IMG/VR virus record: IMGVR_UViG_3300032038_000051 | Coordinates: 12,740 to 76,739 of that record | Direction: 5' to 3' (one strand) | From: a virus | Taxonomy: Duplodnaviria > Heunggongvirae > Uroviricota > Caudoviricetes | Length of the DNA: 64,000 nt | Part shown: in pieces, positions 1 to 64,000 of the stretch | Layout: every line of letters begins with the position of its first letter | Position numbering within the stretch: the stretch's first letter is position 1 | Translations under genes and position numbers: made by a program | Notes under the pieces: model-generated | What the model saw: the letters and a program-made list of their open reading frames with translations, nothing else | The model's database searches: none | Told to the model about the DNA's origin: nothing

Positions 1-96
1 TGGTTCAGCTCATACGACAGCTACCGCGACTTCTGCCTGAAGTCGCACGAGAGGAGGGCCGTGGACTGTGGCACGGAAGATAGCAAGCCTTGCTAG
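1..96 (+). CDS. C-terminal fragment of an upstream gene (partial, hypothetical)
   Basis: Open frame from the window edge to TAG at 94-96, co-directional with the downstream operon. Confidence 0.3.
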   Translation, partial: WFSSYDSYRDFCLKSHERRAVDCGTEDSKPC

Positions 97-138
97 CGTG
101 GCTGCGGTGGCGTTGGCGATAGTCACGTCGCCGCTCTG

Positions 139-420
139 GTGCGGGCTGCTGATGCTCGCGATGGCGGCGGGGGTGGGCTGATGGGCGAGGTACCGGACGA
201 CGCCGTGTTCGTGTTCGTCGAGTACGAGCAGGACGTCTGCAAGAGGCACCCGACCACCGGCGAGCCGATACGTCCCCCGCTGTGCCTGACCGCGCTCTGC
301 ACGCCCGAGTCGGTCGGCTGGGTGAGGTCGAGCCTCATCAAGCTCAACGAATCCCGCGGATGGCACGGGAGGATGGCCGAGATGCCGGTCATGGAGGGCA
401 AGGGAGGTGACGGGAAATAG
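139..420 (+). CDS. hypothetical small protein
   Basis: Six-frame ORF with GTG start (alternative ATG at 181), balanced composition, ends just before the rusA start. Confidence 0.35.
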   Translation: MRAADARDGGGGGLMGEVPDDAVFVFVEYEQDVCKRHPTTGEPIRPPLCLTALCTPESVGWVRSSLIKLNESRGWHGRMAEMPVMEGKGGDGK

Positions 421-434
421 TCATCCAATTCAGT

Positions 435-908
435 GTGCCCTTCGTAAGGCAGAAGGAGCGCCCGAGGTTCTCGGTGGGCAAGAGGGGGCGCGCGCACGCA
501 TACACGCCCAAGGGCACCGCCGACGCCGAGAGGGCGGTCCGCGAGGCGTACATGGGCGAGTGCGTACGCATGTTCGGCCACGTGGTCACCGCGCCCGAGA
601 GGGCCAAGGTCATGCTCGCCGCGACGTTCCGAACGGCCGCCCCGAAGTCCCGGCCGAGGTGGGTCCCGAGGTGGCTCTGGGACAGTGGCCTCGTGCCGTT
701 CGTGACCAAGCCTGACGTGGACAACCTGCTCAAGTTGGTGCAGGACGCGCTCAACCCATACAAGGACAGGGACGGCGACGTCGTCCTGGTCGCGTGGCAC
801 GACGACTCGCAGGTCGTCGAGACACATGCATACAAGCTCGACCGCGAGAGGGGCGGTCGGGATATAACGACCGTAACCGTTTTCTGGGAGGAAGAAGATG
901 AAGGCTAA
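435..908 (+). CDS. rusA: RusA-family Holliday junction resolvase
   Basis: About 157 aa; KPDVDNLLKLVQDALN core typical of RusA endodeoxyribonuclease; sits beside the exonuclease/RecT module. Confidence 0.75.
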   Translation: MPFVRQKERPRFSVGKRGRAHAYTPKGTADAERAVREAYMGECVRMFGHVVTAPERAKVMLAATFRTAAPKSRPRWVPRWLWDSGLVPFVTKPDVDNLLKLVQDALNPYKDRDGDVVLVAWHDDSQVVETHAYKLDRERGGRDITTVTVFWEEEDEG

Positions 909-1227
909 AGAGGCAATGAGACTGCTCATGGACGCCGGCAAAGAGGCTTTTGCCTCGGCGGTACAAGACGACGAGAGCACCTTCGAGAAGATGTATCTCA
1001 TCGGCTTTGGCAACGCGCTCTCCATGACGCTGGACGTGATGATGTGCGGATTCGCCGACGGCAAGTCGGCGGACGACATGGCGAAGATCCTGCGCGACGC
1101 CGCAAAGGGCGCGACGCTCGCGGTCATGCTCAGCGACCCGTCCGTGCTGGCGAAGATACTCGATGTCGCCGCACGCGAGGCCGGCGAGAAGTCGGAAGAG
1201 AAAGAGGGGGACGCGAGTGAAGGCTAA
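898..1227 (+). CDS. hypothetical protein (MKAKEA... family)
   Basis: ORF overlapping the rusA stop; N-terminus MKAKEAMRLL resembles the next gene. Confidence 0.55.
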   Translation: MKAKEAMRLLMDAGKEAFASAVQDDESTFEKMYLIGFGNALSMTLDVMMCGFADGKSADDMAKILRDAAKGATLAVMLSDPSVLAKILDVAAREAGEKSEEKEGDASEG

Positions 1228-1528
1228 GGAGGCCATCCGCACGCTCGCCGAGGCGAGCGAGAAGATGCAGAGGATGCTCGACCCGCACGATAGCGGTGCC
1301 GTCATGTACGTCGCCGGCGTCAGCTTCGCCGCGGAATGGCTGCGCGAGGCGACCTCCGACGACGCGGAGGAGGTTAGCCCAGACGAGCTCGCCGAGGGCG
1401 TGATGGGGACGGTGCAGGCGTGCGCGCCGCTCGTCGGCATCATCGACGCCCTCGCGGCGCTCGACGGCAAGAAGCTCGGCAAGGACGACTTGGCTAAGCT
1501 CGCCAGCACGCTCAAGGACATGGCATGA
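1217..1528 (+). CDS. hypothetical protein, tandem paralog of 898..1227
   Basis: GTG start giving VKAKEAIRTL..., similar N-terminus and acidic C-terminus to the upstream gene. Confidence 0.5.
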   Translation: MKAKEAIRTLAEASEKMQRMLDPHDSGAVMYVAGVSFAAEWLREATSDDAEEVSPDELAEGVMGTVQACAPLVGIIDALAALDGKKLGKDDLAKLASTLKDMA

Positions 1529-2451
1529 GCCTGAAGAACGAGGGCGTGAACTTCACGACCGTGAGGTTCAAGGGCACCGAGCAGGAGGTCAACGACCAGT
1601 GGCTCCGGTTCCGTGGCGAGGGCATAGGCGGCTCCGAGGTCGCCGGCATCCTCGGCATGTCGGCATGGGCCACGCCGATAACGATATGGCTCGAGAAGAC
1701 CGGGCGCGCCGAGCACCAGGACATCTCCGGCAACGAGCGCGTCGAGTGGGGCGTGCGGCTCGAGCCGACCATCAGGGCGAAGTTCCGCGAGAGCCACCCG
1801 ACTTTCAAGGTTATCGAGCCGAGGGCCACGCTGGTGTCGATCGCCCGCCCGTGGGCGCATGCGTCGCTCGACGGCATGGTGTACGACCCCGACATGGGCT
1901 GGGGCGTGCTCGAGGTCAAGACCGCTGGCAGCCGCGACGGATGGTTCGACGGCGACGAGGAGACGGTCCCGACCTACTACCTGACGCAGGCGGTCCACTA
2001 CATGAGCGTCACCGGGTTCAGGTACGTGCGCTTCGCGGTGCTGATATCCGGCTCCACGTACATCGAGCGCACGGTCCTCTGGGACGACGAGGACGTGGCG
2101 CTGGTGGTCGACGCGGTCGACTCCTTCTGGAACGACAACGTGCTGAGGGACGTGATGCCGGACATGGTGACCGCGAGCCCCGGCGACTCCAAGGCGATGC
2201 ACAGGCTGTACGTCCACTCGGACGAGGACATGGACGAGGAGCACGAGGCCGAGGCCGAGGAGCTCATGTCGGAGTACCTGGCCGCATCCGAGGCCGAGAA
2301 GGCGGCGAAGGAGCGCAAGGCGGTCGCGTCGACGTCGCTGAAGCGGCTCATCGGGGGGCACAGGGGCATCGTCGGCTGCGACCACGTCGCGACGTGGTCC
2401 AGGAGCGAGAAGCGCGACGGAGGCGTGAGGGTGAAGCGCAAGGTCGCGTAG
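1525..2451 (+). CDS. YqaJ-like phage exonuclease (lambda-Exo / PD-(D/E)XK family)
   Basis: GIGGSEVAGILG motif characteristic of the YqaJ viral recombinase domain; directly upstream of RecT. Confidence 0.8.
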   Translation: MSLKNEGVNFTTVRFKGTEQEVNDQWLRFRGEGIGGSEVAGILGMSAWATPITIWLEKTGRAEHQDISGNERVEWGVRLEPTIRAKFRESHPTFKVIEPRATLVSIARPWAHASLDGMVYDPDMGWGVLEVKTAGSRDGWFDGDEETVPTYYLTQAVHYMSVTGFRYVRFAVLISGSTYIERTVLWDDEDVALVVDAVDSFWNDNVLRDVMPDMVTASPGDSKAMHRLYVHSDEDMDEEHEAEAEELMSEYLAASEAEKAAKERKAVASTSLKRLIGGHRGIVGCDHVATWSRSEKRDGGVRVKRKVA

Positions 2452-2590
2452 ACCAATTGGCATGGTTTGGCAGGCATGGCACGGTCCGGCGGGGCATGGC
2501 GTGGCTTGTCCAGGCACGTCGAGGCAAGTCGCGGACGCAGGTTCATCTGGCGCGGGACACTTCCGCGCCTTTCGTTTAGGAGGAAGCAAC

Positions 2591-3778
2591 ATGGGACAGC
2601 TTGCAAGAAAGACCAGGGAAACTCAGGTCCAGCGGCAGCAGGCGAGGCCGCAGGACGGCATAGCGGCGATGCTCAGGGACAGGTGGCCGCAGATACAGGC
2701 GGTGATGCCGCGCCACATGAGCAGCGAGCGGCTCTTCCAGCTCGCGGTGTCCTCGATCAACCACACGCCGCAGCTCCTCGAGGCCACGCCCGAGACGATA
2801 CTCGCTTGCGTGATGAAGTGCTCCGCGCTCGGCCTCGAGCCGTCGGCGGTCGACGGTCTCGGGAGGGCCTACATCCTCCCATACCGCAACCGCAAGGCGG
2901 GCATAGTCGAGGCGCAATTCATTTTAGGTTATAAAGGCATGCTCGAGCTGTGCAGGAACTCCGGCGAGCTGAGGAGCATCGAGGCGAGGGTCGTGCACGA
3001 GGGGGACGTGTTCGAGTTCGAGTACGGCCTCAACGAGACGCTGCGGCACGTCCCGTGCGCCAACGGCGGGAAAATGACGCACGTCTACTGCGTGGCGAAG
3101 TTCAAGGACGGCGGGCATTACATCGACGTTATGACGAAGGACGAGGTGGACGCGATACGCAAGCGCTCCAAGGCGTCGCAGAGCGGCCCGTGGGAGACCG
3201 ATTACGAGGCGATGGCGCGAAAGACCGTCATCCGCCGCGCGTTCCCGTACCTGCCGGTGTCCGTCGAGGCGCAGGAGGCTGCCGCGTCCGACGAGACGAC
3301 CCCCGACTACGGCGGCGTGCTCAACCCGGTCATCGAGGTCGCCGACGCCGTCGTGACAGACGCCGCGCCCGAGCAGCCCGCCGGTCCGACCGACGAGGAG
3401 AAGGCCGAGCTCCGCAAGCTCACCATCGGATGCGTCGCGGTGGGCGTCGCGGAGCAGGACGCCAAGAGGCAGCTCTTCGCCCTATGGCGCGAGGGTGGCA
3501 TGGACGCCGCGCGCTCCTACGTGCAGGGCCTCGCAGACGATGCTGCCGTCGATTCGCTCGTCGAGAGGTGCGTGGCGTCAGGCTACGACCGCGACGACAC
3601 CAAGACGTGGCTCCTCGGCATCCGCTCCGCGCAGGGCATGGACGCCGCGAGGTCCGAGGCCGAGCGCATCATCGCCGAGGCAGCGGCCAACGCCGAGGCC
3701 AGCGGCGTCGACGCGGAGACGGGTGAGGTCGTGGACGCGGTCGTCGGCGACCTCGCGAGCGAAGACATCGCTTTTTAG
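2591..3778 (+). CDS. recT: RecT-family single-strand annealing recombinase
   Basis: GYKGMLELCRNSGE and VMTKDEVDAIRKRS signatures of RecT; GGAGG RBS before ATG 2591; paired with the exonuclease. Confidence 0.85.
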   Translation: MGQLARKTRETQVQRQQARPQDGIAAMLRDRWPQIQAVMPRHMSSERLFQLAVSSINHTPQLLEATPETILACVMKCSALGLEPSAVDGLGRAYILPYRNRKAGIVEAQFILGYKGMLELCRNSGELRSIEARVVHEGDVFEFEYGLNETLRHVPCANGGKMTHVYCVAKFKDGGHYIDVMTKDEVDAIRKRSKASQSGPWETDYEAMARKTVIRRAFPYLPVSVEAQEAAASDETTPDYGGVLNPVIEVADAVVTDAAPEQPAGPTDEEKAELRKLTIGCVAVGVAEQDAKRQLFALWREGGMDAARSYVQGLADDAAVDSLVERCVASGYDRDDTKTWLLGIRSAQGMDAARSEAERIIAEAAANAEASGVDAETGEVVDAVVGDLASEDIAF

Positions 3779-3787
3779 GAGGGTGAC

Positions 3788-3967
3788 ATGAGGTACAAGG
3801 ACGCTGTCGACCTCGTCGGCGCGACGGTCGGTGTCGAGCTCGACGGCACGCTGCTCAACGGGACCATCACGGACGTCAAGCAGCTCCAGTCCGGCGCGGC
3901 GATGGCCCGCGTGTCGTGCGACGGCACGACCGTCTGGGTCGACATGGACGTGGTCGCCCATGGATAG
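3788..3967 (+). CDS. hypothetical small protein (59 aa)
   Basis: ATG after AGGAGGG RBS; stop overlaps the next start. Confidence 0.4.
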   Translation: MRYKDAVDLVGATVGVELDGTLLNGTITDVKQLQSGAAMARVSCDGTTVWVDMDVVAHG

Positions 3968-4361
3968 GCTGAGTGAGGACAGGGCGAGGATAATCGCCAA
4001 CGCGATCGAGAGCGACGGCTTCGCCGTCGGCTCCGTCCCATGGCTCGAGGAGCACCACGTCGAGGCGGACGAGTTCGCCTCATTCCTCGAGTACCCTGTG
4101 CGTCTCGCGCAGATGTACGACTGGAAGGAGCGAAACCTCGGCGTGGGCGGCGTGGGCGTCCAGCTGACGTTCGTCAAGCACACAGGCAAGGTCGGTTCCG
4201 GCGAGGAGACGTGGACGGTGCACGCGCCCGTCTCCGACACCACGAAGATCCTCATGGTCGCCGAGCACGGAGTGGTCGACGCGCAGCTCTTCCCGACGCA
4301 GCTCCCGCTCGACATCGACGGTTGCGTGACGGTCGACGTCGCGACGGGCGAGGTGGTCTAG
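3960..4361 (+). CDS. hypothetical protein
   Basis: ORF translationally coupled to its neighbours. Confidence 0.55.
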   Translation: MDRLSEDRARIIANAIESDGFAVGSVPWLEEHHVEADEFASFLEYPVRLAQMYDWKERNLGVGGVGVQLTFVKHTGKVGSGEETWTVHAPVSDTTKILMVAEHGVVDAQLFPTQLPLDIDGCVTVDVATGEVV

Positions 4362-4664
4362 GTGAGTGCGAAGACGCTGATAGCCGCCGCCGGCAGGGCC
4401 AGTGGCAAGACGACGCGCCTGATACAGCTCGCCAGGTCTTTCGACGCCACGATACTCACGACTGACGCGGGTCGTGCCGCCTACGTGCGCGAATCGGCCC
4501 GAGGTCTCGGGGCGAACGTCAGGGTCATGCCGTTCGCCGAGTACGTCTCGTCGGATGGGATCGACAAGACGGGCCACGTCGTAATCGACGACGCCGACGA
4601 CGTCCTCGAGGCGCTGATCGGCCACGGGGTGTCGGCCATCACCCTCAACGGGGCCATGCTCTGA
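4362..4664 (+). CDS. small P-loop (Walker A) protein
   Basis: GRASGKTT Walker A and VVIDDADD Walker B-like segments in a 100 aa product. Confidence 0.45.
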   Translation: MSAKTLIAAAGRASGKTTRLIQLARSFDATILTTDAGRAAYVRESARGLGANVRVMPFAEYVSSDGIDKTGHVVIDDADDVLEALIGHGVSAITLNGAML

Positions 4665-5005
4665 TGGACGGGCTGCTCATCTACCAGCAGCTGCTCGAAG
4701 CCGAGGAGGCGCAGGAGTTCTACACGGAACTCCTGCACTGGACCGACTCGGCGCTCCCGATGGCGGAGAACGTATACCAGAGGGGCAAGCACGACATCGA
4801 GCTGGAGCTGCGCGGGAAGCACGGGGCGACCACCGCGCGCGACATCGTGAGGGGCGACGAGAGGGTCGCCCACGCCAGGATGCTGCGCGACAGGCTCTCG
4901 TGCATGCGGCAGACGGCTAACAAGGAGCTCGCGCGGCTCACGTCGCTGCACCTCAGGCTGAGGGACGACATGAACCGCGAGTACAGCAGACCAAGCAACA
5001 GATAG
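4664..5005 (+). CDS. hypothetical protein
   Basis: ORF with TGATG overlap to the previous gene. Confidence 0.5.
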   Translation: MDGLLIYQQLLEAEEAQEFYTELLHWTDSALPMAENVYQRGKHDIELELRGKHGATTARDIVRGDERVAHARMLRDRLSCMRQTANKELARLTSLHLRLRDDMNREYSRPSNR

Positions 5006-5022
5006 ATAAGGAGAACACAGGC

Positions 5023-5448
5023 ATGAACATGGTGGGCCTGACGGGCAACCTGACGCGCGATCCCGTGATGAGTACGACCCCCGGAGGCACAGAGGTCCTC
5101 TCGTTCGGCGTCGCGTTCAACGATCGAAAGAAGAACTCGCAGACGGGCGAGTGGGAGGACGTGCCGAACTTCATCGACTGCGTGCTGTTCGGCAGCCGGG
5201 CGAACTTCCTCTCCACGGCACTCCACAAGGGCAGCAAGGTCGCCATCTCCGGCAAGCTGAAGTACAGCAGCTGGGAGCGCGACGGCGTGAAGCGCAGCAA
5301 GATCGAGATCGTCGCCGATGACGTGACGTTCATGTCGGCGCGTCAGGACGGGCAGCAGGCACCGCAGCAGCACCAGCCGACGCAGCCGACGCCCGCCCCC
5401 CGACCGGCCGCGACGACCGACGTCTATGACGAGGACATTCCGTTCTAA
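5023..5448 (+). CDS. ssb: single-stranded DNA-binding protein
   Basis: OB-fold N-terminus (MNMVGLTGNLTRDP...), Gln/Pro-rich linker and acidic C-terminal tail DEDIPF. Confidence 0.9.
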   Translation: MNMVGLTGNLTRDPVMSTTPGGTEVLSFGVAFNDRKKNSQTGEWEDVPNFIDCVLFGSRANFLSTALHKGSKVAISGKLKYSSWERDGVKRSKIEIVADDVTFMSARQDGQQAPQQHQPTQPTPAPRPAATTDVYDEDIPF

Positions 5449-5461
5449 GGAAGATGAAGAC

Positions 5462-5698
5462 ATGACATACGAACAGGCGAAGGAGCACGTCATCATCCTG
5501 CGCTACGACGAGACAGCAGACGACGACGGCAAGGTCATCGTGCGGGACCTCGGCCCCATGCGCAACGGCCACAAGTTCCGGATCGAGTCCAACCCGATCG
5601 GCATGACCGTCGGCATGGTCGCGCTGGTGTGCGACGGCGGCGGGCTTCCGTTCGGCTACGACGCCCAAGGAAACACCTTCACAGTCTGGACGGACTAG
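5462..5698 (+). CDS. hypothetical protein
   Basis: ATG after AAGGAAGA RBS. Confidence 0.45.
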   Translation: MTYEQAKEHVIILRYDETADDDGKVIVRDLGPMRNGHKFRIESNPIGMTVGMVALVCDGGGLPFGYDAQGNTFTVWTD

Positions 5699-5701
5699 CA
5701 C

Positions 5702-6391
5702 ATGCCGCGCCTTCACGTTTCCGGGGGCGGGTTCACGATCGTCCCCAACGAGATTGCGCGCAGCAAGGACATGACGAGCGCGGCCAAGGGTCGGCTCGTG
5801 GAGCTGATGTCCATGTCGGACGGATGGAGGTTCAACAAGGCGTACTTCTACAAGTCATCGAAGGACGGGAAGGACGCGACGAACCGCCAGCTCCGCGAGC
5901 TCGAGGAGCTGGGATACCTGCACATAGCGCCCGCGAAGGGGCTTGACGGAAGGTTCACGCCGGGGGACTGGTACCTGTACCTCTCTCCCGACGAGAACCC
6001 GTTCTTTCACGCGGAGCCAATCGAGGAGAAGGGGCAAGAGCAGATGACGCTTGACCTGCTGGGAACCAAGGAGACGGCCAAGGCCGACCATACGGAAGAG
6101 ATCGTGACGCGCGTCCTGGAGCACCTCAACGAGAGGGCCGGCAAGTCGCTCAGCACCAAGGCGGAGGGCAACCGCAAGCACGCCAGGGCGAGGCTGAGGG
6201 AGGGCTACACGGAGGCCGACCTCACCAAGGTCGTGGACGTCAAGTGCAGGGAGTGGGGCAGGACCGACATGGCGAGGTACATCCGCCCGCAGACCCTGTT
6301 CAGCGCCGAGCACTTCGACGTCTACCTGCACCAAGACGACGGTAGAAAGAGGGACGACGATGGCGGATGGTCGGACGCGAACGGCTGGTGA
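5702..6391 (+). CDS. phage replisome organizer (DnaD-like; conserved phage C-terminal domain)
   Basis: C-terminal ARARLREGYTEADLTKVVDVKCREW...YIRPQTLFSAEHFDVYLHQ matches the conserved phage replication-protein C-terminal domain; N-terminal wHTH. Confidence 0.75.
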   Translation: MPRLHVSGGGFTIVPNEIARSKDMTSAAKGRLVELMSMSDGWRFNKAYFYKSSKDGKDATNRQLRELEELGYLHIAPAKGLDGRFTPGDWYLYLSPDENPFFHAEPIEEKGQEQMTLDLLGTKETAKADHTEEIVTRVLEHLNERAGKSLSTKAEGNRKHARARLREGYTEADLTKVVDVKCREWGRTDMARYIRPQTLFSAEHFDVYLHQDDGRKRDDDGGWSDANGW

Positions 6392-7151
6392 GACATGCCA
6401 GTTCTGCGGGAGGTTGCTCCCCATGGTCAGGCACCAGCTCCCCGGCTTCAGGCCGATCCTCGTCCACGGGCAGTGCGACTGCCCGCAGGCGGTGGCCGAG
6501 GCCGAGGCCGAGAGACGCAAGGCCGAGCAGGAGGCGCGCGCCGAGAAGTTCCGCGCCGCGTGGAGGGCGTCCGGCATCCCCGCCGCGTTCTCCCACGTGG
6601 AGGCGGACTTCTCGATGGTGCCGGTCCTCGACGCCAACAGGGCGGTCTACCTCACGGGCAAGACGGGCCGCGGAAAGTCGTGGCGGGCCGCCCAGTACGT
6701 CAAGGGGTACCTCATCAGGCACACGGTGACGAAGAGGGTCGGGCCGGGGTCGATGACGTTCTGCGACAGGCAGGCCCGGTTCCTCGCCGCTGACGCCGTG
6801 CAGTCGCTCATCCGGTCCACGTATGGTAGGTGGAGCCAGTCCGAGGAGGACCTCTTCCGCCAGTGGACCGAGGTCGACCTGCTGCTGTTCGACGACGTCG
6901 GCAAGGGTGTGTCCGACGAGAGGAACGCCGAGACGACGTTCCGTATCCTGCGGACGCGCATGGACAACGAGAAGGCGACGGTCATCACGTCGCAGTACAC
7001 CACGGCGGACCTCGCCGACGCCCTGCGGGGACGCGACGAGACCCTCGACGCCATCAGGTCGAGGCTGCGCGGGTGGTGCGAGGGGGTCGTGCTCGACGGC
7101 CCCGACAGAAGGCTTGAACGGAGCGGCCCCGCGCAGGGACCGCAGTCATAA
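6360..7151 (+). CDS. DnaC/IstB-like AAA+ helicase-loader ATPase
   Basis: Walker A (LTGKTGRGKS), Walker B (LLLFDDVG), N-terminal Cys cluster; follows the replisome organizer. Confidence 0.7.
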   Translation: MADGRTRTAGETCQFCGRLLPMVRHQLPGFRPILVHGQCDCPQAVAEAEAERRKAEQEARAEKFRAAWRASGIPAAFSHVEADFSMVPVLDANRAVYLTGKTGRGKSWRAAQYVKGYLIRHTVTKRVGPGSMTFCDRQARFLAADAVQSLIRSTYGRWSQSEEDLFRQWTEVDLLLFDDVGKGVSDERNAETTFRILRTRMDNEKATVITSQYTTADLADALRGRDETLDAIRSRLRGWCEGVVLDGPDRRLERSGPAQGPQS

Positions 7152-7160
7152 GGGGGATGT

Positions 7161-7772
7161 GTGGAGTACTTGAGCATGTTACTGGATGGAGACTATTACG
7201 CGAGCATCGGCGTCGAAGACGGCACGACCGAGCGCGTGGTCGCCGAGACGAAGCGCGAAGGAGCGCACCTGGCCGTGCGGGGCATGGCGACGATCGCGGC
7301 CGCGCTCCTGGCCGTGCCTTACGGCCCGCGCCCGACGAAGGTGATCCTCAACGACCCGGCGACGGTCGTCCTGTGGGCAGACGGCACGAAGACCGTGTCC
7401 AAGGCGCGCGGCGGTGACGACGGCGACACGTTCCTCCCGACCGTGGGCGTCGCGGCGTGCGCGTTCAAGAAGGTGATGGGCAGGCACGCGAGGCTCGACG
7501 ACTTCGAGGTCCTCGTCAGGGACGTCGCGCGGCGCTACGTGACCTGCGGCCCGCACGAGCTGCGATCGGACGCAATGGCTATCCGGTTGGCGTACGCGAC
7601 GCGCAACGACATGACCGTCAGGGAGCTCGCCCCGACCAAGCTGAAGGTGCTTGACACCTGCGGGTGGGACGACGACACGTGGCTGTCCGTCGCCGACTTC
7701 CTCCTGACGCTCTGCGAAGCGCGCGAGCTGCCGCGCGGCGACGAGGTCTTCTGGCGGGAGGGCATGAGATGA
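7161..7772 (+). CDS. hypothetical protein
   Basis: ORF in the operon. Confidence 0.5.
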   Translation: MEYLSMLLDGDYYASIGVEDGTTERVVAETKREGAHLAVRGMATIAAALLAVPYGPRPTKVILNDPATVVLWADGTKTVSKARGGDDGDTFLPTVGVAACAFKKVMGRHARLDDFEVLVRDVARRYVTCGPHELRSDAMAIRLAYATRNDMTVRELAPTKLKVLDTCGWDDDTWLSVADFLLTLCEARELPRGDEVFWREGMR

Positions 7773-8131
7773 GCTTCAGCGTGAGTGGGATGAACTGCTA
7801 CCTGTCCGGCGCGATGACCGGGGTCGAACATTTCAACGCCCCAGAGTTCGCGAGGGGCCGCGCGATACTGCACGAGGCGGGAGCGAGGGAGATATTCGAC
7901 CCCACGCAGAAGTGGTTCCACACCAACAAGGAGAAGGAATACACGCACGAGCAGTGGATGGCGATCGACCTGCGCGAGCTGCTCAGGCGCGGGAGCACCG
8001 AGGGTTCCATGTTCTACGCGGTCCTGGTGCAGCTCCCCGGATGGGAGGAGTCGGAGGGCGCGCGCGTAGAGGCCGTCGTCGCGGAGGCGTGCGGTATGAC
8101 CGTCATATCGATCGACGAGGTGACGACGTGA
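7769..8131 (+). CDS. DUF4406-like protein (nucleoside 2-deoxyribosyltransferase-like fold)
   Basis: N-terminal MNCYLSGAMTG resembles the DUF4406 start (MKIYIAGPMTG-type). Confidence 0.5.
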   Translation: MSFSVSGMNCYLSGAMTGVEHFNAPEFARGRAILHEAGAREIFDPTQKWFHTNKEKEYTHEQWMAIDLRELLRRGSTEGSMFYAVLVQLPGWEESEGARVEAVVAEACGMTVISIDEVTT

Positions 8132-8433
8132 GCGTGGCGCTCGAGCGAATCGACATGTTCGCGGAGTCCGAGCCGCGCATCTGCGTGTGGTGCCGGAACT
8201 GCGGCATCGTCGTGTGCGACGGCCTGTGGGGCTACGTGTGCCTCGCGGCGTCCAACTCGCGCACCCTCAACAAGAGGGCGAAGGGCGTCATACAGCCCTT
8301 CCCCGTGAACACGGACAACACGAGGAGCGGCATCCAGTGCGTGAACCCCGACGAGGTGCACGACTGCTTCGTCCCGACGAGGCTTACGGACAAGAGGATA
8401 AGGCTCATGGACGCATTGGGGCTGATGCCATGA
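8128..8433 (+). CDS. hypothetical Cys-rich protein
   Basis: GTG start overlapping the previous stop; CVWCRNCGIVVCDG Cys cluster. Confidence 0.4.
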   Translation: MSVALERIDMFAESEPRICVWCRNCGIVVCDGLWGYVCLAASNSRTLNKRAKGVIQPFPVNTDNTRSGIQCVNPDEVHDCFVPTRLTDKRIRLMDALGLMP

Positions 8434-8627
8434 CATTCGGAGACAACTTCAAAAGGCTCCTCGCCGACCGTGGCGAGAGCCAGACGTCGTTCGCGAAGAG
8501 GATAGGCGTGCACCAATCCCAGATGTCGAACTGGGTGCGCGGGGCCAACTCGCCCACCCTGCAGACGCTGCGGAAGGTCAAGGCCGCGCTCGGCTGCACA
8601 TGGGACGAGCTGCTGGGGGCCGACTGA
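8430..8627 (+). CDS. XRE-family HTH transcriptional regulator (controller-protein-like, 65 aa)
   Basis: FAKRIGVHQSQMSNWVRGANSPTLQTLRKVKAALGCTWDELL is a typical Cro/C1-type HTH. Confidence 0.7.
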   Translation: MTFGDNFKRLLADRGESQTSFAKRIGVHQSQMSNWVRGANSPTLQTLRKVKAALGCTWDELLGAD

Positions 8628-9076
8628 TGCCGACGGCGTCGCAGCTCCAGGGCCTGTCGTACGACTGGGCGCACCTCTTCGGCATGCCGAACATAGGCGC
8701 CGAGTATGACGACTACGAGGCGGGCACGTACCGCCTGCTAGACGGCGAGCCGTGCGCCATGTGCCACGGCCTCGCCACCAACGTCCACCACCTCGTGCCG
8801 CGCTCGGTCAGGAAGACGTTCTTCATAGGCGGCACGATGCTCAGATCCCCGCTCTTCGCCCTGTGCGGGAGCGGAACCACCGGGTGCCACGACGGGTTCC
8901 ACGGAGGCGCCAGGTACAAGGCGCGCTGGGTATGGGACGACCCGGCCACGGAGGGCAGGTGGTGGTCCGGCGAGCTGCTCGGGCTGTACGGGCCGCACTC
9001 GGACGGGCTGTTCGGGCTCGGCGAGTACGTCGTGACCGACAGGCTCGCCGACACGGAGATACACATGAGGGCATGA
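8627..9076 (+). CDS. HNH-motif nuclease
   Basis: CAMCHG...NVHHLVPRS...CGSGTTGCHDGFHGG His/Cys arrangement of the HNH fold; TGATG coupling to the XRE gene. Confidence 0.6.
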   Translation: MPTASQLQGLSYDWAHLFGMPNIGAEYDDYEAGTYRLLDGEPCAMCHGLATNVHHLVPRSVRKTFFIGGTMLRSPLFALCGSGTTGCHDGFHGGARYKARWVWDDPATEGRWWSGELLGLYGPHSDGLFGLGEYVVTDRLADTEIHMRA

Positions 9077-9387
9077 CGGGCCTGATGGCCCGAGGAAGGA
9101 GGGCGCGCATGGCGACGGCGCGTCTCATAGAGGAGGAGGTGCCTCCCATCGGGTACGGCGAACCGCTGTATAAGCGGTACGTGCCTGTGGTGAGGCAGTT
9201 CTACGACTCCGGGATGAAGTCGGCACGGGTCGAGATCGAGGACGGGAGCGACGATCCGAAGGCGCTCGCCGGCAGGCTCCATAACGCGATATCGAGCCTC
9301 GGCCTCACGGGCGAGGTGAAGGTATCGAAGCGCGGGGACGCGACGTACCTGAGAAGGGTGAAGGGTGTGAACTCAGGTGCGCTATGA
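9073..9387 (+). CDS. hypothetical protein
   Basis: ORF between the HNH and methyltransferase genes, overlapping both. Confidence 0.4.
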   Translation: MTGLMARGRRARMATARLIEEEVPPIGYGEPLYKRYVPVVRQFYDSGMKSARVEIEDGSDDPKALAGRLHNAISSLGLTGEVKVSKRGDATYLRRVKGVNSGAL

Positions 9388-10591
9388 GATTCACAACGGG
9401 GAGTGCGCCGAGGTCATGGCGTCCATGGAGCCGGAGTCGGTAGACGCAATCGTGACAGACGCGCCTTACGGCCTGTCGTTTATGGGCGCAAAGTGGGACA
9501 GCTTCGGAGGCTCGACCGGCAATCAGACCGTGAGCGAGCGGCAGGCCGAGGGAAAGAGATACGCCGACGAGAACAAGGGCGCTCCAAGATACGGAAACTC
9601 CCATGGCAAGAAGGTCACGCAAGGCGAGATGGTCGCGTTCCAAGAAGCAATGACGCCGATATTCGAGGAGGCTCTCAGGGTTGCGAAGCCCGGCGCTCAC
9701 CTCCTCTGCTTCGGAGGCACGAGGACGTTCCACCGCATGGCGTGCGCCATAGAGGATGCTGGCTGGGAGATTCGCGATTGCATCATGTGGACATATGGGT
9801 CGGGCATGCCGCACGGACAGCGTGTCGAGAGGCTCATGGAGGGGCGGTACCCAGACGAGGTCGCTGAGTGGTCCGGGTGGAACACGGCGTTAAAGCCGGC
9901 ATGGGAGCCTGTTCTGGTGGCCCGCAGTCCGCTTGACGGGACCGTCGCGCACAACGTCGCCACTTATGGCACGGGCGCGATCAACATCGGCGCATGCAGG
10001 ATACCGACGGAGTCACATGACCCATCGCGTGACGGGGAGGCCACCAAGGACACACGGTACACCGACAGGGGTGCGACCAACTTCGCGGCGAAGCCGGGCC
10101 CGAGGGGCGGGGACCCAAGGGGTCGATTCCCTGCCAACCTGGTCCATGACGGCAGCGACGAGGTGCTTGCGTGCTTCCCGGACTCAGACGGGCAGATAGC
10201 CGACCGTGGGGCCATGTCGAAGTCGTCAGTCAATTGTTATGGCGACTATGGCGCGGACTCGGCGTTCGTCAAAAGAGGCGACTCCGGCAGTGCTGCTCGG
10301 TTCTTCTACTGCGCCAAGGCGAGCAAGAAGGACCGCAATCGCGGTGGCGTGAACAACAATCATCCATCGGTCAAACCCAACGACCTCATGCGATGGTTGG
10401 TCCGCCTCGTATGTCGTCCGGGAGGGGTCGTGCTCGACCCGTTCATGGGAAGCGGCTCAACCGGCGTCGCGTGCATGGACGAGGGGATGGACTTCGTCGG
10501 CATAGAGCTCGACCCGCACTACTGCGAGATAGCCGAGAAGAGGATGGCGGCGGCCAACGCCGAGACCGGGCAAATGGAGCTTGCGCTATGA
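9377..10591 (+). CDS. DNA methyltransferase (N6-adenine or N4-cytosine, beta class)
   Basis: Motif IV-like TDAPYG near the N-terminus and motif I VLDPFMGSGSTGVAC near the C-terminus. Confidence 0.8.
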   Translation: MRYEIHNGECAEVMASMEPESVDAIVTDAPYGLSFMGAKWDSFGGSTGNQTVSERQAEGKRYADENKGAPRYGNSHGKKVTQGEMVAFQEAMTPIFEEALRVAKPGAHLLCFGGTRTFHRMACAIEDAGWEIRDCIMWTYGSGMPHGQRVERLMEGRYPDEVAEWSGWNTALKPAWEPVLVARSPLDGTVAHNVATYGTGAINIGACRIPTESHDPSRDGEATKDTRYTDRGATNFAAKPGPRGGDPRGRFPANLVHDGSDEVLACFPDSDGQIADRGAMSKSSVNCYGDYGADSAFVKRGDSGSAARFFYCAKASKKDRNRGGVNNNHPSVKPNDLMRWLVRLVCRPGGVVLDPFMGSGSTGVACMDEGMDFVGIELDPHYCEIAEKRMAAANAETGQMELAL

Positions 10592-10782
10592 GCAGGGCAA
10601 CGTACGCGCTCTACAAGGGCGACAGGCTTCTCGGCGTGGGCACGCTTCAGGAGCTCGCGGAGCGCCGCGGCGTGAAGCCCGAGACCATCTACTACTACAG
10701 CATGCCGGCATATCGGCGGCGCGGCAAGGCGAACGGCAACAGGCTGGTGGCCGTGAGGGTCGCCGAGGGGAGCATGGCATGA
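10588..10782 (+). CDS. hypothetical small protein
   Basis: ATGA-coupled small ORF between two methyltransferase genes. Confidence 0.4.
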   Translation: MSRATYALYKGDRLLGVGTLQELAERRGVKPETIYYYSMPAYRRRGKANGNRLVAVRVAEGSMA

Positions 10783-11257
10783 GCAACTTCTACGAGCACG
10801 GAAAGGCCGCGATGACGTCCGAAAGGGACGACTGGGAGACGCCGCAGCGGCTATTCGACGAGCTGGACGCGATCCACCACTTCACGCTGGACCCGTTCTC
10901 GAACGGCGCAAACGCGAAGTGCGCCGAGTTCTTCACCAAGGAGACCGACGCGCTCGAACAGGACTGGGGGGGGGTCGCTTCTTTGCGAACCCGCCATACG
11001 GTCGCAGGATGGCGGACTTCGTCCGCAAGTGCGCGGAGGAGTCGGCACGCGCCAGCGGCGTGCTCCTCGTCCCCGCGAGGACGGACACCGCGTGGTTCTG
11101 GGACTGGGTCGTCCCGTACGCGAGCGTCAGGTTCCTTCGCGGCAGGCTCAAGTTCGAGGTCGGCGGGGTGCCGGGGCAGTCTGCGCCGTTCCCGTCGATG
11201 CTCGCGTTCTACGGCCTCGACGACCCCTTGGCGGTGAGGATACCGTGCGCATCCTAG
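10779..11257 (+). pseudogene. Dam-family (phage N6-adenine) DNA methyltransferase, frameshifted at a G9 tract (10966..10974)
   Basis: N-part MSNFYEHGKAAMTSERDDWETPQRLFDELDAIHHFTLDPFSNGANAKCAEFFTKE...DWGG in one frame; FANPPYGRRMADFVRK...LLVPARTDTAWFWDWV...RFLRGRLKF continues in another frame after GGGGGGGGG; both parts together match the phage Dam family. Confidence 0.75.
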
Positions 11258-11913
11258 TGGCGTGCGAGGAGTCCGGCACCGTCACGCAGGCGTTCAGGAG
11301 GAGGTGGGGCGACGCCCACCAGATATACTCCTGCGACCTGCTCCCCACGAGCGGCAGGCTGCCGCAGAGGCACATACAGGCCGACGTCCTCGAGCTGCTC
11401 AAGATGGACTGGGACATGGTGCTGGCGTTCCCGCCCTGCACGCACCTGGCCGTGTCCGGCGCGCTCCACTTCGACGAGAAGAAGCGCGACGGCAGGCAGC
11501 AGCGGGCGATAGGGTTCTTCCTGGCGTTCACGGCGCTCGACCACGTGCCGCACGTGTGCATAGAGAACCCGGTCGGCATCATGAGCAAGCTGTACCGCAA
11601 GCCCGACCAGTTCATACAGCCGTACCAGTTCGGCCACCCCGAGACCAAGAAGACGTGCCTGTGGCTCAAGGGCCTACCGCCGCTCGAGCCGACCAAGGAC
11701 CTCGAGGCGGAGGTCATGGCGATGGACCGCAAGGACAGGCAGGCGATCATGAAGCTCTCACCCAGCGCCGAGCGCGGGAGGATACGGAGCAAGACGTACG
11801 ACGGCATCGCGAGGGCGATGGCCGACCAGTGGGGAGACGAGGAGAGGCTCGTCCCCGCGCAAATGGAAATTGACGTGACGGACATGGGCGGCGCAAGCCG
11901 TCCTTCTTATTAG
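11245..11913 (+). CDS. DNA (cytosine-5)-methyltransferase-like protein (atypical)
   Basis: AFPPCTHLAVSGA (PC motif IV-like) and IENPVG (ENV motif VI-like); no Gly-rich motif I; GTG start overlapping the Dam gene. Confidence 0.5.
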   Translation: MRILVACEESGTVTQAFRRRWGDAHQIYSCDLLPTSGRLPQRHIQADVLELLKMDWDMVLAFPPCTHLAVSGALHFDEKKRDGRQQRAIGFFLAFTALDHVPHVCIENPVGIMSKLYRKPDQFIQPYQFGHPETKKTCLWLKGLPPLEPTKDLEAEVMAMDRKDRQAIMKLSPSAERGRIRSKTYDGIARAMADQWGDEERLVPAQMEIDVTDMGGASRPSY

Positions 11914-12044
11914 GGAGGCGTCCGATGGAGGCGTTCTTCGCAGGGGTCGTCGTCGGCGCCTTGGTCGCGGTCGTCGCGACCGCGCTGTGCGTGGCGTCAG
12001 GCAGGACCGACGAGGATATGAGCCACAGAGAGTAGGAGGGAAAG

Positions 12045-12326
12045 ATGGAAAAGGTTTTCGAGAACGAGGTTATGTCCGTATCCGTCGACGAGACGGTGGG
12101 CGGCTGCAAGGTGAGGGTGCTCACGAAGGAGGGGTTCTCCCTGTCGGGCGTGCGCTCGACGGGCAACGACGCCACGGTCGACGTCGCCGGAAAGGTCGTC
12201 CCGAGGCCGTTTCGCAGGTACATGATCGGCGGGAAGCTCGTCAAGGTCGTGGCCGTGCGTGACCCCGACGACTCCGGCGTCGTGACGGTGCTGTCCGACA
12301 CCGGCGAATGGGTGAGGTGGGAGTAG
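12045..12326 (+). CDS. hypothetical protein
   Basis: ORF with AGGAGGGAAAG RBS. Confidence 0.55.
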   Translation: MEKVFENEVMSVSVDETVGGCKVRVLTKEGFSLSGVRSTGNDATVDVAGKVVPRPFRRYMIGGKLVKVVAVRDPDDSGVVTVLSDTGEWVRWE

Positions 12327-13432
12327 TGCGGTTCGACATCTCCCAGACGTCGCTCGCGCGGGCCATGGCGACGGTCGGCAAGGGCGTCTCGTCGTCGGCG
12401 ACAACGTCGGTCTACGGCGGCGTCCGCATCGAGGCGCGAGACGGCGAGGTCGAGTTCCGGACCACGGACGGGCGAGTGTCCGTCTCCCACGTCGCGCCCG
12501 CGAACGTCGAGGGGCAGGGCGCCACGGTCCTCTCGTGGCACGTCCTCGATCGCGTGGTCAAGGGCATGCCCGACCGCGCCGTCGGCTTCGAGCTCGACGG
12601 GCAGAAGATGTCCGTGAGGTGCGGGAAGTCGAGGTGGAGCCTCAACGCCCTGGCCGACGGCGGGTTCCCGGACTTCCCGGAGTTCGACGTCAGGGCGTCG
12701 GTCACGCTGCCGAGGGCCACGCTCGCAGACATGGCGGGGCGCACGTGCGCGGCGGCGTCCCGCGACAGGAGCGAGTCCAACCAGGCCCTGCTCGGCATCC
12801 TGCTGACCGTCGGCGACGGGAGGCTGTCGCTCTCCGCGACCGACCGCAACCGCGCGACGGTATGCGAGACCTCGGTGCCGTGCAAGGACGAGACGTCGGT
12901 CATCATACCCGCGGACGCGCTGAGGAGCGCCCTGTCGATACCGTCGGACGCCCCGGACGTCGCCATACGCGTCGGCGACCGGCACGTCTCGCTCCGCATG
13001 GGCGGCTCGACGCTGGTGACGCCGAGGATAGTCTGGAACTACCCCAACCTCGCGCTGCTGTTCCCCAAGGGGAGCACCACCCGCATCAGGGTCGACGCCG
13101 GCGCGCTGTGCGACGCGCTCAAGAGGGTGTCCGCCGTCGCCGGCCTCGAGCGCAGGGTGACGCTCGTGGCCGAGGAGTCGCTCGCGCCGAGCATGACGCT
13201 GAGGTCGCGCTCCGTGGACGCGGGCAACTCCGTCGAGACGCTCGACGTCCAGTCGGTCGAGGGCGAGCGTCTGGAGATACACCTCAACCACGCGTACCTC
13301 AACGACGCGGCGGCGACCGTGGACGGCGAGGCGTGGCTCCTCGCCGAGGGCCCGCTGAAGCCGTTCGTCGTCAAGTCCGACGGCGACGTCTCGCAGACCT
13401 GGCTGATCATGCCGATGAGACCGGAGGCGTAG
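12308..13432 (+). CDS. dnaN: DNA polymerase III beta subunit (sliding clamp)
   Basis: About 370 aa; N-terminal SQTSLARAMATVGKG...GGVRIEARDGEVEF and C-terminal GPLKPFVVKSDGD...LIMPMR typical of DnaN. Confidence 0.8.
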   Translation: MGEVGVVRFDISQTSLARAMATVGKGVSSSATTSVYGGVRIEARDGEVEFRTTDGRVSVSHVAPANVEGQGATVLSWHVLDRVVKGMPDRAVGFELDGQKMSVRCGKSRWSLNALADGGFPDFPEFDVRASVTLPRATLADMAGRTCAAASRDRSESNQALLGILLTVGDGRLSLSATDRNRATVCETSVPCKDETSVIIPADALRSALSIPSDAPDVAIRVGDRHVSLRMGGSTLVTPRIVWNYPNLALLFPKGSTTRIRVDAGALCDALKRVSAVAGLERRVTLVAEESLAPSMTLRSRSVDAGNSVETLDVQSVEGERLEIHLNHAYLNDAAATVDGEAWLLAEGPLKPFVVKSDGDVSQTWLIMPMRPEA

Positions 13433-13434
13433 CG

Positions 13435-13731
13435 ATGGGTGACATGATTCCCTTGGCCGCGGCATGCGCGATCGTGGGAGCGATGGTCGGCGCCCTCCTC
13501 GCGCTCGCCTTCGCCGGACCGAGGGCAAAGGACGGATGGGCGGTCGGCAGGAGCGTGTGGATGCGCGTGACGAACGGCGGGCCGTGGGTCAGGCACGTCG
13601 TCATCGGGTCGTGGAGGGGGTCGCTGTGCGTGTGCGACGCGGCGATCTCCGGCACCGACTCGTTCCCGCGGAACGCCCGCTGGGTGGACGCGCGCGACGT
13701 CAGGCGCGAGGTGAGATGGGAGAGGCCATGA
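13435..13731 (+). CDS. hypothetical membrane protein
   Basis: N-terminal hydrophobic helix MIPLAAACAIVGAMVGALLALAFAG. Confidence 0.45.
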   Translation: MGDMIPLAAACAIVGAMVGALLALAFAGPRAKDGWAVGRSVWMRVTNGGPWVRHVVIGSWRGSLCVCDAAISGTDSFPRNARWVDARDVRREVRWERP

Positions 13732-13898
13732 ACAGGCACATGAGGGAGAAGACCAAGATGCAGCTCGACTTCGAGCGGGACTGCCGCAGGGCCGCGTTGC
13801 TCGAGGCCGTGAAGTTCGCGGCGATCTTCGCGGCCGTGATAGTCGCCTACCTCGCCGTCGTGTACCTGTGCGGCGCGACGATTGCGGTGCCGCAATGA
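13728..13898 (+). CDS. small membrane protein
   Basis: ATGA-coupled; C-terminal transmembrane helix. Confidence 0.35.
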   Translation: MNRHMREKTKMQLDFERDCRRAALLEAVKFAAIFAAVIVAYLAVVYLCGATIAVPQ

Positions 13899-14203
13899 CG
13901 GAAGAGCAGCTGGGCGAGCTCGTCGCCATGTGGCAGGACGGCGTTAAGGCCAAGGACATAGCGTCCGAGCTCGGAGTCACGAGGAGCGCGGTCTACTACC
14001 ATGCGTCCATGCACAGGGACCTCTGCGAGCGTCGCGGAAGCGGGAGGCATCGCATCGAGGTGACTCCCAGGATACGACGCATCGCCCTCCTTGCCGAGAG
14101 CACCTCGATCGCAGAGACCGCACGGCACTACGGGCTGTCGAAAAGGACCGTCGGAAGGTACATGGACCGCTACCGGGAGCACAGGGAGGAGAGGCATGGG
14201 TGA
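13895..14203 (+). CDS. HTH DNA-binding protein (two sigma-70 region 4 / resolvase-like HTHs)
   Basis: KAKDIASELGVTRSAVYYH and IAETARHYGLSKRTVGRY HTH segments. Confidence 0.5.
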   Translation: MTEEQLGELVAMWQDGVKAKDIASELGVTRSAVYYHASMHRDLCERRGSGRHRIEVTPRIRRIALLAESTSIAETARHYGLSKRTVGRYMDRYREHREERHG

Positions 14204-14489
14204 CGCGATATACGTGCCGTGCGACTGCGGATGCTGCGTGATCGAGGTGAGCAGGCACGACTGGGGCGACGGCGACGTCAACTACAACCTCGCCGTCCTC
14301 GACGGCAGGTACGACCACGAGGCCAACGGACTCCTCAACAGGGTCAGGCGCGCCGCGATGGCGCTGTTCGGCAGGAGGGTCTGCTTCAACGACGTGTACA
14401 TGACAGAGGAGGCGTTCGACGACCTGCTGTCGCGCATGGCTGGACTCCGGCACGGCGGGCACTTCGAGAAGACGTCCGACGGCGCCTAA
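14196..14489 (+). CDS. hypothetical Cys-rich protein
   Basis: ORF; PCDCGCC cluster. Confidence 0.45.
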   Translation: MGDAIYVPCDCGCCVIEVSRHDWGDGDVNYNLAVLDGRYDHEANGLLNRVRRAAMALFGRRVCFNDVYMTEEAFDDLLSRMAGLRHGGHFEKTSDGA

Positions 14490-14517
14490 GACGGACTTTC
14501 GAGAACGGAGACGAAGA

Positions 14518-14727
14518 ATGACGCAAGAAGAGCTCGACGCCAGGTTCGATTACCACCCGCCGAAGGGCTGCCAGCCCGCCAAGTACAGCCTCATCAGGGA
14601 CGAGGCCAAGGATTTTGCAAGAAAGGTAGACGCCTTTTGCCCGGAAGGCCGCGAGAAGTCGCTGGCCCTCACGAACATCGAGCAGGCGGTCATGTGGGCC
14701 AACGCCGCGATAGCAAGGAACGAGTAA
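14518..14727 (+). CDS. hypothetical protein
   Basis: ORF with RBS. Confidence 0.5.
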   Translation: MTQEELDARFDYHPPKGCQPAKYSLIRDEAKDFARKVDAFCPEGREKSLALTNIEQAVMWANAAIARNE

Positions 14728-14737
14728 GGAGAACCAA

Positions 14738-15301
14738 ATGAAGACGATGTATCCGACAATCCCCACCGTGCTTGGCGAAGGCGCGTCCATGCCGACCTAC
14801 GCGCACGAGGGCGACGCGGGACTCGACCTCTGCGCGACGGAGGACGTCGCGCTGTGCCCCGGCGAGTACAGGATGATTGGCAGCGGCGTGAGCATGGCGA
14901 TTCCCGAGGGTTTCGTCGGGCTGGTCGTGCCAAGAAGCGGGTTGGGCTGCAAAGGGCTGGTGATGAAGCACGACCTCGGTGTGATCGACTCGGGGTACCG
15001 CGGCGAGATAAAGGTGCCGCTGTACAACAACAACCCGCAGCTCGTCATTGCGGAGAGATACCCGAAGGCCAAGGCCCGGTTCCCGAGGGCGTACAAATGG
15101 CTGTGCGACAGGATGGGCGGCGAGCCGTTCAGCCTGGTCCCCAACGAGGAGGTCATATTCGTCCGCAAGGGCGACCGCGTCGCACAGTTGCTCATCGTCC
15201 CTGTCGCTCAGGCGACGTTCGTCCAGGTTGACACGCTCGACGAGACGGAGCGCGGAGACGGTTCCTTTGGGTCAAGCGGAGTGCAAAGCAGGAGGCTTTA
15301 A
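14738..15301 (+). CDS. dut: dUTP diphosphatase (trimeric dUTPase) with an internal insertion
   Basis: All five dUTPase motifs present (AGLDL, PRSGLG, GVIDSGYRGEI, GDRVAQL, RGDGSFGSSG), plus ~25-30 extra residues between motifs III and IV. Confidence 0.85.
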   Translation: MKTMYPTIPTVLGEGASMPTYAHEGDAGLDLCATEDVALCPGEYRMIGSGVSMAIPEGFVGLVVPRSGLGCKGLVMKHDLGVIDSGYRGEIKVPLYNNNPQLVIAERYPKAKARFPRAYKWLCDRMGGEPFSLVPNEEVIFVRKGDRVAQLLIVPVAQATFVQVDTLDETERGDGSFGSSGVQSRRL

Positions 15302-15383
15302 CAATGACTCGAAATAAAGCTGGAAAAGGCCCATTTGAAAACCAATTGCCTGCAAAGCCAATCGGAAGCTCCGGGGTGAGGCT

Positions 15384-15893
15384 GTGATGACGTACGACCA
15401 GATCGACGAGGCGTCCGACCTCTGGAAGCAGGGCGTCAGCGCCAAGAGAATATCTCAGACCGTCGGCTGCGACGTTGACGAGCTGTGCTACGTGGCGCAG
15501 AGTGACCGCGACCGCTTCCCGCTCCGCAGGGGCCGCCTCAGCCAGGACGCCGTCGAGCTGATTCGGGAGATGCGTGACGCCGGCATGACGATCAGGGCCA
15601 TCGCCGACAAGGTTGGCACCACCACGACGACGGTTTGCCGAAGGCTCAACGAGACACGACGGGACGACTGCGGAAACGCCCCGATCGACCGCCTCAGAAG
15701 CATGCTCGACGACGTCGGCGCTAGGTACTCGACGATCGGCAAGACCCTGTCCGTGAAGCACGACGGCCTCACGTGGCACGTGCGGTCACGGAGCACTGAC
15801 GGAGGACTGCATGTCGAGTGCATATCGGCGATGGAGCCGGAGCGTGCGCTCATGGCGATGGGGCTGCTCGACGGGACGGGAGGTGCGGAATGA
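15384..15893 (+). CDS. HTH domain protein
   Basis: Two HTH-like segments (VSAKRISQTVGCDVDEL; MTIRAIADKVGTTTTTVCRRL). Confidence 0.5.
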   Translation: MMTYDQIDEASDLWKQGVSAKRISQTVGCDVDELCYVAQSDRDRFPLRRGRLSQDAVELIREMRDAGMTIRAIADKVGTTTTTVCRRLNETRRDDCGNAPIDRLRSMLDDVGARYSTIGKTLSVKHDGLTWHVRSRSTDGGLHVECISAMEPERALMAMGLLDGTGGAE

Positions 15894-16055
15894 AGGACCT
15901 GTTGGTCGCGATATTCGGGATCGTTCTCGTCTTCGCCTTCGTCCTGCTCGTCGTCATGTCGCTCCTGAACTTCGGCACGGTGGCCGGGTGCCACTGCGCG
16001 CTGCTGGCGCTGGTCATGCTGGGCATATGCTCCATACGTCTATAGGGAGCCGGCC

Positions 16056-16253
16056 ATGAACCTCGACAGGACGCTCAAGTACCTGCGCCGCGTTGCGCTC
16101 GTCGGCGCGCTCGTCGCATCCGCGGCCTCGCTCGTCAAGGTAGCGCTGCATGACGTCGAGTCGGCCCAGATCTACATGCTGGTCGCCGTGAACGCCTACC
16201 TCATCAGCCAGATGCTCGATGCCAATGCGCTGCGGCGCGACGGGGGGAGATGA
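16056..16253 (+). CDS. hypothetical small membrane protein
   Basis: Hydrophobic ORF. Confidence 0.4.
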   Translation: MNLDRTLKYLRRVALVGALVASAASLVKVALHDVESAQIYMLVAVNAYLISQMLDANALRRDGGR

Positions 16254-16257
16254 GTCC

Positions 16258-16656
16258 ATGGACGGAAAGGACACCGTCAGCGGCCTGCTCGAAAAGCGTG
16301 GCGTCAGATGGTGGTCAGAAAACGACCTCGCCGCGCGCTTTGAGGGCACGTGCTGGGAGTCCGGCGGCCTGACGTGGGGATACGTCTCGAACGGCTGCCT
16401 CTCCCATCTTGCGGCATGCGAGAGCGACGTGACGCCGGAGCAGGCGGTCGTCGCGACGGTCGGCGCGAGAACGTGCAAGGACTTGGGTGGCACGGACGCG
16501 AACGGCAGTCCCGTGTTCAACTGCTCCGAGTGCGGGTGCGTGCTCTCGCTGTATGACGCTGAGGGCGCGAACACCCTGTGCACGAGCTTCATATTCGACT
16601 ACCCGCGCTTCTGCCCGGAATGCGGCGCGAGAGTCGAGGATGGTGAGGGCGTATGA
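16258..16656 (+). CDS. zinc-ribbon protein
   Basis: NCSECG...FCPECGARVEDGEGV C-terminal ribbon. Confidence 0.5.
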   Translation: MDGKDTVSGLLEKRGVRWWSENDLAARFEGTCWESGGLTWGYVSNGCLSHLAACESDVTPEQAVVATVGARTCKDLGGTDANGSPVFNCSECGCVLSLYDAEGANTLCTSFIFDYPRFCPECGARVEDGEGV

Positions 16657-16832
16657 GCTGCGTGTGGACCGACGAGCAGCGCAAGCGGCTCGTCGAGTGC
16701 GCGTTCCACATGACGCAAATCACCGAACACAACTTCACGGAATGCACATACGAGCTCCGCAGCCTCAAGAAGAGGATCGAGAGGGGCGAGGTCAACGACG
16801 ACGGCACCACGAGGCCGAAGCGACGAAAGTGA
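16653..16832 (+). CDS. hypothetical small protein (59 aa)
   Basis: ATGA-coupled ORF. Confidence 0.35.
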   Translation: MSCVWTDEQRKRLVECAFHMTQITEHNFTECTYELRSLKKRIERGEVNDDGTTRPKRRK

Positions 16833-16843
16833 GCGTGTGGACG

Positions 16844-17002
16844 ATGGTACTGTTTGTGATCCTGGAAATGGCGACGTGCGCCATTGACATGTACTGCCTG
16901 GCGAACTACCTCGCGGAAGACGTCGGCTGGATGTCCTTTCTGTGGCTCGTCGCCGCATGCATGCTGACCGCATTGATGCTAGTTATGCGCAACTGCTGGT
17001 AA
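16844..17002 (+). CDS. small hydrophobic peptide
   Basis: Two predicted TM segments. Confidence 0.3.
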   Translation: MVLFVILEMATCAIDMYCLANYLAEDVGWMSFLWLVAACMLTALMLVMRNCW

Positions 17003-17018
17003 AGAAGGGTGATGTGAT

Positions 17019-17384
17019 ATGAGCAAGACAGAGTTCCAAGTACTCGATACGATTCACCCCAAGAACATCTACCCACTCATCAACATCACGCCCGTGCTAT
17101 GGCATCGCGGCGACTTCTGCGGCATCGATCGCATAGAAGTCCGCTGGCCCGACGAGCTGCGACTGTTCTACGACGAGCAGTCCTTCGAGCAGATGAAGGC
17201 CAGGCTCGAGGAGCACGGGGGCGCGTCCTCGTACGAGGATGGCTACTCGGACGGCTTCGACAAGGGGGAGGAGGCCGTCGTCCAGCAGATTGACGCCATC
17301 ATCGACGAGCACTGGTCGAGCGACGAGGCGGTGAAGAGCATACGCCGTTGGATCGCCGACTTCTGGAAGGAGCGCGAATCATGA
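17019..17384 (+). CDS. hypothetical protein
   Basis: ORF with RBS. Confidence 0.55.
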   Translation: MSKTEFQVLDTIHPKNIYPLINITPVLWHRGDFCGIDRIEVRWPDELRLFYDEQSFEQMKARLEEHGGASSYEDGYSDGFDKGEEAVVQQIDAIIDEHWSSDEAVKSIRRWIADFWKERES

Positions 17385-17815
17385 GCGAAGAGACGAACGG
17401 GAGCGGGAGGTATTGCGCCGAATCCCAGAGGGTCGGGAATGCCCTGCTTGAGTACCGCGACAACCCGCCATGCAACGAAGTGGGTGGAACGCTTTGCGGA
17501 CAATGGTACGTGCCCGGTGACGTCATGGCGATAATCATGGAGCCGAAGACCGTCTTCACGACGGCGGACTACCTCACGCGCCTCGCCCACCTGATGGGGG
17601 TGGACGACGGAGCGGGCACGGAACTCAAGCCCTGCCCGTTCTGCGGAAGCGATGCCGAGATGGACACCTTGATGATAGAGCCTTGCTGGTGGACTGCGGA
17701 AGTCCGTTGCAAGGGAATACGCGAAAACAAGTGCTCGGCGCTCATGGTATGCGGAGGAGACACCGAGAAGGAGGCGGTCGAGGCCGTCACGAAGGCTTGG
17801 AACAGACGGGCTTAG
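17381..17815 (+). CDS. Lar-family restriction-alleviation-like protein (C-terminal Lar domain)
   Basis: C-terminal LKPCPFCGSD...C..C...EAVEAVTKAWNRRA matches the Lar family zinc-ribbon/WNRR signature. Confidence 0.55.
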   Translation: MSEETNGSGRYCAESQRVGNALLEYRDNPPCNEVGGTLCGQWYVPGDVMAIIMEPKTVFTTADYLTRLAHLMGVDDGAGTELKPCPFCGSDAEMDTLMIEPCWWTAEVRCKGIRENKCSALMVCGGDTEKEAVEAVTKAWNRRA

Positions 17816-17830
17816 AAAGGTGTGTGAGCG

Positions 17831-18094
17831 ATGACGAACGGCAAGTACTACGTCGAACCCCAATACTGGGGGCATTGGCCCAAGACGCTGGTCGTGCACC
17901 ACAAGGCGTCCGGCGGAGTCGACGAGACGCGCAAGTACGCCCATGTCGGCTCGTGCGAGGTGACGCGCAACCATCCCGACACAAGCTGCTTCATGTGGCA
18001 ATGCTCCGAGTGCGGCGAGCACTTCAGCACGTGCCAGCAGCCCAAGCACTGTCCGTCGTGTGGGCGGGCGGTGTCGCGCGTGGAGGAACGTTGA
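17831..18094 (+). CDS. zinc-ribbon protein
   Basis: CSECGEHF...HCPSCGRAV. Confidence 0.5.
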   Translation: MTNGKYYVEPQYWGHWPKTLVVHHKASGGVDETRKYAHVGSCEVTRNHPDTSCFMWQCSECGEHFSTCQQPKHCPSCGRAVSRVEER

Positions 18095-18135
18095 GGCGAC
18101 CGCAGGCTCGGACGGACGCTGACGGAGGGAGAGGA

Positions 18136-18828
18136 ATGAGCAAGGACGACTACCCGGAGCCGACGACGGTCCGGGATTTGTGGCTTATGGGCGAGACGTG
18201 CGGGAAGTACCGCAACTGCGTCGAGTACGAGCGCGCCGATGGGGTGCCCGACAACGGCATCGACTACCGCGAGGGCATGGTGGTGTGCCACACGATGAGG
18301 GTCCTGCCCGACGCGTACGCCGACACCGTCGAGGTCGTCGTGCAGAGGGTCGAGGTCGACCACACGTACCCCGACGGCTCCTACTGCCCGCGCGAGGTGA
18401 CGCTGTGGAGGAGGACGTACGGCGGCATCAAGGGGTTCCGCGAGTCGCCGTTCTGGGGCCTGACGTTGGCGTCGTGGGGCACCGCGCGGGCGTCGTGGGA
18501 CACGCGCAAGCTCGACGACCATGACGTCGGCTTCGACGGCGACCGTGGCGGCCTATGGCTCCACTACCTCAAGCACCGCACGGACTGGCTCGGGAACGAC
18601 AAGCTCAGCGGCGAGATAGGGTCGCTCTGCTTCTCGGCACGGCAGGACGGGAGCGTGGCTCTGGCGATCGACGGCAACGAGGTGTTCGACGGCCTCGTGC
18701 AGGACCTGGCGACGGCGCTCGAGGAGTACTTGGAGATGAAGGAGAAGCTGGAAACGCTAAAGGAGCACGGGGTCGACCTCGACGAGGGGACCCTGTCCAT
18801 AAGGCTGTGGGGCGACGGCGATGAGTAG
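18136..18828 (+). CDS. hypothetical protein (230 aa)
   Basis: ORF with GAGGGAGAGG RBS. Confidence 0.55.
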   Translation: MSKDDYPEPTTVRDLWLMGETCGKYRNCVEYERADGVPDNGIDYREGMVVCHTMRVLPDAYADTVEVVVQRVEVDHTYPDGSYCPREVTLWRRTYGGIKGFRESPFWGLTLASWGTARASWDTRKLDDHDVGFDGDRGGLWLHYLKHRTDWLGNDKLSGEIGSLCFSARQDGSVALAIDGNEVFDGLVQDLATALEEYLEMKEKLETLKEHGVDLDEGTLSIRLWGDGDE

Positions 18829-19048
18829 CGGCGCGAGCGTGTCCAGGATGGTGCGCGAGTACCTCGCGAGGAACGGCTACGACGGGCTGTGCAACGCCGT
18901 CGCCGAGTGCGGGTGCACCCTGGACGACCTCTTCCCGTGCTCGGGGCCCAACGTCAAGGAGTGCCGCGCGGCCCACAAGTCCGACTGCATGACGTACGTG
19001 GGAGAGGGCCTCTGCGGCCCCGACCACGCCGAAGGAGATGGTGACTAA
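18821..19048 (+). CDS. hypothetical Cys-rich protein
   Basis: ORF. Confidence 0.45.
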   Translation: MSSGASVSRMVREYLARNGYDGLCNAVAECGCTLDDLFPCSGPNVKECRAAHKSDCMTYVGEGLCGPDHAEGDGD

Positions 19049-19220
19049 TGAATCCACCGATGATGTCGTACTCGACGATGCTGAGCCTAATGAGCATCAT
19101 GCGCGGGGGCGGGACGACGCCCGTTGACTACGCCCGTACGCACAGGAGCAAGAAGCACAAGGCGCGGCGAGGGCACCGGAACCGAAGGCACTACATAAGG
19201 TCGATGGGGAGCCGGTAGCG

Positions 19221-19547
19221 ATGGGCGACATGGCGAACTGCCCGAATTGCGGGGCAGTCGTCCATGACTGCGTCTGCGAGTATTGCGGCACGGTCTTTCC
19301 GAGCTCATTGAGCAGCTTTTGTGGCAAGCCGTGCGTATTGGTCACGATACGCGACGGCAACCTGTTCGCCATGGCCCTTGATGTTCATGCCATAGAGCGA
19401 AACCCACAGACGGATTACTTCACGGACAACATGGAACTCATATGCGTCAACCGTTCGAACGAGGTGACCGTGACGGGGACGTTGGGTGACACGCAGGCGT
19501 TGTTTCGCATCGCGCACGACATAAAGAAACGTTTGGAGGATGCATGA
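19221..19547 (+). CDS. zinc-ribbon protein
   Basis: CPNCG...CEYCG N-terminal ribbon. Confidence 0.5.
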   Translation: MGDMANCPNCGAVVHDCVCEYCGTVFPSSLSSFCGKPCVLVTIRDGNLFAMALDVHAIERNPQTDYFTDNMELICVNRSNEVTVTGTLGDTQALFRIAHDIKKRLEDA

Positions 19548-19646
19548 GCGAACAAACGGCAACCTACCGTCTCCGCGGGCTGTGCTACGCGGACGCCATG
19601 ACAATCGAGGAGTGCATCGGGGCTTACTTCTCAGGGAGGAAGAGGA

Positions 19647-19874
19647 ATGGATAGGGAACCCGCGCTAAAGTCCTGCCCATTCTGCAAAAGCATCGCGGAG
19701 TACGTGATGAACAGCCCGAAGGGTCACCCAACGAGGTGGGCGGCGGCATGCTCGAACACCAGCAACGTGGCAAGAGACGATGGCGACGTCATGTGCAGAT
19801 GCAGGACGCCGTTCGTGAGGAGCAAAGAGCATGCGGCGCAAATCTGGAACAGGAGGGCAGGGGATGAAGGCTAA
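19647..19874 (+). CDS. Lar-family restriction-alleviation protein
   Basis: 75 aa; SCPFCKS...C.C...EHAAQIWNRRA Lar family signature. Confidence 0.6.
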   Translation: MDREPALKSCPFCKSIAEYVMNSPKGHPTRWAAACSNTSNVARDDGDVMCRCRTPFVRSKEHAAQIWNRRAGDEG

Positions 19875-20256
19875 GGAAGAGCAGTTCCCGTTCATACCGG
19901 AGGTGCGCCTTTTCCACGACAAGAAGAAGTGCAGGCGGTTTATGAGGAAGCACTTCGACGGTGAGCGGGAGTTCATGGGCGACGAATTCGCCCAGACGTG
20001 GTACGAGCGCGGCGTGGCCGTGATCCTGTTCCCGTTCGACCGCGATTGGCACGGCGACGCGGCGCTGCTGTGCCACGAGGCGTATCACGCAATCATGCGG
20101 CACTTCGAGTACCTCGGCGAGGACGCGCCGGGAGAGGAGTTCGTCGCCTACGGCATCCAGTCGATAAGCAAGTCCCTGTTCGAGGCCCATGAGAAGTGGA
20201 AGGCGAAGAGGAGAAGGACGAATCTGAGAGGGAGGAAATACCAACATGCTGATTAA
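19864..20256 (+). CDS. small HExxH-motif protein (putative metallopeptidase-like)
   Basis: LLCHEAYHAIM contains an HExxH zinc-binding motif. Confidence 0.45.
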   Translation: MKAKEEQFPFIPEVRLFHDKKKCRRFMRKHFDGEREFMGDEFAQTWYERGVAVILFPFDRDWHGDAALLCHEAYHAIMRHFEYLGEDAPGEEFVAYGIQSISKSLFEAHEKWKAKRRRTNLRGRKYQHAD

Positions 20257-20677
20257 AGTATACGAAGATGGTATCGGCAACTGTCTCGGATTGTTGCACG
20301 TCAACCTCTCGCACGTGACGACGGTATACAAGATTCGCAAGAACGTTAACAGCGAATACACCTACCACGTTCGACTTGACGACGGCAGGGATTACGCCAC
20401 GTGCGAGAGCTGTTACGACCGTATCACACAATGGATGGCTGACCAAGAGGACGCGCGCGACCTCATGCACGCCGTGGCGGTGGGCGCGGGGACGTGTGAG
20501 GTTGAGGTAATTGACACGGGCAACGAGGCCGCATATGAGCACTACGAGTACATCATGCACTGCAAGCACTGCAACCACGAATACGGTTACGTCCAGTACG
20601 ACGAAGACGGCGACACTTGGATGGACGAGCCACCGAACTTCTGCCCAAACTGCGGTGCGAAAGCGTTGAGCGAATGA
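20246..20677 (+). CDS. hypothetical protein with C-terminal zinc ribbon; low-GC gene
   Basis: Visibly lower GC than its neighbours; CKHCNHEYG...FCPNCGAKALSE. Confidence 0.55.
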   Translation: MLIKVYEDGIGNCLGLLHVNLSHVTTVYKIRKNVNSEYTYHVRLDDGRDYATCESCYDRITQWMADQEDARDLMHAVAVGAGTCEVEVIDTGNEAAYEHYEYIMHCKHCNHEYGYVQYDEDGDTWMDEPPNFCPNCGAKALSE

Positions 20678-20910
20678 GCGCAGAGAAGCGCTATCGCTGC
20701 ATAAAGGAGTTCAGCGTTCCCCTTTGCGATGATGACGGTTGCGCCGTCGAGAGTGGCGAGACGATGCCCGTAGAAGTCGGTGAGACGTTCTATCGAAGCG
20801 ACGTGACTTGGATGAATGACGTGCGTCTTGAAGGCGTTGGCGATACCTATGTATGGCTGGAAGTCAGCGAGGAAACGTTCAGAGAGCACTTTGAGGAGGA
20901 AGCCGAATGA
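20674..20910 (+). CDS. hypothetical protein
   Basis: ATGA-coupled ORF. Confidence 0.45.
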   Translation: MSAEKRYRCIKEFSVPLCDDDGCAVESGETMPVEVGETFYRSDVTWMNDVRLEGVGDTYVWLEVSEETFREHFEEEAE

Positions 20911-21125
20911 CCATCTGGGAGACGCTGTTCGGCACGCCGGAACGCACGGCCAAAACGCTTGGCTACGTCGACCAAATCGACGCCTGTGACTTCATGGCAA
21001 GCGTGCGCGAAGCGAAGATCCCGCCTGAAAGGTGCGAAGGATGCCTGTTCGACTATGACCACTATGGCTGCGGGCGGACTGACATGACGCTTGTCGAGTG
21101 GCTGAATCAGGAGATGGGCGAATGA
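20907..21125 (+). CDS. hypothetical protein
   Basis: ORF. Confidence 0.5.
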   Translation: MTIWETLFGTPERTAKTLGYVDQIDACDFMASVREAKIPPERCEGCLFDYDHYGCGRTDMTLVEWLNQEMGE

Positions 21126-21394
21126 CCGAATACGTAGGGTACAAAGACCAGATCGGCGAGGGCCTGTACAACATGGGCCTGACAGAAGAGCGAATCATCA
21201 GGTGCCGCGACTGCCAGTTCGGCCACCAGCACGACTGCAAGCGGTACCCGAAGGACAAGAAGTACATGGGCAAGTGGTACTGCATCGTGTGGGGAGACGG
21301 CATGCAGGGCGAGTGGACGCGTGAGGACGGCTTCTGCCATCGCGGAAAGCCGAGGATGGGAGAGTTGGTTCGGGACGCGAAGGGAGCTTGCTAG
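21122..21394 (+). CDS. hypothetical Cys/His-rich protein
   Basis: ORF. Confidence 0.5.
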   Translation: MTEYVGYKDQIGEGLYNMGLTEERIIRCRDCQFGHQHDCKRYPKDKKYMGKWYCIVWGDGMQGEWTREDGFCHRGKPRMGELVRDAKGAC

Positions 21395-21397
21395 CCA

Positions 21398-21670
21398 ATG
21401 AGCAAGTACGTAATAGAAATAGACGACGGCGACCTCGTCGACGGGTGTGCCCACTGCCCGCTCAACTACGACTACCAATATTGCGTCGCATACCATGGCG
21501 ACTGGTCGGAGGAGCCTGTGTCCAACTCCTCGTTTGAGGGTTGTAAGGAAGGGCGTCCGAAGAATTGCCCGCTGGTACCGCTAAAGACCACGACCAGGGA
21601 CGGAAAGGGCAAGACGAAGTTATGGCCGCTGGGTACCTCTTTGCGAATGCTGTGGATACGCGATAGGTGA
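21398..21670 (+). CDS. zinc-ribbon protein, possibly frameshifted (an alternate-frame tail ends at 21722)
   Basis: CAHCP...C N-terminus; a +1 frame continues as CECCGYAIGDRRYNFCPRCGAEIVGE and ends at a TAG that overlaps the next ATG. Confidence 0.4.
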   Translation: MSKYVIEIDDGDLVDGCAHCPLNYDYQYCVAYHGDWSEEPVSNSSFEGCKEGRPKNCPLVPLKTTTRDGKGKTKLWPLGTSLRMLWIRDR

Positions 21671-21722
21671 CAGGAGATACAACTTCTGCCCCAGATGTGG
21701 CGCGGAGATAGTGGGGGAATAG

Positions 21723-22022
21723 ATGGCTGACGTAATGACCGAAATACTGGCTAGGGTATACGTCCTCTTGGCGTGCCACATGCTCGGGGACTACGCTCTG
21801 CAAAACGACTACATAGCGAAGACGAAGGGAAGCAACCCGTGGCACATGGTCGCCCATTGCGTGCTGTACGCCGTGCCGTTCGCGGTCGTGTTCGGCATCG
21901 ACTGGCGCGTTGGGTGGCTGCTGCTGTCGCACATCATAATCGACGAGCTGAAGGTGCACGGCAAGATCGACTACAAGTCCGACCAGGTGCTGCGCCTGTT
22001 CTTTGCGTTGCTCTATTTTTAG
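21723..22022 (+). CDS. DUF3307-like membrane protein
   Basis: HMLGDYALQ...HMVAHCVLY His-containing TM pattern of DUF3307. Confidence 0.5.
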   Translation: MADVMTEILARVYVLLACHMLGDYALQNDYIAKTKGSNPWHMVAHCVLYAVPFAVVFGIDWRVGWLLLSHIIIDELKVHGKIDYKSDQVLRLFFALLYF

Positions 22023-22102
22023 GGCGAAAAACCTAATTATGACATTTGAAAGTAAATGACTATGAAGATTTGTGACAGTGGAGCACACATGCGAGGTGGG
22101 CA
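22023..22102 (+). promoter_or_regulatory. AT-rich intergenic patch, candidate promoter
   Basis: Sharp local GC drop with TTGAAA / TATGAA-like hexamers upstream of the gene starting at 22103. Confidence 0.3.
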
Positions 22103-22330
22103 ATGAGCCTCATAAAGAGTGGCTCCATGACCTGTGAGTACTGCCACCCGAACGAGGCCGGGAGCCTGAAGTGGCTGCGGGACGAACCCGACAACTGGGC
22201 ATGGCTTGAGGAGTCGAGCGACGAGTGGGGCATCGTGGTTGGCGGCAGCGCGCGATGCTGCGGAACCGATTGCACGTCCGAGCTGTACGTGAAGATAAAG
22301 TGCTGTCCGATGTGCGGAAGGGAGCTGTAA
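22103..22330 (+). CDS. zinc-ribbon protein
   Basis: CEYCHP...CCGTDC...CCPMCGREL. Confidence 0.5.
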   Translation: MSLIKSGSMTCEYCHPNEAGSLKWLRDEPDNWAWLEESSDEWGIVVGGSARCCGTDCTSELYVKIKCCPMCGREL

Positions 22331-22334
22331 GGCT

Positions 22335-22691
22335 ATGTGGAGAGAGCAATCCGAGTGGGAAGAAATCATCAAGACGGCCATCGAGAAGATCGAGCGTGGT
22401 GAAGAGCTCGAAGAAGAGGAGCTTAGGGCGCTCGCCTGCGAGGTCGAATACGCGGATCTGGATGAGATCGAGCATGTGACGGAAATCGAAGGCGAAGACC
22501 ATAGGTGGCAGCGGGAGGTAAGCACCGTCATAAAGGCGCATGGACGATACTGGCGCATTGACTGGATGCGCGCGCTCACAGAGACGTCAGAGGACGAATT
22601 CTGGGACCAGCCTGTGGAGGTAAGGCCAGTAACGCGAACCATACCGGCCCGTGAGGTCGTAGAGTACGAGGCCATATGCGATTCCGAGTAA
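22335..22691 (+). CDS. hypothetical acidic protein
   Basis: ORF. Confidence 0.5.
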   Translation: MWREQSEWEEIIKTAIEKIERGEELEEEELRALACEVEYADLDEIEHVTEIEGEDHRWQREVSTVIKAHGRYWRIDWMRALTETSEDEFWDQPVEVRPVTRTIPAREVVEYEAICDSE

Positions 22692-23068
22692 CCAACATCA
22701 AGCCCGGTTACTGTGAGGTGTGGGCGAACGAGCGCGACGGCGAACGGTATAAGCACTTGGCCGTCGTCCTTCGTGACGAAAGCTCGAACGGCAGGGGCAA
22801 GAGCTGGCACTGGTCTGCAAAACCCGACGAGCCGCCGTTCTACATGCCGTATCGCACCAACGAGTTCGACACACGCCGAGAGTGTGTCAACCACTGCATG
22901 AAGACGGCGCTCGAACGGCTTGTCAAGCGTGCCATCAATCAGCAGCCCGATGAAAGCCGACATTGGCACAGCCCGAGAAACGATGCTTGGTGCACGGTCA
23001 CGGCAAGCAGCCTATTCACGCAAGACGAGCTGAGAGCGATTAAAAAAGAGTTGGTTACCTTCCAGTAA
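22676..23068 (+). CDS. hypothetical protein
   Basis: ORF. Confidence 0.45.
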   Translation: MRFRVTNIKPGYCEVWANERDGERYKHLAVVLRDESSNGRGKSWHWSAKPDEPPFYMPYRTNEFDTRRECVNHCMKTALERLVKRAINQQPDESRHWHSPRNDAWCTVTASSLFTQDELRAIKKELVTFQ

Positions 23069-23085
23069 GGAATTGAGGAGAAGCA

Positions 23086-23421
23086 ATGAGCAAGGCAATG
23101 CAAGCGCTAAAGAACTTTCTCACTGTCTCCCCGAGCGTCGTGTACCCCGACGAGGTTCTGGAGCTTTTGGGGCCAGTGGAGCGTGAAAACGCAAGGCTGC
23201 GGGAGATAGTGAGGGACATGCATAGGGCGTTCTTCAGGCTTGACATTGACCATTGCCAAGCATGCCCACGGGACACCATTAACGGACCGTGCACGAAATA
23301 CCTTGTTGGAGGAAGCGACGAATGCGATTTCGAAGAGGAAATGCGCGAGCTTGGAATCGAGGCAAAAAATGACGCTGGACGAGGCCATAGAGCACGCCAA
23401 AGAGGTAGCGAGGACGTGTGA
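23086..23421 (+). CDS. MRELGI-tail coiled-coil family member 1
   Basis: VERENARLREIV motif and C-terminal MRELGIEAKND. Confidence 0.5.
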   Translation: MSKAMQALKNFLTVSPSVVYPDEVLELLGPVERENARLREIVRDMHRAFFRLDIDHCQACPRDTINGPCTKYLVGGSDECDFEEEMRELGIEAKNDAGRGHRARQRGSEDV

Positions 23422-23728
23422 CGACAAATCTTGCTCCGCCGAGCACGCGCAACTCGCGGAATGGCTGTCATTGCTCAAGGTCTATACGGACACACATATG
23501 GCGGAGGAAGTGCAACGTTCCCGCCACGAGATGCACGGGTGGCAGCTTGAGTGGAAGCGCGAGAAGGAGCGCAGGGAAGAGTTGGAGTCCGAGAACGCAA
23601 GGTTGCGTGAGCTATGTAAAAATCTGTACGACTTTGTATGGTTCGAGGCTCCGACGATCACGGAGCTTAACTTCGCGGTGAACATGGAAGAACTCGGAAT
23701 CGAGATCAAAAATGAAGATGAAGGCTGA
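23369..23728 (+). CDS. MRELGI-tail coiled-coil family member 2
   Basis: ESENARLRELCKNLYDF and C-terminal MEELGIEIKNEDEG; start sits in a CAAAAAATGA junction inside the previous gene's tail. Confidence 0.5.
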   Translation: MTLDEAIEHAKEVARTCDDKSCSAEHAQLAEWLSLLKVYTDTHMAEEVQRSRHEMHGWQLEWKREKERREELESENARLRELCKNLYDFVWFEAPTITELNFAVNMEELGIEIKNEDEG

Positions 23729-24167
23729 GGACGGCAAGCTGTACGCCGAGATTACGCTGCGTGATGTGGTCGAGAAGAACGACGTGAGCGACATGCCGAT
23801 ACTTGCGGAGGTCAAACGGCTGTACGCCGAGAACGACAAGCTGCGAGAGCAGATTCACTGGCTTGAGCGGGGCGACGTCATGCATGTGCTGACTGACCAA
23901 GAGTACATCGACCAGTGCGAGCGCGAGCGTCTGATGCAGGTGAGCATCGACGCGCTTGATACGGAGAACAACAAGCTACGGGAGCTTTTTAGCAAGGTGT
24001 ATGGCTACTACGTGAGCGGCACGCTGACGCCATGTGACTTCTGCGACAAATACTGCTGCGAGGGAGACGCGCCGACAACATGCAAGTCCGACGAGTACGA
24101 CCTAGACGGGGTCGTGGTCGAGGAGGTCGAGCGCCGCATGCGCGAGTTGGGGATTGGGGTGAGCTAG
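23712..24167 (+). CDS. MRELGI-tail coiled-coil family member 3
   Basis: NDKLREQIHWLERGD and ENNKLRELFSKVYGYY repeats; C-terminal MRELGIGVS; Cys cluster CDFCDKYCCEGD. Confidence 0.55.
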   Translation: MKMKAEDGKLYAEITLRDVVEKNDVSDMPILAEVKRLYAENDKLREQIHWLERGDVMHVLTDQEYIDQCERERLMQVSIDALDTENNKLRELFSKVYGYYVSGTLTPCDFCDKYCCEGDAPTTCKSDEYDLDGVVVEEVERRMRELGIGVS

Positions 24168-24569
24168 ATGAATGAAAACGAACGGATAGTGTGCGAGTTT
24201 CTACGCAAAATTGCGCCGCCGCGCGAGTGGGAATACCTTGGCGAAGTCGAGCACTACTGGATTAGCCAACTTTGTGACGAGCTGAACAAGCAGCTCAAGA
24301 CCGAGAACGCCAAGCTGCGGGAGGAGCTTGCCAAATGGGAGCGGCTTGCCGCTGGCATTGACCTGCCCGAGTATCCCGTGACGCAATTCATACCGAAGGA
24401 CTTGGAACGCGAAAACTCAAAGCTGCGGGAACTTGTGGCGGACATGTTGGTGTGCGTAAGCGAGGGGGACTGGGACTGCTCAGACTGCCCTCGATACGCC
24501 AGATGCGACGAGGGCGTAAGTGAGTTCATTGACCGCGCACGCGAACTGGGAGTTGGGGCGGACGTATGA
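24168..24569 (+). CDS. MRELGI-tail coiled-coil family member 4
   Basis: ENAKLREELAKWERL and ENSKLRELVADMLVCV; C-terminal ARELGVGADV; CSDCPRYARCDEG. Confidence 0.55.
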   Translation: MNENERIVCEFLRKIAPPREWEYLGEVEHYWISQLCDELNKQLKTENAKLREELAKWERLAAGIDLPEYPVTQFIPKDLERENSKLRELVADMLVCVSEGDWDCSDCPRYARCDEGVSEFIDRARELGVGADV

Positions 24570-25159
24570 GCGAGCTGTACGAACTAAGGCCCGCGTGCGA
24601 GGGCATGAGCAGGTCGGAGATTACCGACCTGTTGGACAGGGAGCTCGTCCGTCTCAGGCTTACCAAGAAGAACGCTTATGGCTACTGGGCGCACGAGGTA
24701 TGGCTTGACCGGTACAAGGAGAAGGGCGAGGCCAAGAGGGTGGACTTCGTGGATTTCGTGCCGAAGGGCGGGCCGATGTACAGCGACGGCCCGCACGTCG
24801 AGCATGGGACGTTCACTTTCTACGAGGTCAAGTCATGCATGGCAGACCTCAAGAGCGGCCACGGGCTTACCTTCGAGGGTGACGAGAACTTCCTCGTCAT
24901 GCCAGTGGAGTTGTACGAGCCATACCTAAAGGAGAGCATGAAGGACGAGCACCTTCGCCAGAGTACGCGATACGCGCGATGCCTTCTTTACGGCACCGGG
25001 AGGAGCGGCAAACCGACGTTCTGGGAGCAGCCTAAGAAGCTTGAAAACGACTGGTACTGCCGCAAGAGAAGCGCGTCAGAGCTGCTCTTCTGCCTGATGC
25101 GCGCGATGATAGCCAACAGCGACCACTCAAGCGTTGAGCACCCAGTGAAAAGGATGTAG
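24566..25159 (+). CDS. putative PD-(D/E)XK nuclease (MmcB-like)
   Basis: RVDFVDFVP (Asp) ... FTFYEVKSC (E-x-K) arrangement. Confidence 0.4.
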   Translation: MSELYELRPACEGMSRSEITDLLDRELVRLRLTKKNAYGYWAHEVWLDRYKEKGEAKRVDFVDFVPKGGPMYSDGPHVEHGTFTFYEVKSCMADLKSGHGLTFEGDENFLVMPVELYEPYLKESMKDEHLRQSTRYARCLLYGTGRSGKPTFWEQPKKLENDWYCRKRSASELLFCLMRAMIANSDHSSVEHPVKRM

Positions 25160-25331
25160 GCATGTGCAGCAAAGACCCAGATCGAAGGTGCGACGGCAGA
25201 TTCAGTAGGTCGTCGGACCTGTCTTCGGGGGTGGTCCCGCTTTACTACTGTCCGTCGGTGAACCGCTCCATCTATATGGAGAGGGGCGCGATGTTCTGTC
25301 CCCTTTGCGGTGGAAGAATCGAGGCGTCAGA

Positions 25332-25754
25332 ATGAGGCCGTCAATAACCGGGGAACTGCGCGAATGCGCGTCACGCCTTGAGCGCGGCGGCATGGATCGC
25401 GGTGTCATAGACGCGCTGCGAAGCATCGCGGACAACATCGACCTCGAGCACTCGAGGCGCATGGACCAACAGGCATGCGACATACGCGAGGCGACATGCA
25501 AGTATTTCGGAGGCGTGGTCAATGACTACCGCCACGGAATCAAGAGGACTGGCGCGCGAAAGGGGAACGCGGAGCTTCGGAAGAGCCTGAGTGGCATGGT
25601 CGTTGGCACATATGCCGAGCTGTGCACGGAGAGGGACAGGACGCAATGCAGGAAGTGCTCCATGCGCGGTGAGTCCGACGACGATTGCGAGCCTGCAAGA
25701 GCCATGAGACTGCTTGGCATCGACATGTATGGGGAAGAGGTTCGGTATGACTGA
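25332..25754 (+). CDS. hypothetical protein (paralog of 27698..28003)
   Basis: C-terminal TQCRKCSMRGESDDDCEPARAMRLLGIDMYGEEVRYD parallels ETCTRCSMNNADHNGCLVTVAMRSLGIDEHGKDVTYE. Confidence 0.5.
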   Translation: MRPSITGELRECASRLERGGMDRGVIDALRSIADNIDLEHSRRMDQQACDIREATCKYFGGVVNDYRHGIKRTGARKGNAELRKSLSGMVVGTYAELCTERDRTQCRKCSMRGESDDDCEPARAMRLLGIDMYGEEVRYD

Positions 25755-26139
25755 CAGTCAAGATACGACCACGATAACCGTGCGCACGTTTCTCATCGGA
25801 ACGGACAAGGAAGCGGCACTCAAATCGCTGGAGGAGGCTTCTGAGGTCTACGGATCATGGCAGGATTGGGAAGCATGCGCCCCATACGCCCCGCCAGACC
25901 CGTGTCGCGAGGCCGGCTATCCGCAGCAATATGAGTGTGACCGCAAGGGGGAGTGCGACACGCTCTGCATTCGGACTCCGGTGAATTGCGGCTCCAGAAT
26001 CCTCGCCGACGAGATAGCAGATTGCATACAGGCGTGCTGCAACCTCGCGGCGCGCTACCACATCGACCTGCAAGCGGCCATGGACCGCTGCTACGAGCGC
26101 AACCGCGCAAGAGGGAGGATTCAAGATGGCGAGGAATAA
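25747..26139 (+). CDS. protein with MazG-like C-terminal helical segment
   Basis: IADCIQACCNLAARYHIDLQAAMDRCYERNRARG resembles the MazG/NTP-pyrophosphohydrolase helical pair; weak. Confidence 0.35.
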   Translation: MTDSQDTTTITVRTFLIGTDKEAALKSLEEASEVYGSWQDWEACAPYAPPDPCREAGYPQQYECDRKGECDTLCIRTPVNCGSRILADEIADCIQACCNLAARYHIDLQAAMDRCYERNRARGRIQDGEE

Positions 26140-26353
26140 GACTTACACGTGCGACCGCTGCGGCGCGCAGTTCGACGAAACGGACGGGTTCTCGCTTAGG
26201 CTCTACCACAAGTCACATGCACGTCGCGAATGGCACAAGTACGAAGCCGCGACTCTCGACTTCGACCTGTGCGAAAGCTGCGCGGGTGCCATAGCGGACG
26301 GAGTGAGGGACGTGGCTATGCACCGTGCGGCGGAGAAAGAGGTGACGGCATGA
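26126..26353 (+). CDS. zinc-ribbon protein
   Basis: CDRCGAQF...CESCAGAI. Confidence 0.45.
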   Translation: MARNKTYTCDRCGAQFDETDGFSLRLYHKSHARREWHKYEAATLDFDLCESCAGAIADGVRDVAMHRAAEKEVTA

Positions 26354-26604
26354 TAACGGAATGGAACATGATGCGCGACTCGGAGCCGCAACCCGGCGAG
26401 GGGAGGTTCCTGGTCATGGGCGTGAAGGGCGGCCTCTACATCGCCAAGGAGTACATGGACGACAGCGCCATCTGCGCCATCTTCGGTCGCTGCTTCCGCA
26501 CCTACAACGGGAACTACGTCGAGGCGGACAAGGTCGTGGCGTGGGCGGAGGTGCCGACGCTGGACGAGCTCATGTCCACGCGAGAACGGGGAGGTAAACG
26601 ATGA
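26350..26604 (+). CDS. hypothetical protein
   Basis: ATGA-coupled ORF. Confidence 0.45.
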   Translation: MITEWNMMRDSEPQPGEGRFLVMGVKGGLYIAKEYMDDSAICAIFGRCFRTYNGNYVEADKVVAWAEVPTLDELMSTRERGGKR

Positions 26605-26837
26605 ACAGAAACGCGAACACGTTGGCGTCCGTCGCCGACGACATATTCCACATGAACGGCGGGATCATGTCGCAGGAAGACTACTACCGCCTGTACGGCC
26701 TGGCCTCCGACATAGACACGGTCGAGGACGAGCGCCTGAGACTGCTCGAGCTGGCCGGCGAGATGTACGAGGACCAGGTGCCGGACGAGGAGCGGTGGAG
26801 GTACCGCGACCGGCTGCGCGAGCTGGGGGCGATCTGA
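26601..26837 (+). CDS. hypothetical protein
   Basis: ORF. Confidence 0.5.
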   Translation: MNRNANTLASVADDIFHMNGGIMSQEDYYRLYGLASDIDTVEDERLRLLELAGEMYEDQVPDEERWRYRDRLRELGAI

Positions 26838-27448
26838 TGGGCGCGAATGCCGAAAACCCACCGTCACACCCGCTCGTGTCGTACGCTGAGTACCTCGACT
26901 GGAACCGGGCGGAATGCGACGACGTCGCCCGCAGGCTGAAGGAAATCGCCGCCGAGATAGACGCGAGGGTCATCGAGACCAATGGACGGTACAGGGACCT
27001 GCTCGCCAAGGCGCTCGGATGCATAGACGTGATCGCAAAGCATGGGCAGACCCTGTCGTGCGGAGCGTGCCACGAGTGGTACGGCAAGTGCCCGCTTAGG
27101 GACGGGGCGTCCGAACTCGGTGTGACGGACGCGAAGCAACCACCGGTCGATGACGACCGAGGGCTGGCGGAGGAGTGCGCCGAGCTAAGGCACATGCTCC
27201 GCGAGGCGCATGACGCCTACGACAGGCTGCTGCACACAAACCGCATGACGGTCGACGAGGACGCCAGGATCAGGAACGAGCTCTCCGGCTTGAGGGTCGA
27301 GAGGGACAGGCTGGTCGAGCTCGCCTTGGACATGCGCGACGCCCTCGGCGGGGTCGACGAGCCACCGGACTTCGACCGACCGTGGCTGGGCGGCTTCGAC
27401 GAGCGCATGCGCGATCTGGGGATACTGGAGAAGGGAGACGGTCGATGA
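26837..27448 (+). CDS. MRELGI-tail family member 5 (distant)
   Basis: ECAELRHMLREAHDAYDRL and C-terminal FDERMRDLGILEKGDGR; CGACHEWYGKCP cluster. Confidence 0.5.
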   Translation: MGANAENPPSHPLVSYAEYLDWNRAECDDVARRLKEIAAEIDARVIETNGRYRDLLAKALGCIDVIAKHGQTLSCGACHEWYGKCPLRDGASELGVTDAKQPPVDDDRGLAEECAELRHMLREAHDAYDRLLHTNRMTVDEDARIRNELSGLRVERDRLVELALDMRDALGGVDEPPDFDRPWLGGFDERMRDLGILEKGDGR

Positions 27449-27684
27449 TTCATTCGATCGCAATGAAGGTGGTGGTCGTGTGCGCCGCCGTGTACGTCGC
27501 GTCGTTCACGACGATAAAGCTCATAGGCAGCGGCATCGACGCCGGGGAGCTCATGAGCATGCTGCTGGACCACAGGCGCTGCTATGAGCACCCGTGGTTC
27601 ATGATCGCATCGGTGGTCTCATGCTGCTCTCCAAGGTCGTGGGCGTCGTGTCGCTGCTTGTCATGGCCGTGGCGTGGGCGATAG
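27445..27684 (+). CDS. hypothetical membrane protein (frame uncertain)
   Basis: N-terminal TM helix; an alternate frame gives a cleaner TM tail (MLLSKVVGVVSLLVMAVAWAIGA). Confidence 0.3.
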   Translation: MIHSIAMKVVVVCAAVYVASFTTIKLIGSGIDAGELMSMLLDHRRCYEHPWFMIASVVSCCSPRSWASCRCLSWPWRGR

Positions 27685-27697
27685 GGGCGTGACGGGC

Positions 27698-28003
27698 ATG
27701 GACGTGCAGGACCGGCTCTGGACGACCTCCTGGACACTCCATATGCGCGCCTCCGCCGACCTTGACGACGAGCTGGCCGAGTGCGCCAACGCGGTCGATG
27801 TCGCCGCTGGCGAGATGGACATGATCGCAGGCTTCCTCAGGAGACTCACCGTCGGTGTCTTCGCGGAGGTATGCGCCGATGCCGACCACGAGACATGCAC
27901 CAGGTGCTCGATGAACAACGCCGACCACAACGGCTGCCTCGTGACCGTCGCCATGAGATCCCTCGGGATCGACGAGCACGGAAAGGACGTGACGTACGAA
28001 TGA
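27698..28003 (+). CDS. hypothetical protein (paralog of 25332..25754)
   Basis: Shared C-terminal C.RCSM...AMR.LGID..G..V.Y tail. Confidence 0.5.
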   Translation: MDVQDRLWTTSWTLHMRASADLDDELAECANAVDVAAGEMDMIAGFLRRLTVGVFAEVCADADHETCTRCSMNNADHNGCLVTVAMRSLGIDEHGKDVTYE

Positions 28004-28335
28004 GGACTTCGCAGGAGGATGGGCTGCTGCACAAGTACAGGCCGCTCCCCGAGGACGGTCCGCGCCACAAGAAGAGGACGAGGAAGGCCCACGTGAGGAG
28101 CGACCACAAGCACGCGTACGAGACGGTGTGCGTCGACTCGGGCGACTGGGTGTACGCGTGCGGCGAGCGGTACCACGTCTACCACACGGCGACGAGGTGC
28201 TCCGTGTGCGGAAGGATAGGGGACGTTACGATGCGCGACCTGCGCGAGGTTCCCGAGGACATGCCGCTTTACGAGGTCGACGGCATCAACGACCTGCTCG
28301 CAAAGACCCTGCCCGACGAGAGGAGGGCGTCATGA
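28000..28335 (+). CDS. zinc-ribbon protein
   Basis: CVDSGDWVYACGERYH...RCSVCGRIG. Confidence 0.5.
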   Translation: MRTSQEDGLLHKYRPLPEDGPRHKKRTRKAHVRSDHKHAYETVCVDSGDWVYACGERYHVYHTATRCSVCGRIGDVTMRDLREVPEDMPLYEVDGINDLLAKTLPDERRAS

Positions 28336-28994
28336 GCACGGGCTATGCCAGCCAGCTAACCAAGAAGTCGTTCCTTGCGGGCGCCCTGATATCGGTCGGG
28401 GCGCTCTTCTCGTTGGCGGCGAGGGAGTACGGGCCGGTGGTGCAGGGACTCTGCTTCGGCGTCGGCCTCACCGGAGTCATGTGGACCCAGTCGAGCCTGT
28501 TCACCGGCAGGGTGCTTGACTCGGGTGCGGTCATGCGCGCGGAGCCCGGCCACGAGCGGGCGACGGCGCTCGACAGGCTCGTCGGCGAGCTTACCGTCGC
28601 GTGGGCGCTCAACCTGCTTGGCGCCGTGGTCGTCGCCCTTCATGCGAGAGCGATGCACTTCGACGCGTCCGCCGTCGCGACGGCCAAGGCGGCGATGCCG
28701 TGGCGCGAGCTGGTCATACGCGCCATCTTCTGCAACGTCATGGTATGTCTGGCCGTGTTCGCGAACCGCCGCGCCAACGGATCGCCATTGGCGGCGCCCG
28801 TCATATGCGCGCTGCCGGTCGCCTGCTTCGTCGCGTGCGGGTTCGAGCACTGCGTGGCCGACATGCTGTACATGCCGCTCGGCTTTATGCAGGGGGCCGT
28901 CACCCCAATGGACTGCGTCCGCGTCATCGGACTCGCGACAGTCGGCAACGTCATGGGCGGAGTCGCGTTCGCATGGCTCGCGGAGGCGCGCTGA
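28332..28994 (+). CDS. formate/nitrite transporter (FNT) family channel protein, short form (~220 aa)
   Basis: SSLFTGR (FNT signature-1-like LFTG), IFCNVMVCLAV (signature 2 [GA]xxCN[LIVMFYW]2VC[LV]A), ACGFEHCVADMLYMP (FEH-IANM region); six hydrophobic segments. Confidence 0.7.
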   Translation: MSTGYASQLTKKSFLAGALISVGALFSLAAREYGPVVQGLCFGVGLTGVMWTQSSLFTGRVLDSGAVMRAEPGHERATALDRLVGELTVAWALNLLGAVVVALHARAMHFDASAVATAKAAMPWRELVIRAIFCNVMVCLAVFANRRANGSPLAAPVICALPVACFVACGFEHCVADMLYMPLGFMQGAVTPMDCVRVIGLATVGNVMGGVAFAWLAEAR

Positions 28995-29215
28995 TGGCCG
29001 CGCACGACTTCGAGACGCACAGGTGCGGCGGCTCCCTCGATGCGCGCTGCTCGATACGGAGATACGGACAGGACGGCTCCAAGCTGTTCCAGAGGTTCCG
29101 CAGGGACGGGGAGTGGCACCTGTACCGACAATACGTCGACTTTGACTACGACTACACGGGCTTGGACGAGGTTGCGAGGATATCCCACTGCCCGTGGTGC
29201 GGGAAGGAGCTTTGA
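28994..29215 (+). CDS. zinc-ribbon protein
   Basis: C-terminal HCPWCGKEL. Confidence 0.45.
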   Translation: MAAHDFETHRCGGSLDARCSIRRYGQDGSKLFQRFRRDGEWHLYRQYVDFDYDYTGLDEVARISHCPWCGKEL

Positions 29216-29216
29216 C

Positions 29217-29474
29217 ATGGCGTGCGAGTACTGCGACCAAGAGCACTTGGAGCCCATCGCCGTCTGCGCCAGCGAGGGCTGGTCGATGACCCTCGTCAAC
29301 GACGAGGGGCGCGGGTGCTGGGAACTTGTCCACGAGAGGCTCACGCCTCCATACGGCTGCGTCGTCGAGAGCCGCGCGCGCGTACGCAACTGCCCGATGT
29401 GCGGCAGGGCGCTTCCGTCGTCGTGCGACGACGGCACCCCTCCCGACGGTCACGCGGGAGGTGACATGACGTGA
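29217..29474 (+). CDS. zinc-ribbon protein
   Basis: CEYCDQ...NCPMCGRALP. Confidence 0.45.
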   Translation: MACEYCDQEHLEPIAVCASEGWSMTLVNDEGRGCWELVHERLTPPYGCVVESRARVRNCPMCGRALPSSCDDGTPPDGHAGGDMT

Positions 29475-29689
29475 GCGACTTCTACCTATGCGACCTGTGC
29501 ATGGGGAACCTGAGCGACCCGGCATGGGGGCGCCAAGAGTATCAGGCGTACCGGCACGACGAGTGCGAGTGCGACTGGCACGGACGCACGAAGAAGGTGA
29601 CGGCGCACGACGACGGCGGGGGAGGGCCGCACGTGTCGTGCAGGCTGTTCGTGCCGCGGACAGAGACGCTGACGGGAACGGAGCATTGA
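29471..29689 (+). CDS. hypothetical Cys-rich protein
   Basis: GTG start; CDLCMG...CECDWHG. Confidence 0.4.
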   Translation: MSDFYLCDLCMGNLSDPAWGRQEYQAYRHDECECDWHGRTKKVTAHDDGGGGPHVSCRLFVPRTETLTGTEH

Positions 29690-30006
29690 TGGAAGACTTC
29701 TTTCAGGAAATCTTGGTGTATTCGGCCGGCGTGAGGAGACGGGCGCTGATCGTCATAACCGTGTTGCTCGCGCTCCTCACGCTCGTCGCCGCGTACTTCA
29801 CGAGCGGGGTCGTGTCAGAGCAGGACGCGATCGGAGCCAACGCGCACGAGTTCGAGTCGGACAATGCGTGGGACACGTTCGACACGGTGACCGACATGGG
29901 CACCGGCGTCACGTACGTGGTTTGGACCAACGGGCACGGCAGCGGCATGGCGCCGCTGCTCGACAGGAACGGGAGGCCGGTGATTTCGGAGGTGGTTGGC
30001 GAATGA
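29689..30006 (+). CDS. membrane-anchored hypothetical protein
   Basis: N-terminal TM helix RRALIVITVLLALLTLVAAYF. Confidence 0.45.
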   Translation: MEDFFQEILVYSAGVRRRALIVITVLLALLTLVAAYFTSGVVSEQDAIGANAHEFESDNAWDTFDTVTDMGTGVTYVVWTNGHGSGMAPLLDRNGRPVISEVVGE

Positions 30007-30869
30007 ACAAGGACGAGAGGGCGCGCATGACCGAGTACCACAGGGGCTGGACCGACGGGCGAGCTGCGCGCACCGCCGACGAGTGGTCGCTCGACATGGA
30101 GCGCAAGGCGGTCTCACACAGGCTTCGCGGCGTCACCTTGCCGGAGGACGCCGACAGCTACGGGAATCTCAGCGCGATATGTGGCGCCATCTTCCACGCG
30201 AAGTACGGATGGACGCGCGGGGCGTGCGACGCGCTGCGCGAAAGGCTCGTGCACCTGCTCGTCGGCGATCGTGCGGACGTGCAGCCGGACGAGGCGACCG
30301 AGTTCGCGGACCGACTCAGGGAGTGCGCGGAGCACGGCGAGGACGTGACGCTCTTCGGCGTCGACTACACGCCGTCCAGCCGCGCGTCCGAGGAGTCGGA
30401 GCGGCTTGCGAGCTACGTCCTCGACATAGCGGACCACCTCGGAGTGGAGGCGGGCGACCACGATGGCCCCGCCGACGCGTACGCGAAGGTGGTCGAGAGC
30501 CTCCAGGACTACAACCCGCTCGACGACACCGCGGAGGCGGTCGCCGAGTACCACAAACAGCTCAGGAGGTGGATGGGCGAGGCGAAGAACCTCGCCGACG
30601 CGCTGAGGCAAAGGGTCGACGCGAGGCCCGCCAGCGTGGTGCCGGACGGGTACACGGAGCTTCCGAAGGTCAGCAACGGGCACGTGCACATGGGAGACAC
30701 CATCGAGTGGGACAGTCCGTCGGGCACGTGCGTGCTCGGGCCGATAGACCGCATCTCCCTGCAAGCCTACGGCACGAGCGTATTTTCGATGAGTTCCCCC
30801 AGCGGACGGTACATAACGGGCGACGAGAGGGTCGTGCGGCACAACGAGAAGGACGGAGAGCACGCATGA
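30003..30869 (+). CDS. hypothetical protein (288 aa)
   Basis: ATGA-coupled ORF. Confidence 0.55.
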   Translation: MNKDERARMTEYHRGWTDGRAARTADEWSLDMERKAVSHRLRGVTLPEDADSYGNLSAICGAIFHAKYGWTRGACDALRERLVHLLVGDRADVQPDEATEFADRLRECAEHGEDVTLFGVDYTPSSRASEESERLASYVLDIADHLGVEAGDHDGPADAYAKVVESLQDYNPLDDTAEAVAEYHKQLRRWMGEAKNLADALRQRVDARPASVVPDGYTELPKVSNGHVHMGDTIEWDSPSGTCVLGPIDRISLQAYGTSVFSMSSPSGRYITGDERVVRHNEKDGEHA

Positions 30870-31618
30870 GAGACAACATCGAGTTCATAGGCCAGTCCGT
30901 CGAGTACGTCGGCGGCTACGGCGGGGACGACACCATCGAGAGCGCCGCGAGGACGTGCACCCAGACGGTCGGGAGGAAGTCTGCGTCCGACTTCGTCAGG
31001 GGCCTCGTCAGGAGAGGACACATGTCCCCCACCGAGTTCGGTTTCGCCGACTTCCTCATCGAGGTCGACCGGGCCATCCAGCAGGAGCTCACGAGGCACA
31101 GACACTTCTCGTTCAACATCGAGAGCACCCGTTGGATTAACTACCTGAAAAAGCCGGTGCGCTTCGTCACGAAGCCCGCGAAGGGATGGGACGTGCCCGA
31201 CGAGGCGGTCGAGCTGCTCGAGCGGTGGTGCGAGCTGTCCGTGCTGGTGTACGAGGCGCTGCTCGCACTGCACGCCGACAGGGACTACGCCAGGAAGGCG
31301 TGGCCGCTCGCGCTGGCGTCCAACGTGAGGATGGCCGGCAACAGCCGCGCGTGGTTCGAGATGATCGCCAAGCGGATAGTCGGGGCCGCGCACCCGGAGG
31401 CGCGCGAGGTGGCGGTCGAGTGCGCTCGGGAGCTTGGAGGGCGGTTCGTCGGGCTGTTCTCGGCGAAGGCCGGCGGAAGATACAGGCCGAGGCAGCATAC
31501 CGCCAGGCCGCAGGGGTCGAACCACACCGTCGTGTCCGCGAACGTCGAGCTGTGGGACGACGACCCGCCGGCGTCGATCGAGCTCGGAAGCCACACGTAC
31601 ACCATCGAGTCCGCGTAG
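30866..31618 (+). CDS. thyX: flavin-dependent thymidylate synthase ThyX
   Basis: ThyX motif RHRHFSFNIES (RHR-x7-S), ~250 aa, FAD-binding N-terminal region. Confidence 0.85.
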   Translation: MRDNIEFIGQSVEYVGGYGGDDTIESAARTCTQTVGRKSASDFVRGLVRRGHMSPTEFGFADFLIEVDRAIQQELTRHRHFSFNIESTRWINYLKKPVRFVTKPAKGWDVPDEAVELLERWCELSVLVYEALLALHADRDYARKAWPLALASNVRMAGNSRAWFEMIAKRIVGAAHPEAREVAVECARELGGRFVGLFSAKAGGRYRPRQHTARPQGSNHTVVSANVELWDDDPPASIELGSHTYTIESA

Positions 31619-31691
31619 TGCGGTCGCGAGACAAGCAAGCCGTTTCAACGGGCCGTCCGCAGTGGGCGGCCCTCGTTCTTGGGAGGACGAG

Positions 31692-32624
31692 ATGTTCCAA
31701 CTTGTAATAGCCGTGATCCTGCTCCTCGTTGCGCTGGCGGCGCCGTCCGTCGTGAGGAGCTACAACAGGGAGTACAAGGCCGACGCGAGCGCGAGGCCGT
31801 TCGTGGTCGGCGCGCTGGCCTTAGCTGCGGTGGCGGTCGCCACGGCGTGCGTGTACGGGCAGGACGCAGGCGAGGTCATCGTCAGGATAAACCTCGGCGG
31901 GTCTCTTGCCGGCTATACGGAAGAGGCCGGCTTCCACGTCAAGGCCCCGTGGCAGAGCACGGTGAGCTACGACGTCCGAAACAATTTAATAAACTTGTAT
32001 CGCGACGCCGAGTACTCGTACGACGGCGGAGCCGCGGAAGGTGCGTGCGTGACCGTCAACGACAGAGGAGGGGCGTCGGCCGACATCGACCTCCAGGTGG
32101 TGTACTCGCTCGACGGGGCCTCAGCCCTCAAGCTCTACGAGGACTACGGCACGCAAGAAAAATTTACGTCCGACGTAATCCTCAACGCCGTGCGCGCGAC
32201 GGCACGCGAGGTGGCCGGAGCGTATGACACGATAACATTGCTCACCAACAGAGGGGAGTTCACCAAGGGGATCCGCGACGCGCTCACCTCGCGGTGGGCC
32301 GAGCTCGGGCTGAACGTCGAGCAGGTGTCCGTTCAGGACGTCCGCTACCCCGAGTCCATCAAGGACCGCTACGCCGAGGCGCAGGCAGCCGAGGTCGCCA
32401 AGGCCAAGGCGCTGAACGAGCAGGAGACCGCCCGCGTGACTGCCGAGACGAAGAAGATTAACGCGCAGGGCGAGGCCGACGCCAACCGAATCCTCACCGA
32501 GTCCCTCACTCCCGAGGTCATTCAGCAGCACTACATCGACACGCTCGGGGAGATAGGCAACAAGGGCAACATGGTCGTGGTTCCGCAGGGCTCGACGCCC
32601 ATGGTGCAGGTCGGTGAAAAATAA
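31692..32624 (+). CDS. SPFH/band-7 (stomatin/prohibitin/HflKC-like) membrane protein
   Basis: N-terminal TM anchor, SPFH core (QVSVQDVRYPESIKDRYAEAQAAEVAKA...) and C-terminal coiled-coil. Confidence 0.75.
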   Translation: MFQLVIAVILLLVALAAPSVVRSYNREYKADASARPFVVGALALAAVAVATACVYGQDAGEVIVRINLGGSLAGYTEEAGFHVKAPWQSTVSYDVRNNLINLYRDAEYSYDGGAAEGACVTVNDRGGASADIDLQVVYSLDGASALKLYEDYGTQEKFTSDVILNAVRATAREVAGAYDTITLLTNRGEFTKGIRDALTSRWAELGLNVEQVSVQDVRYPESIKDRYAEAQAAEVAKAKALNEQETARVTAETKKINAQGEADANRILTESLTPEVIQQHYIDTLGEIGNKGNMVVVPQGSTPMVQVGEK

Positions 32625-32864
32625 ATGACGAATGAGCACGAGTACAGGGTCCTGCACGGGAAGCTGGTCGACCACTGCGGCACGCTGTGCCTCGGCGACA
32701 TAGACGTGTGGGACAAGCGGTACGACACGCTCGAGGCCGCGCACTACGAGCTCATGACGATGGGGTGCGACTCGGTGGGCGAGTGGGCGTGCTGGCCGTT
32801 CGCCGAGGGCTTCGAGCCCGAGCTCGCATACCTCCACGCCGACGACTTCTACGCCGTCATCTAG
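32625..32864 (+). CDS. hypothetical protein
   Basis: ORF abutting the SPFH stop. Confidence 0.5.
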   Translation: MTNEHEYRVLHGKLVDHCGTLCLGDIDVWDKRYDTLEAAHYELMTMGCDSVGEWACWPFAEGFEPELAYLHADDFYAVI

Positions 32865-33122
32865 GAGACCCCGGCGGGCGGTCGAGGCCGCCCGCCATCG
32901 GAGGGAGGCAACGAATGGCACACGGAAGGGCATGCGTATCGACGCCCGAGGACTTCGTCCGCAGGGACACGACGTCGATGCCACGCGCCGACAACCCGGA
33001 GGACCGCATGCGTGCCCGCGTGACGCGCGGAGGGGCCGCGTCGCGCGAGATTCCCGAAGGCGCGGACAATCAGCCCGAGTCGGTACTCGATGGCCGCAGA
33101 CGCCGCGAGAACGCGCCGGACG

Positions 33123-33419
33123 ATGACGGTGGCTACGTTGGCCGAGAGGTCGTGCGCCCACATGCGTGACGACGTGTTCCTCAAGGACGCGAGCTACATA
33201 TTCTCGAGCACCCTGTGCGACATGATGGACGAGTACGGGATGATGGCGGACGGCTCCGACAGGGAGTTCAACCGCGAGACCATACGCATGTGCACGGAGG
33301 AGTTCGGCCCTGCGCTCGACGAGCTCATCGCATGGGTCGAGGAGCGCAGCGCCGCCGACGTGACGCGCATGCTGGTGAGGTCGCGGCTCGCGCGCGGCGG
33401 CACGCCATGGAGGAGGTGA
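33123..33419 (+). CDS. hypothetical protein (boundaries uncertain)
   Basis: ORF in a stretch where several GC-frame ORFs overlap. Confidence 0.3.
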   Translation: MTVATLAERSCAHMRDDVFLKDASYIFSSTLCDMMDEYGMMADGSDREFNRETIRMCTEEFGPALDELIAWVEERSAADVTRMLVRSRLARGGTPWRR

Positions 33420-33527
33420 CGGCATGCACGTGCCACATTACGAGCCGACGCCAGTCAACGACGACGATTGGGCGTTCGGCATCTTCTACTCGAAGGCCAT
33501 ACGCAAGGCGATTGAGAGGTGGGGCTG

Positions 33528-34001
33528 ATGGCATGGGATGACGACAGGCCGTACGCGCCGTTCTACCTTGGAGAGGGCTCCAAGCCCAACCCAGACAGGA
33601 CGCGCCTTGAGCGGCTCGAGTACGAGAGACGGACCGGCGACATGGTCGAGCACGTCGACACGAACCCCGGCAAGGACGACATAGACGCGATGTACGCAGG
33701 CGCGCACGTGCCGGCATGGACGTACGACAGGTGGCGCGACTACGAGACCGACTACGCGTTCAGGCCGTTCAGGGAGGTTCGCCTCAAGCTGAGGCTCGCG
33801 GGCTTCTCGCCGCGCAGGAGCGCCGGCACGTTCATGTTCGAGGACGAGCATGGCCGCGCGTACCCGATGACGGCGGGCGAGTTCAACCGCCTGTGCGAGG
33901 ACGGCGTGCTGTCGTCCGAGATCGACGGCTTCTGGAGCGCCGTGAAGCGCGGACGGACGTACGGGGTGACGCTCGTGCGGCTGGCGGGGGAGGAGCCATG
34001 A
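33528..34001 (+). CDS. hypothetical protein
   Basis: ORF. Confidence 0.5.
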   Translation: MAWDDDRPYAPFYLGEGSKPNPDRTRLERLEYERRTGDMVEHVDTNPGKDDIDAMYAGAHVPAWTYDRWRDYETDYAFRPFREVRLKLRLAGFSPRRSAGTFMFEDEHGRAYPMTAGEFNRLCEDGVLSSEIDGFWSAVKRGRTYGVTLVRLAGEEP

Positions 34002-34459
34002 GGAACGCGGGGAACGCGGGCGTCGACTGGGAGATGGTCAGATGCGTCCTCGAAAAGTGCAGGCGGCCACAGGACGTCACCGACGGTCGCGAGTGCGTCA
34101 GCACGCAGGACGTCTTCTTTGACGCCCACAATGAGGTATTGCGTCGTCGCCTCATATGGGACGAGGACGAGCACAAGGCGTTCCAAGCGTCGTATTGCTA
34201 CGCCATCGACAAGGACCTCGTGGTGCTCGGAGGGTATCCGCCCCACCAACAGGTCTGGGGCCTGACCCACAAGGGCCGGGACCTGCTGTCCGTGCTGGAG
34301 AGCGACGGCGTGCTGCGGGAGGCGCTGTCGGCGGCGCGCGAGGGCGGCCTGTCGCTCACGGCGGACGCATTGATCGAGGCCGGCAGCCGCATCATGGCGG
34401 GGCGGATACTCGACGCAATCGCGAATAGGGGCAAGACGTCGAAGCATTTGGAGGCATGA
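33998..34459 (+). CDS. hypothetical protein
   Basis: ATGA-coupled ORF. Confidence 0.5.
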   Translation: MRNAGNAGVDWEMVRCVLEKCRRPQDVTDGRECVSTQDVFFDAHNEVLRRRLIWDEDEHKAFQASYCYAIDKDLVVLGGYPPHQQVWGLTHKGRDLLSVLESDGVLREALSAAREGGLSLTADALIEAGSRIMAGRILDAIANRGKTSKHLEA

Positions 34460-34463
34460 CCAG

Positions 34464-34778
34464 ATGACCAAGTACGTGGTCGACCTGCCCGACGACGTGA
34501 CGTGCGCGACATGCCCCATGGCGGACGCGGTGGGAGAGGACGTGGCCGTGTGCGCGCAAGGCGGAGGGTACGTCGCCACATGCATCGACCTCAGGCCAAC
34601 GTCCTGCCCCCTGCGTCGAGTCTCCGACTACACGCGCCCGCTTGAGTCGAAGATCACGTCGCAGCGCACCGCGATAGCGAGGCTCACCAAGCGCGAGGCG
34701 GTCTACAGGCGCGTCATGGCTAGCAAGGACGCGCAGATACTCGACCTCCTGAACAAGGTCGAGGGACGCGCCGAGTGA
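34464..34778 (+). CDS. hypothetical Cys-rich protein
   Basis: CATCP...CAQGGGYVATC...CPL. Confidence 0.5.
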   Translation: MTKYVVDLPDDVTCATCPMADAVGEDVAVCAQGGGYVATCIDLRPTSCPLRRVSDYTRPLESKITSQRTAIARLTKREAVYRRVMASKDAQILDLLNKVEGRAE

Positions 34779-34851
34779 CGGCGCGGAGCACATGAACTGT
34801 CAACGAGGGGACGGCAATCTGGCCGCCCCCTTTTTGTTGGAGGGAGAAAGA

Positions 34852-35988
34852 ATGAACGAGAACCGCAAGATGGCGACCGTGCGCAAGGTCGCCGGGACCA
34901 TGCCCATCGAGGGCGCCGACCGCATCGAGCGCGTCATGGTCGACGGGTGGGTGGTCATCGACCGCAAGGACGAGTGGCATGAGGGCGACCTCTGCGTCTA
35001 CCTCGAGCCCGACACCTTCGTCAGCAAGGACGTCGAGCCGCTGTCGTACCTCATGGCGAGGGGCACCAAGCGCATGGAGCACGACGGCGTGGAGTGCGAG
35101 GGGCATGTCCTGCGCACCATCCGGCTGCGCGGGGTCTACAGCGCCGGCCTCATTGCCAAGCCGTCCGACTTCTTCATGTCGCCGGACGAGGTTCGTGCGG
35201 CATACGAGAGCGGCGAGGCGCTCGACGAGCGCATCGGCGTCTGGGAGTATCAGAGGCAGGTCAAGTGCCCCGATGGCACCACGAGACAGGTCTCCAACCC
35301 CTACGACCAGAGCGTCGCGCCAGTCACAGACGCCCAGCGCATCCAGAACTGCGCCGACGTCTGGGACGCGCTCAAGAAGGTCGACGCGTACGCCACGGTC
35401 AAGGTCGACGGCATGAGCATGACCACGGTGCTCGACCCCCGCACCAACAGGTTGCGGCTCTTCTCGCACCACAGGGAGCTCGGCTACTCCGACGAGCCCG
35501 CCGACTCCGGCGCGTCCGACGCCACGAGGGGGCAGCGCTCCTACGACGCCGCCAAGGCGCAGGGCATCGTCGACTTCTGCCTCGGCCATCCGGGGATCAC
35601 GGTGCAGTACGAGCTGACGGGGCCAAAGATCCAGCGCGGCATCACCGGCGGGTTCAGGTGCCACGTGTTCGCCGTGTGGGACATGGCGAAGATGCGCAAG
35701 ATCCCCTACGACGAGATCGTCGAGAGCGGCTGGGACGCCATCGTGGCGTCGCACGTGAGGGTGCTCGACATGAGGGCGTCCGACTACGACACCGTGGCGG
35801 ACGCGCTGATGGCCGTCGACAAGCTGAGCGGGAACGTGGTCAAGGGCAAGCCCGACGAGGGCGTGGTCTTCCACGTGACCGGCCAAGGCTCCGCCGACGA
35901 GTACGAGTGGGCGCGCGTCAGGAACAAGCTGGGCCCGAACGCCGAGTTCAAGGTCGTGTCCCAGCGATACCTGTCGAAGGAGAAGTAG
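34852..35988 (+). CDS. ATP-dependent RNA ligase, DRB0094-like family
   Basis: N-terminal MATVRKVAGTMPIEGADRIERVMVDGWVVIDRKDEWHEGDLCVYLEPDTFV resembles the DRB0094-family start (..HPNADKLE..GW..VVKKGEF..GDL.VY.E.D); nucleotidyltransferase motif I VKVDGMSMT (KxDG). Confidence 0.7.
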   Translation: MNENRKMATVRKVAGTMPIEGADRIERVMVDGWVVIDRKDEWHEGDLCVYLEPDTFVSKDVEPLSYLMARGTKRMEHDGVECEGHVLRTIRLRGVYSAGLIAKPSDFFMSPDEVRAAYESGEALDERIGVWEYQRQVKCPDGTTRQVSNPYDQSVAPVTDAQRIQNCADVWDALKKVDAYATVKVDGMSMTTVLDPRTNRLRLFSHHRELGYSDEPADSGASDATRGQRSYDAAKAQGIVDFCLGHPGITVQYELTGPKIQRGITGGFRCHVFAVWDMAKMRKIPYDEIVESGWDAIVASHVRVLDMRASDYDTVADALMAVDKLSGNVVKGKPDEGVVFHVTGQGSADEYEWARVRNKLGPNAEFKVVSQRYLSKEK

Positions 35989-35990
35989 GC

Positions 35991-36623
35991 ATGGAACGCA
36001 GCTTCGAGGACGCGTTCTTCTGGTCGCTCAAGTACGACGGCTGGGACATGCACGCCGACGCCATGTACGAGTACCTGAGGGACCCGGCGAACAGGGATGA
36101 GTTCGGCAACGTGTGCTTCCCGCATGGCGCGAGCGCGTGCGTCACATACGACGACGTCGAGCGCGACAACCCGAACAGCATCCTGTGGATGTGCCTGGTG
36201 CAGATGTTCGGCGACTGCGGCGCGAGCCCGAGGTACGGCTGGATTCTCCACCCGGACGAGGCATGCGCGTGGCTGCGCAGGAGGCAGCGGGCCACGTACC
36301 ACTGCGGCCAGACGTTGCTCGACGACGGCGGCATGGTCTGGTCGCAGACCGACGAGGACATACGCGACGCCGTCGTCGCATGGGAAAGCACACGCACCGC
36401 CGCGTTCGAGAGGAGCGTCTGGGACGAGATCCACGCCGTCTTCGAGCGGGCGCAGGACAGATGGATCGCCGCATGCGAGGAGGAAAACCACGGCAGGCTG
36501 AGCGACGCGCAGTACGCCGCGTGCCTGAGGGCCTACGCGAGGTCAGTTGGCGACGCGATCCTGCGCGTCTCAATGGGGCTCGATTCGATGGTCGCGCCCC
36601 CCGACGGGACGGCGAAGCGATGA
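35991..36623 (+). CDS. hypothetical protein (210 aa)
   Basis: ORF directly after the RNA ligase. Confidence 0.55.
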   Translation: MERSFEDAFFWSLKYDGWDMHADAMYEYLRDPANRDEFGNVCFPHGASACVTYDDVERDNPNSILWMCLVQMFGDCGASPRYGWILHPDEACAWLRRRQRATYHCGQTLLDDGGMVWSQTDEDIRDAVVAWESTRTAAFERSVWDEIHAVFERAQDRWIAACEEENHGRLSDAQYAACLRAYARSVGDAILRVSMGLDSMVAPPDGTAKR

Positions 36624-36988
36624 GCGCCACTGGACTAGAGGGTCTGCTGCGAGACTTCGCGGCGGCCCTCCTCGGCCGCACGTCGTACTACGACACGGAT
36701 GAGACCGATGTGACGATAGCCGAGTTCATGCCCGAGTTCCTGACGACGCTCAAGCCCGACGGCTCGACCGGCTTCGAATGGCATCTGATGGCCGAGGACG
36801 TCCCGCCGGAGGGCAAGGGCGACTACGTCATCCTTGGCAAGCGCGGCGGTAAATACTACGCGAGCAGCTACAACACGTGGGCCAATGGGGCGGGCTACTT
36901 CTTTGTGCCAAACAACAGAGATTCCTACAAGTACGCGGAGGCAGTGAAGGCATGGGCGGTCATACCGCCACTGGAAGGAAGGGACTGA
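36620..36988 (+). CDS. hypothetical protein
   Basis: ATGA-coupled ORF. Confidence 0.5.
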   Translation: MSATGLEGLLRDFAAALLGRTSYYDTDETDVTIAEFMPEFLTTLKPDGSTGFEWHLMAEDVPPEGKGDYVILGKRGGKYYASSYNTWANGAGYFFVPNNRDSYKYAEAVKAWAVIPPLEGRD

Positions 36989-37068
36989 CGCTAACCCCGT
37001 GAAGCGGGGTCGTGTGCGAAGAGGGACGAGGAGGCGTCAGGCGCGATGAGGTTGTTCTGAAAGGAGAC

Positions 37069-37659
37069 ATGATGCCAGACGACCTGATACCGCTGTACAG
37101 CGACGGCGTTCCGTTCGTCGCGCTGCGCAGCGACACGATGGGCGATCGCATGGGACGCCGGCCGACGCGCAAGGTCGATGTGCCCAAGCCGCTGTGGACG
37201 ATGACGGCGCGGCGTCCACCAACGGAAATGATGCGGTGCCCGTACTGCGGCATGGCGTATGACGGGGCCAAGCACGAAAACTGCCCGCACTGCCTCGCGC
37301 CCAGGACGGTGGAGGAGGGGCCGTGCGACATCCCGAAGCCAACGGCCCCTCCCCCGTACGGGCTGGTGTCCAACAACGAGTGCAGGAGGCTCGGCTTCAC
37401 GAAGCTGGCGACGGACGACGCCTCGTCGCCAGACCATAAGACCTTCGGCGACCTGAATGACAGGCGCGACGCCGGACGCGCGATGGTCGCAAGCCGCGTC
37501 CTATGGGCGTGCACGGCGGTGTCCGCGCTCGCGTTCTTCATGTTGCCGGAGATCAGACCGCTGGCGGCGCTGCTCATGTTCGCGCAGCTCGCCGCGATAT
37601 CGGCATTCGACCGACGGAAGGGGAAGGCATGGACTACGAGACGTTCAAGGACCTCGTAG
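37069..37659 (+). CDS. zinc-ribbon protein with C-terminal TM segment
   Basis: RCPYCGMAY...CPHCLAP ribbon; hydrophobic C-terminus. Confidence 0.5.
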   Translation: MMPDDLIPLYSDGVPFVALRSDTMGDRMGRRPTRKVDVPKPLWTMTARRPPTEMMRCPYCGMAYDGAKHENCPHCLAPRTVEEGPCDIPKPTAPPPYGLVSNNECRRLGFTKLATDDASSPDHKTFGDLNDRRDAGRAMVASRVLWACTAVSALAFFMLPEIRPLAALLMFAQLAAISAFDRRKGKAWTTRRSRTS

Positions 37660-37835
37660 AGGTCACAGCCTCGCCGGAGATGAGGGCCATGCACGTGAAC
37701 GTCGTCATCAGCGTGAGGATGAACCAGACCGACCTGTGCAGGCCGGAGAACGTCGACGATATGACCGAGCGACTCACGAGGCGCTTGTACAAGCGGTTCT
37801 GCGAGAGGCTCGGCATCGAACCGGAGGAGGAGTGA
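37629..37835 (+). CDS. hypothetical protein
   Basis: ORF with RBS. Confidence 0.45.
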   Translation: MDYETFKDLVEVTASPEMRAMHVNVVISVRMNQTDLCRPENVDDMTERLTRRLYKRFCERLGIEPEEE

Positions 37836-38179
37836 TGAAGACACTGAAGGCGCCCGAGAGCGTCGTGTACGACTACGTCGCATCCTACGCGAGGGCGAAC
37901 GGCAGGGGGCCGACGTACAGGGAGATTGCGCACGCCCTCTCGGTGGGCACGACGACCATCAAGAAGAGGATAGACGCGCTGTCCGCGCAGGGCCTCGTCG
38001 AGCTGCCGAGGTGCGGCCCGAGGACGGGCGTGATGCCGTCCCCGAGGCCGTCGCACCCGGTCGAGACGGGCGTCGTCGACGGATGCCGCTCCATGCGGTG
38101 CGACGCGTGCGGCGGCGAGTACGTGATGGGCGCGTCGAGGTACCTGCTGTGCCCGATGTGCGGCACGCAGATAGCATGA
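37835..38179 (+). CDS. LexA-type winged-HTH DNA-binding protein with C-terminal zinc ribbon
   Basis: YDYVASYARANGRGPTYREIAHALSVGTTTIKKRIDALSAQGLVE resembles the LexA N-terminal DNA-binding domain; CDACGG...CPMCG. Confidence 0.55.
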   Translation: MKTLKAPESVVYDYVASYARANGRGPTYREIAHALSVGTTTIKKRIDALSAQGLVELPRCGPRTGVMPSPRPSHPVETGVVDGCRSMRCDACGGEYVMGASRYLLCPMCGTQIA

Positions 38180-38221
38180 CGATTGGAGGAGCATCATGGT
38201 TTCCAGGGACGGTGACGCCCG

Positions 38222-38539
38222 ATGAGCGGGAGGGCTGCGCCCCAGACCCCGAAGCGCGTGTCGGCGGCGAGGAGCAGGCGCGCGAGGAGGCGCCGCAGGG
38301 CGAAGGAGCGCGACGCCGAGCGACGCAGGCAGGTCATCGCGCGGTACGGGCAGGAGGCGTACAGCTCATGCGCCAAGAAGAGGCGATACGCGTCCGAGAC
38401 CGCCGCGAGCATGGCCGCGGCGCACTGCGAGCACGAGCGCGGCGAGCCGCTGAGGTACTACAAGTGCAGGTACTGCGGAGGGTACCACCTCACGCACACG
38501 GCGAAGGGAGAATGGGGTGCCGATGGCCAAGGACGCTAG
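38222..38539 (+). CDS. basic zinc-binding hypothetical protein
   Basis: Arg-rich N-terminus; HCEHE...CRYCGGYH. Confidence 0.4.
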   Translation: MSGRAAPQTPKRVSAARSRRARRRRRAKERDAERRRQVIARYGQEAYSSCAKKRRYASETAASMAAAHCEHERGEPLRYYKCRYCGGYHLTHTAKGEWGADGQGR

Positions 38540-38735
38540 GGAAGGATACGCAGACGGGAGGCTCAAGGTGATGGCGTGGCGCATGAACATGGGCGGCATT
38601 GATAGGTCCGAGATATGCAGGATGCTGGACCGCCCCATGCCGACCGTGAACAACTGGGTGTCGGAGGTCGACTCCGCCGTGCGGGCCGTCCTAAACGCCA
38701 TAGCGAGCGGCACCGTGAGGGGCTGGTCGAAATGA
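38523..38735 (+). CDS. small HTH protein
   Basis: ICRMLDRPMPTVNNWVSE HTH-like segment. Confidence 0.4.
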   Translation: MAKDAREGYADGRLKVMAWRMNMGGIDRSEICRMLDRPMPTVNNWVSEVDSAVRAVLNAIASGTVRGWSK

Positions 38736-39223
38736 GGCCGTCCGACGTGTTCGAGTGCGCGCGTGAGTCCGCCATCAGGATTCACGAGATAGACGACGAG
38801 TTGGAGACGCTGAGGAGCAGGGTCGGGGGGCAGGGGACGGGCTTCGGCACGTCGATCTCCCACAGCACGGTGCTCGACCCGACGCGCAGCCTCGACGACC
38901 TGATGGAGAGGGAGCCCGTGCTGGAGGCGGAGCGGGCGGAGTGCTCCGGCGACGTGGAGGACGCATGGGTGCTCATAACCGGCCTCGAGGCCGGCGGCAA
39001 GCGCGACTACGCCGACATGCTCGCTAGGTTCTACGTCTACGCTCACGACGAGGAGAAGGTGGCGACCGACACCGTCATGGTCATGGCCGCGATGAGGGGC
39101 GACGACGTGCCGCTCGAGCGGGCCGTGCGCATGTGCGGCGCCATGAGGAGAGGGGCACTGCGATACTGCGACAGGGTCGGTATCGCCAAGCTGAGAGGAG
39201 ACGCGCTATGCCACTCAAGGTGA
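38732..39223 (+). CDS. hypothetical protein
   Basis: ATGA-coupled ORF. Confidence 0.5.
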   Translation: MRPSDVFECARESAIRIHEIDDELETLRSRVGGQGTGFGTSISHSTVLDPTRSLDDLMEREPVLEAERAECSGDVEDAWVLITGLEAGGKRDYADMLARFYVYAHDEEKVATDTVMVMAAMRGDDVPLERAVRMCGAMRRGALRYCDRVGIAKLRGDALCHSR

Positions 39224-39837
39224 TAGACGGCGGGACGCCGAAGGATGCGGGCGGCAGGTACGGGAAGGTCGCCATACTAGCGACCGGCGACGCGTTCGGC
39301 GCCGTCACGTCGTACCGGGAGGCCGTCGAAAGGCTGGGCCGCGGCGAGTCGTTCCTGACGACGCAGGTCGCGCTCCTGGCGCACCCGGCGATAAAGAGGT
39401 ACGGCCTCGTGGAGATACACGGCGACACCGGCGTCGTCCGCCTGCGCAGGGACGGCGGCCTCTACGTGGTCGAGCCGAGGCAGAAGATCCAGGTGAGGGC
39501 GTCGAGGAACCTGCTCTCCCTCTGGACGTCCGGCGCGCTGGTCGGCGACGGCACGCACCCGTACGAGACGCAGTGGCCCCCGACGAGACTGATGGGCACG
39601 ATGGCCGAGACCGAGGTGATGGTGCGCAGGTTCTTCGACTCCCAGAGGGCCCTCATGAGGGGCGGTGGCGACGGGTCGAAGGCCGACCTCGTCGAGAGGG
39701 TCGTGTACCAGACCGAGCTCCGCATCCTCGACGCCGTCGCCCCGCAGAGGGCGAGGCCGGAGCTCGCCGCAGACGTCGCCTTCATGGACGCCGAGCGGAA
39801 GTACGCCCACGCCGTGCTTGGCGACGCAACCAAATAA
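39208..39837 (+). CDS. hypothetical protein
   Basis: ORF. Confidence 0.5.
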   Translation: MPLKVIDGGTPKDAGGRYGKVAILATGDAFGAVTSYREAVERLGRGESFLTTQVALLAHPAIKRYGLVEIHGDTGVVRLRRDGGLYVVEPRQKIQVRASRNLLSLWTSGALVGDGTHPYETQWPPTRLMGTMAETEVMVRRFFDSQRALMRGGGDGSKADLVERVVYQTELRILDAVAPQRARPELAADVAFMDAERKYAHAVLGDATK

Positions 39838-39935
39838 ACATAAACCATTTATATCGAAACGAACCCTAGAACGCCACCTCAGCTGGGGTACAATTGCATG
39901 ACGACACGCACGTTAACCCACGGGAGGGGCGAAAG
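39838..39935 (+). promoter_or_regulatory. AT-rich intergenic patch, candidate promoter
   Basis: GC drop (aaacataaaccatttatatcgaaacg) upstream of the gene at 39936. Confidence 0.3.
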
Positions 39936-40316
39936 GTGATTCTCAAGTGCAAGGAGACCTTCGAGGGCGGGATACGCCACCGCGAGACCATCGAGTACGG
40001 CGAGCTGTACATGAAGTCGAGCTACTTCCAGACCCACGGCGGGTACGAGTACGTAGACATGTGCAGGTTGAGGGAGGACGGCACGCTCGACCACGCGATT
40101 CCGGTGCCGATAGACAGGCTCGCCGACTGCTTCGACACGGTCCCGCTGTTCGAGTGGGAGGTCGAGAAGCCTGAGCCGGAACCAGAACCCGAGCCCGTAG
40201 AGCCCGACCCGGAGCCGGTCGAGCCGGACCCGGAGGAGCCGGAGCCTGGTGGCGGCGAGGACGGCGGAAGTACAGCTGAAAATGAAAACACCACAGAAAA
40301 TATGCAGAATGGCTAG
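39936..40316 (+). CDS. hypothetical protein with PEPEPEP low-complexity repeat
   Basis: GTG start after GGGAGGGG RBS; PEPEPEPEPVEPDPEPVEPDPEEPEP tract. Confidence 0.5.
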   Translation: MILKCKETFEGGIRHRETIEYGELYMKSSYFQTHGGYEYVDMCRLREDGTLDHAIPVPIDRLADCFDTVPLFEWEVEKPEPEPEPEPVEPDPEPVEPDPEEPEPGGGEDGGSTAENENTTENMQNG

Positions 40317-40407
40317 GTATTTCTGCTAGAATATGCATTGCGCCGGTGCCAAACACAGACCAAGCCCCACCGGCGCGCCCGTTCTTCACCGTCACGAAGG
40401 GACACGC

Positions 40408-40893
40408 ATGCCTGAAACCGATTTGCGAGCGCCGTGGGTAAACAAGGCCAAGGAAGTCGCCGGCCTTTTCGAGTACGACGACGAGGTCGAGGTCGAGTAC
40501 GAAGAGGAAGGCCCGACCGTCGTGCTCAATGTGGACAACCCCATCAAGGCAGAGTACTTGGGCAGGTGCATGCCCGAGGCGTACACCTTCGGCAACGTCG
40601 AGCTCGGCGTGAAGATCGTCCCGAGCAACGACGAGCCGACCATTGGGCAGATCATAAAGGCCGCGTTCATCGGCAACCCCGTGCTGTCCGACGTCGTGGT
40701 CGACCCGGAGCACGCCGCCGAGTACGCGCTCTTCCTTCCCGAGGTCTTCCAGTACGATTCCGACGACATCTCGTCCGCGTACGGCATTGCCACCAAGACG
40801 TACGAGGACGTCGCGAAGGGGGTTCTCGCCGTAGAGGCGGGGACGTTCATCTGCAGCGACGTGCTCGAGGAAGTCTTCGTCCCGCTCGACTAG
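40408..40893 (+). CDS. hypothetical acidic protein
   Basis: ORF; last CDS before the tRNA cluster. Confidence 0.55.
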   Translation: MPETDLRAPWVNKAKEVAGLFEYDDEVEVEYEEEGPTVVLNVDNPIKAEYLGRCMPEAYTFGNVELGVKIVPSNDEPTIGQIIKAAFIGNPVLSDVVVDPEHAAEYALFLPEVFQYDSDDISSAYGIATKTYEDVAKGVLAVEAGTFICSDVLEEVFVPLD

Positions 40894-40977
40894 CGTCGGG
40901 CTCCCGCCGACAGGGGCGGTGGCTTCGCAGGGCCCGAAATCTGCGTGTCGGGGAGCCTGTCCGACCCCCGACGGCAT

Positions 40978-41052
40978 CGCGGGGTAGAGTAACGGTCACT
41001 CGGCAGCCTCATGAGCTGCTACATGCCGGTTCGAGTCCGGCCCCCGCGACCA
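40978..41052 (+). tRNA. tRNA-Met (anticodon CAT), elongator-type or Ile2-like
   Basis: Cloverleaf folded by hand: acceptor CGCGGGG/CCCCGCG, D stem GAGT/ACTC, anticodon stem GCAGC/GCTGC with loop CTCATGA, T arm GCCGG-TTCGAGT-CCGGC, encoded CCA; C1-G72 paired; G at position 37 is unusual. Confidence 0.7.
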
Positions 41053-41053
41053 A

Positions 41054-41129
41054 GCCCGAGTAGCTCAGCTGGCAGAGCGGCTGCCTAGTAAGCAGCGGGT
41101 CACGGGTTCGATTCCTGTCTCGGGCTCCA
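41054..41129 (+). tRNA. tRNA-Thr (anticodon AGT)
   Basis: Acceptor GCCCGAG/CTCGGGC, D stem GCTC/GAGC, anticodon stem GCTGC/GCAGC with loop CTAGTAA, T arm ACGGG-TTCGATT-CCTGT, encoded CCA. Confidence 0.65.
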
Positions 41130-41143
41130 TGTCACACCCGTAC

Positions 41144-41231
41144 GGAGGCGTGGCAGAGCGGCAATGCAGCTCCCCGCTAAGGAGTACACGTCCGCCGACG
41201 TGCGTAGGTTCGATCCCTACCGCCTCCGCCA
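41144..41231 (+). tRNA. tRNA-Ser (anticodon GCT), type II with long variable arm
   Basis: Acceptor GGAGGCG/CGCCTCC, 3-bp D stem, anticodon stem GCTCC/GGAGT with loop CCGCTAA (C at position 33), long variable arm ACACGTCCGCCGACGTGCGT, T arm AGG(T)TCGATCC, encoded CCA. Confidence 0.65.
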
Positions 41232-41236
41232 TGAAC

Positions 41237-41310
41237 AGGCCCTTGATGTAACGGCAGCATGACGGTCTCCAAAACCGTCCGTGGGGGTTCGAGTCCCTCA
41301 GGGCCTGCCA
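41237..41310 (+). tRNA. tRNA-Trp (anticodon CCA)
   Basis: Acceptor AGGCCCT/AGGGCCT, anticodon stem ACGGT/ACCGT with loop CTCCAAA, T arm GGGGG-TTCGAGT-CCCTC, encoded CCA. Confidence 0.7.
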
Positions 41311-41450
41311 TCTTTCTCACCACACCATCAGCATCGCTGCGCCTCGTCTCCATGGCGGAGAATGGCTTCGGAACGCTGATCGACGAGATAGAGCTGGTCG
41401 AGCTGTAGGCGTACGGAATGGCGGACCGCCCACCTTATTTGGAGGATGAG

Positions 41451-42149
41451 ATGGCATACGTGATCCACGACTGTGACGACTGTCCGCTTGACTGCGTGGG
41501 CGAGCGCGAGTGGTGCCCGATGAGGCGGTTCTTCATTGGCAAGCCCGTCGTGTTCATCGCGTACAAGGAGTACTGCGACGACTACCTCGACACGCATGAG
41601 AGCGACGCCCGCGCGTTCGACAGCTTCGACGACGCCAAGAGGTTCATCGAGAAGCAGCGGATGGTGGCGGTCGAGGTCCCGCCCCAGAGCTACGTGCGCA
41701 GTGACAAGCTCATGACGATGCTGTGGTACGACCACGACTCGGAGGTGTTCGAGGACGCGCATGAGCCGGTGTACATTCCGTTCGCCGACGGTTCGCGCGA
41801 AATGCTCGACCCGCCCGACGAGTTCGACCCAGAGATCGCGAGGTGCGTGGCGAGCGGCATGGACGCACGTCAGGCGTACACCTCGAACATCCTCTCGCCG
41901 CACGCGAAGTACTTCCACTATGACCGCATGGTCAGGTGGTACAGGCGCTCCGACGTGACCGACACGGCGGTCGCGACGTTCAGTCTGGTCGGCGACCCGT
42001 ACGTCGGCGACGGACGCGAGCTCGGAAGGCGCGTGATATGGCACGCGTACCCGTATGTCATCGACAGGTGGGGCGAGCGCGCGGAGGTGCGATGGCCGAG
42101 GTTCTGGTGGTCCATATCGGTCGTCGAGTTCGGAGAAAAACTTACTTGA
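41451..42149 (+). CDS. hypothetical protein (232 aa)
   Basis: ATG after GGAGGATGAG RBS; N-terminal CDDCPLDC cluster. Confidence 0.55.
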   Translation: MAYVIHDCDDCPLDCVGEREWCPMRRFFIGKPVVFIAYKEYCDDYLDTHESDARAFDSFDDAKRFIEKQRMVAVEVPPQSYVRSDKLMTMLWYDHDSEVFEDAHEPVYIPFADGSREMLDPPDEFDPEIARCVASGMDARQAYTSNILSPHAKYFHYDRMVRWYRRSDVTDTAVATFSLVGDPYVGDGRELGRRVIWHAYPYVIDRWGERAEVRWPRFWWSISVVEFGEKLT

Positions 42150-42291
42150 TTTGGCCCCATGACGCCCGGATGGGCCGCGAGACGCGGCTCGGGGGCGAGT
42201 TTCGGGGCATGGAGACGGCCCGACCGGGCCAAAGACGGTGCCGAGACGCCCCAAATCGGGCTCTCAAGGCGAAAACGCGCTCATTAAGCGC

Positions 42292-42350
42292 GAAAAAGGC
42301 CCCTCCGACGTCAAATCGACGCCCCGGAGGGGCCTTGTGGGTGATTTTCC
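42292..42350 (+). terminator. hairpin terminator candidate
   Basis: GGCCCCTCCG...CGGAGGGGCC 10-bp stem followed by TTGTGGGTGATTTT. Confidence 0.45.
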
Positions 42351-42497
42351 AGGCAAAAACGCGTCGAGACGCTGGTTTGGAGGCAGAAATGGCCGACAAG
42401 GAGGCCCTCCTCGCCGTCGTGAGGGCCGAGTTGGGCGTCAGGTACCGCTCAATCAACTACGGGGACGCGATTGGCACACTTCATGAGGGGGATTGGC

Positions 42498-42737
42498 ATG
42501 GAAACACCAAGGGAGACGTTCAAAAAGCAGACGGAGGACGCGCTGGGCATGTGCGCGACGTACTTGGAGGCCAACAAGGGCAGGCTGGCGGACCAGCTGT
42601 GCGCGATGCCGTCCAAGGGATGGTCCATCGAGTTCCGTGCGGGCGACGACGGCATCTTCCCGTACGTCGAGGTCCTACTGAGGCAGCAGAACGTGGACAT
42701 GATCAACGCCTACATGTCGGCGGGACTGCCCGCCTGA
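42498..42737 (+). CDS. hypothetical protein (79 aa)
   Basis: Balanced composition; an upstream ORF in another frame (from ATG 42389, good RBS) could fuse to it via a frameshift. Confidence 0.4.
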   Translation: METPRETFKKQTEDALGMCATYLEANKGRLADQLCAMPSKGWSIEFRAGDDGIFPYVEVLLRQQNVDMINAYMSAGLPA

Positions 42738-42851
42738 GTCATTCTGACACCCGGCGTGCGCGTTTGCGGGTGTTTGGACGTCCGTGGCGTGAAAACGGCT
42801 ACAATCTATGCGAGAGCGGCCCAGACGGGCACTTGACGGGAGGATGGGCGC

Positions 42852-43487
42852 ATGGCGTTCGAGGATTTCAAGAGAAACGTGGCGGTGGAACATGAAAGGA
42901 CGTTCGACGAGTTCACGAATCAGTACGTCGAGCACGCGAGGGCCACGTACACGATGCGTGCGGGGGCCAAGGCACGCGTGAGCGGCCACGTGTACGACCT
43001 CGACGGCTCGGTGGGAGTCATGAGGGACATGCTCGAGCGGAACGCGCTCGAGCTCCTTTGGAACGGCGTCCGAGAGCAGTGCGACGCCCCCGCGGCCAAG
43101 GCGACGCGGTACGACGACGCCGTGGGGACGATCAAGCGCATGGCGGAGTCCGTGATGGCCGTGTCGTACAGGTACCCGTGGGTCATCAGCCGGAACATGT
43201 ACGAGGACTACGTCGACGCGCTCCGCTGCGTCGGGCTCATAGGCGACGACGAGCGCCTGAGGCTGATCCTCGGGTACCACAATCTGATTCTCGGGTACGA
43301 CGCGTCCGCGAGGCTCCCCGACGTGGCCTTGGACGACTTGGGCCGCGTCGACTGGAAGGCGAACGGGTGGCCCGAGCCGACTCCGTTCTTCTGGGAAGTC
43401 GACACGTCGATGATGCCCGAGCCGGTGCGCGACTACTGGGAGGAGACGTCTCGGGGCGCGGAGGAGGCGTACTCCAACCAGCCATGA
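42852..43487 (+). CDS. hypothetical protein (211 aa)
   Basis: ORF with GGAGGATGGG RBS; last rightward gene. Confidence 0.6.
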   Translation: MAFEDFKRNVAVEHERTFDEFTNQYVEHARATYTMRAGAKARVSGHVYDLDGSVGVMRDMLERNALELLWNGVREQCDAPAAKATRYDDAVGTIKRMAESVMAVSYRYPWVISRNMYEDYVDALRCVGLIGDDERLRLILGYHNLILGYDASARLPDVALDDLGRVDWKANGWPEPTPFFWEVDTSMMPEPVRDYWEETSRGAEEAYSNQP

Positions 43488-43544
43488 GCACGAACGTTGG
43501 TGACGCGTACCTTTCCGGCATCTAGCAAAACTCGTATGCAAAGC

Positions 43545-43591
43545 AAAAAGCCCCCACGCTCCCGATGATGGGAACGTGGGGGCTTTTTTCA
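43545..43591. terminator. bidirectional rho-independent terminator at the strand switch
   Basis: AAAAAGCCCCCACG...CGTGGGGGCTTTTTT: 9-bp GC stem with an A-tract on one side and a T-tract on the other; convergent genes on either side. Confidence 0.7.
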
Positions 43592-43613
43592 TGCCGGTCT
43601 CGTCGCTGTTATC

Positions 43614-43877
43614 CTATGCCGCCTTCCTCGCGGCGTGACGGAGCGTGCCGTGCAGGAAGTCGTACATAGCCTCGGTCGTCGTATGCCCCGGCTTGGCGGG
43701 GTCGAACGTGACGATGCTGACGATCACGTCGTCATTCTTGCCCACGAGCGGGAGGGCGGCGCATATTGCGTCCGACAATCTGTCGAAACGACCGATGCGC
43801 TTGGCTTCCCACTCCTCGTGAGGGCACCAAAAGCCCTCGATGCGTGCGTTCTGCACATCGACTATAAACGCTATCAT
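43614..43877 (-). CDS. hypothetical protein
   Basis: ORF; first leftward-block gene after the terminator. Confidence 0.5.
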   Translation of the reverse strand: MIAFIVDVQNARIEGFWCPHEEWEAKRIGRFDRLSDAICAALPLVGKNDDVIVSIVTFDPAKPGHTTTEAMYDFLHGTLRHAARKAA

Positions 43878-43907
43878 TGCTTCCCCTTTCGGTCGCTAGT
43901 ATTTTTC

Positions 43908-44930
43908 TCATTTTCGCGACGCCTCGTGCGTGACGGTTACCGCGTCGGTGCCGCCGTTCACGAAGGTGGGCATCACCCACCTCAGGACGAGCTCTCGCTT
44001 CTCCGGCTCGGAGCGCGGCCCGGTCCAGTAGTGGTGCCAGTGGGCGGCCCGGACGTGCGGCCTTACGGTCCTGTCTCCCTCCGTGCCGCCTTCGCCGACG
44101 TACCTGACCTTGGCGGCCCCTATCGCCCTCCCGACGCGCCTGCCGACCGCGTGGATGGTGGACTCGCAGCGCCCCTTGCGCCTCGACTTGCCCGACGGGC
44201 GGTACTCCACCTCCTGGTCGCTGTTGTCGGCGACCACGTACAGCAGGTGGCTCAGCACCTGGTTGTAGTGCTCGCGCAGCATGCGCTCGTAGTCCCTCGC
44301 GAACGTCACGTAGGCGTCGCGCGACCCGTTCACGCGCCTCGCCTCCGCCAGGTCGAACTCCATCGCCTCCGATATGACCTCGCCGAGCGTGTCGACGTCG
44401 AGGTTTATGGACATGACGCTCCTCGGCTGCCCGTCAACGAGCTGCATGATCGACACGCATTCGGCCCCGTCCTCGAACGCCAGGGCCTCGGCCCTTATCG
44501 TGCGGTCCGTCCACGCGAAGAACCCGCTGGTCATGGCGACGCTGCCGTCGCTCATGCTCATGGGCATCCGAGCCTCCACGAACAGGCACGGGTACGGCAG
44601 CCTCCTGAGCATCCCGACTGGCATCGAGTCGGGGAAGCTCGTCTTGAGCAGCTCGCTCGTGAGCGCCTTATCGAACCTGTACACGTGCCTCGACGACTGC
44701 CAGTTCGCCCAGAGGGACACGTCCTCGCAGAGCAGGTACGTCGGGTCGTTCGATATGCGCCACGCCCTCTCCGCGTCGCTGATCCTCCCGTTCACCTCGA
44801 CCGACCTCGCCTCTATGGCCTCCTGGCTGAACGAGAAGCACGGCCCCGTCACGCGCGCGAGCTGCGGATGCGCCTTGAGCAGCTCGCTGACGTGCCTGTC
44901 GGCCACCGTGGCCGGTCGCCTATGACTCAT
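43908..44930 (-). CDS. hypothetical protein (340 aa) with His-rich C-terminal motif
   Basis: Long ORF with balanced composition; RPHVRAAHWHHYWTG segment is a possible HxH/Tyr metal-binding motif; no family confidently recognised. Confidence 0.55.
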   Translation of the reverse strand: MSHRRPATVADRHVSELLKAHPQLARVTGPCFSFSQEAIEARSVEVNGRISDAERAWRISNDPTYLLCEDVSLWANWQSSRHVYRFDKALTSELLKTSFPDSMPVGMLRRLPYPCLFVEARMPMSMSDGSVAMTSGFFAWTDRTIRAEALAFEDGAECVSIMQLVDGQPRSVMSINLDVDTLGEVISEAMEFDLAEARRVNGSRDAYVTFARDYERMLREHYNQVLSHLLYVVADNSDQEVEYRPSGKSRRKGRCESTIHAVGRRVGRAIGAAKVRYVGEGGTEGDRTVRPHVRAAHWHHYWTGPRSEPEKRELVLRWVMPTFVNGGTDAVTVTHEASRK

Positions 44931-45378
44931 CCCCGAGCCTCCTCTCCACCGACCTCGCGTACACCATCTGCCCCCTCGGGAGCCTGACGCCGTCGAGCTT
45001 GCCCTCCTTCAGCAGGGCGTACACCCTCTGCGTGGACACGCCGAGCGCGCCAGCCGCGTCCCTGACCGTCATGGTGCGGAAGTCGCCCTTCTGCATCCAC
45101 TCCAGGACGTACGGCCCCTGCTTCACGACCGGTATGTTGTCGGTCGTGCAGTCGTTGGCGTCTATGTCCGCCCCGAGGGCCGCTATCATGTCACCCACCA
45201 CCGGCTTTGACAGCAGGCCGTGCTCGGCCGCAAGCCTCGTGAGCTCGACCATCCCGCGCCCCGGCGTGAGCTGGTAGTCTCCGACCCTTGCGTCGTTCAA
45301 CCTTATGCCCACGTTTCGCAGCTCGTTCACCAGGTAGTGGTTGTACCTGGCGAGCGCCCTTATCGTGTCATCTCGCAT
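44920..45378 (-). CDS. DNA-binding protein with excisionase/MerR-type HTH
   Basis: C-terminal MTVRDAAGALGVSTQRVYALLKEGKLDGVRLPRGQMVYARSVERRL; start placed at ATG 45378 with GGGAGGA RBS, because the upstream ATG at 45444 lies inside the repeat array. Confidence 0.55.
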   Translation of the reverse strand: MRDDTIRALARYNHYLVNELRNVGIRLNDARVGDYQLTPGRGMVELTRLAAEHGLLSKPVVGDMIAALGADIDANDCTTDNIPVVKQGPYVLEWMQKGDFRTMTVRDAAGALGVSTQRVYALLKEGKLDGVRLPRGQMVYARSVERRLGDES

Positions 45379-45405
45379 GCGTCCTCCCAACAAACGATGA
45401 GTTAC

Positions 45406-45455
45406 TTGCAATGCAATTGTACTCTGGTTGCAATAGGGTTGCAAGAGGGTTGCAA
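45406..45455 (-). promoter_or_regulatory. array of palindromic TTGCAA hexamers with 11-bp phasing (operator/iteron-like)
   Basis: TTGCAA at 45406, 45428, 45439 and 45450 (cttgcaatgcaattg ... ggttgcaatagg gttgcaagagg gttgcaaatga) immediately upstream of the HTH gene start. Confidence 0.5.
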
Positions 45456-45658
45456 ATGAACTGACGGCATGGCAAAACTCGTTCCAGACGGGGCTAGAGA
45501 AAGACGGACCCCTCGGCGCGGATGCACGCGAGGGGTCACACCCCGCTTACGCGGGGAACAGTCGCCTCCCGAAAAGCGTACGATACTGCTTAACGGGTCA
45601 TTCCCGCCTCGGCGGGCAATGGCGATGCCTGCATTATGCCCCGACGTCGAGCCAACGT

Positions 45659-46264
45659 TTACGACTCTTCGGCGAGCGGCGCGTCAGCGAGGTATCCCGC
45701 CGCGACGACGTTCGACACCACCCTCTCCATCCATTCTTCCCATCCGTCTCTCCCGAGCCTGTCGAACTCCGCGATCGTGTCGGCGACGTATGGCCCGTTG
45801 CCTCGCATGTCCTCGGACGGGTACCACACGACCGAGTTTGGCATGCTCGCCACGAGGTCGCGCAACCGGTCGTCGGGCACGGCCGAGCACACGAACAGCA
45901 CGTCGCTGACGTCGATGTCGAACTCCCTTATCAAGTTGATGTAGTCGTGCCCGTCCCTTCGCACGTGCTTGCCGTTCTCTGGCAGCGCGCATCGCCTCGG
46001 CTTGCCCAACCCGCGCTCGGGGTACGCGGCGTCGTACCTGTCGACGCACAGGTACTCGTCGAAGCCCTCGAACAACCATCCCTGCACGCCGACGAAGCCC
46101 CCGACGTCCACGACGGCCATGCCCTTGGGCCACGTCGCGGCGACGGCCTGATAAAAGCGCTCGAAACACAGGTGGTCCGGCCCGATTTCGGCGCTGGCGG
46201 ACCTCATCACGGCGTCAAGCTCGCCCTTAGGCACCCTGAGAAACAACGGAGTCGGAAATCTCAT
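45659..46264 (-). CDS. hypothetical protein, possible SAM-methyltransferase-like fold
   Basis: VVDVGGFVGVQG resembles SAM-binding motif I; GGAGG RBS. Confidence 0.45.
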   Translation of the reverse strand: MRFPTPLFLRVPKGELDAVMRSASAEIGPDHLCFERFYQAVAATWPKGMAVVDVGGFVGVQGWLFEGFDEYLCVDRYDAAYPERGLGKPRRCALPENGKHVRRDGHDYINLIREFDIDVSDVLFVCSAVPDDRLRDLVASMPNSVVWYPSEDMRGNGPYVADTIAEFDRLGRDGWEEWMERVVSNVVAAGYLADAPLAEES

Positions 46265-46293
46265 GCCATAACCTCCAAAATTCGCTTGCGATG

Positions 46294-46806
46294 TCAGAAA
46301 AGGGCCATCTGGGAGCCGTCTGGACGCACTCCAGGCTCGACTACGTCCATTCTGCGGCCGTTTTTCTCACCGAACGCCCTCTTGGACGCATTTTCGAGCC
46401 TCGCGGCCTCAGAAACGGCCTCCGGGCGTCCATTTGCGGCCTCCGACGTGCCGTCGTGCCCGTTTTTCGCGTCCGTTGGGCCGTCTTGCGACGAAATCTC
46501 GCGCAAGAGCGCCTCCAAGGCCGACTTTTCGCCCTGCAAGGCCCAAAACTCGTCCTCCGGGACCACGTAGAGGTCGTTTTGCGCCGGCGAGGCGAAAACG
46601 CGGTCCGCAAGGCCGAAAACGAGCCGGTTTCCGGCCCTGTAGACGGGCTTCGGCGAGTACTGGTCCGACGAGTGCCTCCCGACGGGCATCTGGCCGCTCC
46701 CGGAGCCCCTCACGCACGCCCAGAACGATAATCCGGTGTCGACGGGCGTCACGTCAGCCTTTGAGACGTCGAACCGCTCGTACGTGACGTCCGCGCGTCC
46801 GCTCAA
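46294..46806 (-). CDS. hypothetical protein
   Basis: ORF with TTG start, coupled to the upstream gene. Confidence 0.4.
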   Translation of the reverse strand: MSGRADVTYERFDVSKADVTPVDTGLSFWACVRGSGSGQMPVGRHSSDQYSPKPVYRAGNRLVFGLADRVFASPAQNDLYVVPEDEFWALQGEKSALEALLREISSQDGPTDAKNGHDGTSEAANGRPEAVSEAARLENASKRAFGEKNGRRMDVVEPGVRPDGSQMALF

Positions 46807-47000
46807 CGCCCCTCACCGTCCCCGACGACCTTCCATCTGTTCGAGAAGCGCCACATCTCGTCGTTGGCTACTTTGAACGTGTTTTTCTTGCGCCTCCTCA
46901 CGATGTGGCCGTGGGAGTCGCGTATCGTGAGCACGAAGCCGCTTCGGAGCCTCATTATCTCGGCACTGAAGCCATCCCCGACGTAGCTCGTAGTCCTCAT
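46803..47000 (-). CDS. hypothetical small protein
   Basis: ORF. Confidence 0.45.
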   Translation of the reverse strand: MRTTSYVGDGFSAEIMRLRSGFVLTIRDSHGHIVRRRKKNTFKVANDEMWRFSNRWKVVGDGEGR

Positions 47001-47191
47001 GCCGCCTCGCCTCCCTGTTCCCTCACAATCCTGGCGATCGCCGCCCTCAGCGTCCTCGTGGACGCCAGATGCTCGATGTGGGCCATCAGATAGGCTTCAC
47101 CACCCCCGTCCACGTATGCGTCGAACGCCTGCTGCGCCAGCATGGCGTTCCGGGTCGCCATGTCGTTCAGAATCTCCGTCTCCCTGCTCAT
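46997..47191 (-). CDS. hypothetical small protein
   Basis: ORF. Confidence 0.5.
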   Translation of the reverse strand: MSRETEILNDMATRNAMLAQQAFDAYVDGGGEAYLMAHIEHLASTRTLRAAIARIVREQGGEAA

Positions 47192-47200
47192 CTTTCCCTC

Positions 47201-47266
47201 CTAGTGGCGGACGAAGCCGCCCGCGAACAACGTCAACAGAATCAGCGCCGTGACTGCCACTTCCAT
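47201..47266 (-). CDS. 21-aa hydrophobic micro-peptide
   Basis: MEVAVTALILLTLFAGGFVRH preceded by GGAGGTGA RBS. Confidence 0.35.
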   Translation of the reverse strand: MEVAVTALILLTLFAGGFVRH

Positions 47267-47273
47267 CGCCGCG

Positions 47274-47591
47274 TCACCTCCCACGGGCCGTCACGAGCGC
47301 CACGGGGTAGCTCATGTCGTCTGCGGAGCCGAAGTCGACCTCTGGCATGCACTCAAGAAGCGCGTACGGCCTCGACGCGCCATTCCCGTCGCAGTCCTCG
47401 TCGTCCACGACCGAGACGGCCAGGAAGTCGTCGTCCGAACCAGACCACTCGTCCCTGATGTAGTCGAGAACCTCGTCCGTGGCGCCGGGGTTCATCCAGA
47501 GCAGCGCCTCCTCCAACTTGTCTTCCGGCACGTGCCTCACGACCGCGTACGCCGCCGTGTCTATTACTGCCATCAATCCGTCGCCCATCAT
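47274..47591 (-). CDS. hypothetical strongly acidic protein
   Basis: GAGGAGGAG RBS; Asp/Glu-rich. Confidence 0.55.
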   Translation of the reverse strand: MMGDGLMAVIDTAAYAVVRHVPEDKLEEALLWMNPGATDEVLDYIRDEWSGSDDDFLAVSVVDDEDCDGNGASRPYALLECMPEVDFGSADDMSYPVALVTARGR

Positions 47592-47709
47592 GTCTCCTCC
47601 TCAAAAAAAGGGGCCGCCCGGATGCTCGGACGGTCCCAATCGACCTTTATCTTCCTGCGAATGCGAACGAGCCGCCCGGTTGCGTCGTCGTGCGGCTCGG
47701 CCTGGCCGA

Positions 47710-48315
47710 TTACCTCGTCGGGCACATCCTGCGTGCCTGGCGGTAGTTCTCCATCGCGCAGCGCATGGCGTGCGTCTGCTCCACGGAGAGCAGCGCATCT
47801 CCTGGCGTGCGTGTCGAAAGGCCCTCGATGTGGGCCGCGTTGAGTTCCTCCTGCTCGTTTCTCAACGCCGACATCACGTTCTTGCTCCCGTTTCTCGCTT
47901 TCCAATACTGCTTTGCGCCACGCGTTGGCGGAACCATGTTGGGAACCGTGTCCCACGCATGGGCCTTGACCTTCTTCCATTCGGGAAGAATTCCGCTGAC
48001 AATCTCCTCGCGGACGGCCCTTGCGTCGTCGTACCGCATCCTCGACACGTCGAACTCCGCCTCGTTTCCGTCGCTGTCGTACTCGTTCGTGCTCCACCCG
48101 TCGTCGTCACGGAACGCCGTGACTGACGGCTCGTCCCAGTCGAAGTCGTCGGCGGCGTACACAGTGATTTGTGTTACGTCGTCGCCTATCGAGAAGGTGC
48201 TTAGATTGTCCAGAATGTATGCCATCAGCTCGCGTGCGCTAACTGCGTCGAACGTTCCATAATCCCCGTCAAGGTCGTCTGCGTTGACACGAGAAATTAT
48301 GCTAAAGCTCTTCAT
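47710..48315 (-). CDS. hypothetical acidic protein (201 aa)
   Basis: AGAGGTAAGGA RBS. Confidence 0.55.
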   Translation of the reverse strand: MKSFSIISRVNADDLDGDYGTFDAVSARELMAYILDNLSTFSIGDDVTQITVYAADDFDWDEPSVTAFRDDDGWSTNEYDSDGNEAEFDVSRMRYDDARAVREEIVSGILPEWKKVKAHAWDTVPNMVPPTRGAKQYWKARNGSKNVMSALRNEQEELNAAHIEGLSTRTPGDALLSVEQTHAMRCAMENYRQARRMCPTR

Positions 48316-48338
48316 TTCCTTACCTCTTTCTCTGTTTT

Positions 48339-49037
48339 TTATTCTGCCAGATAGTTCTCTATGCTTGCGAGCCGCCCGCGCAGCTCCTCCCGCTCGTCGT
48401 GCCTCAGTCTTGAGAGCGACGGCTTGATCTCCAATATCGCCGCCTGCTCCAGGTCGGCGAGCAGGCTATCCTCGTCCAGCGCGTGACCTGTCGCGCTCAC
48501 GAACGCACTGTCGAACAGCCAGTTGATCTTCATCTCGAGCAACCTTGTTTGCGCGTCTGCCCGTGCCTTCTCGTGAGCTTTGCGTGCGAGGGCGTCTTGT
48601 CGTTTCATGGTTGCGGCCTTGGCCTTCGGGGTCAGCAGCCGCAGTGCGTTGTCGACCTCGTTTCCCTTTGCGGCGTTGCAGCGCTTGCACATTGTCTGGA
48701 AGTTATCCAGACTGTCTTTTCCGCCACGACTGACGGGGATAATGTGATCCTTCGTCATTAGCACTTGGTCGTCCGAGAACAGCTCAAAGTGCCTGCGCTT
48801 CGACTTGTCGTCACCTACCAACACGAAGTGCGTGCCGACTCTGCCGCACTTGGTACACGTGAATCCCTTCTGGAAGAAGGTCTTATATCGCATGGAGTGG
48901 ACGTAGACTTGGAACCCGTCCACGTCAACCGAAAGCTTCTTCTCCCCACGAGGGATGGTCGGTGTCATAGCAGCGTGCTCGCCGATGATTGCGAGTACCT
49001 CGTCCGGTGTGTACTCCTTCTCTTCCATGACTTCCAT
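48339..49037 (-). CDS. HNH endonuclease
   Basis: CTKCGRVG...LMTKDHIIPVSRGGKDSLDNFQTMCKRCNAAKGN is a canonical HNH motif. Confidence 0.8.
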   Translation of the reverse strand: MEVMEEKEYTPDEVLAIIGEHAAMTPTIPRGEKKLSVDVDGFQVYVHSMRYKTFFQKGFTCTKCGRVGTHFVLVGDDKSKRRHFELFSDDQVLMTKDHIIPVSRGGKDSLDNFQTMCKRCNAAKGNEVDNALRLLTPKAKAATMKRQDALARKAHEKARADAQTRLLEMKINWLFDSAFVSATGHALDEDSLLADLEQAAILEIKPSLSRLRHDEREELRGRLASIENYLAE

Positions 49038-49046
49038 TCATCGCTC

Positions 49047-49244
49047 CTAAACCTTGTACCTGAGGTCGACGGGTACCTCGGTGCCGTCAACCTCGTCCAA
49101 CCGTATTGTAAACCTTCCCTCCTTATGGAATGCCTCGTGCGCCTTTCGACACAGCTTCTCGAGGTCGCCATCCCTCATGGAGAACGTGACCTCGAGAAGC
49201 TTTCCGTCCCAGTTCGTCGCCTTCGCCTGGTGTACTCCCATCAT
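49047..49244 (-). CDS. hypothetical small protein
   Basis: ORF. Confidence 0.5.
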   Translation of the reverse strand: MMGVHQAKATNWDGKLLEVTFSMRDGDLEKLCRKAHEAFHKEGRFTIRLDEVDGTEVPVDLRYKV

Positions 49245-49246
49245 CT

Positions 49247-49858
49247 CTAGAGTTTGATGCCGAACCTGGCTGCGACGCTTCTCAAGGCGCCGTCCTTGTA
49301 GTTGTACGCCTTGTCGATCTGCTTCCTCAGTTCCTCCTCTAACAGCTCCCTCGTCAGGTCGAACTTACCGTTCCAGCAGTTGTCCCTGCCGGTCGACACG
49401 ACCACTACCTCTGCGAGGGCGTCCGTGATGGGCTTCCAGTGGTAAGTGACGAAGTGCCCGAGCTTATCGGCGCAGTCGTAGTAGCTTATGCTCGACACCA
49501 TTGCCTTGTCGCCGAGTACATCGCTAGGCCCTTCGTCCGTGCTTCCCTCGCATGGGACGCACTCGTGCCCCGTCAGCATCCTCAGGAATCGGCGGCGCCA
49601 CTCGTCGTCCTGCTCGTGTTCGACGAGCTCTCGCTGAACCATTATTTTCTGGTTCAGGAGCGGCGTGCTCTTCGGCTCATCGTCCTCGAACCAAACGCCG
49701 AGGCCACCAAATCCCTCTGTCTCGTCGTCTATGAACCCGACGTTTTCGCTGCAGTCGTCGAGTTTGTCAGAATACACACATGCTGTGACGTTCTGCTTCA
49801 TGTCGAACCCGCCGTCATTGAGTCGGTTCAATTCGTCGAGCATCTCTTCGTAGGTCAT
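49247..49858 (-). CDS. hypothetical acidic protein
   Basis: ORF; GGGAGGCAA RBS. Confidence 0.55.
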   Translation of the reverse strand: MTYEEMLDELNRLNDGGFDMKQNVTACVYSDKLDDCSENVGFIDDETEGFGGLGVWFEDDEPKSTPLLNQKIMVQRELVEHEQDDEWRRRFLRMLTGHECVPCEGSTDEGPSDVLGDKAMVSSISYYDCADKLGHFVTYHWKPITDALAEVVVVSTGRDNCWNGKFDLTRELLEEELRKQIDKAYNYKDGALRSVAARFGIKL

Positions 49859-49878
49859 CTTTGCCTCCCAAGTCTAAC

Positions 49879-49892
49879 GCACCCGCAGGTGC
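49879..49892. promoter_or_regulatory. start-associated GC hairpin GCACC-CGCA-GGTGC
   Basis: Member of the recurring GGGCACC(N3-5)GGTGCCC palindrome family placed just upstream of the RBS of leftward genes. Confidence 0.45.
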
Positions 49893-49947
49893 TGCCAATG
49901 CCCAGCAGGGGAGGCTCTCCCGAGGAAGAGCCCCATACTGACGGGCA

Positions 49948-50628
49948 TTACTCGCCCGGGTTCTCCGTCCAGTCAGACGCCGTGGACACCGCCCACAGCA
50001 CGGGCATGGCGTCATTGCCGCTCTCCTCGCCGAACACCATCGACGAGTGCTCGTAGTCGGCGAGCAGGTCGGTCGTCCACGACTCGTCCGCCCCGTACGT
50101 GAGTGCCAAATACTCGATGTGGTCGGCGAGCGTGTCGCTGTCGAGCGGAATCACGTCGACCGACCGCTCTCCGTTGCTCCACTCGTTGTACTCGACCACC
50201 ATGCCGAGCGTGGGGGAGTAGACCGCCCCGCTTGATACGAGCATGTCGAAGAACTTCTCCGCACGGGCGCGCAGCACCTCGTTGCCCTCGTGAGACGCAA
50301 CTACATCGTCGCGAACAGCCTTCAAATCCGTCATTTCCAATCCCCCCTCTAGCAAGTGATCGAAACCTGAGTGCCAGTCGTCGATGCACTTATTCGTGAA
50401 TGCTTTCATCGCTTCGCGCAGAACCTCGACGAGCTGGTCCTGGTAGCCTTCCCTTTCCATGAAGTCCTCGAACCTTGAAAAGACGCCGCCCTTGCAGCTT
50501 CGGTCGGCTGCCTTCTCTGCCACGTTTTCGAGGAACTTGTCCCACCTGATAGCGTCGCTGCACTCAACGAGCGCGTCGACAAAGTCGAACGTGTCTACCA
50601 CGTGCTCGAACACGTTCCTTTCCGTCAT
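49948..50628 (-). CDS. hypothetical acidic protein (226 aa)
   Basis: ORF; AAGGAGGAAG RBS. Confidence 0.55.
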   Translation of the reverse strand: MTERNVFEHVVDTFDFVDALVECSDAIRWDKFLENVAEKAADRSCKGGVFSRFEDFMEREGYQDQLVEVLREAMKAFTNKCIDDWHSGFDHLLEGGLEMTDLKAVRDDVVASHEGNEVLRARAEKFFDMLVSSGAVYSPTLGMVVEYNEWSNGERSVDVIPLDSDTLADHIEYLALTYGADESWTTDLLADYEHSSMVFGEESGNDAMPVLWAVSTASDWTENPGE

Positions 50629-50647
50629 AACTTCCTCCTTATGAATT

Positions 50648-50665
50648 GGGCACCTGCAGGTGCCC
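50648..50665. promoter_or_regulatory. start-associated GC hairpin GGGCACCTGCAGGTGCCC (perfect palindrome)
   Basis: 18-bp perfect inverted repeat about 18 nt upstream of the start codon at 50628. Confidence 0.5.
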
Positions 50666-50670
50666 GTCCC

Positions 50671-50910
50671 TTATTGTGCCTTGCGAGAAAACCTGCGGAC
50701 CTGCTCGTCAATCTCATCTCTACTTGCGCAGACAGTCGACGAGAGCCTGCGAACCCTCTCGGCGACCGCTTCTTTCTTGACGCAGGCGATCTCGTCGTAC
50801 GCCTTTTCGATCCTGCTGTCATTCGCCCAAAGCAACGTTCCGAGCGCATGCAGCGCGTAGTTGAGCTGGTGCAGCAGATTGTCAAGCTCGTTTTCGCTCA
50901 GTCGATCCAT
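50671..50910 (-). CDS. hypothetical protein
   Basis: ORF; TTAAGGAGG RBS. Confidence 0.5.
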   Translation of the reverse strand: MDRLSENELDNLLHQLNYALHALGTLLWANDSRIEKAYDEIACVKKEAVAERVRRLSSTVCASRDEIDEQVRRFSRKAQ

Positions 50911-50928
50911 GATGCCTCCTTAAACCAA

Positions 50929-50946
50929 GGGCACCCGCAGGTGCCC
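50929..50946. promoter_or_regulatory. start-associated GC hairpin GGGCACCCGCAGGTGCCC
   Basis: Hairpin followed (on the - strand) by TTGGTTTAAGGAGG and ATG 50910. Confidence 0.5.
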
Positions 50947-50957
50947 TAATCCGTTCC

Positions 50958-51434
50958 TTACCAAGATGCCATGTATGAGAAGTACACATCCGGCGGGGTC
51001 TCGTCGAGCAATTCCTCAATCACACGCGCCGTGCGTCTCACCTCCCACAAATAAAGCCAATCGTATGACTGGCTCCCGAACCAATACCCGCTCATTACTG
51101 GAAGAAGTCTCTCGGCGAGGCTCGTGTCTGCCAGGGCCTCACGCTTGACGGGGACACTTACGTACTCCCCATCCGCCACTCCGTCTCGGAAGTCGTCGAC
51201 TAGCACGGTCTCCGACTCGCCTATCTCCTTGCACACTGCCCCGAGGCTGGCGAGCTGCGTCCTGCTGACGTCGTACCACACGCCGTTCTCGCACTCACCG
51301 TTGCACACGTTGCGGACGAACCAGCCGTGGATCTGGTTCGCCTTTCCCCACTCGAGGGCGTAATCGTAGCAGGTGAACGGGCCGTCATCGTCGACTCCGT
51401 CCCACGCGGTTTCAAGGTACATGTCAAGTCCCAT
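50958..51434 (-). CDS. hypothetical protein
   Basis: ORF. Confidence 0.5.
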   Translation of the reverse strand: MGLDMYLETAWDGVDDDGPFTCYDYALEWGKANQIHGWFVRNVCNGECENGVWYDVSRTQLASLGAVCKEIGESETVLVDDFRDGVADGEYVSVPVKREALADTSLAERLLPVMSGYWFGSQSYDWLYLWEVRRTARVIEELLDETPPDVYFSYMASW

Positions 51435-51447
51435 TACCACTCTCCGT

Positions 51448-51753
51448 TCACTCGTACCAGTAGCTGTTCTCGCTGACCTCAATCTCGTGGTGCCACCGTA
51501 CGTCCTCGTCGACTCCGTCGTAGACCAGCGCGTGCATCTCTGCCTCGCCTTGGCCGTCGTGAGTCTGCCCGACCACTGCGAGCTGCAATATCTTGCCGTC
51601 GTCCGTATGGAACTCGACGAACACCTCCGAGTAGTTGTCCGTGTCGCTGCCGACGTAGGCGACGACCTTGCCGCCCACGGCGTCGACGCTTATGGCCGGC
51701 ATACTGATACCAGCCTTCTTTATTCCGTTCTCGTGGATCTCTATGCCATTCAT
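51448..51753 (-). CDS. hypothetical acidic protein
   Basis: ORF. Confidence 0.5.
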   Translation of the reverse strand: MNGIEIHENGIKKAGISMPAISVDAVGGKVVAYVGSDTDNYSEVFVEFHTDDGKILQLAVVGQTHDGQGEAEMHALVYDGVDEDVRWHHEIEVSENSYWYE

Positions 51754-51813
51754 GTCTGTTCCTCCTCCATGTTCTCGTACTCGTACCTGCTTGCCAGCAA
51801 TTGGTTGGGCGGT

Positions 51814-52077
51814 TCACACCCATGTGACGCCGAGGTTTTCCTTCACCCACTCCCATGCGGTTCGCGTGCGGTCGAAACCCCAGAAATCAGGCTCGCTAGG
51901 CAGCTCGAACAGGTGGCGCATGTCTTGATAGATGTGGACGACGCATTGGCCGTCGGGGTCTAGGTCGGAAAGCATGTTCAGTTCTCCGACCCGCGCCAAG
52001 CTCCCGTCGTCAAGCTCCGAGTAGATGACGGTGTGCCCCGTAGCGCTGTTGATGTTCCTCATTGGAACTATTCTCAT
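51814..52077 (-). CDS. hypothetical protein
   Basis: ORF with internal start chosen (MRIVPMRNINS). Confidence 0.45.
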   Translation of the reverse strand: MRIVPMRNINSATGHTVIYSELDDGSLARVGELNMLSDLDPDGQCVVHIYQDMRHLFELPSEPDFWGFDRTRTAWEWVKENLGVTWV

Positions 52078-52081
52078 GCCC

Positions 52082-52381
52082 CTACTCCTCTCCGAAGTTC
52101 TCGTCCTCGTACCTGCTTGCCAGCAGCGAACCGAGCAGGTACCCGAATCCGTCGTTCCATGCCGTGTCATAGGAGTCCTGCATACTTATCACCCACGCCA
52201 TGAGGTCGGTGATCTCGCTGTCTCCAAGCGCGAGATAGTCCATCGCGTCTGCAGAAGCCCTGTCCCAGCACGAGTTCTCGTCATAGAACTCGTGCTCATA
52301 CCAGAGTGCAACGTCCTCACGCTCAAGGATTGTTTTGTATATCTCGTTGGCGACTTCCTCGCCGTGCCTTGCGTCAAACAT
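52082..52381 (-). CDS. hypothetical acidic protein
   Basis: ORF. Confidence 0.5.
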   Translation of the reverse strand: MFDARHGEEVANEIYKTILEREDVALWYEHEFYDENSCWDRASADAMDYLALGDSEITDLMAWVISMQDSYDTAWNDGFGYLLGSLLASRYEDENFGEE

Positions 52382-52391
52382 GTTGGTCTCC

Positions 52392-52946
52392 TTATCCGCG
52401 CAGCTCTACGCCGTACTCATTCAGTACCCTTGCCGCTATATAGCGGTCATATGAGGGATAGTCGCTGATCCTGAAGTAGAACGGTCCGTCCCATTCGTTG
52501 ACGAGGCCGAGCGACACCGCGGCTTCGAACACCTCGTCCCCGTAGTTACAGGCCCCGTCCGCGAACCCGTCCCCACTAGGCGGAAGCTCATCGAGGGAGA
52601 ACGTGTCAAGTGCGAGCTCGCAGTCGAACACCTCATCCCTGACGTAGTTCGCGTAGTCTCTCACCCAAACTTGGAGCTCGGTGCTTGACTCGACTCTCAC
52701 TCTTGTAGGACTCACGACGTTGCTTGCCATGTTCGCTGCGATAATTCGCGATATGGCCTCGGAGATTTCGTTCTCCGACTCCTCTATGACGTGGGCGATG
52801 ACGTCTGGTGTCAGGTTATGTGCGTGGTACTCGCTTGCGATGTAGCCGCCGTCTATGTCGATGTGGTAGGTCGGGAAGTATCCCTTCTTGCCATTGTCGT
52901 TGGTGTATCCTGCCAAGGTAGCGTACTCCTCTAGCTTAAATTCCAT
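52392..52946 (-). CDS. hypothetical acidic protein (184 aa)
   Basis: ORF. Confidence 0.55.
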   Translation of the reverse strand: MEFKLEEYATLAGYTNDNGKKGYFPTYHIDIDGGYIASEYHAHNLTPDVIAHVIEESENEISEAISRIIAANMASNVVSPTRVRVESSTELQVWVRDYANYVRDEVFDCELALDTFSLDELPPSGDGFADGACNYGDEVFEAAVSLGLVNEWDGPFYFRISDYPSYDRYIAARVLNEYGVELRG

Positions 52947-52996
52947 GCTTGTCTCCTTTCGTTAGACAATCGCCCAGCGGGGGATGCTCTGTCCTC

Positions 52997-53221
52997 CTAG
53001 ACGTTCTCTACTTCTCTTATGACCCAGTGGACGTCGTCTATGAACGCCTCGCGCTCGTAGACGTTGGACTCTGCATGCCATCCGCAGCCGAGCAGGCGGC
53101 AACGCTCTTCCTCGAGCTGGGCCAGCATGTCACGACGCGCCGCATCGAAGGTCTCGAAGCAGCGCGTCCCGTCGTTGTCGAAGCGTCCGTAGCGGACGCA
53201 TATCACCACGTAGCCGTTCAT
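52997..53221 (-). CDS. hypothetical protein
   Basis: ORF. Confidence 0.5.
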   Translation of the reverse strand: MNGYVVICVRYGRFDNDGTRCFETFDAARRDMLAQLEEERCRLLGCGWHAESNVYEREAFIDDVHWVIREVENV

Positions 53222-53649
53222 GGCTCCCTCGCAATGACCTTGTTCTTTCCGAGCAGCTTGTCAATCTCCCGCATCGCAATGCTCAGGTCTATGCCGTCCT
53301 CGTACAGATCGTGTGCGAGCTCTGCGATGGTTCCGCAGTCGTAGCCGTCGTCGGCGATGCGCCATACGCCGTCCGTATGGTACTCGTCCTCCATGCACTC
53401 GTTCGTGCTGTGGTATCCCGTGTAGAGGGCATCGCCGAACTGGAATCCGTAGACGGTGTCCTCCTGATAGTGGTTGCCGAGCTCGTAGAACCCGATGAGG
53501 CAGCCGATGCAGCCAGCCTCGTAGTCAACGTCGTCATCGTCCGTCTCCCTGATCGAAAAGATGATCTCGCCGTCATAGTAGAGGCCGCCGTCGCACTGGC
53601 CGGCGGTCTTTGGGTCGTACTTCGTGGGCTTCCAGTCGAAGTTATGCAT
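53218..53649 (-). CDS. hypothetical highly acidic protein (143 aa)
   Basis: ORF; ETDDDDVDYE... Asp/Glu/Tyr-rich. Confidence 0.55.
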   Translation of the reverse strand: MHNFDWKPTKYDPKTAGQCDGGLYYDGEIIFSIRETDDDDVDYEAGCIGCLIGFYELGNHYQEDTVYGFQFGDALYTGYHSTNECMEDEYHTDGVWRIADDGYDCGTIAELAHDLYEDGIDLSIAMREIDKLLGKNKVIAREP

Positions 53650-53651
53650 AC

Positions 53652-54008
53652 CTACTCCTCATGTCCGATGCTAATACCCGTTTCGCTCAGCGAGCATGGC
53701 TCCCACACCTTGACTGTTTGTTCACAGGTCACTTTCCCGTCCTTTATGTCCACCGTGACCTCGTTGAAGTCCTCATCCTCGAAGCGATACCACGCATGGA
53801 GGACAAGCCCCTTAACCTCGTCAAGAGGCATGCCGAACAGCTCTACGAGGTCTTCCAAGATGTGCTCCGCATAGCCCCCGTCTCCTTCGTACTCGATTTC
53901 GTAATGGTCGTCTTCGTCCTGCACGAGTTTGTAGTCCCGGCTCTCCGGGTTTATTTTTGTGTCCTTCGGGAAGCTCGCACCGTAGCTCCAACTGCTCCAC
54001 ACGCTCAT
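53652..54008 (-). CDS. hypothetical acidic protein
   Basis: ORF; AAAGGAG RBS. Confidence 0.55.
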   Translation of the reverse strand: MSVWSSWSYGASFPKDTKINPESRDYKLVQDEDDHYEIEYEGDGGYAEHILEDLVELFGMPLDEVKGLVLHAWYRFEDEDFNEVTVDIKDGKVTCEQTVKVWEPCSLSETGISIGHEE

Positions 54009-54073
54009 TGCCGTGCTCCTTTCTCGTTAGCCAAATGCCAGGCATGTAGGGCACCACATGGGTGCCTCTTCTC

Positions 54074-54352
54074 TTAGTAGACGAACGTCTTGCTATCTTC
54101 GCTGTCGAAGATGAGGTACTTCTCGTAGTACCTCCAGTCGCATCCGTCTCCGTCGACCAGCACGCCCTGGTCTTCGCTGACCTTGACGGTGAATGCCCCT
54201 TTGTCTGCGCCGTACTCGATCGCCCAGTCGCTCCGGTGGGTGCCGATGAGCTCGACCATGGCTTCGTACGCCTCTTGTTGGGTCTCGAACACGCCCTTGA
54301 GCGTGCTTTGCAGGGATTCGCCGTCCCCGCTGTTGCAGATAAGAACAAACAT
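54074..54352 (-). CDS. hypothetical protein
   Basis: Internal start MFVLICNSGD chosen; the upstream part of the ORF looks like a GC-frame artefact. Confidence 0.45.
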   Translation of the reverse strand: MFVLICNSGDGESLQSTLKGVFETQQEAYEAMVELIGTHRSDWAIEYGADKGAFTVKVSEDQGVLVDGDGCDWRYYEKYLIFDSEDSKTFVY

Positions 54353-54354
54353 CG

Positions 54355-54597
54355 TTACTCCTCCGTTATGTCCCACTCGCGATCCGGCACCTCGCACTCT
54401 ATTGGAGTACCCTCGGGCGGTACGAGCCTTAACGCACCCTCCCAGACTCCATCGGGAACTCCTCCGTCTGGAAGCACTTGATACGGCTCTCCGAGAAGGA
54501 CGTCGTGAGCCTTGTCCCACGCGGCATCCTCGTCTGCCGCCTCTACCTCGAACGTGTACACCGCTGTCTCGTAGCACTTGACCTTGTACTTCGCCAT
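54355..54597 (-). CDS. hypothetical small acidic protein (MAKYK...)
   Basis: ORF; possible paralog of 54600..54842. Confidence 0.5.
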   Translation of the reverse strand: MAKYKVKCYETAVYTFEVEAADEDAAWDKAHDVLLGEPYQVLPDGGVPDGVWEGALRLVPPEGTPIECEVPDREWDITEE

Positions 54598-54599
54598 GT

Positions 54600-54842
54600 C
54601 TACACCTCCTCGTTGTCGGCAAGCTCGTCCTCAGGCGCGATGCCTTCTACTTCTGTCTTTATGTACTTGGCTCTGTATCCCTCGTAGTCGTTGTCGAACG
54701 AGTCGATGAGGTCCTCCCGCCACTCGTCGTTGTACTTGAGTTCCTCCGCTATGCGCAGCGCGTCCTCCTCTGACTCCGCTGCGATAACCCTTCCCGCCGT
54801 GAGGGTCACGTCGTACGAAACGTAAAACTTCTTCTTCGCCAT
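54600..54842 (-). CDS. hypothetical small acidic protein (MAKKK...)
   Basis: ORF; N-terminus resembles the adjacent gene. Confidence 0.5.
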   Translation of the reverse strand: MAKKKFYVSYDVTLTAGRVIAAESEEDALRIAEELKYNDEWREDLIDSFDNDYEGYRAKYIKTEVEGIAPEDELADNEEV

Positions 54843-54914
54843 GCCTGTCTCCCTTCGTTGGCCCCAGTGCCAATCAGCCCGCAGGCTCGTCTCCAAGCCT
54901 GCGGACGGGTGACG

Positions 54915-55388
54915 CTATTGGTAGGCGTATTCCTCACCTTCTACCCAATGGAAGTTCGGCATGTCCTTCAAGTCCTCGCAGGACTTCGGCTGTAGCCCGT
55001 CCCAGTCGTTCGGGAAGTACTCCATGTCCCCCTCGGTGGTGACGAACACCGAGATGTCCATGTCGAATAGGTCCATGTGCAGGTTGTACAGAGTCCCGTC
55101 CTCAGCATGTCCGAGGACGGTGATCCCGGGCATGTCCTCGTAGTCCCACAGCGCCCCGGCCATCGGGTCGTAGTCGTAGACCCGCTCGACGCTGAGGCCC
55201 AGATACACCTCCCAACCCCAGGTGCCGCCCGTGCACTCGCCGCGGCTGAGTTCCTCGACGAGCCCGTCGATGGCCTCCTCGACCTCTTCCGGGGCCTCGG
55301 GGAAGAGCGCCTCGAAGGTCTCGTGGCTAACGTCGGTCGTCATGAGGACTTCCCCGGTTATGTTGTCCGTTATCTTGTAAGCGACCAT
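54915..55388 (-). CDS. hypothetical acidic protein
   Basis: ATG after TTAAGGAGGAAAAA RBS. Confidence 0.55.
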   Translation of the reverse strand: MVAYKITDNITGEVLMTTDVSHETFEALFPEAPEEVEEAIDGLVEELSRGECTGGTWGWEVYLGLSVERVYDYDPMAGALWDYEDMPGITVLGHAEDGTLYNLHMDLFDMDISVFVTTEGDMEYFPNDWDGLQPKSCEDLKDMPNFHWVEGEEYAYQ

Positions 55389-55422
55389 TTTTTCCTCCTT
55401 AACAAACAGGGCACCTTCGGTG

Positions 55423-56280
55423 CTATACCGCCTTCGCCATCCACATTTCGTAGATGGCGCCGTAGTCAACGCCGCTCATCATTGCAAGATGCTCGAACAT
55501 CCGCTCCCTCACGAGCGAGTCCCCGACTCCCATCACCTCGTACACGTCGCATCCGCTTGCCAGTCGGTCGTAGAGCTGCTTGAAGGTGACGTCCGCATTG
55601 AGCTCGAAGCCCAGAGGGTCGGTCGGATACTCGCTCAGGTACCAGTCCCGGATGTGGGTGAGCTTGCGGAACTCGTCGTCATCTGCCGCCAGAAGCTCGC
55701 AGTCCAGCGGGTTGACCAGCTTCGTCGCGACCCTGGCTCGCAGCTCGTGGCACCGCCACTGACGCTTTCCCGGCTTCTTTGTTAGTTTCACGGTGCATCC
55801 CGCAAGGCTCATGCCGCCGCAGGTGACGCCGCTGTCCTCTGGTATGTGCCACAGCACCGACTCGCCGGGGGAGACGTTCTTGAACGCGGTGGGCGAGTCC
55901 TTGATGCGCAGGTTCTCGCGGCAAGCCTCGCGCCATGCCTTGGCATGCCCATCGCTGTCGTATTCGTCCGTGCAGGGGCACACCTCGTCGGCGAGGTCGA
56001 GGATTGCCTTCGGGCAGCCCTTCTCGTACGGGCTGCAGGTGTCGGTCATGTCCTTGTACCTGAACTCGTCGGCTCCCCTCGCAACGTGGATCAGGCTCAC
56101 GACCAGCCACGCCCTGCCGTCCCTCTCTCTGACGACGCCGTACCAGACGCCGCCCGACATAGTTGATTTGATGACCGTCGAGCCCCACGACTCGAACTCG
56201 CGGTCCATCGTCTTCTTTTTGTTGACACTACCGTTCTTGTTGAACTCGCAGTAGTGCAGGTCCATTCCCGTCCAGCCCAT
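55423..56280 (-). CDS. hypothetical protein (~285 aa)
   Basis: Start at MGWTG; Cys-containing. Confidence 0.5.
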   Translation of the reverse strand: MGWTGMDLHYCEFNKNGSVNKKKTMDREFESWGSTVIKSTMSGGVWYGVVRERDGRAWLVVSLIHVARGADEFRYKDMTDTCSPYEKGCPKAILDLADEVCPCTDEYDSDGHAKAWREACRENLRIKDSPTAFKNVSPGESVLWHIPEDSGVTCGGMSLAGCTVKLTKKPGKRQWRCHELRARVATKLVNPLDCELLAADDDEFRKLTHIRDWYLSEYPTDPLGFELNADVTFKQLYDRLASGCDVYEVMGVGDSLVRERMFEHLAMMSGVDYGAIYEMWMAKAV

Positions 56281-56282
56281 CT

Positions 56283-56786
56283 CTATGCCGCCTTTCTCGG
56301 GTCTCCGCTTGCCAATGCCTTCTGGTAGTGCTCGTTCGCCATACGAATCGCCTCGTCCCCCGTCTTGTCGGTGGGGAACACGTAGGTCTTGTTCTCGAAC
56401 TTGAACCCCGCCGCCAGGTACGCTTCGTGCCTGTGGAGCGCGTACCACACGAGCTCCTCCAAGTACTCGATGCCCAGCGTCTCTCCGATCGCGCACAGCT
56501 CCTTCCAGTTGCGGCGCGGGCGCTCGTCCCCGACGTACTCGGAGTTGTGAAGCTCGTTGACGTGACAACCGTTCCAGTCCAGCTCGTCGTCGAGCTGGAA
56601 CCACATCGCCACGTACGGCCGCTTGTCCCCCTCGTCGGGACGGCTGAAGTCGGCTGGTGCCCAGTAGAGCCTAGCCTCGGTGTGATACCCGCACACCTCG
56701 CCGACGAACCGCAGCCCGTCGGCCTTCGGTGTCTCGTTGGTGCGGTAGTGGGACCAGATCCCAACGCCTTGCTTTTTCGTTGCCAT
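56283..56786 (-). CDS. hypothetical protein
   Basis: ORF; AAAGGGAG RBS preceded by a GC hairpin. Confidence 0.55.
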   Translation of the reverse strand: MATKKQGVGIWSHYRTNETPKADGLRFVGEVCGYHTEARLYWAPADFSRPDEGDKRPYVAMWFQLDDELDWNGCHVNELHNSEYVGDERPRRNWKELCAIGETLGIEYLEELVWYALHRHEAYLAAGFKFENKTYVFPTDKTGDEAIRMANEHYQKALASGDPRKAA

Positions 56787-56797
56787 TTCTGCTCCCT

Positions 56798-57055
56798 TTA
56801 ACCAAGGACGGCACCCGCCTTGCGGATGCCGTTCCTCTCCCTTATTTCGTTCAGGCCGAGCAGGCCAATCCTTCGGCCCGCCCGGCTAACTTCGACCACG
56901 AGCGCCCCGTGGTCGCGGGCGGCTACTGTTTTGATGATCCTCGCGGCCTCCCTCAGCGTGCTTGCGGACGCCACCGCTCGGCAGCGTCCGTACTTCCCCT
57001 TGCTCACCAGCTCGTAGTGGGCGGGCGACGGTTGCGAGTTGTCGAGAATTTCCAT
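56798..57055 (-). CDS. hypothetical protein
   Basis: ORF. Confidence 0.45.
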   Translation of the reverse strand: MEILDNSQPSPAHYELVSKGKYGRCRAVASASTLREAARIIKTVAARDHGALVVEVSRAGRRIGLLGLNEIRERNGIRKAGAVLG

Positions 57056-57283
57056 TTAGATCACCTCGATTATCATGTGTGGTCCAATGTGGCCCGTTCG
57101 CCTCGGGTACACCACGTACCCGTCCTTCACTTGGCAGCTCCGTCGTACGACGTATCCGCGGGCCCGGAGCTCGTCGGCGAGTTCCTTGCGGTCACAACCG
57201 AGGAACATCTCCATAACGCCGCCGATGATGCACTCGCCTCGCTGCTTGACGATGTTGTCGACCTGCTTGATCGCGTTGTCCAT
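57056..57283 (-). CDS. hypothetical protein
   Basis: Internal start MDNAIKQ. Confidence 0.45.
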   Translation of the reverse strand: MDNAIKQVDNIVKQRGECIIGGVMEMFLGCDRKELADELRARGYVVRRSCQVKDGYVVYPRRTGHIGPHMIIEVI

Positions 57284-57297
57284 CTGCCCATCCTTTC

Positions 57298-57516
57298 CTA
57301 TGCCCTCCAATGGGGCACTTCCTTCTCGATGCCGTTGTGCTCGCAGAACCACGGCAACGGCACGGAGTTCGTGACCACACCGTTCCGTATCCCGAGCACT
57401 TGGAACACGCTCGGGTCTTTGGCACCCAACAGAAACTTCGCCGTTCGCTTGACCAGTTCGGCGTCGCCGGTCGGACGGAGCCATAAGGTCTCGCCGTCAG
57501 TGATTGCGTACTTCAT
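57298..57516 (-). CDS. hypothetical protein
   Basis: Start MKYAITDG after GAAAGGAGAG RBS. Confidence 0.5.
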   Translation of the reverse strand: MKYAITDGETLWLRPTGDAELVKRTAKFLLGAKDPSVFQVLGIRNGVVTNSVPLPWFCEHNGIEKEVPHWRA

Positions 57517-57586
57517 GACTCTCCTTTCTCTCGGGCAAGTACCCGTCTTGGAAGGCTGGGGGATTCCCAGCCCTCGGGGTCGGGCG

Positions 57587-57820
57587 CTAGGCCGACATGA
57601 CCGCCATGAACTCGTGCTTGCGTTCACGGAGGATCGCCCTCATGGCGTCGTCGCTCTCGGCCTCCGCCATCTCGTTCACGATGTCGAACAGTGCGTCACG
57701 CGCCTCGTCGTCGTCGCGGTCGTTGTATGCGTCCAGAAGGTCGTGACCGTCCGGACCCGCGAACACCTCAAGGTCGAACAACTCGTTCGCCCTTGCATAT
57801 GGTGTGTCCCAATAGCTCAT
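57587..57820 (-). CDS. hypothetical highly acidic protein (77 aa)
   Basis: ORF. Confidence 0.5.
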   Translation of the reverse strand: MSYWDTPYARANELFDLEVFAGPDGHDLLDAYNDRDDDEARDALFDIVNEMAEAESDDAMRAILRERKHEFMAVMSA

Positions 57821-57896
57821 TGGTTCTCCTTTCTAGTAGTCGTAGTCCCGGTTCGTGCTGCGGATAGCCTCGAGGACCTCGTCATGTCGCCACCCC

Positions 57897-58514
57897 TTAC
57901 TCGTCTGCCCAATACGTCCATGTGCGAACCTTGCTCAACCCGTACCGCTTGAGGTACGTCCTGAGCCGCTTGCAGAATTTCATCTGCTCCTCGAAGCAGA
58001 TCCGATACAGCTCGGTGAGGTCATCAATGGTCAGTTCCTCGTCGGTCTTCCTCCCGTAGGTGTTCCACCTGTCGACCCACACGACGTTGCCCATGCGGCA
58101 GTCGTCGTCCTGCGACGTGTACCTAACTCGGTTGAGGTACGGAGTCAGGCTGTGCCACGACTCGTCTAGGCTGTCCTCGGCCATGAGGCCGTCGATGAGC
58201 CGCATGATCTCGTATGCGTCCGTGCCCTCGACGTTCCTCCTTACGAAATAGTCCTCGTGCGTCGCCGCGTAGTCGGCCATCCTCCGTGCGTCGTCAGACT
58301 CGTCGAAGTAGACGCTGCTCCTGTATCCGAAGCAGAAGTTCTTCTCGATGTCCGGTTTGTCCAGTGTCACCAACGCGCCCCTGACGAACACGTAGGCGCT
58401 CGTCTTCTTCATGCAGAAGTCGACCATCTCTTGGTCGATGCTCCCGTCGCGCCTTCGCCACGCCTTGCGGAACTCGTCGGTCAGCATGGCCTTGTCTTGC
58501 TTCGTGAGATTCAT
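57897..58514 (-). CDS. hypothetical protein (205 aa)
   Basis: ORF. Confidence 0.55.
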   Translation of the reverse strand: MNLTKQDKAMLTDEFRKAWRRRDGSIDQEMVDFCMKKTSAYVFVRGALVTLDKPDIEKNFCFGYRSSVYFDESDDARRMADYAATHEDYFVRRNVEGTDAYEIMRLIDGLMAEDSLDESWHSLTPYLNRVRYTSQDDDCRMGNVVWVDRWNTYGRKTDEELTIDDLTELYRICFEEQMKFCKRLRTYLKRYGLSKVRTWTYWADE

Positions 58515-58569
58515 TCGATACCTCCCCAGTCATATCGAATCGTCAGTCTTTGTGCCGTTTGCTCCTTAC

Positions 58570-58881
58570 TTAATGCGGGATGCAGTGCTCCGTATCCCAG
58601 TCGGTCCAATACTGGCTCATGCTCGGCTTCCCCAGCTCGTGCGGGTCGCCTCCGTCCATCAGGAAGTCGAAGGCCGCGTTGGCCTCTGCTTCCGTCTTGT
58701 AGTCGTAGTTGATGCGCGCTCTCTCGCCACCCCTCAGAAAGTGGCTTTGACGCGGGTTTGCTTGGAGAGTTGCGTACAACGCCACCGTGTAGTAGGTGAT
58801 GCCGGGGTAGACCTTCGTCCAGTCCTCCACTTGGACTCGTCCCAACCGGCACTCTCCCTTGCGGGTTATGGTGTGTGCCAT
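58570..58881 (-). CDS. hypothetical protein
   Basis: ORF. Confidence 0.5.
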   Translation of the reverse strand: MAHTITRKGECRLGRVQVEDWTKVYPGITYYTVALYATLQANPRQSHFLRGGERARINYDYKTEAEANAAFDFLMDGGDPHELGKPSMSQYWTDWDTEHCIPH

Positions 58882-58891
58882 CGTTACTTCC

Positions 58892-59230
58892 CTAGTACCA
58901 GAGCAGTTCGACTGCGTGATTCCCGCGCTCGTCTATCAACACCGGGTACAGCCCCGGGTACTCCCACTTGAGGCCGTACGCCACAAGCTCGTTGTCAAGC
59001 TTCTTGCCGAGGGCGGCAAGCAGCTCTCCCTCGCGCCCGTGATGCTCCCACTGCCACTTGCTGTAGTGGCCGGAGCCGTTGGCGCGCATCTCACCCCAAC
59101 GGAAGTACCGTTTGCAGTAGCGGACGCACCGGTTGTACATGTGCTTGGCGGCGAACTCGTCGCCGTCCTTGCGTGACGCGAGAGCGCGGATCTGATGCTC
59201 ACGGCACGTCTTGATTTCGTTGAATGTCAT
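58892..59230 (-). CDS. hypothetical protein
   Basis: Start MTFNEIK. Confidence 0.5.
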   Translation of the reverse strand: MTFNEIKTCREHQIRALASRKDGDEFAAKHMYNRCVRYCKRYFRWGEMRANGSGHYSKWQWEHHGREGELLAALGKKLDNELVAYGLKWEYPGLYPVLIDERGNHAVELLWY

Positions 59231-59679
59231 TTCGTATCCCTCCTGAAATACTCGTCGCCCACGACCTTTCGGGGCTCGCATGCCATGAACCTTCGGTGTA
59301 TCTCGTCTAGGATTCGATGGAGGTTCTCGTCCGTAGCCTCGAGAAGCCAGTCGAAGTCGATGACCGGGCGCACCGTCTGGTGCCCGTTCCTGTCGGGCCT
59401 CCCTCGGTACGTCATCTCCTGCGGGTTATAGGCCCCGAAGCAGTTTCCCTTGGTGTCGTAGACGTAGGTGTCGATGTGCCACCACGTTCTGAAGCTTCCA
59501 TCGACTCGTCCGTTGCGCTTCCAGATGTAGCCTAGGCTGTGGCTGTGCTTGAAGTCCATCTCGCAGGTGTGGATGTCCACGAGCATGGCCTCGCCACGCT
59601 CGTTGGTGTCGGTGCAGTCTAGCCACATGTGCGTGGCGTCGCTGCGATATTCCTTGTGAAGCTTGAACTTGTCGTGCAT
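59227..59679 (-). CDS. hypothetical protein
   Basis: Start MHDKFKLH; ATGA-coupled. Confidence 0.5.
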   Translation of the reverse strand: MHDKFKLHKEYRSDATHMWLDCTDTNERGEAMLVDIHTCEMDFKHSHSLGYIWKRNGRVDGSFRTWWHIDTYVYDTKGNCFGAYNPQEMTYRGRPDRNGHQTVRPVIDFDWLLEATDENLHRILDEIHRRFMACEPRKVVGDEYFRRDTK

Positions 59680-59690
59680 GGTTCTCCTCC

Positions 59691-60155
59691 CTAGATCCTG
59701 TTGTGAATCCACGTGGACTCGTCGTAGTAGTCCACGGTCGCGCTGTAGTAACGGGTCTCGCCGTCTACGTAGGCCCTCGCGTATTGCGTGGTGTATACGC
59801 TGTGGTCGAACTCGCTCATGCAGAATTCGTTCACCCTGCAGCGGTGCTTCTCGCAGGTGCGGTCCACCCACTTGAGCGGCGGGAGGACGTTGAGCATCTC
59901 ATTGAACGTCTCCTCGTCCACCTCGATGACGCCTCGGGCCAGCGTGAACTGGCGATCTAGTGCTTCGAACTCCTTGAGCGTCATGATCTCGCAGCCATCT
60001 TCCGGATGGTGCTCCTGCGCCTTCCGCAGGATCTCCTCGGCTGTCTCGCCCTCACTCTCGTAGTCGTACACCACGGGCATGGAGATGCGGCGTCCGTCGT
60101 GGGAGATGTACTCCCAGCGGTAGGCCACCATCTTGGTGTCGTCGGTCAGTTTCAT
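59691..60155 (-). CDS. hypothetical protein
   Basis: Start MKLTDD after AAAAAGGAGAAGAA RBS. Confidence 0.5.
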   Translation of the reverse strand: MKLTDDTKMVAYRWEYISHDGRRISMPVVYDYESEGETAEEILRKAQEHHPEDGCEIMTLKEFEALDRQFTLARGVIEVDEETFNEMLNVLPPLKWVDRTCEKHRCRVNEFCMSEFDHSVYTTQYARAYVDGETRYYSATVDYYDESTWIHNRI

Positions 60156-60221
60156 TTCTTCTCCTTTTTCGTAGGCCAGTACCCTCATAGCCCGCGCCCC
60201 GCAGGACGCCGGCCTGAAGAT

Positions 60222-60262
60222 GCTGAATATTCATAAAGCTGAAACTCGTAGGATAAAAAATA
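60222..60262 (-). promoter_or_regulatory. AT-rich patch, candidate promoter for the leftward transcript
   Basis: gaatattcataaagctgaaactcgtaggataaaaaatatatg in a GC-rich background. Confidence 0.35.
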
Positions 60263-60268
60263 TATGTG

Positions 60269-60415
60269 TCAGTCAACCACGCGCCCAGTGGGAACGACGA
60301 CCACGAACTCACCCTCGTTCATATAGTCGCTTATGATCTCGCATGCCTTCTGGTACGTACTCGCAAAGACCCAGCCATGCCAGCCGTCCGGCTTGATGTA
60401 CTTGTATTCGTTCAT
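60269..60415 (-). CDS. hypothetical small protein (48 aa)
   Basis: MNEYKYIKPDGWHGW...; ATGA-coupled to the upstream gene. Confidence 0.45.
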   Translation of the reverse strand: MNEYKYIKPDGWHGWVFASTYQKACEIISDYMNEGEFVVVVPTGRVVD

Positions 60416-60717
60416 TTGAATGTCACCTCAATTCCATGTTTCCTGAAGAACTCGGTCACGCACTTGCGATACGCCCCGCGTGGCCCATCGATCTCGTGAA
60501 CCTTCTTGTACGCCTCGGAGACGTTGAAGCCCTCGTCCGTGACGTAGAGTGCCGTCTTCTCGCCGTCGAAGTGCGCGAGAAGCTCGCCCCATTTCCTGCC
60601 GTCGCTGTTGAGCGTCACCCCGGTGTACAGGCGGGTCCGCTCGTCGACCCAATCGGGCTTGCGGAGGCCGCGCCAGTTAGACGCGACGGTGAACTCGTGC
60701 AGGACGATCGTTATCAT
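60412..60717 (-). CDS. hypothetical protein
   Basis: Start MITIVLHEF after GGAGGG RBS. Confidence 0.5.
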   Translation of the reverse strand: MITIVLHEFTVASNWRGLRKPDWVDERTRLYTGVTLNSDGRKWGELLAHFDGEKTALYVTDEGFNVSEAYKKVHEIDGPRGAYRKCVTEFFRKHGIEVTFK

Positions 60718-61136
60718 TTCGCCCTCCTTCCGAAGGCTCGCTTGGCCTTCCTGAGATTCCCCGCCGCCGTCTTGACGGTCGGGAACTTCTGGAACTGGTA
60801 GTAAACCCTGCACGTCGGGCAGTATGCATCCACGAACAGGTACATCGTGTTCATGATGCCGTCGTACTCGACATCGCTTCCGCAGAACGGGCAATGCTCG
60901 CCGTCAGTGTCGGCGCGCTCGTTCCAGCGCTCGATTGTCTCCGACAGCTTAGGCCCTCCGATCCGGTGCTTACCCGCGGGCGGGTAGAACGTGAACTCGG
61001 TCTTACATCCGTTGCAGTACACATGATCGTAGGAATAAGGACCACCGGCCCTCCACTCGGTGTCGGTCGAGCCGCAGAACGGGCACGTTCTCTGCTCGCC
61101 GCCGTCGCTCGTCACATACGAACTCTTCAACAACAT
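60714..61136 (-). CDS. Lar-family-like restriction-alleviation protein with two CPFCGS zinc ribbons
   Basis: TCPFCGSTDTEW...YCNGCKTEF...LSETIERWNERA then HCPFCGSDVEYDG...YCPTCRVYY. Confidence 0.5.
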   Translation of the reverse strand: MLLKSSYVTSDGGEQRTCPFCGSTDTEWRAGGPYSYDHVYCNGCKTEFTFYPPAGKHRIGGPKLSETIERWNERADTDGEHCPFCGSDVEYDGIMNTMYLFVDAYCPTCRVYYQFQKFPTVKTAAGNLRKAKRAFGRRAK

Positions 61137-61219
61137 TTGAGCCTCCAAATCGTCACCAGCACCGCCGCGCAGAACGCGACGAGCGGCGCTATCAGAATCG
61201 TTATGAACTCGGGAACCAT
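61127..61219 (-). CDS. 30-aa hydrophobic micro-peptide
   Basis: MVPEFITILIAPLVAFCAAVLVTIWRLKCC; TGATG-coupled on both sides. Confidence 0.35.
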   Translation of the reverse strand: MVPEFITILIAPLVAFCAAVLVTIWRLKCC

Positions 61220-61302
61220 CACAGCCACCCCTTCTTGCAGAGCGCCGCGATGACCACTCCCACCGCCACGTATAGCGGTAAACATTGCGTGAGCCAATAC
61301 AT
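61219..61302 (-). CDS. 27-aa hydrophobic micro-peptide
   Basis: MYWLTQCLPLYVAVGVVIAALCKKGWL after GAAGGAGAAACG RBS. Confidence 0.35.
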   Translation of the reverse strand: MYWLTQCLPLYVAVGVVIAALCKKGWL

Positions 61303-61415
61303 CGTTTCTCCTTCTTTTGCGGCTCGTACGGAATCCCTCACCTACGCCCACCCTGGCCGCGAACGGCTAGGCGACTTACGCCGGGATGGGGTCGGATTGT
61401 CGGGCGTGGATTTTT

Positions 61416-61661
61416 TCACACGTAGTTGTTGCATCCGAACTCGCGGCGGAGCACCTCCCAGAGGCTGCACTCGTCGTCGGAATAGGTGCCGTCCGGAACG
61501 ACGCCCTCATGGGCAAGCATCGCGATGTGCTCCACCTGCTCGAAGGTGAACTTGCAGACGCGGAAGCGCGACTCGTGGATCGCCTGCTTGTGCTCGCGGT
61601 GCTGCGCGCGCTTGCGCTCGGCGAACTTGACGCGCGGGTCGTGGATCATCTCCCTGAACAT
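61416..61661 (-). CDS. hypothetical protein
   Basis: Start MFREMIHD after GGAGG RBS. Confidence 0.5.
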   Translation of the reverse strand: MFREMIHDPRVKFAERKRAQHREHKQAIHESRFRVCKFTFEQVEHIAMLAHEGVVPDGTYSDDECSLWEVLRREFGCNNYV

Positions 61662-61669
61662 GACGCCTC

Positions 61670-61768
61670 CTACTCGTTGTCCCAGTCGAGGGACACGGGC
61701 GCGGCCTCGATGGCCGCCAGTTCCTCGAGCGTCGGCTCGAAGTCGTAAATCTCGTCGTACGTGGTCAT
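61670..61768 (-). CDS. 32-aa acidic peptide
   Basis: MTTYDEIYDFEPTLEELAAIEAAPVSLDWDNE after TTAAAGGAGGAAAG RBS. Confidence 0.4.
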   Translation of the reverse strand: MTTYDEIYDFEPTLEELAAIEAAPVSLDWDNE

Positions 61769-61859
61769 TTTTCTTTCCTCCTTTAACTAGGTTGTTCCGG
61801 GCTCGTTTGCCCAGCGGTGAACGCGCGGCAACCCGTGCGCTCGTCGGCGGGTAAGCGAA

Positions 61860-61877
61860 GGGCCTCCGAAGAGGCCC
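61860..61877 (-). terminator. hairpin GGGCCTC-cgaa-GAGGCCC downstream of the secreted-protein gene
   Basis: 7-bp GC stem with tetraloop; weak T-run. Confidence 0.35.
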
Positions 61878-61888
61878 AGACTCGTTAA

Positions 61889-62290
61889 TCACTTGACATA
61901 CTTGACGCGTGCTCCCGTGGCTCGTAGCCACTCGAAGACGCCCCGGTTCGTGGCTCGTACATCGACGTGCCACAATCGCTCGTCCTCGCAGGTGTCCAAG
62001 ACGGCTCGCAGGTTCACGCGGCGCACCTGCTTTGGTATTGCGCCGCCCCAGATCGCACGGACACGGTACGTGCGGCCGCGGTACTTTATGGCTTTGGGAA
62101 TCGTCACGGCCTTACGGGTCGCGACTCGTTTGACCGCCGCCGCTCGTAGCCGAGGTGCGACGGCGTACGTGATGCCGTCAACCTTGTAAGCGTCGGTGAA
62201 GTCTCGCGGCGCCGCGTGCGCCGTGGACGGGAGAACCGCCGCGAGTGCGACGGCAACCGTAAAGAGAATGGCAAAAACTCGTTTGTGCAT
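61889..62290 (-). CDS. secreted/exported hypothetical protein
   Basis: N-terminal signal peptide MHKRVFAILFTVAVALAAVLPSTAHAAP; basic mature part. Confidence 0.55.
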   Translation of the reverse strand: MHKRVFAILFTVAVALAAVLPSTAHAAPRDFTDAYKVDGITYAVAPRLRAAAVKRVATRKAVTIPKAIKYRGRTYRVRAIWGGAIPKQVRRVNLRAVLDTCEDERLWHVDVRATNRGVFEWLRATGARVKYVK

Positions 62291-62358
62291 GATGGCCTCC
62301 TAGCTCGTATGGCGTGCGGGCGCACGTCGCAGGCCCGGCCGCATGGGTCGGGCACACG

Positions 62359-62604
62359 TCATGCGCCCCACAGCTCGTGAGGCTCCACGTCCCAGTAGAT
62401 CCAGCCGTCTGGATCGTCTGGGTTTCCAACGCACCCGCCGTTATGGTCGACGTACGTGTGGGGGTCGTCTGCAGCGTCGGGATTGTCCTCTATCGCGGCG
62501 TCGTACCGCGAGAACATCAATTTGATTGCGTCCGCCTTCTCGGCGAACACGCCGACGGTGTTAGAGCCGTACGGCTCCGTTTCGACGAGAACGTATGCTT
62601 TCAC
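62359..62604 (-). CDS. hypothetical acidic protein
   Basis: ORF. Confidence 0.5.
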   Translation of the reverse strand: MKAYVLVETEPYGSNTVGVFAEKADAIKLMFSRYDAAIEDNPDAADDPHTYVDHNGGCVGNPDDPDGWIYWDVEPHELWGA

Positions 62605-62738
62605 ATGAACCTCCCTTCAAGCCGTTGTTCCCCTAGCTCGTTTGTTACCCTACGAAAAAGGCACCCATGCAATGCACAGGCGCCCTTTACGTAAGGGGGA
62701 CGGCGCGGAGGCCGTCCCTGGATTTTTGGTGTGCTCGT

Positions 62739-63023
62739 TTACTTGTTGTCGCCGGGTGGGATCAAAAACTCGTACCCGTCCGACCTGTCCCTCAAAATCA
62801 GGTCGTACCCTAGCGCGTCGGCGACATTCGCAAGTACGTCGCTTCTTGGACTCGATTTCGTGCGGTTGATCATGGTGCCGACGTACGATGCCTTTTGCCC
62901 CATCATGACGCTCGTGTGCGCCGCCGTGGTACCAGCTCGTTTTATCATATTGCGTATGATGGCGCCCTCATTCATCTTCACTCCCAACTCGTTGCGTGAG
63001 ACACCATCATATCTTATACTCAT
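62739..63023 (-). CDS. XRE-family HTH transcriptional regulator (candidate repressor)
   Basis: IKRAGTTAAHTSVMMGQKASYVGTMINRTKSSPRSDVLANVADALGYDLIL HTH; lower GC than its neighbours; faces the palindrome-rich region. Confidence 0.55.
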   Translation of the reverse strand: MSIRYDGVSRNELGVKMNEGAIIRNMIKRAGTTAAHTSVMMGQKASYVGTMINRTKSSPRSDVLANVADALGYDLILRDRSDGYEFLIPPGDNK

Positions 63024-63059
63024 CCTGTTGTCCCTACTGTCCTTTGAAAATCGTATTCC

Positions 63060-63245
63060 CTAACCGGCGGTCGCGGCGTACCACACCATGAGCGCATGGA
63101 CTGTCTTCCCGTCGCGCTCGACGCAGTACGCCATGTACTCATCGTCTGGGAAGTCATGCACGAATAAATCCTCGTCCATATCCCGCAACGCGACGAACAA
63201 GTCTATGAGACGCGCGATAACCTCAAGCTTCTTATTCCTTGGCAT
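63060..63245 (-). CDS. hypothetical small protein
   Basis: ORF. Confidence 0.4.
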   Translation of the reverse strand: MPRNKKLEVIARLIDLFVALRDMDEDLFVHDFPDDEYMAYCVERDGKTVHALMVWYAATAG

Positions 63246-63520
63246 CGTTCCTCCTTCAACGGCCTATCCTACACACGAAACGCCTCGCAGCTCGTGCGCC
63301 TGGCGTACCTTGTGTAAGATGCTGCATTCGTGCAGCTCGTACGTTCCCTCACGCGGCGAAACGAACCCGCACGACTTCTCGCCTTCACACGGGCTCGTTT
63401 CGCTTGTCGCGCAAGTGCGCGCTCTTCCTAATGGCGGAGTCTTCGCGCGCTCTGACTGTTCTTGCATCCTCGCGGATGCGGTCGGGCATTGATTCCGGTG
63501 GGAGTCGCCCACCTTGTAAC
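63246..63520. promoter_or_regulatory. palindrome-rich control region (candidate operators/promoters for the leftward early transcript)
   Basis: GCTGCATTCGTGCAGC, CGCGCAAGTGCGCG, GGTGGGAGTCGCCCACC inverted repeats upstream of the XRE gene. Confidence 0.35.
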
Positions 63521-64000
63521 GGCCTAGGATTTGTTTCCCGCAGCCGTCCCCTTCGCAGCTTTTGACCGGAGCCGCGCCGCCGTCGTCTTTTGGACGATAT
63601 ACTCAGGCACCCGCGCAACGCGCGGATGTGCAGGCCATTGGTGGCTACTGCAATACCTCTCGCAAGTATCGCGTCGTGTGCGCGTAGTGCATGACTGCGC
63701 CACAGTAACGGCTAGCCTTTTGGATCCTAATAGGCATCGGCATTCCAGTATGCGCCCGGAACGCTTATCCTCGGGTGATTTCACGCATGGTGGTATTCCC
63801 CGATTGTTTCTAGTGTGAATTGCTTTGGCGACCCCGCGGCACGCACGCCACGTTACAACGAGGTACGCTAGCGCGTTCCACGTTGTAGGCCGTCGCTGGT
63901 CACACCTTGCGGGTCTAGGAAGTTCCCTTATCGCCAATTTTGGGCGCGTCTGCGAATACAGACGCAGTGACTGTGCACACACCCATAATGACGCCTCGGT

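Follow-up and report, generated by a model that had tools for sequence, protein, structure and literature searches.

A phased TTGCAA array in a phage genome as the candidate promoter and autorepressor operator of an excisionase/BldC-type regulator

A 280-bp gap in a phage genome, lying between the gene of a 201-aa protein (45659-46264) and the last three genes of a leftward arm, carries a dense set of TTGCAA hexamers; what is this array for, and which protein reads it? An earlier note on this DNA had left two answers side by side, an auto-regulated operator for the adjacent helix-turn-helix (HTH) protein or an origin-like element serviced by a nearby 340-aa protein. By combining repeat statistics, promoter anatomy, conservation in relatives and structure prediction, a coherent answer may be given: the array is probably the promoter and cooperative autorepressor operator of the 152-aa HTH protein's own operon.

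The TTGCAA array and the promoter that it overlies

The window, by which we mean the whole 64-kb stretch of DNA that was analysed, contains eight copies of TTGCAA, and four of the eight lie within 45406-45455 (at 45406, 45428, 45439 and 45450), as the earlier note had said. The plus strand of 45400-45459 reads agttacTTGCAAtgcaattgtactctggTTGCAAtagggTTGCAAgagggTTGCAAatga. The 11-bp direct repeat that had been described there is also borne out, since GGTTGCAA has exactly three exact copies in the window, all of them in the array (45426, 45437 and 45448) and each one 11 bp from the next. When up to two mismatches are allowed, the pattern TTGCAA-N5-TTGCAA has four overlapping matches in the window, again all in the array, compared with 0.59 expected, and none of 100 shuffles reached four or more such matches. 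Similarly, in 300 first-order Markov simulations of the window, not one contained at least three TTGCAA in 50 bp, and not one contained any N5-phased TTGCAA pair; a Poisson estimate for four TTGCAA in 50 bp anywhere in the window is approximately 1e-6. The TTGCAA array is real and lies far beyond chance.

The extent of the array is larger than the four hexamers, which stand, because a fifth unit had been overlooked: a degenerate one at 45417-45422, in phase with the others, which reads TTGTAC on the plus strand and GTACAA on the minus strand. In total, the array comprises five 11-bp units at 45406, 45417, 45428, 45439 and 45450, with an exact 11-bp period and a span of 45406-45455. At least three sites in the same orientation and about one helical turn apart, the arrangement by which Xis/RDF/BldC-type operators are recognized, are thus present. 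The TTGCAA core is itself palindromic, so binding to direct repeats and binding to inverted repeats are indistinguishable from the core alone, and the direction of the units is given only by the CC flank (GGTTGCAA on the plus strand). The longer palindrome that had been proposed at 45406 does not survive inspection: TTGCAATGCAATTG (45406-45419) agrees with its own reverse complement, CAATTGCATTGCAA, at no position, and consists of short palindromes that overlap one another (TTGCAA, TGCA and CAATTG). An Rfam search returned four tRNAs only, and the array and the structured intergenic region around it match no known RNA family.

The features of the locus are as follows, where L001 to L011 are loci of relatives described in the next section.

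45507 to 45537, minus strand: GC-rich hairpin with a 9-bp perfect stem, then CGTCTTTCTCT (inverted repeat search)
45450 to 45455, minus strand: repeat unit 1, TTGCAA then CC, at about -46 of the predicted start (present in the window, L001 and L002-L004)
45439 to 45444, minus strand: repeat unit 2, TTGCAA, the predicted -35 hexamer (promoter scan; 9 of 9 aligned loci)
45428 to 45433, minus strand: repeat unit 3, TTGCAA, in the predicted promoter spacer (relatives keep T..CAA)
45416 to 45422, minus strand: degenerate repeat unit 4, GTACAA (45422 to 45417), in phase and overlapping the predicted -10
45416 to 45422, minus strand: predicted -10 hexamer, TACAAT (45421 to 45416) (promoter scan; TA..AT invariant)
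45406 to 45411, minus strand: repeat unit 5, TTGCAA, 4 nt past the -10 (TT.CAA invariant in all loci)
45383 to 45387, minus strand: Shine-Dalgarno GGAGG of the HTH gene (from the sequence; conserved in all relatives)
44920 to 45378, minus strand: gene of the 152-aa regulator, ATG start at 45378 (MRDDT...)
43908 to 44930, minus strand: 340-aa AcrVA2-family gene, overlapping the HTH gene by 11 nt (PF26125; 7ci1)
43614 to 43877, minus strand: 87-aa gene, the last of the leftward arm (ORF map)

On the minus strand, the sequence runs cat TTGCAA ccctc TTGCAA cccta TTGCAA ccagag TACAAT tgca TTGCAA gtaactcatcgtttgttgGGAGGacgc ATG. A promoter scan of minus strand 45444-45416 finds TTGCAA, 17 nt and TACAAT, with 9 of 12 consensus matches, that is, -35- and -10-like hexamers at the 16-18 bp separation of sigma-70-type promoters, both of them near consensus. 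The sites that the earlier note had listed are real, but it had not seen that the middle hexamer would serve as a promoter -35. The transcription start is inferred to lie at approximately 45409, within unit 5, and the array ends 28 bp 5' of the ATG at 45378, which agrees with the earlier placement of the array directly 5' of the leftward gene 44920-45378. It is worth noting that the distance from the start of the -35 to the start of the -10 is 23 bp, which is two 11-bp periods plus one, so that the promoter can be written entirely in repeat units. A scan of the whole 20-kb leftward arm for promoters showed no enrichment over shuffles, and consequently the promoter call rests on conservation and not on the scan.

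Based on this anatomy, a mechanism of control may be proposed. The five units, whose core TT(G/A)CAA is usually followed by CC, would overlie the -46 region, the -35, the spacer, the -10 and the +1 of a promoter that is predicted to drive the 152-aa HTH gene, the AcrVA2-like gene and the 87-aa gene. Once the phage genome enters the cell, this operon would fire strongly. One monomer of the 152-aa protein would then be loaded onto each unit, the monomers lying next to one another along a single face of the helix and probably binding cooperatively, with Xis, Apl, Cox, BldC and D29 Gp36 as the models for such binding. Finally, the filled array would hide the -35, the -10 and the start site from RNA polymerase, and the first product of the operon would shut the operon down by negative autoregulation. 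The repressive sign is deduced from position: protein sites at the -35, the spacer and the +1 normally mean repression. Excisionase/BldC-class proteins are reported to bind direct repeats one helical turn apart and to repress promoters (PMC7498355, PMC5859096, PMC12266134).

The opposite sign, in which the HTH protein would activate or remodel the promoter and so regulate itself positively, as some regulators of the MerR or BldC type do, is improbable. BldC-type proteins distort DNA, and their effect can be of either sign (PMC5859096), and the extra -46 unit, which occurs in two lineages, sits at the position of an activator. On the other hand, the spacer has the optimal length of 17 bp, compared with the 19-20 bp of MerR-activated promoters; the -35 and -10 are near consensus, and units over the -10 and +1 occupy positions typical of repressors.

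Conservation of the array with the regulator gene

The 152-aa protein is rare. Only 7 relatives were found at E<=1e-3 among 5.8 billion proteins, and a scan of JGI metagenomes added one further full-length relative (L011). The DNA was retrieved for all full-length relatives, which gave 10 loci (L001-L009 and L011), and together with the window these form five lineages with 45-95% protein identity. No close relatives were found by blastn against GenBank phages, nor by back-translated protein patterns in IMG/VR or in GTDB genomes.

In all 10 loci, the layout TTGCAA(-35)-N5-TT(G/A)CAA or T(C/A)GCAA-N6-TA(C/A)(A/T/C)AT-N4-TT(G/A)CAA is kept. The last unit is followed after 26-30 nt, a stretch with GGAGG inside, by ATG-MRDDT, and in every relative the GGAGG is 4-8 nt before the ATG. 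The -35 unit, CTTGCAA with CC, is invariant in 9 of 9 aligned loci, and the spacer unit reads TTGCAA, TCGCAA, TAGCAA or TTACAA, with T..CAA invariant. The extra -46 unit is found in two of the five lineages (the window with L001, and L002-L004) and is absent in L005-L009 and L011. In L008 and L009, the four units read TTGCAA, TTACAA, TTACAA and TTACAA, a perfect four-unit 11-bp array, and TACAAT is embedded in the third, a complete TTACAA repeat. In general, it is at the units and the -10 that the aligned loci show invariant columns, and elsewhere the intergenic sequences of different lineages are unalignable. The TGCA that separates the -10 from the last unit is not shared by the relatives, which have GGCC, GGTT, GGCT or GCTT there. 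Inverted CCCCC...GGGGG flanks are also present in some lineages (L002, L005). The array pattern occurs once per locus, and once in the 64-kb window.

The spacer and +1 units are dispensable for RNA polymerase, and the spacers of ordinary promoters show no such conservation. The conservation of these hexamers beyond what RNA polymerase needs implies that the DNA has a second reader. Across the five lineages, the only gene to which the array is constantly linked is the downstream HTH gene, and the upstream neighbours vary by locus (a 201-aa protein, RlaP, an XRE protein, BglII and others). The loci L002-L004 are informative in this respect. There, the HTH gene is the last gene of its arm and is followed by convergent genes only, and the AcrVA2-like gene is 2.7 kb upstream of it or absent within 4 kb; the array remains with the HTH gene, not with the AcrVA2-like gene.

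The same promoter-operator might have another reader, a different phage regulator or a host protein, with the HTH protein acting elsewhere, for example on host DNA. This is unlikely, though it has some points in its favour. An XRE-type HTH gene is immediately upstream in L006 and L025, and there are relatives in the HTH alone that have no array: in 12 metagenome loci (L012-L023) similar over residues 96-147 (42-69% identity), no TTGCAA pairs were found, and the motif is therefore not predictable from the HTH sequence alone. Against another binder, the HTH gene is the sole constant partner of the array in five lineages in which the upstream neighbours differ, and the repeat sequence shifts when the DNA-binding domain of the family shifts.

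The latter is seen in distant members of the family, which profile searches showed to share the N-terminal domain and to carry other DNA-binding domains. P0088 (locus L026) has GVTPQAIRKAI as its recognition helix, and in the promoter of its operon GGTTGCG recurs at 1792, 1803 and 1814, again with an 11-bp period, together with a degenerate fourth unit, TACAGT, and, after the -10, CGCAACC as an inverted copy. In P0090 (L029), TGCCATCA repeats are found in the same place. TTGCAA is absent from both L026 and L029. That the repeat sequence changes with the DNA-binding domain while the architecture stays supports self-recognition. The auto-regulated operator is thus the favoured one of the two earlier readings: the register of the array with the -10, the Shine-Dalgarno and the ATG holds in five lineages, and holds with or without the adjacent 340-aa gene, the HTH class binds phased repeats, and different repeats accompany other DNA-binding domains.

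A separate candidate, L010, was the sole IMG/VR match to the exact 22-base promoter pattern. It belongs to an unrelated phage with 44% GC, has no regulator homologue within 7.8 kb, and was treated as chance or convergence.

The regulator and its operon

The 152-aa protein consists of an N-terminal five-helix domain (residues 1 to approximately 98) and a C-terminal winged HTH (approximately 99-145). Its start is the ATG at 45378, as the alignment of homologues begins at MRDDT. A longer reading, a 174-aa ORF from the TTG at 45444, was rejected, its N-terminal extension being the translated array; in the same way, the extension in the 165-166-aa calls in L005 and L006 is the array (ATG TAC AAT GGC CTT GCA A.. 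giving MYNGLA..).

The C-terminal domain is an excisionase/BldC-type winged helix, so the excisionase-type HTH named in the earlier note is upheld. On the window protein, HTH_17 scores E 1.3e-5 (25.8 bits, just under the 27-bit cut-off) and TIGR01764 scores E 1.3e-5 (25.4 bits, below the 28.8-bit cut-off), and precomputed PF12728 matches are found on six of the seven homologues. The family profile matches the Pukovnik Xis 4j2n among PDB sequences (E 4.7e-4), and the fold matches of the C-terminal domain, from a poor model (pLDDT 37-71), are Xis, the BldC-DNA complexes 6amk and 6ama, RacA and P2 Cox (4lhf). All Pfam, NCBIfam and PHROG matches of the regulator are to generic HTH or excisionase families. 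The block LGVSTQRVY in the HTH is invariant in the family and is the most conserved block of the protein, which appears in line with the conserved DNA core.

The excisionase likeness raises the question of whether the units are sites for a recombination directionality factor in an attP arm, with the HTH protein as the phage excisionase. Three points favour it: the HTH family is that of the excisionases, Xis proteins have direct repeats in helical phase as their sites (PMC7498355), and the distant member P0088 adjoins an integrase in a prophage. We nevertheless regard this as very improbable. Searches of the larger ORFs in the 64-kb window, which is part of the genome, gave no integrase family match, none was called in the 8-kb L002-L004, and no att site was found. 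Moreover, the phage looks large and of a virulent type (tRNAs, recombination and replication genes), the array falls together with a promoter and with translation signals whose positions are fixed, and the 152-aa protein, with its extra domain, is approximately three times the typical size of Xis.

The extra domain has an unexpected fold. In the AlphaFold model, residues 1-90 have pLDDT 74-92, and the best structural matches of the N-terminal domain are the small subunit Cas11 of the type I-C Cascade (Cas11c) and the identical C-terminal domain of Cas8c, with a Foldseek probability of 0.99 at 16-18% identity; the five-helix bundle of the N-terminal domain can be superimposed on Cas11. Predicted viral structures, in gut phages, show this domain both by itself (98 aa, TM 0.84) and joined to an XRE-type HTH, and in P0089 it may be preceded by a ribbon-helix-helix stretch, as read by eye. 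The wider family comprises this helical domain fused to a winged HTH, XRE or putative RHH, or alone in gut phages. For an effector with an autoregulatory module attached, one would expect just this combination of a conserved helical domain and exchangeable DNA-binding domains.

One conceivable implication is that the 152-aa protein is a bifunctional anti-CRISPR (Acr), with the N-terminal domain as a Cas11 decoy and the Xis-type winged helix as a built-in Aca. If so, the N-terminal domain would mimic type I-C Cas11 and poison Cascade assembly or R-loop locking, the C-terminal winged helix would shut the cassette off through the TTGCAA array, and, with the co-transcribed AcrVA2-like protein added, the early arm would end in a two-component anti-defence operon. 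In that case, the wider family would represent a new and widespread class of Cas11-mimic Acrs with interchangeable autoregulatory modules. However, fold resemblance alone does not prove Cas11 homology of a helical bundle. No homology to Cas11 or Cas8c at the sequence level was found by phmmer or by a profile against PDB sequences, and an HMM of the N-terminal domain gave 6 matches among 1.84 billion proteins, with no Cas protein among them. Because helical bundles converge easily and none of these searches gave a sequence link, the Cas11-mimic proposal is speculative and we consider it doubtful. CasPR-type DNA-binding Acrs were also compared; these have CapR and AP2 domains and are unrelated to the 152-aa protein.

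The remaining genes of the operon bear on the role of the array. The 11-nt overlap of the AcrVA2-like and HTH genes places them in the same operon, and the 87-aa gene is probably its third gene. The latter is kept after the AcrVA2-like gene in L001, and its product has no family match in Pfam, PHROG or NCBIfam searches. The 340-aa protein is an AcrVA2 homologue, not an initiator: PF26125 (AcrVA2-like) is found on P0008, which is identical to it, and on 77 homologues, it aligns with AcrVA2 of PDB 7ci1 (E 3.6e-11) colinearly and with PHxRxxHWH retained, and its PHROG match is phrog_6160. In AcrVA2, H286, R288 and H291 are functionally important residues, which the retained PHxRxxHWH block includes, and the protein destroys the mRNA of Cas12a after recognition of the nascent N-terminus; for most AcrVA2 homologues, Cas12a is absent, and they may have other targets (bioRxiv 10.1101/2022.11.29.518452). 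Thus, an HTH regulator shares its operon with a gene from a validated Acr family, as in acr-aca pairs. The adjacency of the two genes is kept in L001, L005, L006 and L011 and not in L002-L004.

The gap upstream of the array contains GC-rich hairpins, with an intergenic RNA fold z of -2.87. The hairpin at 45507-45537 is followed by a T-rich run, which makes a terminator for the upstream gene likely, and it is therefore the probable terminator of the 201-aa gene, which would insulate the promoter. The window as a whole (63% GC) resembles the half of a large phage genome that carries the non-structural genes, with plus-strand genes reaching 43487 and minus-strand genes running from 63245 down to 43614. 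The plus-strand genes include RecE/RecT, a DNA methyltransferase, a sliding clamp, an RNA ligase and four tRNAs, and a replisome organiser (Phg_2220_C) and a DnaC/IstB-like loader are encoded at 5702-7151, 39 kb from the array.

These data also bear on the second of the earlier readings, the origin serviced by the 340-aa protein, and on its extension to a plasmid-like partition centromere of the R1 parC/ParR kind serviced by adjacent genes. Short direct repeats of helical period over a promoter also fit R1 parC and many iteron origins. Here such a role is very improbable, as the AcrVA2 homologue is not a Rep, ParM, ParA or TubZ, and neither an adjacent initiator gene nor an AT-rich unwinding element is found at the array, where the GC minimum is 0.48 over approximately 100 bp and no AT-rich stretch is extended. 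The replication module is at 5702-7151, with RecE/RecT and the sliding clamp elsewhere, and in L002-L004 the array accompanies the HTH gene, downstream of which all genes are convergent, instead of the AcrVA2-like gene. In addition, the units keep a fixed register with the -10, the Shine-Dalgarno and the ATG.

Comparison with known systems

As a cis element, the array would be of an already known type, a phased direct-repeat operator of the Xis/BldC type overlapping its own promoter, and it offers one clean example of a promoter that is predicted to be built wholly from the binding units of its own repressor. The specificity variants TTGCAA, TTACAA, GGTTGCG and TGCCATCA are a ready-made orthogonal set for the study of how Xis/BldC-type proteins read DNA and cooperate. 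The main interest lies in the cassette that is controlled, an AcrVA2-family gene and a regulator with a domain like the Cascade small subunit. If the resemblance to Cas11 is functional, the locus points to a new anti-CRISPR family, for which the search signature would be a phased-repeat promoter and then a fusion of a helical domain with a DNA-binding domain.

In R1 parC/ParR, 11-bp direct repeats flank or overlap the operon promoter and are bound by the operon's small DNA-binding protein, with autoregulation as the result. The locus described here differs in that no partition NTPase is found in the operon or nearby, the units number 3-5 rather than ten, and the binder is a winged helix, not a ribbon-helix-helix protein as ParR is.

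A likeness is also found in the excisionase-type repressors. Apl of phage 186 binds cooperatively, requires about three adjacent sites and represses the promoters that these overlap (PMC7498355), and P2 Cox (4lhf) is among the fold matches of the C-terminal domain of the 152-aa protein. Apl and Cox are single-domain proteins, act as excisionases at att as well, and run the lysis-lysogeny switch. By comparison, the 152-aa protein has an extra N-terminal domain of 98 residues, no integrase or att site was found with it in the ORFs scanned, and the sole array site in 64 kb is the regulator's own promoter. BldC of Streptomyces forms head-to-tail oligomers on direct repeats of variable number (PMC5859096), but it controls a host regulon, whereas here the repeats would build the promoter of the regulator's own gene. 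Similarly, Gp36 of D29 is an Xis-like repressor that acts on direct repeats in a lytic mycobacteriophage (PMC12266134); its site, AGGCGGC-N13-AGGCGGC, is in or near gp1 and not in its own promoter, and here the unit is TT(G/A)CAA with a strict 11-bp period.

The logic of the operon resembles that of the Aca repressors (Aca1/Aca2), in that the HTH gene is co-transcribed with a gene of an anti-CRISPR family from a strong promoter with its own operator, as predicted here. The known Aca proteins are dimers on inverted repeats, whereas the units here are phased and of the direct type, not IR1/IR2; aca is usually downstream of acr, whereas here the HTH gene comes first; and, unlike in acr-aca pairs, in L002-L004 the HTH gene stands alone, without an adjoining AcrVA2-like gene. 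For the Cas11-mimic idea there is a precedent in AcrIB4, a phage homologue of the Cas8b C-terminus (Cas11b) with 38% identity to Cas8b that has been proposed to poison Cascade; in the present case the likeness is one of fold only, and the domain is fused to a DNA binder. Finally, there are several Acrs in which an inhibitory domain is joined to an HTH with autorepressing activity (PMC9410906, PMC8633003, PMC9001735, PMC10901769, PMC13530269), and these self-repressing Acrs, AcrIF24, AcrIIA15 and AcrIE10, follow the same operon logic as that proposed here.

Start codon and upstream DNA of the regulator gene

Over window 45379-45444, the longest ORF extends the gene of the 152-aa HTH regulator to 174 aa, beginning from a TTG at 45444 that lies inside the array of phased TTGCAA units. 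Similarly, the 165-aa gene calls for two regulator homologues start within the array (L005 404-448; L006 806-850), and in both loci the called ATG overlaps the -10 (ATG TAC AAT...). The 174-aa ORF and the 165-aa calls were rejected as over-extended; the true start of the regulator is MRDDT.

Between the array and the next gene upstream (window 45456-45658), three GC-rich hairpins are predicted on the minus-strand transcript (fold z -2.87), and a search of this hairpin region against Rfam gave no match. The hairpins are probably a set of stacked terminators. Their conservation is uninformative, because the region is kept only in L001, a 95%-identical relative.

The AcrVA2-like protein and the gene surroundings

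The 340-aa protein of the operon (window 43908-44930, minus strand) belongs to the AcrVA2 family (PF26125; PDB 7ci1, E 3.6e-11) and retains the H/R/H residues required for AcrVA2 activity. Directly after the operon, the rightward and leftward arms of the window meet across a 126-bp gap (window 43487-43614). The following features were also located in the window:

1525-3778: RecE-like and RecT-like genes
5702-7151: replisome organiser (Phg_2220_C) and IstB/DnaC-like loader
34792-35988: RNA ligase gene
40978-41310: four clustered tRNA genes (Met, Thr, Ser, Trp), close to where the rightward arm ends

A replication origin is more likely to be situated near the replisome organiser/loader module. 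In relatives (L002-L004 4565-8322), the regulator gene is surrounded by RtcB, TROVE (Ro60-like) and RlaP genes, which, together with the RNA ligase of the window, look like an RNA-repair gene set of this phage group.

P0088, a distant family member with a different DNA-binding domain, is encoded in a prophage (L026 344-4695), where it lies between an integrase and the lysis cassette and is flanked by two 126-aa genes. This prophage interval is a typical location of accessory or anti-defence genes.

Repeat layouts at other loci

The layout TTGCAA-N5-TTGCAA-N6-TACTAT-N4-TTGCAA, as in the window array, is also present at 6488-6526 of L010 (IMGVR_UViG_3300045988_162129), an unrelated phage of 44% GC. 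The gene downstream is likewise unrelated, no regulator homologue was found within 7.8 kb of the layout, and the match may reflect chance or convergence.

Direct repeats are also located immediately 5' of other AcrVA2-like operons:

L024 2012-2086: TTGTACACCAAC, three copies spaced 28-30 bp
L025 2898-2937: ATTTGCACG/ATTTACACAG units recurring every 10 bp

In L024, the gene preceding the AcrVA2-like gene has what looks like a ribbon-helix-helix motif at its end. The repeat core of L025, TT(G/A)CAC, is similar to the TT(G/A)CAA core of the window array.

Follow-up and report, generated by a model that had tools for sequence, protein, structure and literature searches.

In bacterial operons, REP-type or intercistronic stabiliser hairpins are known, and Tuerk et al. 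(1988, PNAS) reportedly found extra-stable C(UUCG)G and GNRA hairpins in the intercistronic regions of T4 mRNAs. GC-rich hairpins right after stop codons, with a short or interrupted U-rich tail, are also said to have been described in a phage early region (NAR 23:370, 1995). A canonical intrinsic terminator has a 7-9-nt U-rich tract right after the stem; terminators with weak U-tracts work with help from NusG, and purified mycobacterial RNA polymerase did not terminate without a U-tract (PMC3993855). In T4-type phages, the intergenic stem-loops called PeSLs precede a Shine-Dalgarno (SD) sequence and a start codon (PMC2839356, PMC4122927). Finally, SAS denotes a 13-bp motif (GGGATAGGAGCCC-like), asymmetric and well conserved, that covers the RBS and is located 3-7 bp before the start codon, while ESAS consists of paired imperfect 17-bp inverted repeats 4-13 bp apart; because departures from these repeats do not support RNA pairing, the authors favoured DNA binding (PMC3203893).

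Here we examined the window, a stretch of viral DNA analysed over its full 64,000 nt, for which a sequence-only reading had reported near-identical palindromes, GGGCACC-N3-5-GGTGCCC, ahead of leftward genes. A pattern search of the window detected the exact form at two sites only, 50648-50665 and 50929-50946 (0.00 expected). The core GCACC-N3-6-GGTGC matched six times (49879, 50650, 50931, 54051, 55411 and 59370) against 0.57 expected by chance, and none of 100 shuffles reached six. Since the exact pattern is confined to 50648 and 50929, the term near-identical fits these two copies but not those at 49879, 54049 (core at 54051) and 55411, which have in common with the full palindrome the 5-6 bp core alone. 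What had been taken for a degenerate copy at 56809 is instead a longer, 11-bp hairpin with the outer stem GGCAYC/GGUGCC, as in the family. Five of the six core matches fell at junctions of leftward genes, although only 10.6% of the leftward block is intergenic (binomial p ~7e-5). This bears out the suggestion of a non-random hairpin family tied to gene junctions; the motif favours junctions, and the condition set in that reading for its own refutation, equal frequency inside coding regions, did not hold. The sixth match lies inside an ORF judged to be a single gene by its homologue in the related phage contig L122, and is either due to chance or has a role of some kind. A scan of the whole window against Rfam 15 matched no RNA family to the hairpins at the gathering score and returned four tRNAs only.

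Table 1. Hairpins and related matches in the window. For s1 to s6, folding is that of the sense strand, with z relative to shuffled sequences.
Feature	Position	Strand	Stem and loop	Score (bits)	Folding, kcal/mol (z)	Context
s1, weak family member	49875..49897	-	core GCACC-ugcg-GGUGC at 49879-49892	20	-11.3 (-2.3)	20 nt 5' of ATG at 49858; second hairpin in 89-nt gap after stop at 49948
s2	50648..50665	-	GGGCACC-ugca-GGUGCCC	26.4	-14.5 (-2.8)	begins 5 nt past stop of gene 50671-50910; ends 19 nt before ATG 50628
s3	50928..50947	-	AGGGCACC-ugcg-GGUGCCCU, C(UGCG)G tetraloop	29.9 (best match)	-18.1 (-3.8)	begins 10 nt past stop of gene 50958-51434; ends 17 nt before ATG 50910
s4	54048..54069	-	AG-a-GGCACC-caugu-GGUGCC-CU	19.3	-11.5 (-2.3)	begins 4 nt past stop of gene 54074-54352; ends ~39 nt before ATG 54008
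s5, weak; terminator-like in scan	55411..55423	-	GCACC-gaa-GGUGC, tail CCUGUUUGUU	16.9	-8.0 (-0.35)	one-base overlap with TAG stop of upstream gene 55423-56280; ends 22 nt before ATG 55388
s6	56808..56832	-	ACGGCAUCCGC-aag-GCGGGUGCCGU, 11 bp	22.5 sense, 18.6 antisense	-25.3 (-4.8)	within last codons of ORF 56798-57055; ends 21 nt before ATG 56786
Sixth core match	59370..59383	-	GCACC-agac-GGUGC			inside ORF 59227-59679
Rightward-gene junction hairpin	32873..32896	+	GGCGGGCGGU-cgag-GCCGCCCGCC	21.9 on +, 9.1 on -
Intergenic hairpin, unrelated sequence	54877..54906	-	11 bp			between genes 54915-55388 and 54600-54842
Intergenic hairpin, unrelated sequence	49911..49934	-	GGGGCUCU...AGAGCCUC			just past stop 49948, upstream of s1
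Canonical intrinsic terminator	47603..47633	-	CCGUCCG-agcauc-CGGGCGG, CCCC, then seven U		-18.9	abuts RBS GAGGAGG and ATG 47591
Canonical terminator, family-like stem	62654..62690	-	GGGCGCC...GGGUGCC, then UUUUU	11.1	-25.3 (-6.5)	downstream of XRE-like ORF

Sites s1 to s5 lie between leftward genes. The stem ended 17-22 nt before the start codon at five sites, within the 8-35 nt first reported, but ~39 nt before it at 54049. When the RBS contexts were read directly, those at 50911 (cttggtttaaggagg, next to s3) and 55396 (gtttgttaaggagg, next to s5) agreed with the earlier description, whereas the one at 56787 (ccttggttaaagggag, next to s6) is similar but is not AAGGAGG. Among the six sites, TTGGTT(T)AAAGG is common to s3 and s6 only, no SAS-like 13-mer was found, and nothing beyond a generic SD (GGAGG or GGGAG) is common to all their -20 to -1 regions. 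The suggested resemblance to SAS therefore comes down to an ordinary Shine-Dalgarno sequence. Hairpins are dense in this region: a 7-kb stretch has ~7, and the leftward block of 20 kb has at least 15. The rightward-gene hairpin at 32873, which was outside the covariance-model training set, has the stop-hairpin-RBS-ATG layout of the family with a different stem sequence, and the terminator at 47603 has the family layout, yet a full U-tract.

Related phage contigs were found via homologues of genes 55423-56280 and 56283-56786, and a covariance model (R1) was trained on sequences from the window and from its closest relatives. When applied to three independent loci (L138, L139 and L140), the model detected 13 sites at E<1; 11 of these sites were intergenic and one was in an ORF 3' tail, with an intergenic fraction of 11.5% in these loci (p ~3e-9). 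Both-sided changes were seen in seven of the nine stem pairs of the family alignment, which none of 500 shuffles reached; the percentage-paired figure for this alignment is partly circular, as its sequences were chosen as hairpins. Compensatory stem differences were also apparent at homologous junctions (L123 12664 and L122 10377; L123 7842 and L122 5694). At the junctions orthologous to s6, the hairpins of L132, L138 and L140 have stems that differ from that of s6 by compensatory changes; in three cases (the window, L132 and L138) the hairpin is retained within C-terminal codons that have diverged. The hairpins are real and junction-specific, and their structure is under selection.

Several features show a strand preference. 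Across the family, in which stem arms span 5-13 bp and loops vary in length between 3 and 8 nt, 18 G-U pairs were counted on the sense strand, and the single U-G wobble of s6 is valid on the sense RNA only. The sense fold was more stable than the antisense fold for 18 of 26 members. UNCG or GNRA tetraloops were found on the sense strand in 12 of 18 cases, compared with none for the reverse-complement classes expected on the antisense strand. These observations point to an RNA hairpin of the sense (leftward) transcript and not to an element of duplex DNA.

We next considered the sequence following the stems. In the 8 nt past the stem, U made up 44.5% of residues compared to 17% for the sense-strand background and, at the equivalent position ahead of hairpin-less genes, 21% (p ~1e-9). 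The earlier statement that T-tracts are lacking is correct in that there is no classical long tract, but it overlooks this enrichment. Full U-tracts were present at two family members in L122 (14033 and 2204) and at the family-like stem at window 62654. As in a canonical terminator, the GC-rich hairpin is on the transcribed sense strand. In full-length folds it was self-contained, with the SD mostly unpaired.

On balance, we favour the interpretation that these are intercistronic, terminator-like hairpins in a polycistronic early mRNA, with a role in weak attenuation, in stabilising 3´ ends, or in both; termination and stabilisation are roles that we infer. The hairpins may, in addition, provide recombination junctions for orphan-gene cassettes. 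These short and very stable stem-loops belong to the leftward transcript of an extended run of small early genes, most of them orphans and some with anti-defence roles. Each has a GC stem and a short U-rich tail, many are capped by an extra-stable tetraloop (UNCG or GNRA), and each is placed so that a stop codon precedes it and the Shine-Dalgarno sequence of the following gene comes after it. Folding co-transcriptionally, the hairpins could cause intrinsic termination that is weak or conditional (attenuation) and, after termination or cleavage, could persist as barriers to 3´ exonucleases. Attenuation together with 3´ protection would set the relative amounts of the cistrons carried on this mRNA, and the RBS downstream would stay unpaired. 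The likeness between copies is best explained by common descent or by recombination of junction modules, and not by recognition by a DNA-binding protein. If the many hairpins were efficient terminators, distal genes would be silenced unless there were internal promoters or antitermination; our scan detected neither, which weighs against efficient termination. Further observations count against attenuation or stabilisation as the explanation. Among s1 to s6, at least 5 U in 8 nt were found only for s5, while the tails of s1, s2 and s4 have just 2-3 U. The sense-strand fold of s5 was no more stable than that of shuffled sequence. Finally, the stem-to-start spacing is tighter than the stop-to-stem spacing.

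This last observation could instead reflect a translation-initiation module, with the hairpin belonging to the initiation region of the downstream gene, where it might shield the RBS from structure further upstream, stabilise the 5´ end after processing, or provide a standby site or a translational operator. Stem-to-start distances have a mode of 17-25 nt (~19 of 31 members), while those from stop to stem range from 0 to 96 nt, and the unpaired SD noted above fits such a module. In addition, the hairpin moves with the downstream RBS or gene at two mosaic junctions: L122 7454-7664 matches L123 10019-10230, and L123 7842 and L122 5694 share the hairpin, RBS and first codons although both flanking genes differ. 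However, a terminator tail of ~8 nt abutting the SD predicts the same spacing, and the terminator at 47603-47633 is packed in this way. In some family members the next start is 36-167 nt away. The loops lack sequence conservation, which makes a loop-reading RNA-binding protein unlikely. Pairing of the 3´ arm with the SD, as expected for an anti-SD switch, was no better than for arm-shuffled controls (mean z -0.38, 2 of 18 significant). We therefore regard a role in translation initiation as a live but secondary possibility, and a rather unlikely one.

It is doubtful, though conceivable, that the hairpins are primarily portable, PeSL-like junction cassettes, that is, short-homology recombination sites that shuffle orphan early genes, with any RNA function secondary. 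PeSL cassettes provide a precedent (PMC2839356, PMC4122927), and the stem-loop, SD and start are similarly repeated here among orphan genes and located at indel or replacement breakpoints. Sites s1, s2 and s3 flank gene 50671-50910 and the orphan gene 49948-50628, for which no homologue but itself was found among 5.8 billion proteins. The 18-mer of s3 is present, identical, at a non-homologous junction of the related contig L123 (10453-10470), and s2 and s3 with their RBSs form a 32-nt direct repeat of 78% identity. Gene order is mosaic among the window, L122 and L123, homology often stops at a hairpin (L132/window at 56798; L123 at 16740), and RecE and RecT genes are encoded at 1525-3778. On the other hand, common identity extends over just 13-32 nt compared to ~100 nt in PeSLs, and the conserved promoter part is absent. 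A promoter scan gave 3 sites compared to 4.5 expected, so that the sigma-70 promoter of PeSLs is lacking; s1 alone has a match (TTGGCA-16-TAGACT), and no promoter motif is common to the sites. With no conserved promoter alongside the hairpins, the idea that they mark phage-specific promoters was not supported. The compensatory changes and sense-strand tetraloops also indicate that RNA structure is selected, whereas a site of recombination alone would have no use for such structure. In a combined reading, which we consider improbable, one GGGCAYC/GRUGCCC hairpin family with a UNCG/GNRA loop would be the promoter-less PeSL counterpart of a high-GC uncultured phage clade, portable and able to supply the RecE/RecT system with short stretches of homology for swapping orphan or anti-defence genes between genomes. 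As part of that same tentative reading, the stem, ending 17-25 nt before the start, would insulate and tune each orphan or anti-defence gene.

An operator for a dimeric phage regulator, which the sequence-only reading had also raised, is very unlikely. The half-site GGCAYC/GRTGCC does recur in several copies and across related phages, and HTH proteins are encoded nearby, including an XRE-like protein (62739-63023) and an HTH_17 protein (44920-45378). Such an operator would be comparable to ESAS or to the conserved inverted repeats known from phiC31. Its case is weakened because half-site spacing varies (3, 4, 4, 4 and 5 nt in the window; about 3-8 nt or more in the family) and because the G-U wobbles and the UNCG/GNRA loops are found on the sense strand only. 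In addition, many copies have the half-site sequence replaced with complementarity kept, and no promoter overlaps the sites save the one chance-level match at s1. A phiC31 CIR-like operator does not fit, as spacing and sequence are not fixed and half-sites are swapped by compensatory changes. ESAS does not fit either, as orthologous junctions keep pairing with different sequences. Lastly, RNase III normally needs a duplex of roughly 20 bp, about two helical turns, and although the between-cistron position recalls that of the early-region RNase III sites in phage T7, processing by this enzyme, another earlier suggestion, is highly improbable because the stems of 5-13 bp are far too short, and the internal-loop architecture is absent.

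The early gene arrays of phages are home to anti-defence and host-takeover genes, and the array in the window includes AcrVA2-like and Lar-like genes, with ArdC-like genes in relatives. Junction hairpins offer a practical marker of cassette boundaries in uncultured phages, and attenuation with 3´ protection gives a testable model for how a single long transcript could dose its dozens of tiny genes. They are also a caution that a recurrent palindrome need not be a protein operator.

How do these hairpins compare with the described systems? Relatives carry canonical U-tract versions of the same stems, a point of likeness to the system of NAR 23:370, but the window copies are dense (about one per two genes), several have almost no U and one is within coding sequence. 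As in the T4 and REP-type hairpins, whose presumed role as a 3´ exonuclease barrier or terminator is the one proposed here, C-G-closed UNCG/GNRA loops are found on the sense strand between cistrons; unlike them, a single GGGCAYC/GRUGCCC sequence family spans a high-GC uncultured clade and the commonest loop is UGCG and not UUCG. The SAS/ESAS of Cluster K mycobacteriophages and Cluster EF Microbacterium phages (PMC3203893, PMC7302621) are similar in that their repeats are confined to the non-structural half of the genome, directly ahead of start codons and upstream of unrelated genes. They differ in having a 13-mer at the RBS and 17-bp arms, compared to arms of 5-13 bp with compensatory departures (seven of nine stem pairs) here, and the proposed kinship with ESAS was not upheld. 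PeSLs (PMC2839356, PMC4122927) match the window in their repeated intergenic GC stem-loop followed by an SD and start codon, their concentration among small orphan early genes and the coincidence of modules with mosaic breakpoints, and their stem-loop, a terminator or attenuator, is comparable to the candidate role here; they differ in their length of about 100 bp, consensus sigma-70 early promoter and AT-rich upstream element. Collectively, these comparisons reveal no new type of system, and the element is most likely of a kind familiar in phages.

Junctions of the leftward early genes carry a family of GGGCAYC/GRUGCCC-type hairpins that is a real, selected RNA element, recognisable in the uncultured phages of a small clade. 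The window comes from a large uncultured phage and corresponds to its replication and early region, with rightward genes to ~43.5 kb (including a tRNA cluster and genes for RecE-like and RecT-like proteins, a DNA methyltransferase, a sliding clamp and an RNA ligase) and a leftward array of ~45 small genes from 43.6 kb to 64 kb. Nearly all genes of the array are without family assignment, the assigned members encoding an AcrVA2-like protein, an HNH endonuclease, a Lar-like protein and an HTH_17 protein. An identical ENA contig has independently called genes, and our gene map of this block agreed with them. For host identity, RecT and the methyltransferase were searched against genome contigs and gave no match. 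Directly 5´ of the HTH_17 gene, which overlaps the start of the AcrVA2-like gene, is a regulatory-looking 280-nt region (45379-45658, minus strand; 5´ of genes 44920-45378 and 43908-44930) with three direct TTGCAACC(C/A) repeats, a CAATTGCATTGCAAG palindrome and a good predicted sigma-70-like promoter (45444-45416, TTGCAA-17-TACAAT). Together, these look like an aca/acr-type autoregulated anti-CRISPR operon. Elsewhere in the array, a 94-aa ORF (62739-63023, minus strand) has, as judged by eye, an XRE-type HTH sequence pattern and is followed by two consecutive hairpins, at 62697-62718 and then 62654-62690, the second being a canonical U-tract terminator.

The sequence-only reading described near-identical GGGCACC-(N3-5)-GGTGCCC repeats upstream of the RBS of leftward genes. 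This holds for 50648 and 50929, the only positions in the window with the full palindrome, and not for the other copies. The core GCACC-N3-6-GGTGC was observed six times in the window versus 0.57 expected; five of the matches lie in gaps between leftward genes, which make up 10.6% of the block (p ~7e-5), while the sixth, at 59370, is intragenic. The 56809 copy, previously called degenerate, is actually a strong 11-bp hairpin (ACGGCAUCCGC-aag-GCGGGUGCCGU) that joins the family outer stem to an inner extension within the 3´-terminal codons of ORF 56798-57055. Folding energies ranged from -25.3 kcal/mol for this hairpin (s6) to -8.0 kcal/mol, the level of shuffled sequence, for the one at 55411 (s5). 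Sequence-unrelated junction hairpins are present in the same block (Table), and the intergenic density of all hairpins with stems ≥7 bp was only 2.6-3.7 times the coding density, so the signal resides in the specific family and not in hairpins generally. Paralogy of the flanking genes was rejected as the source of the repeat, with no paralogue pairs among them at E<0.01. A separate 40-nt sequence is directly repeated at 51760-51799 and 52086-52125 (88% identity). One copy encodes the C-terminus of gene 52082-52381 (...LLASRYEDENFGEE); genes 51814-52077 and 51448-51753 are 60 nt apart, and the second copy falls in this gap, not in frame with the upstream gene. The repeat looks like what is left of a gene junction that was duplicated or recombined.

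Coordinates of elements in the window and in related contigs
Feature	Contig	Position	Strand	Remark
Family hairpins s1 to s6	window	49879, 50648, 50929, 54049, 55411, 56808	-	
tRNA genes Met-CAT, Thr-AGT, Ser-GCT, Trp-CCA	window	40978-41310	+	clustered near end of rightward block
Model site outside training set	window	32873-32896	+	between rightward genes
Model sites outside training set	L122	2204, 14033		
Model site outside training set	L123	16733		
Sequence-unrelated junction hairpins	window	49911, 54877, 57551, 61860		leftward block
Canonical U-tract terminators	window	47603-47633, 62654-62690		at two junctions
Hairpin-(C)ATGAGGGYAYTKGCC module	window	~60185-60215	-	
Hairpin-(C)ATGAGGGYAYTKGCC module	L122	~7497, ~4620		
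Hairpin-(C)ATGAGGGYAYTKGCC module	L123	~10060, ~6650		

No near relatives of the window were found in INPHARED (including by tblastn) or, by protein, in IMG/VR. Gene 49948-50628, between s1 and s2, had no homologue but itself among 5.8 billion proteins, and the only other contig with this gene, L121, matches the window at 100% identity. Homologues exist for genes 55423-56280 and 56283-56786, on contigs L122, L123, L132-134 and L138-141. These contigs have same-strand small-gene arrays, mosaic in gene order relative to the window, and also bear the hairpin family at gene junctions; L128 and L129, with distant homologues of gene 55423-56280, were left out for their different architecture. In L123, the identical 18-mer GGGCACCUGCGGGUGCCC is found 9 nt 5´ of the RBS of an ArdC-like gene, at a non-homologous position. 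Further stem copies in related contigs include GAGGGCAUCC/GGGUGCCCUC, GGGCAUCC/GGAUGCCC, GAGGGCGCU/AGCGCCCUC, GAGGGGUGC/GCACCCCUC and GAGGGGCAC/GUGCCCCUC. Pattern searches of IMG/VR returned at least 120 single matches to the hairpin 18-mer, unrelated and uninformative, and none to the longer module or the conserved non-coding patterns; the scan of a single metagenome gave three matches, all bacterial chance matches. No Rfam family matched the hairpins.

Other non-coding elements recur among these phages. An ~80-nt element 5´ of a gene start (CCGACAAYCCGAMCCCAYCC...GCGGCCAGGGT-N4-GTAGGTGAGG), which could be a leader, small RNA or promoter, is conserved in three phages (window 61340-61410, minus strand; L122 3610-3690; L123 4610-4690) whose identity is otherwise ~70-75%, even in shared genes; the window copy had no Rfam match. 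A 64-nt stretch (TTACCCGCCGACGAGCGCACGG...GGGCAAACGAG; window 61802-61862, minus strand, and L122 3543-3606) is 86% identical and preceded in both phages by a hairpin, the stems of which differ (GGGCCUC-uucg-GAGGCCC in the window, GAGGGGACG...CGUCCCCUC in L122). Another junction module also recurs, with a hairpin and then (C)ATGAGGGYAYTKGCC (Table), and might serve as a promoter or leader specific to the phage; its ATG is the annotated start codon in some copies and lies 5´ of the real RBS in the window.

Loop, G-U and tetraloop features of the family indicate an RNA hairpin formed by the sense transcript. Loops are variable in length (3-8 nt). Folded as sense RNA, the hairpins contain 18 G-U pairs, and for 18 of 26 members this fold was more stable than the antisense one. 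Among 18 sense-strand tetraloops, eight were UNCG (seven UGCG, one UUCG) and four GNRA, with none of the reverse-complement classes (p ~1e-12). Variable loops, G-U pairs and UNCG/GNRA loops are typical of selected RNA hairpins; variable loops, sense G-U pairs and strand-specific tetraloops would have no meaning for a duplex-DNA operator, which disfavours the earlier suggestion of a dimeric-regulator site.

In an alignment of 14 copies, all selected as hairpins, seven of nine stem pairs had changes on both sides, which was equalled by none of 500 shuffles. Because of that selection, the evidence from homologous junctions is less circular. L123 12664 and L122 10377 have common flanks and differ by A-U to G-C and U-G to U-A changes, while L123 7842 and L122 5694 have the downstream RBS and first codons in common and three stem pairs that differ on both sides. 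The junction 5´ of the 56283-56786 homologues has a different stem in each of the window, L132, L138 and L140; three of the four lie inside C-terminal codons for unrelated peptides. What the copies conserve is the hairpin structure and not its sequence. Upstream genes in L140 frequently have TAGCGA or TAGCAA as terminal context. A covariance model trained on the 14 copies detected new sites in the window, L122 and L123 (Table). In three independent loci (L138, L139 and L140), it gave 13 matches at E<1, of which 11 were intergenic (p ~3e-9 for an intergenic fraction of 11.5%) and one was in an ORF tail.

Base composition on the sense strand is strongly biased to purines along the leftward array (G 33%, A 23%, C 27%, T 17% for window 49000-57500 and related loci). 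The 8 nt 3´ of the stem were 44.5% U (57/128), compared with 17% in the sense-strand background and 21% at the same position 5´ of 103 hairpin-less genes. Contiguous U runs in the tails were short (UUU, UUUG, AUU). Canonical terminators are represented by L122 14033 (AAGGGCGCUUUC-gaaau-GAGAGCGCCUU, then a U run), L122 2204 and, in the window, the family-like stem at 62654, so that the family grades from complete terminators into hairpins with no tail; the terminator at 47603-47633 adjoins an RBS with the same packing as family hairpins. Suboptimal U-tract terminators can work with NusG help, and purified mycobacterial RNA polymerase did not terminate at hairpins lacking a U-tract (PMC3993855). 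Efficient termination at every hairpin is unlikely, as ~7 such hairpins lie within 7 kb and our scan showed no conserved promoter separating them. The best-supported reading, held with moderate confidence, is that the hairpins are intercistronic RNA stem-loops, putative weak attenuators and/or 3´-exonuclease barriers on a long early transcript.

A translation-related role is kept alive by the tight stem-to-start spacing of 17-25 nt, although this is also expected where an ~8-nt tail abuts the Shine-Dalgarno (SD) sequence. AACGA is a frequent SD-to-ATG spacer in the relatives. An anti-SD switch formed by alternative pairing of the 3´ arm with the SD was rejected, as this pairing was not above arm-shuffled controls across 18 members; it was suggestive at s3 in the window and at L138 sites. 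Cassette shuffling, as described for the T4-type stem-loop cassettes known as PeSLs (PMC2839356, PMC4122927), is a plausible evolutionary side effect, since orphan genes are bordered by hairpin copies, several of the points where homology breaks off fall at hairpins, and the copies make short direct repeats in a phage that encodes RecE and RecT; the promoter that defines PeSLs, however, has no counterpart in the window hairpins. Of the remaining proposals of the sequence-only reading, an RNase III processing site is disfavoured by stem length, a phage-specific promoter is unsupported as no conserved promoter accompanies the hairpins, and the likeness to SAS/ESAS does not extend to membership under the published definitions (PMC3203893). 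The hairpins instead belong to a familiar class, the stable hairpins and weak terminators found between cistrons in phage early regions.
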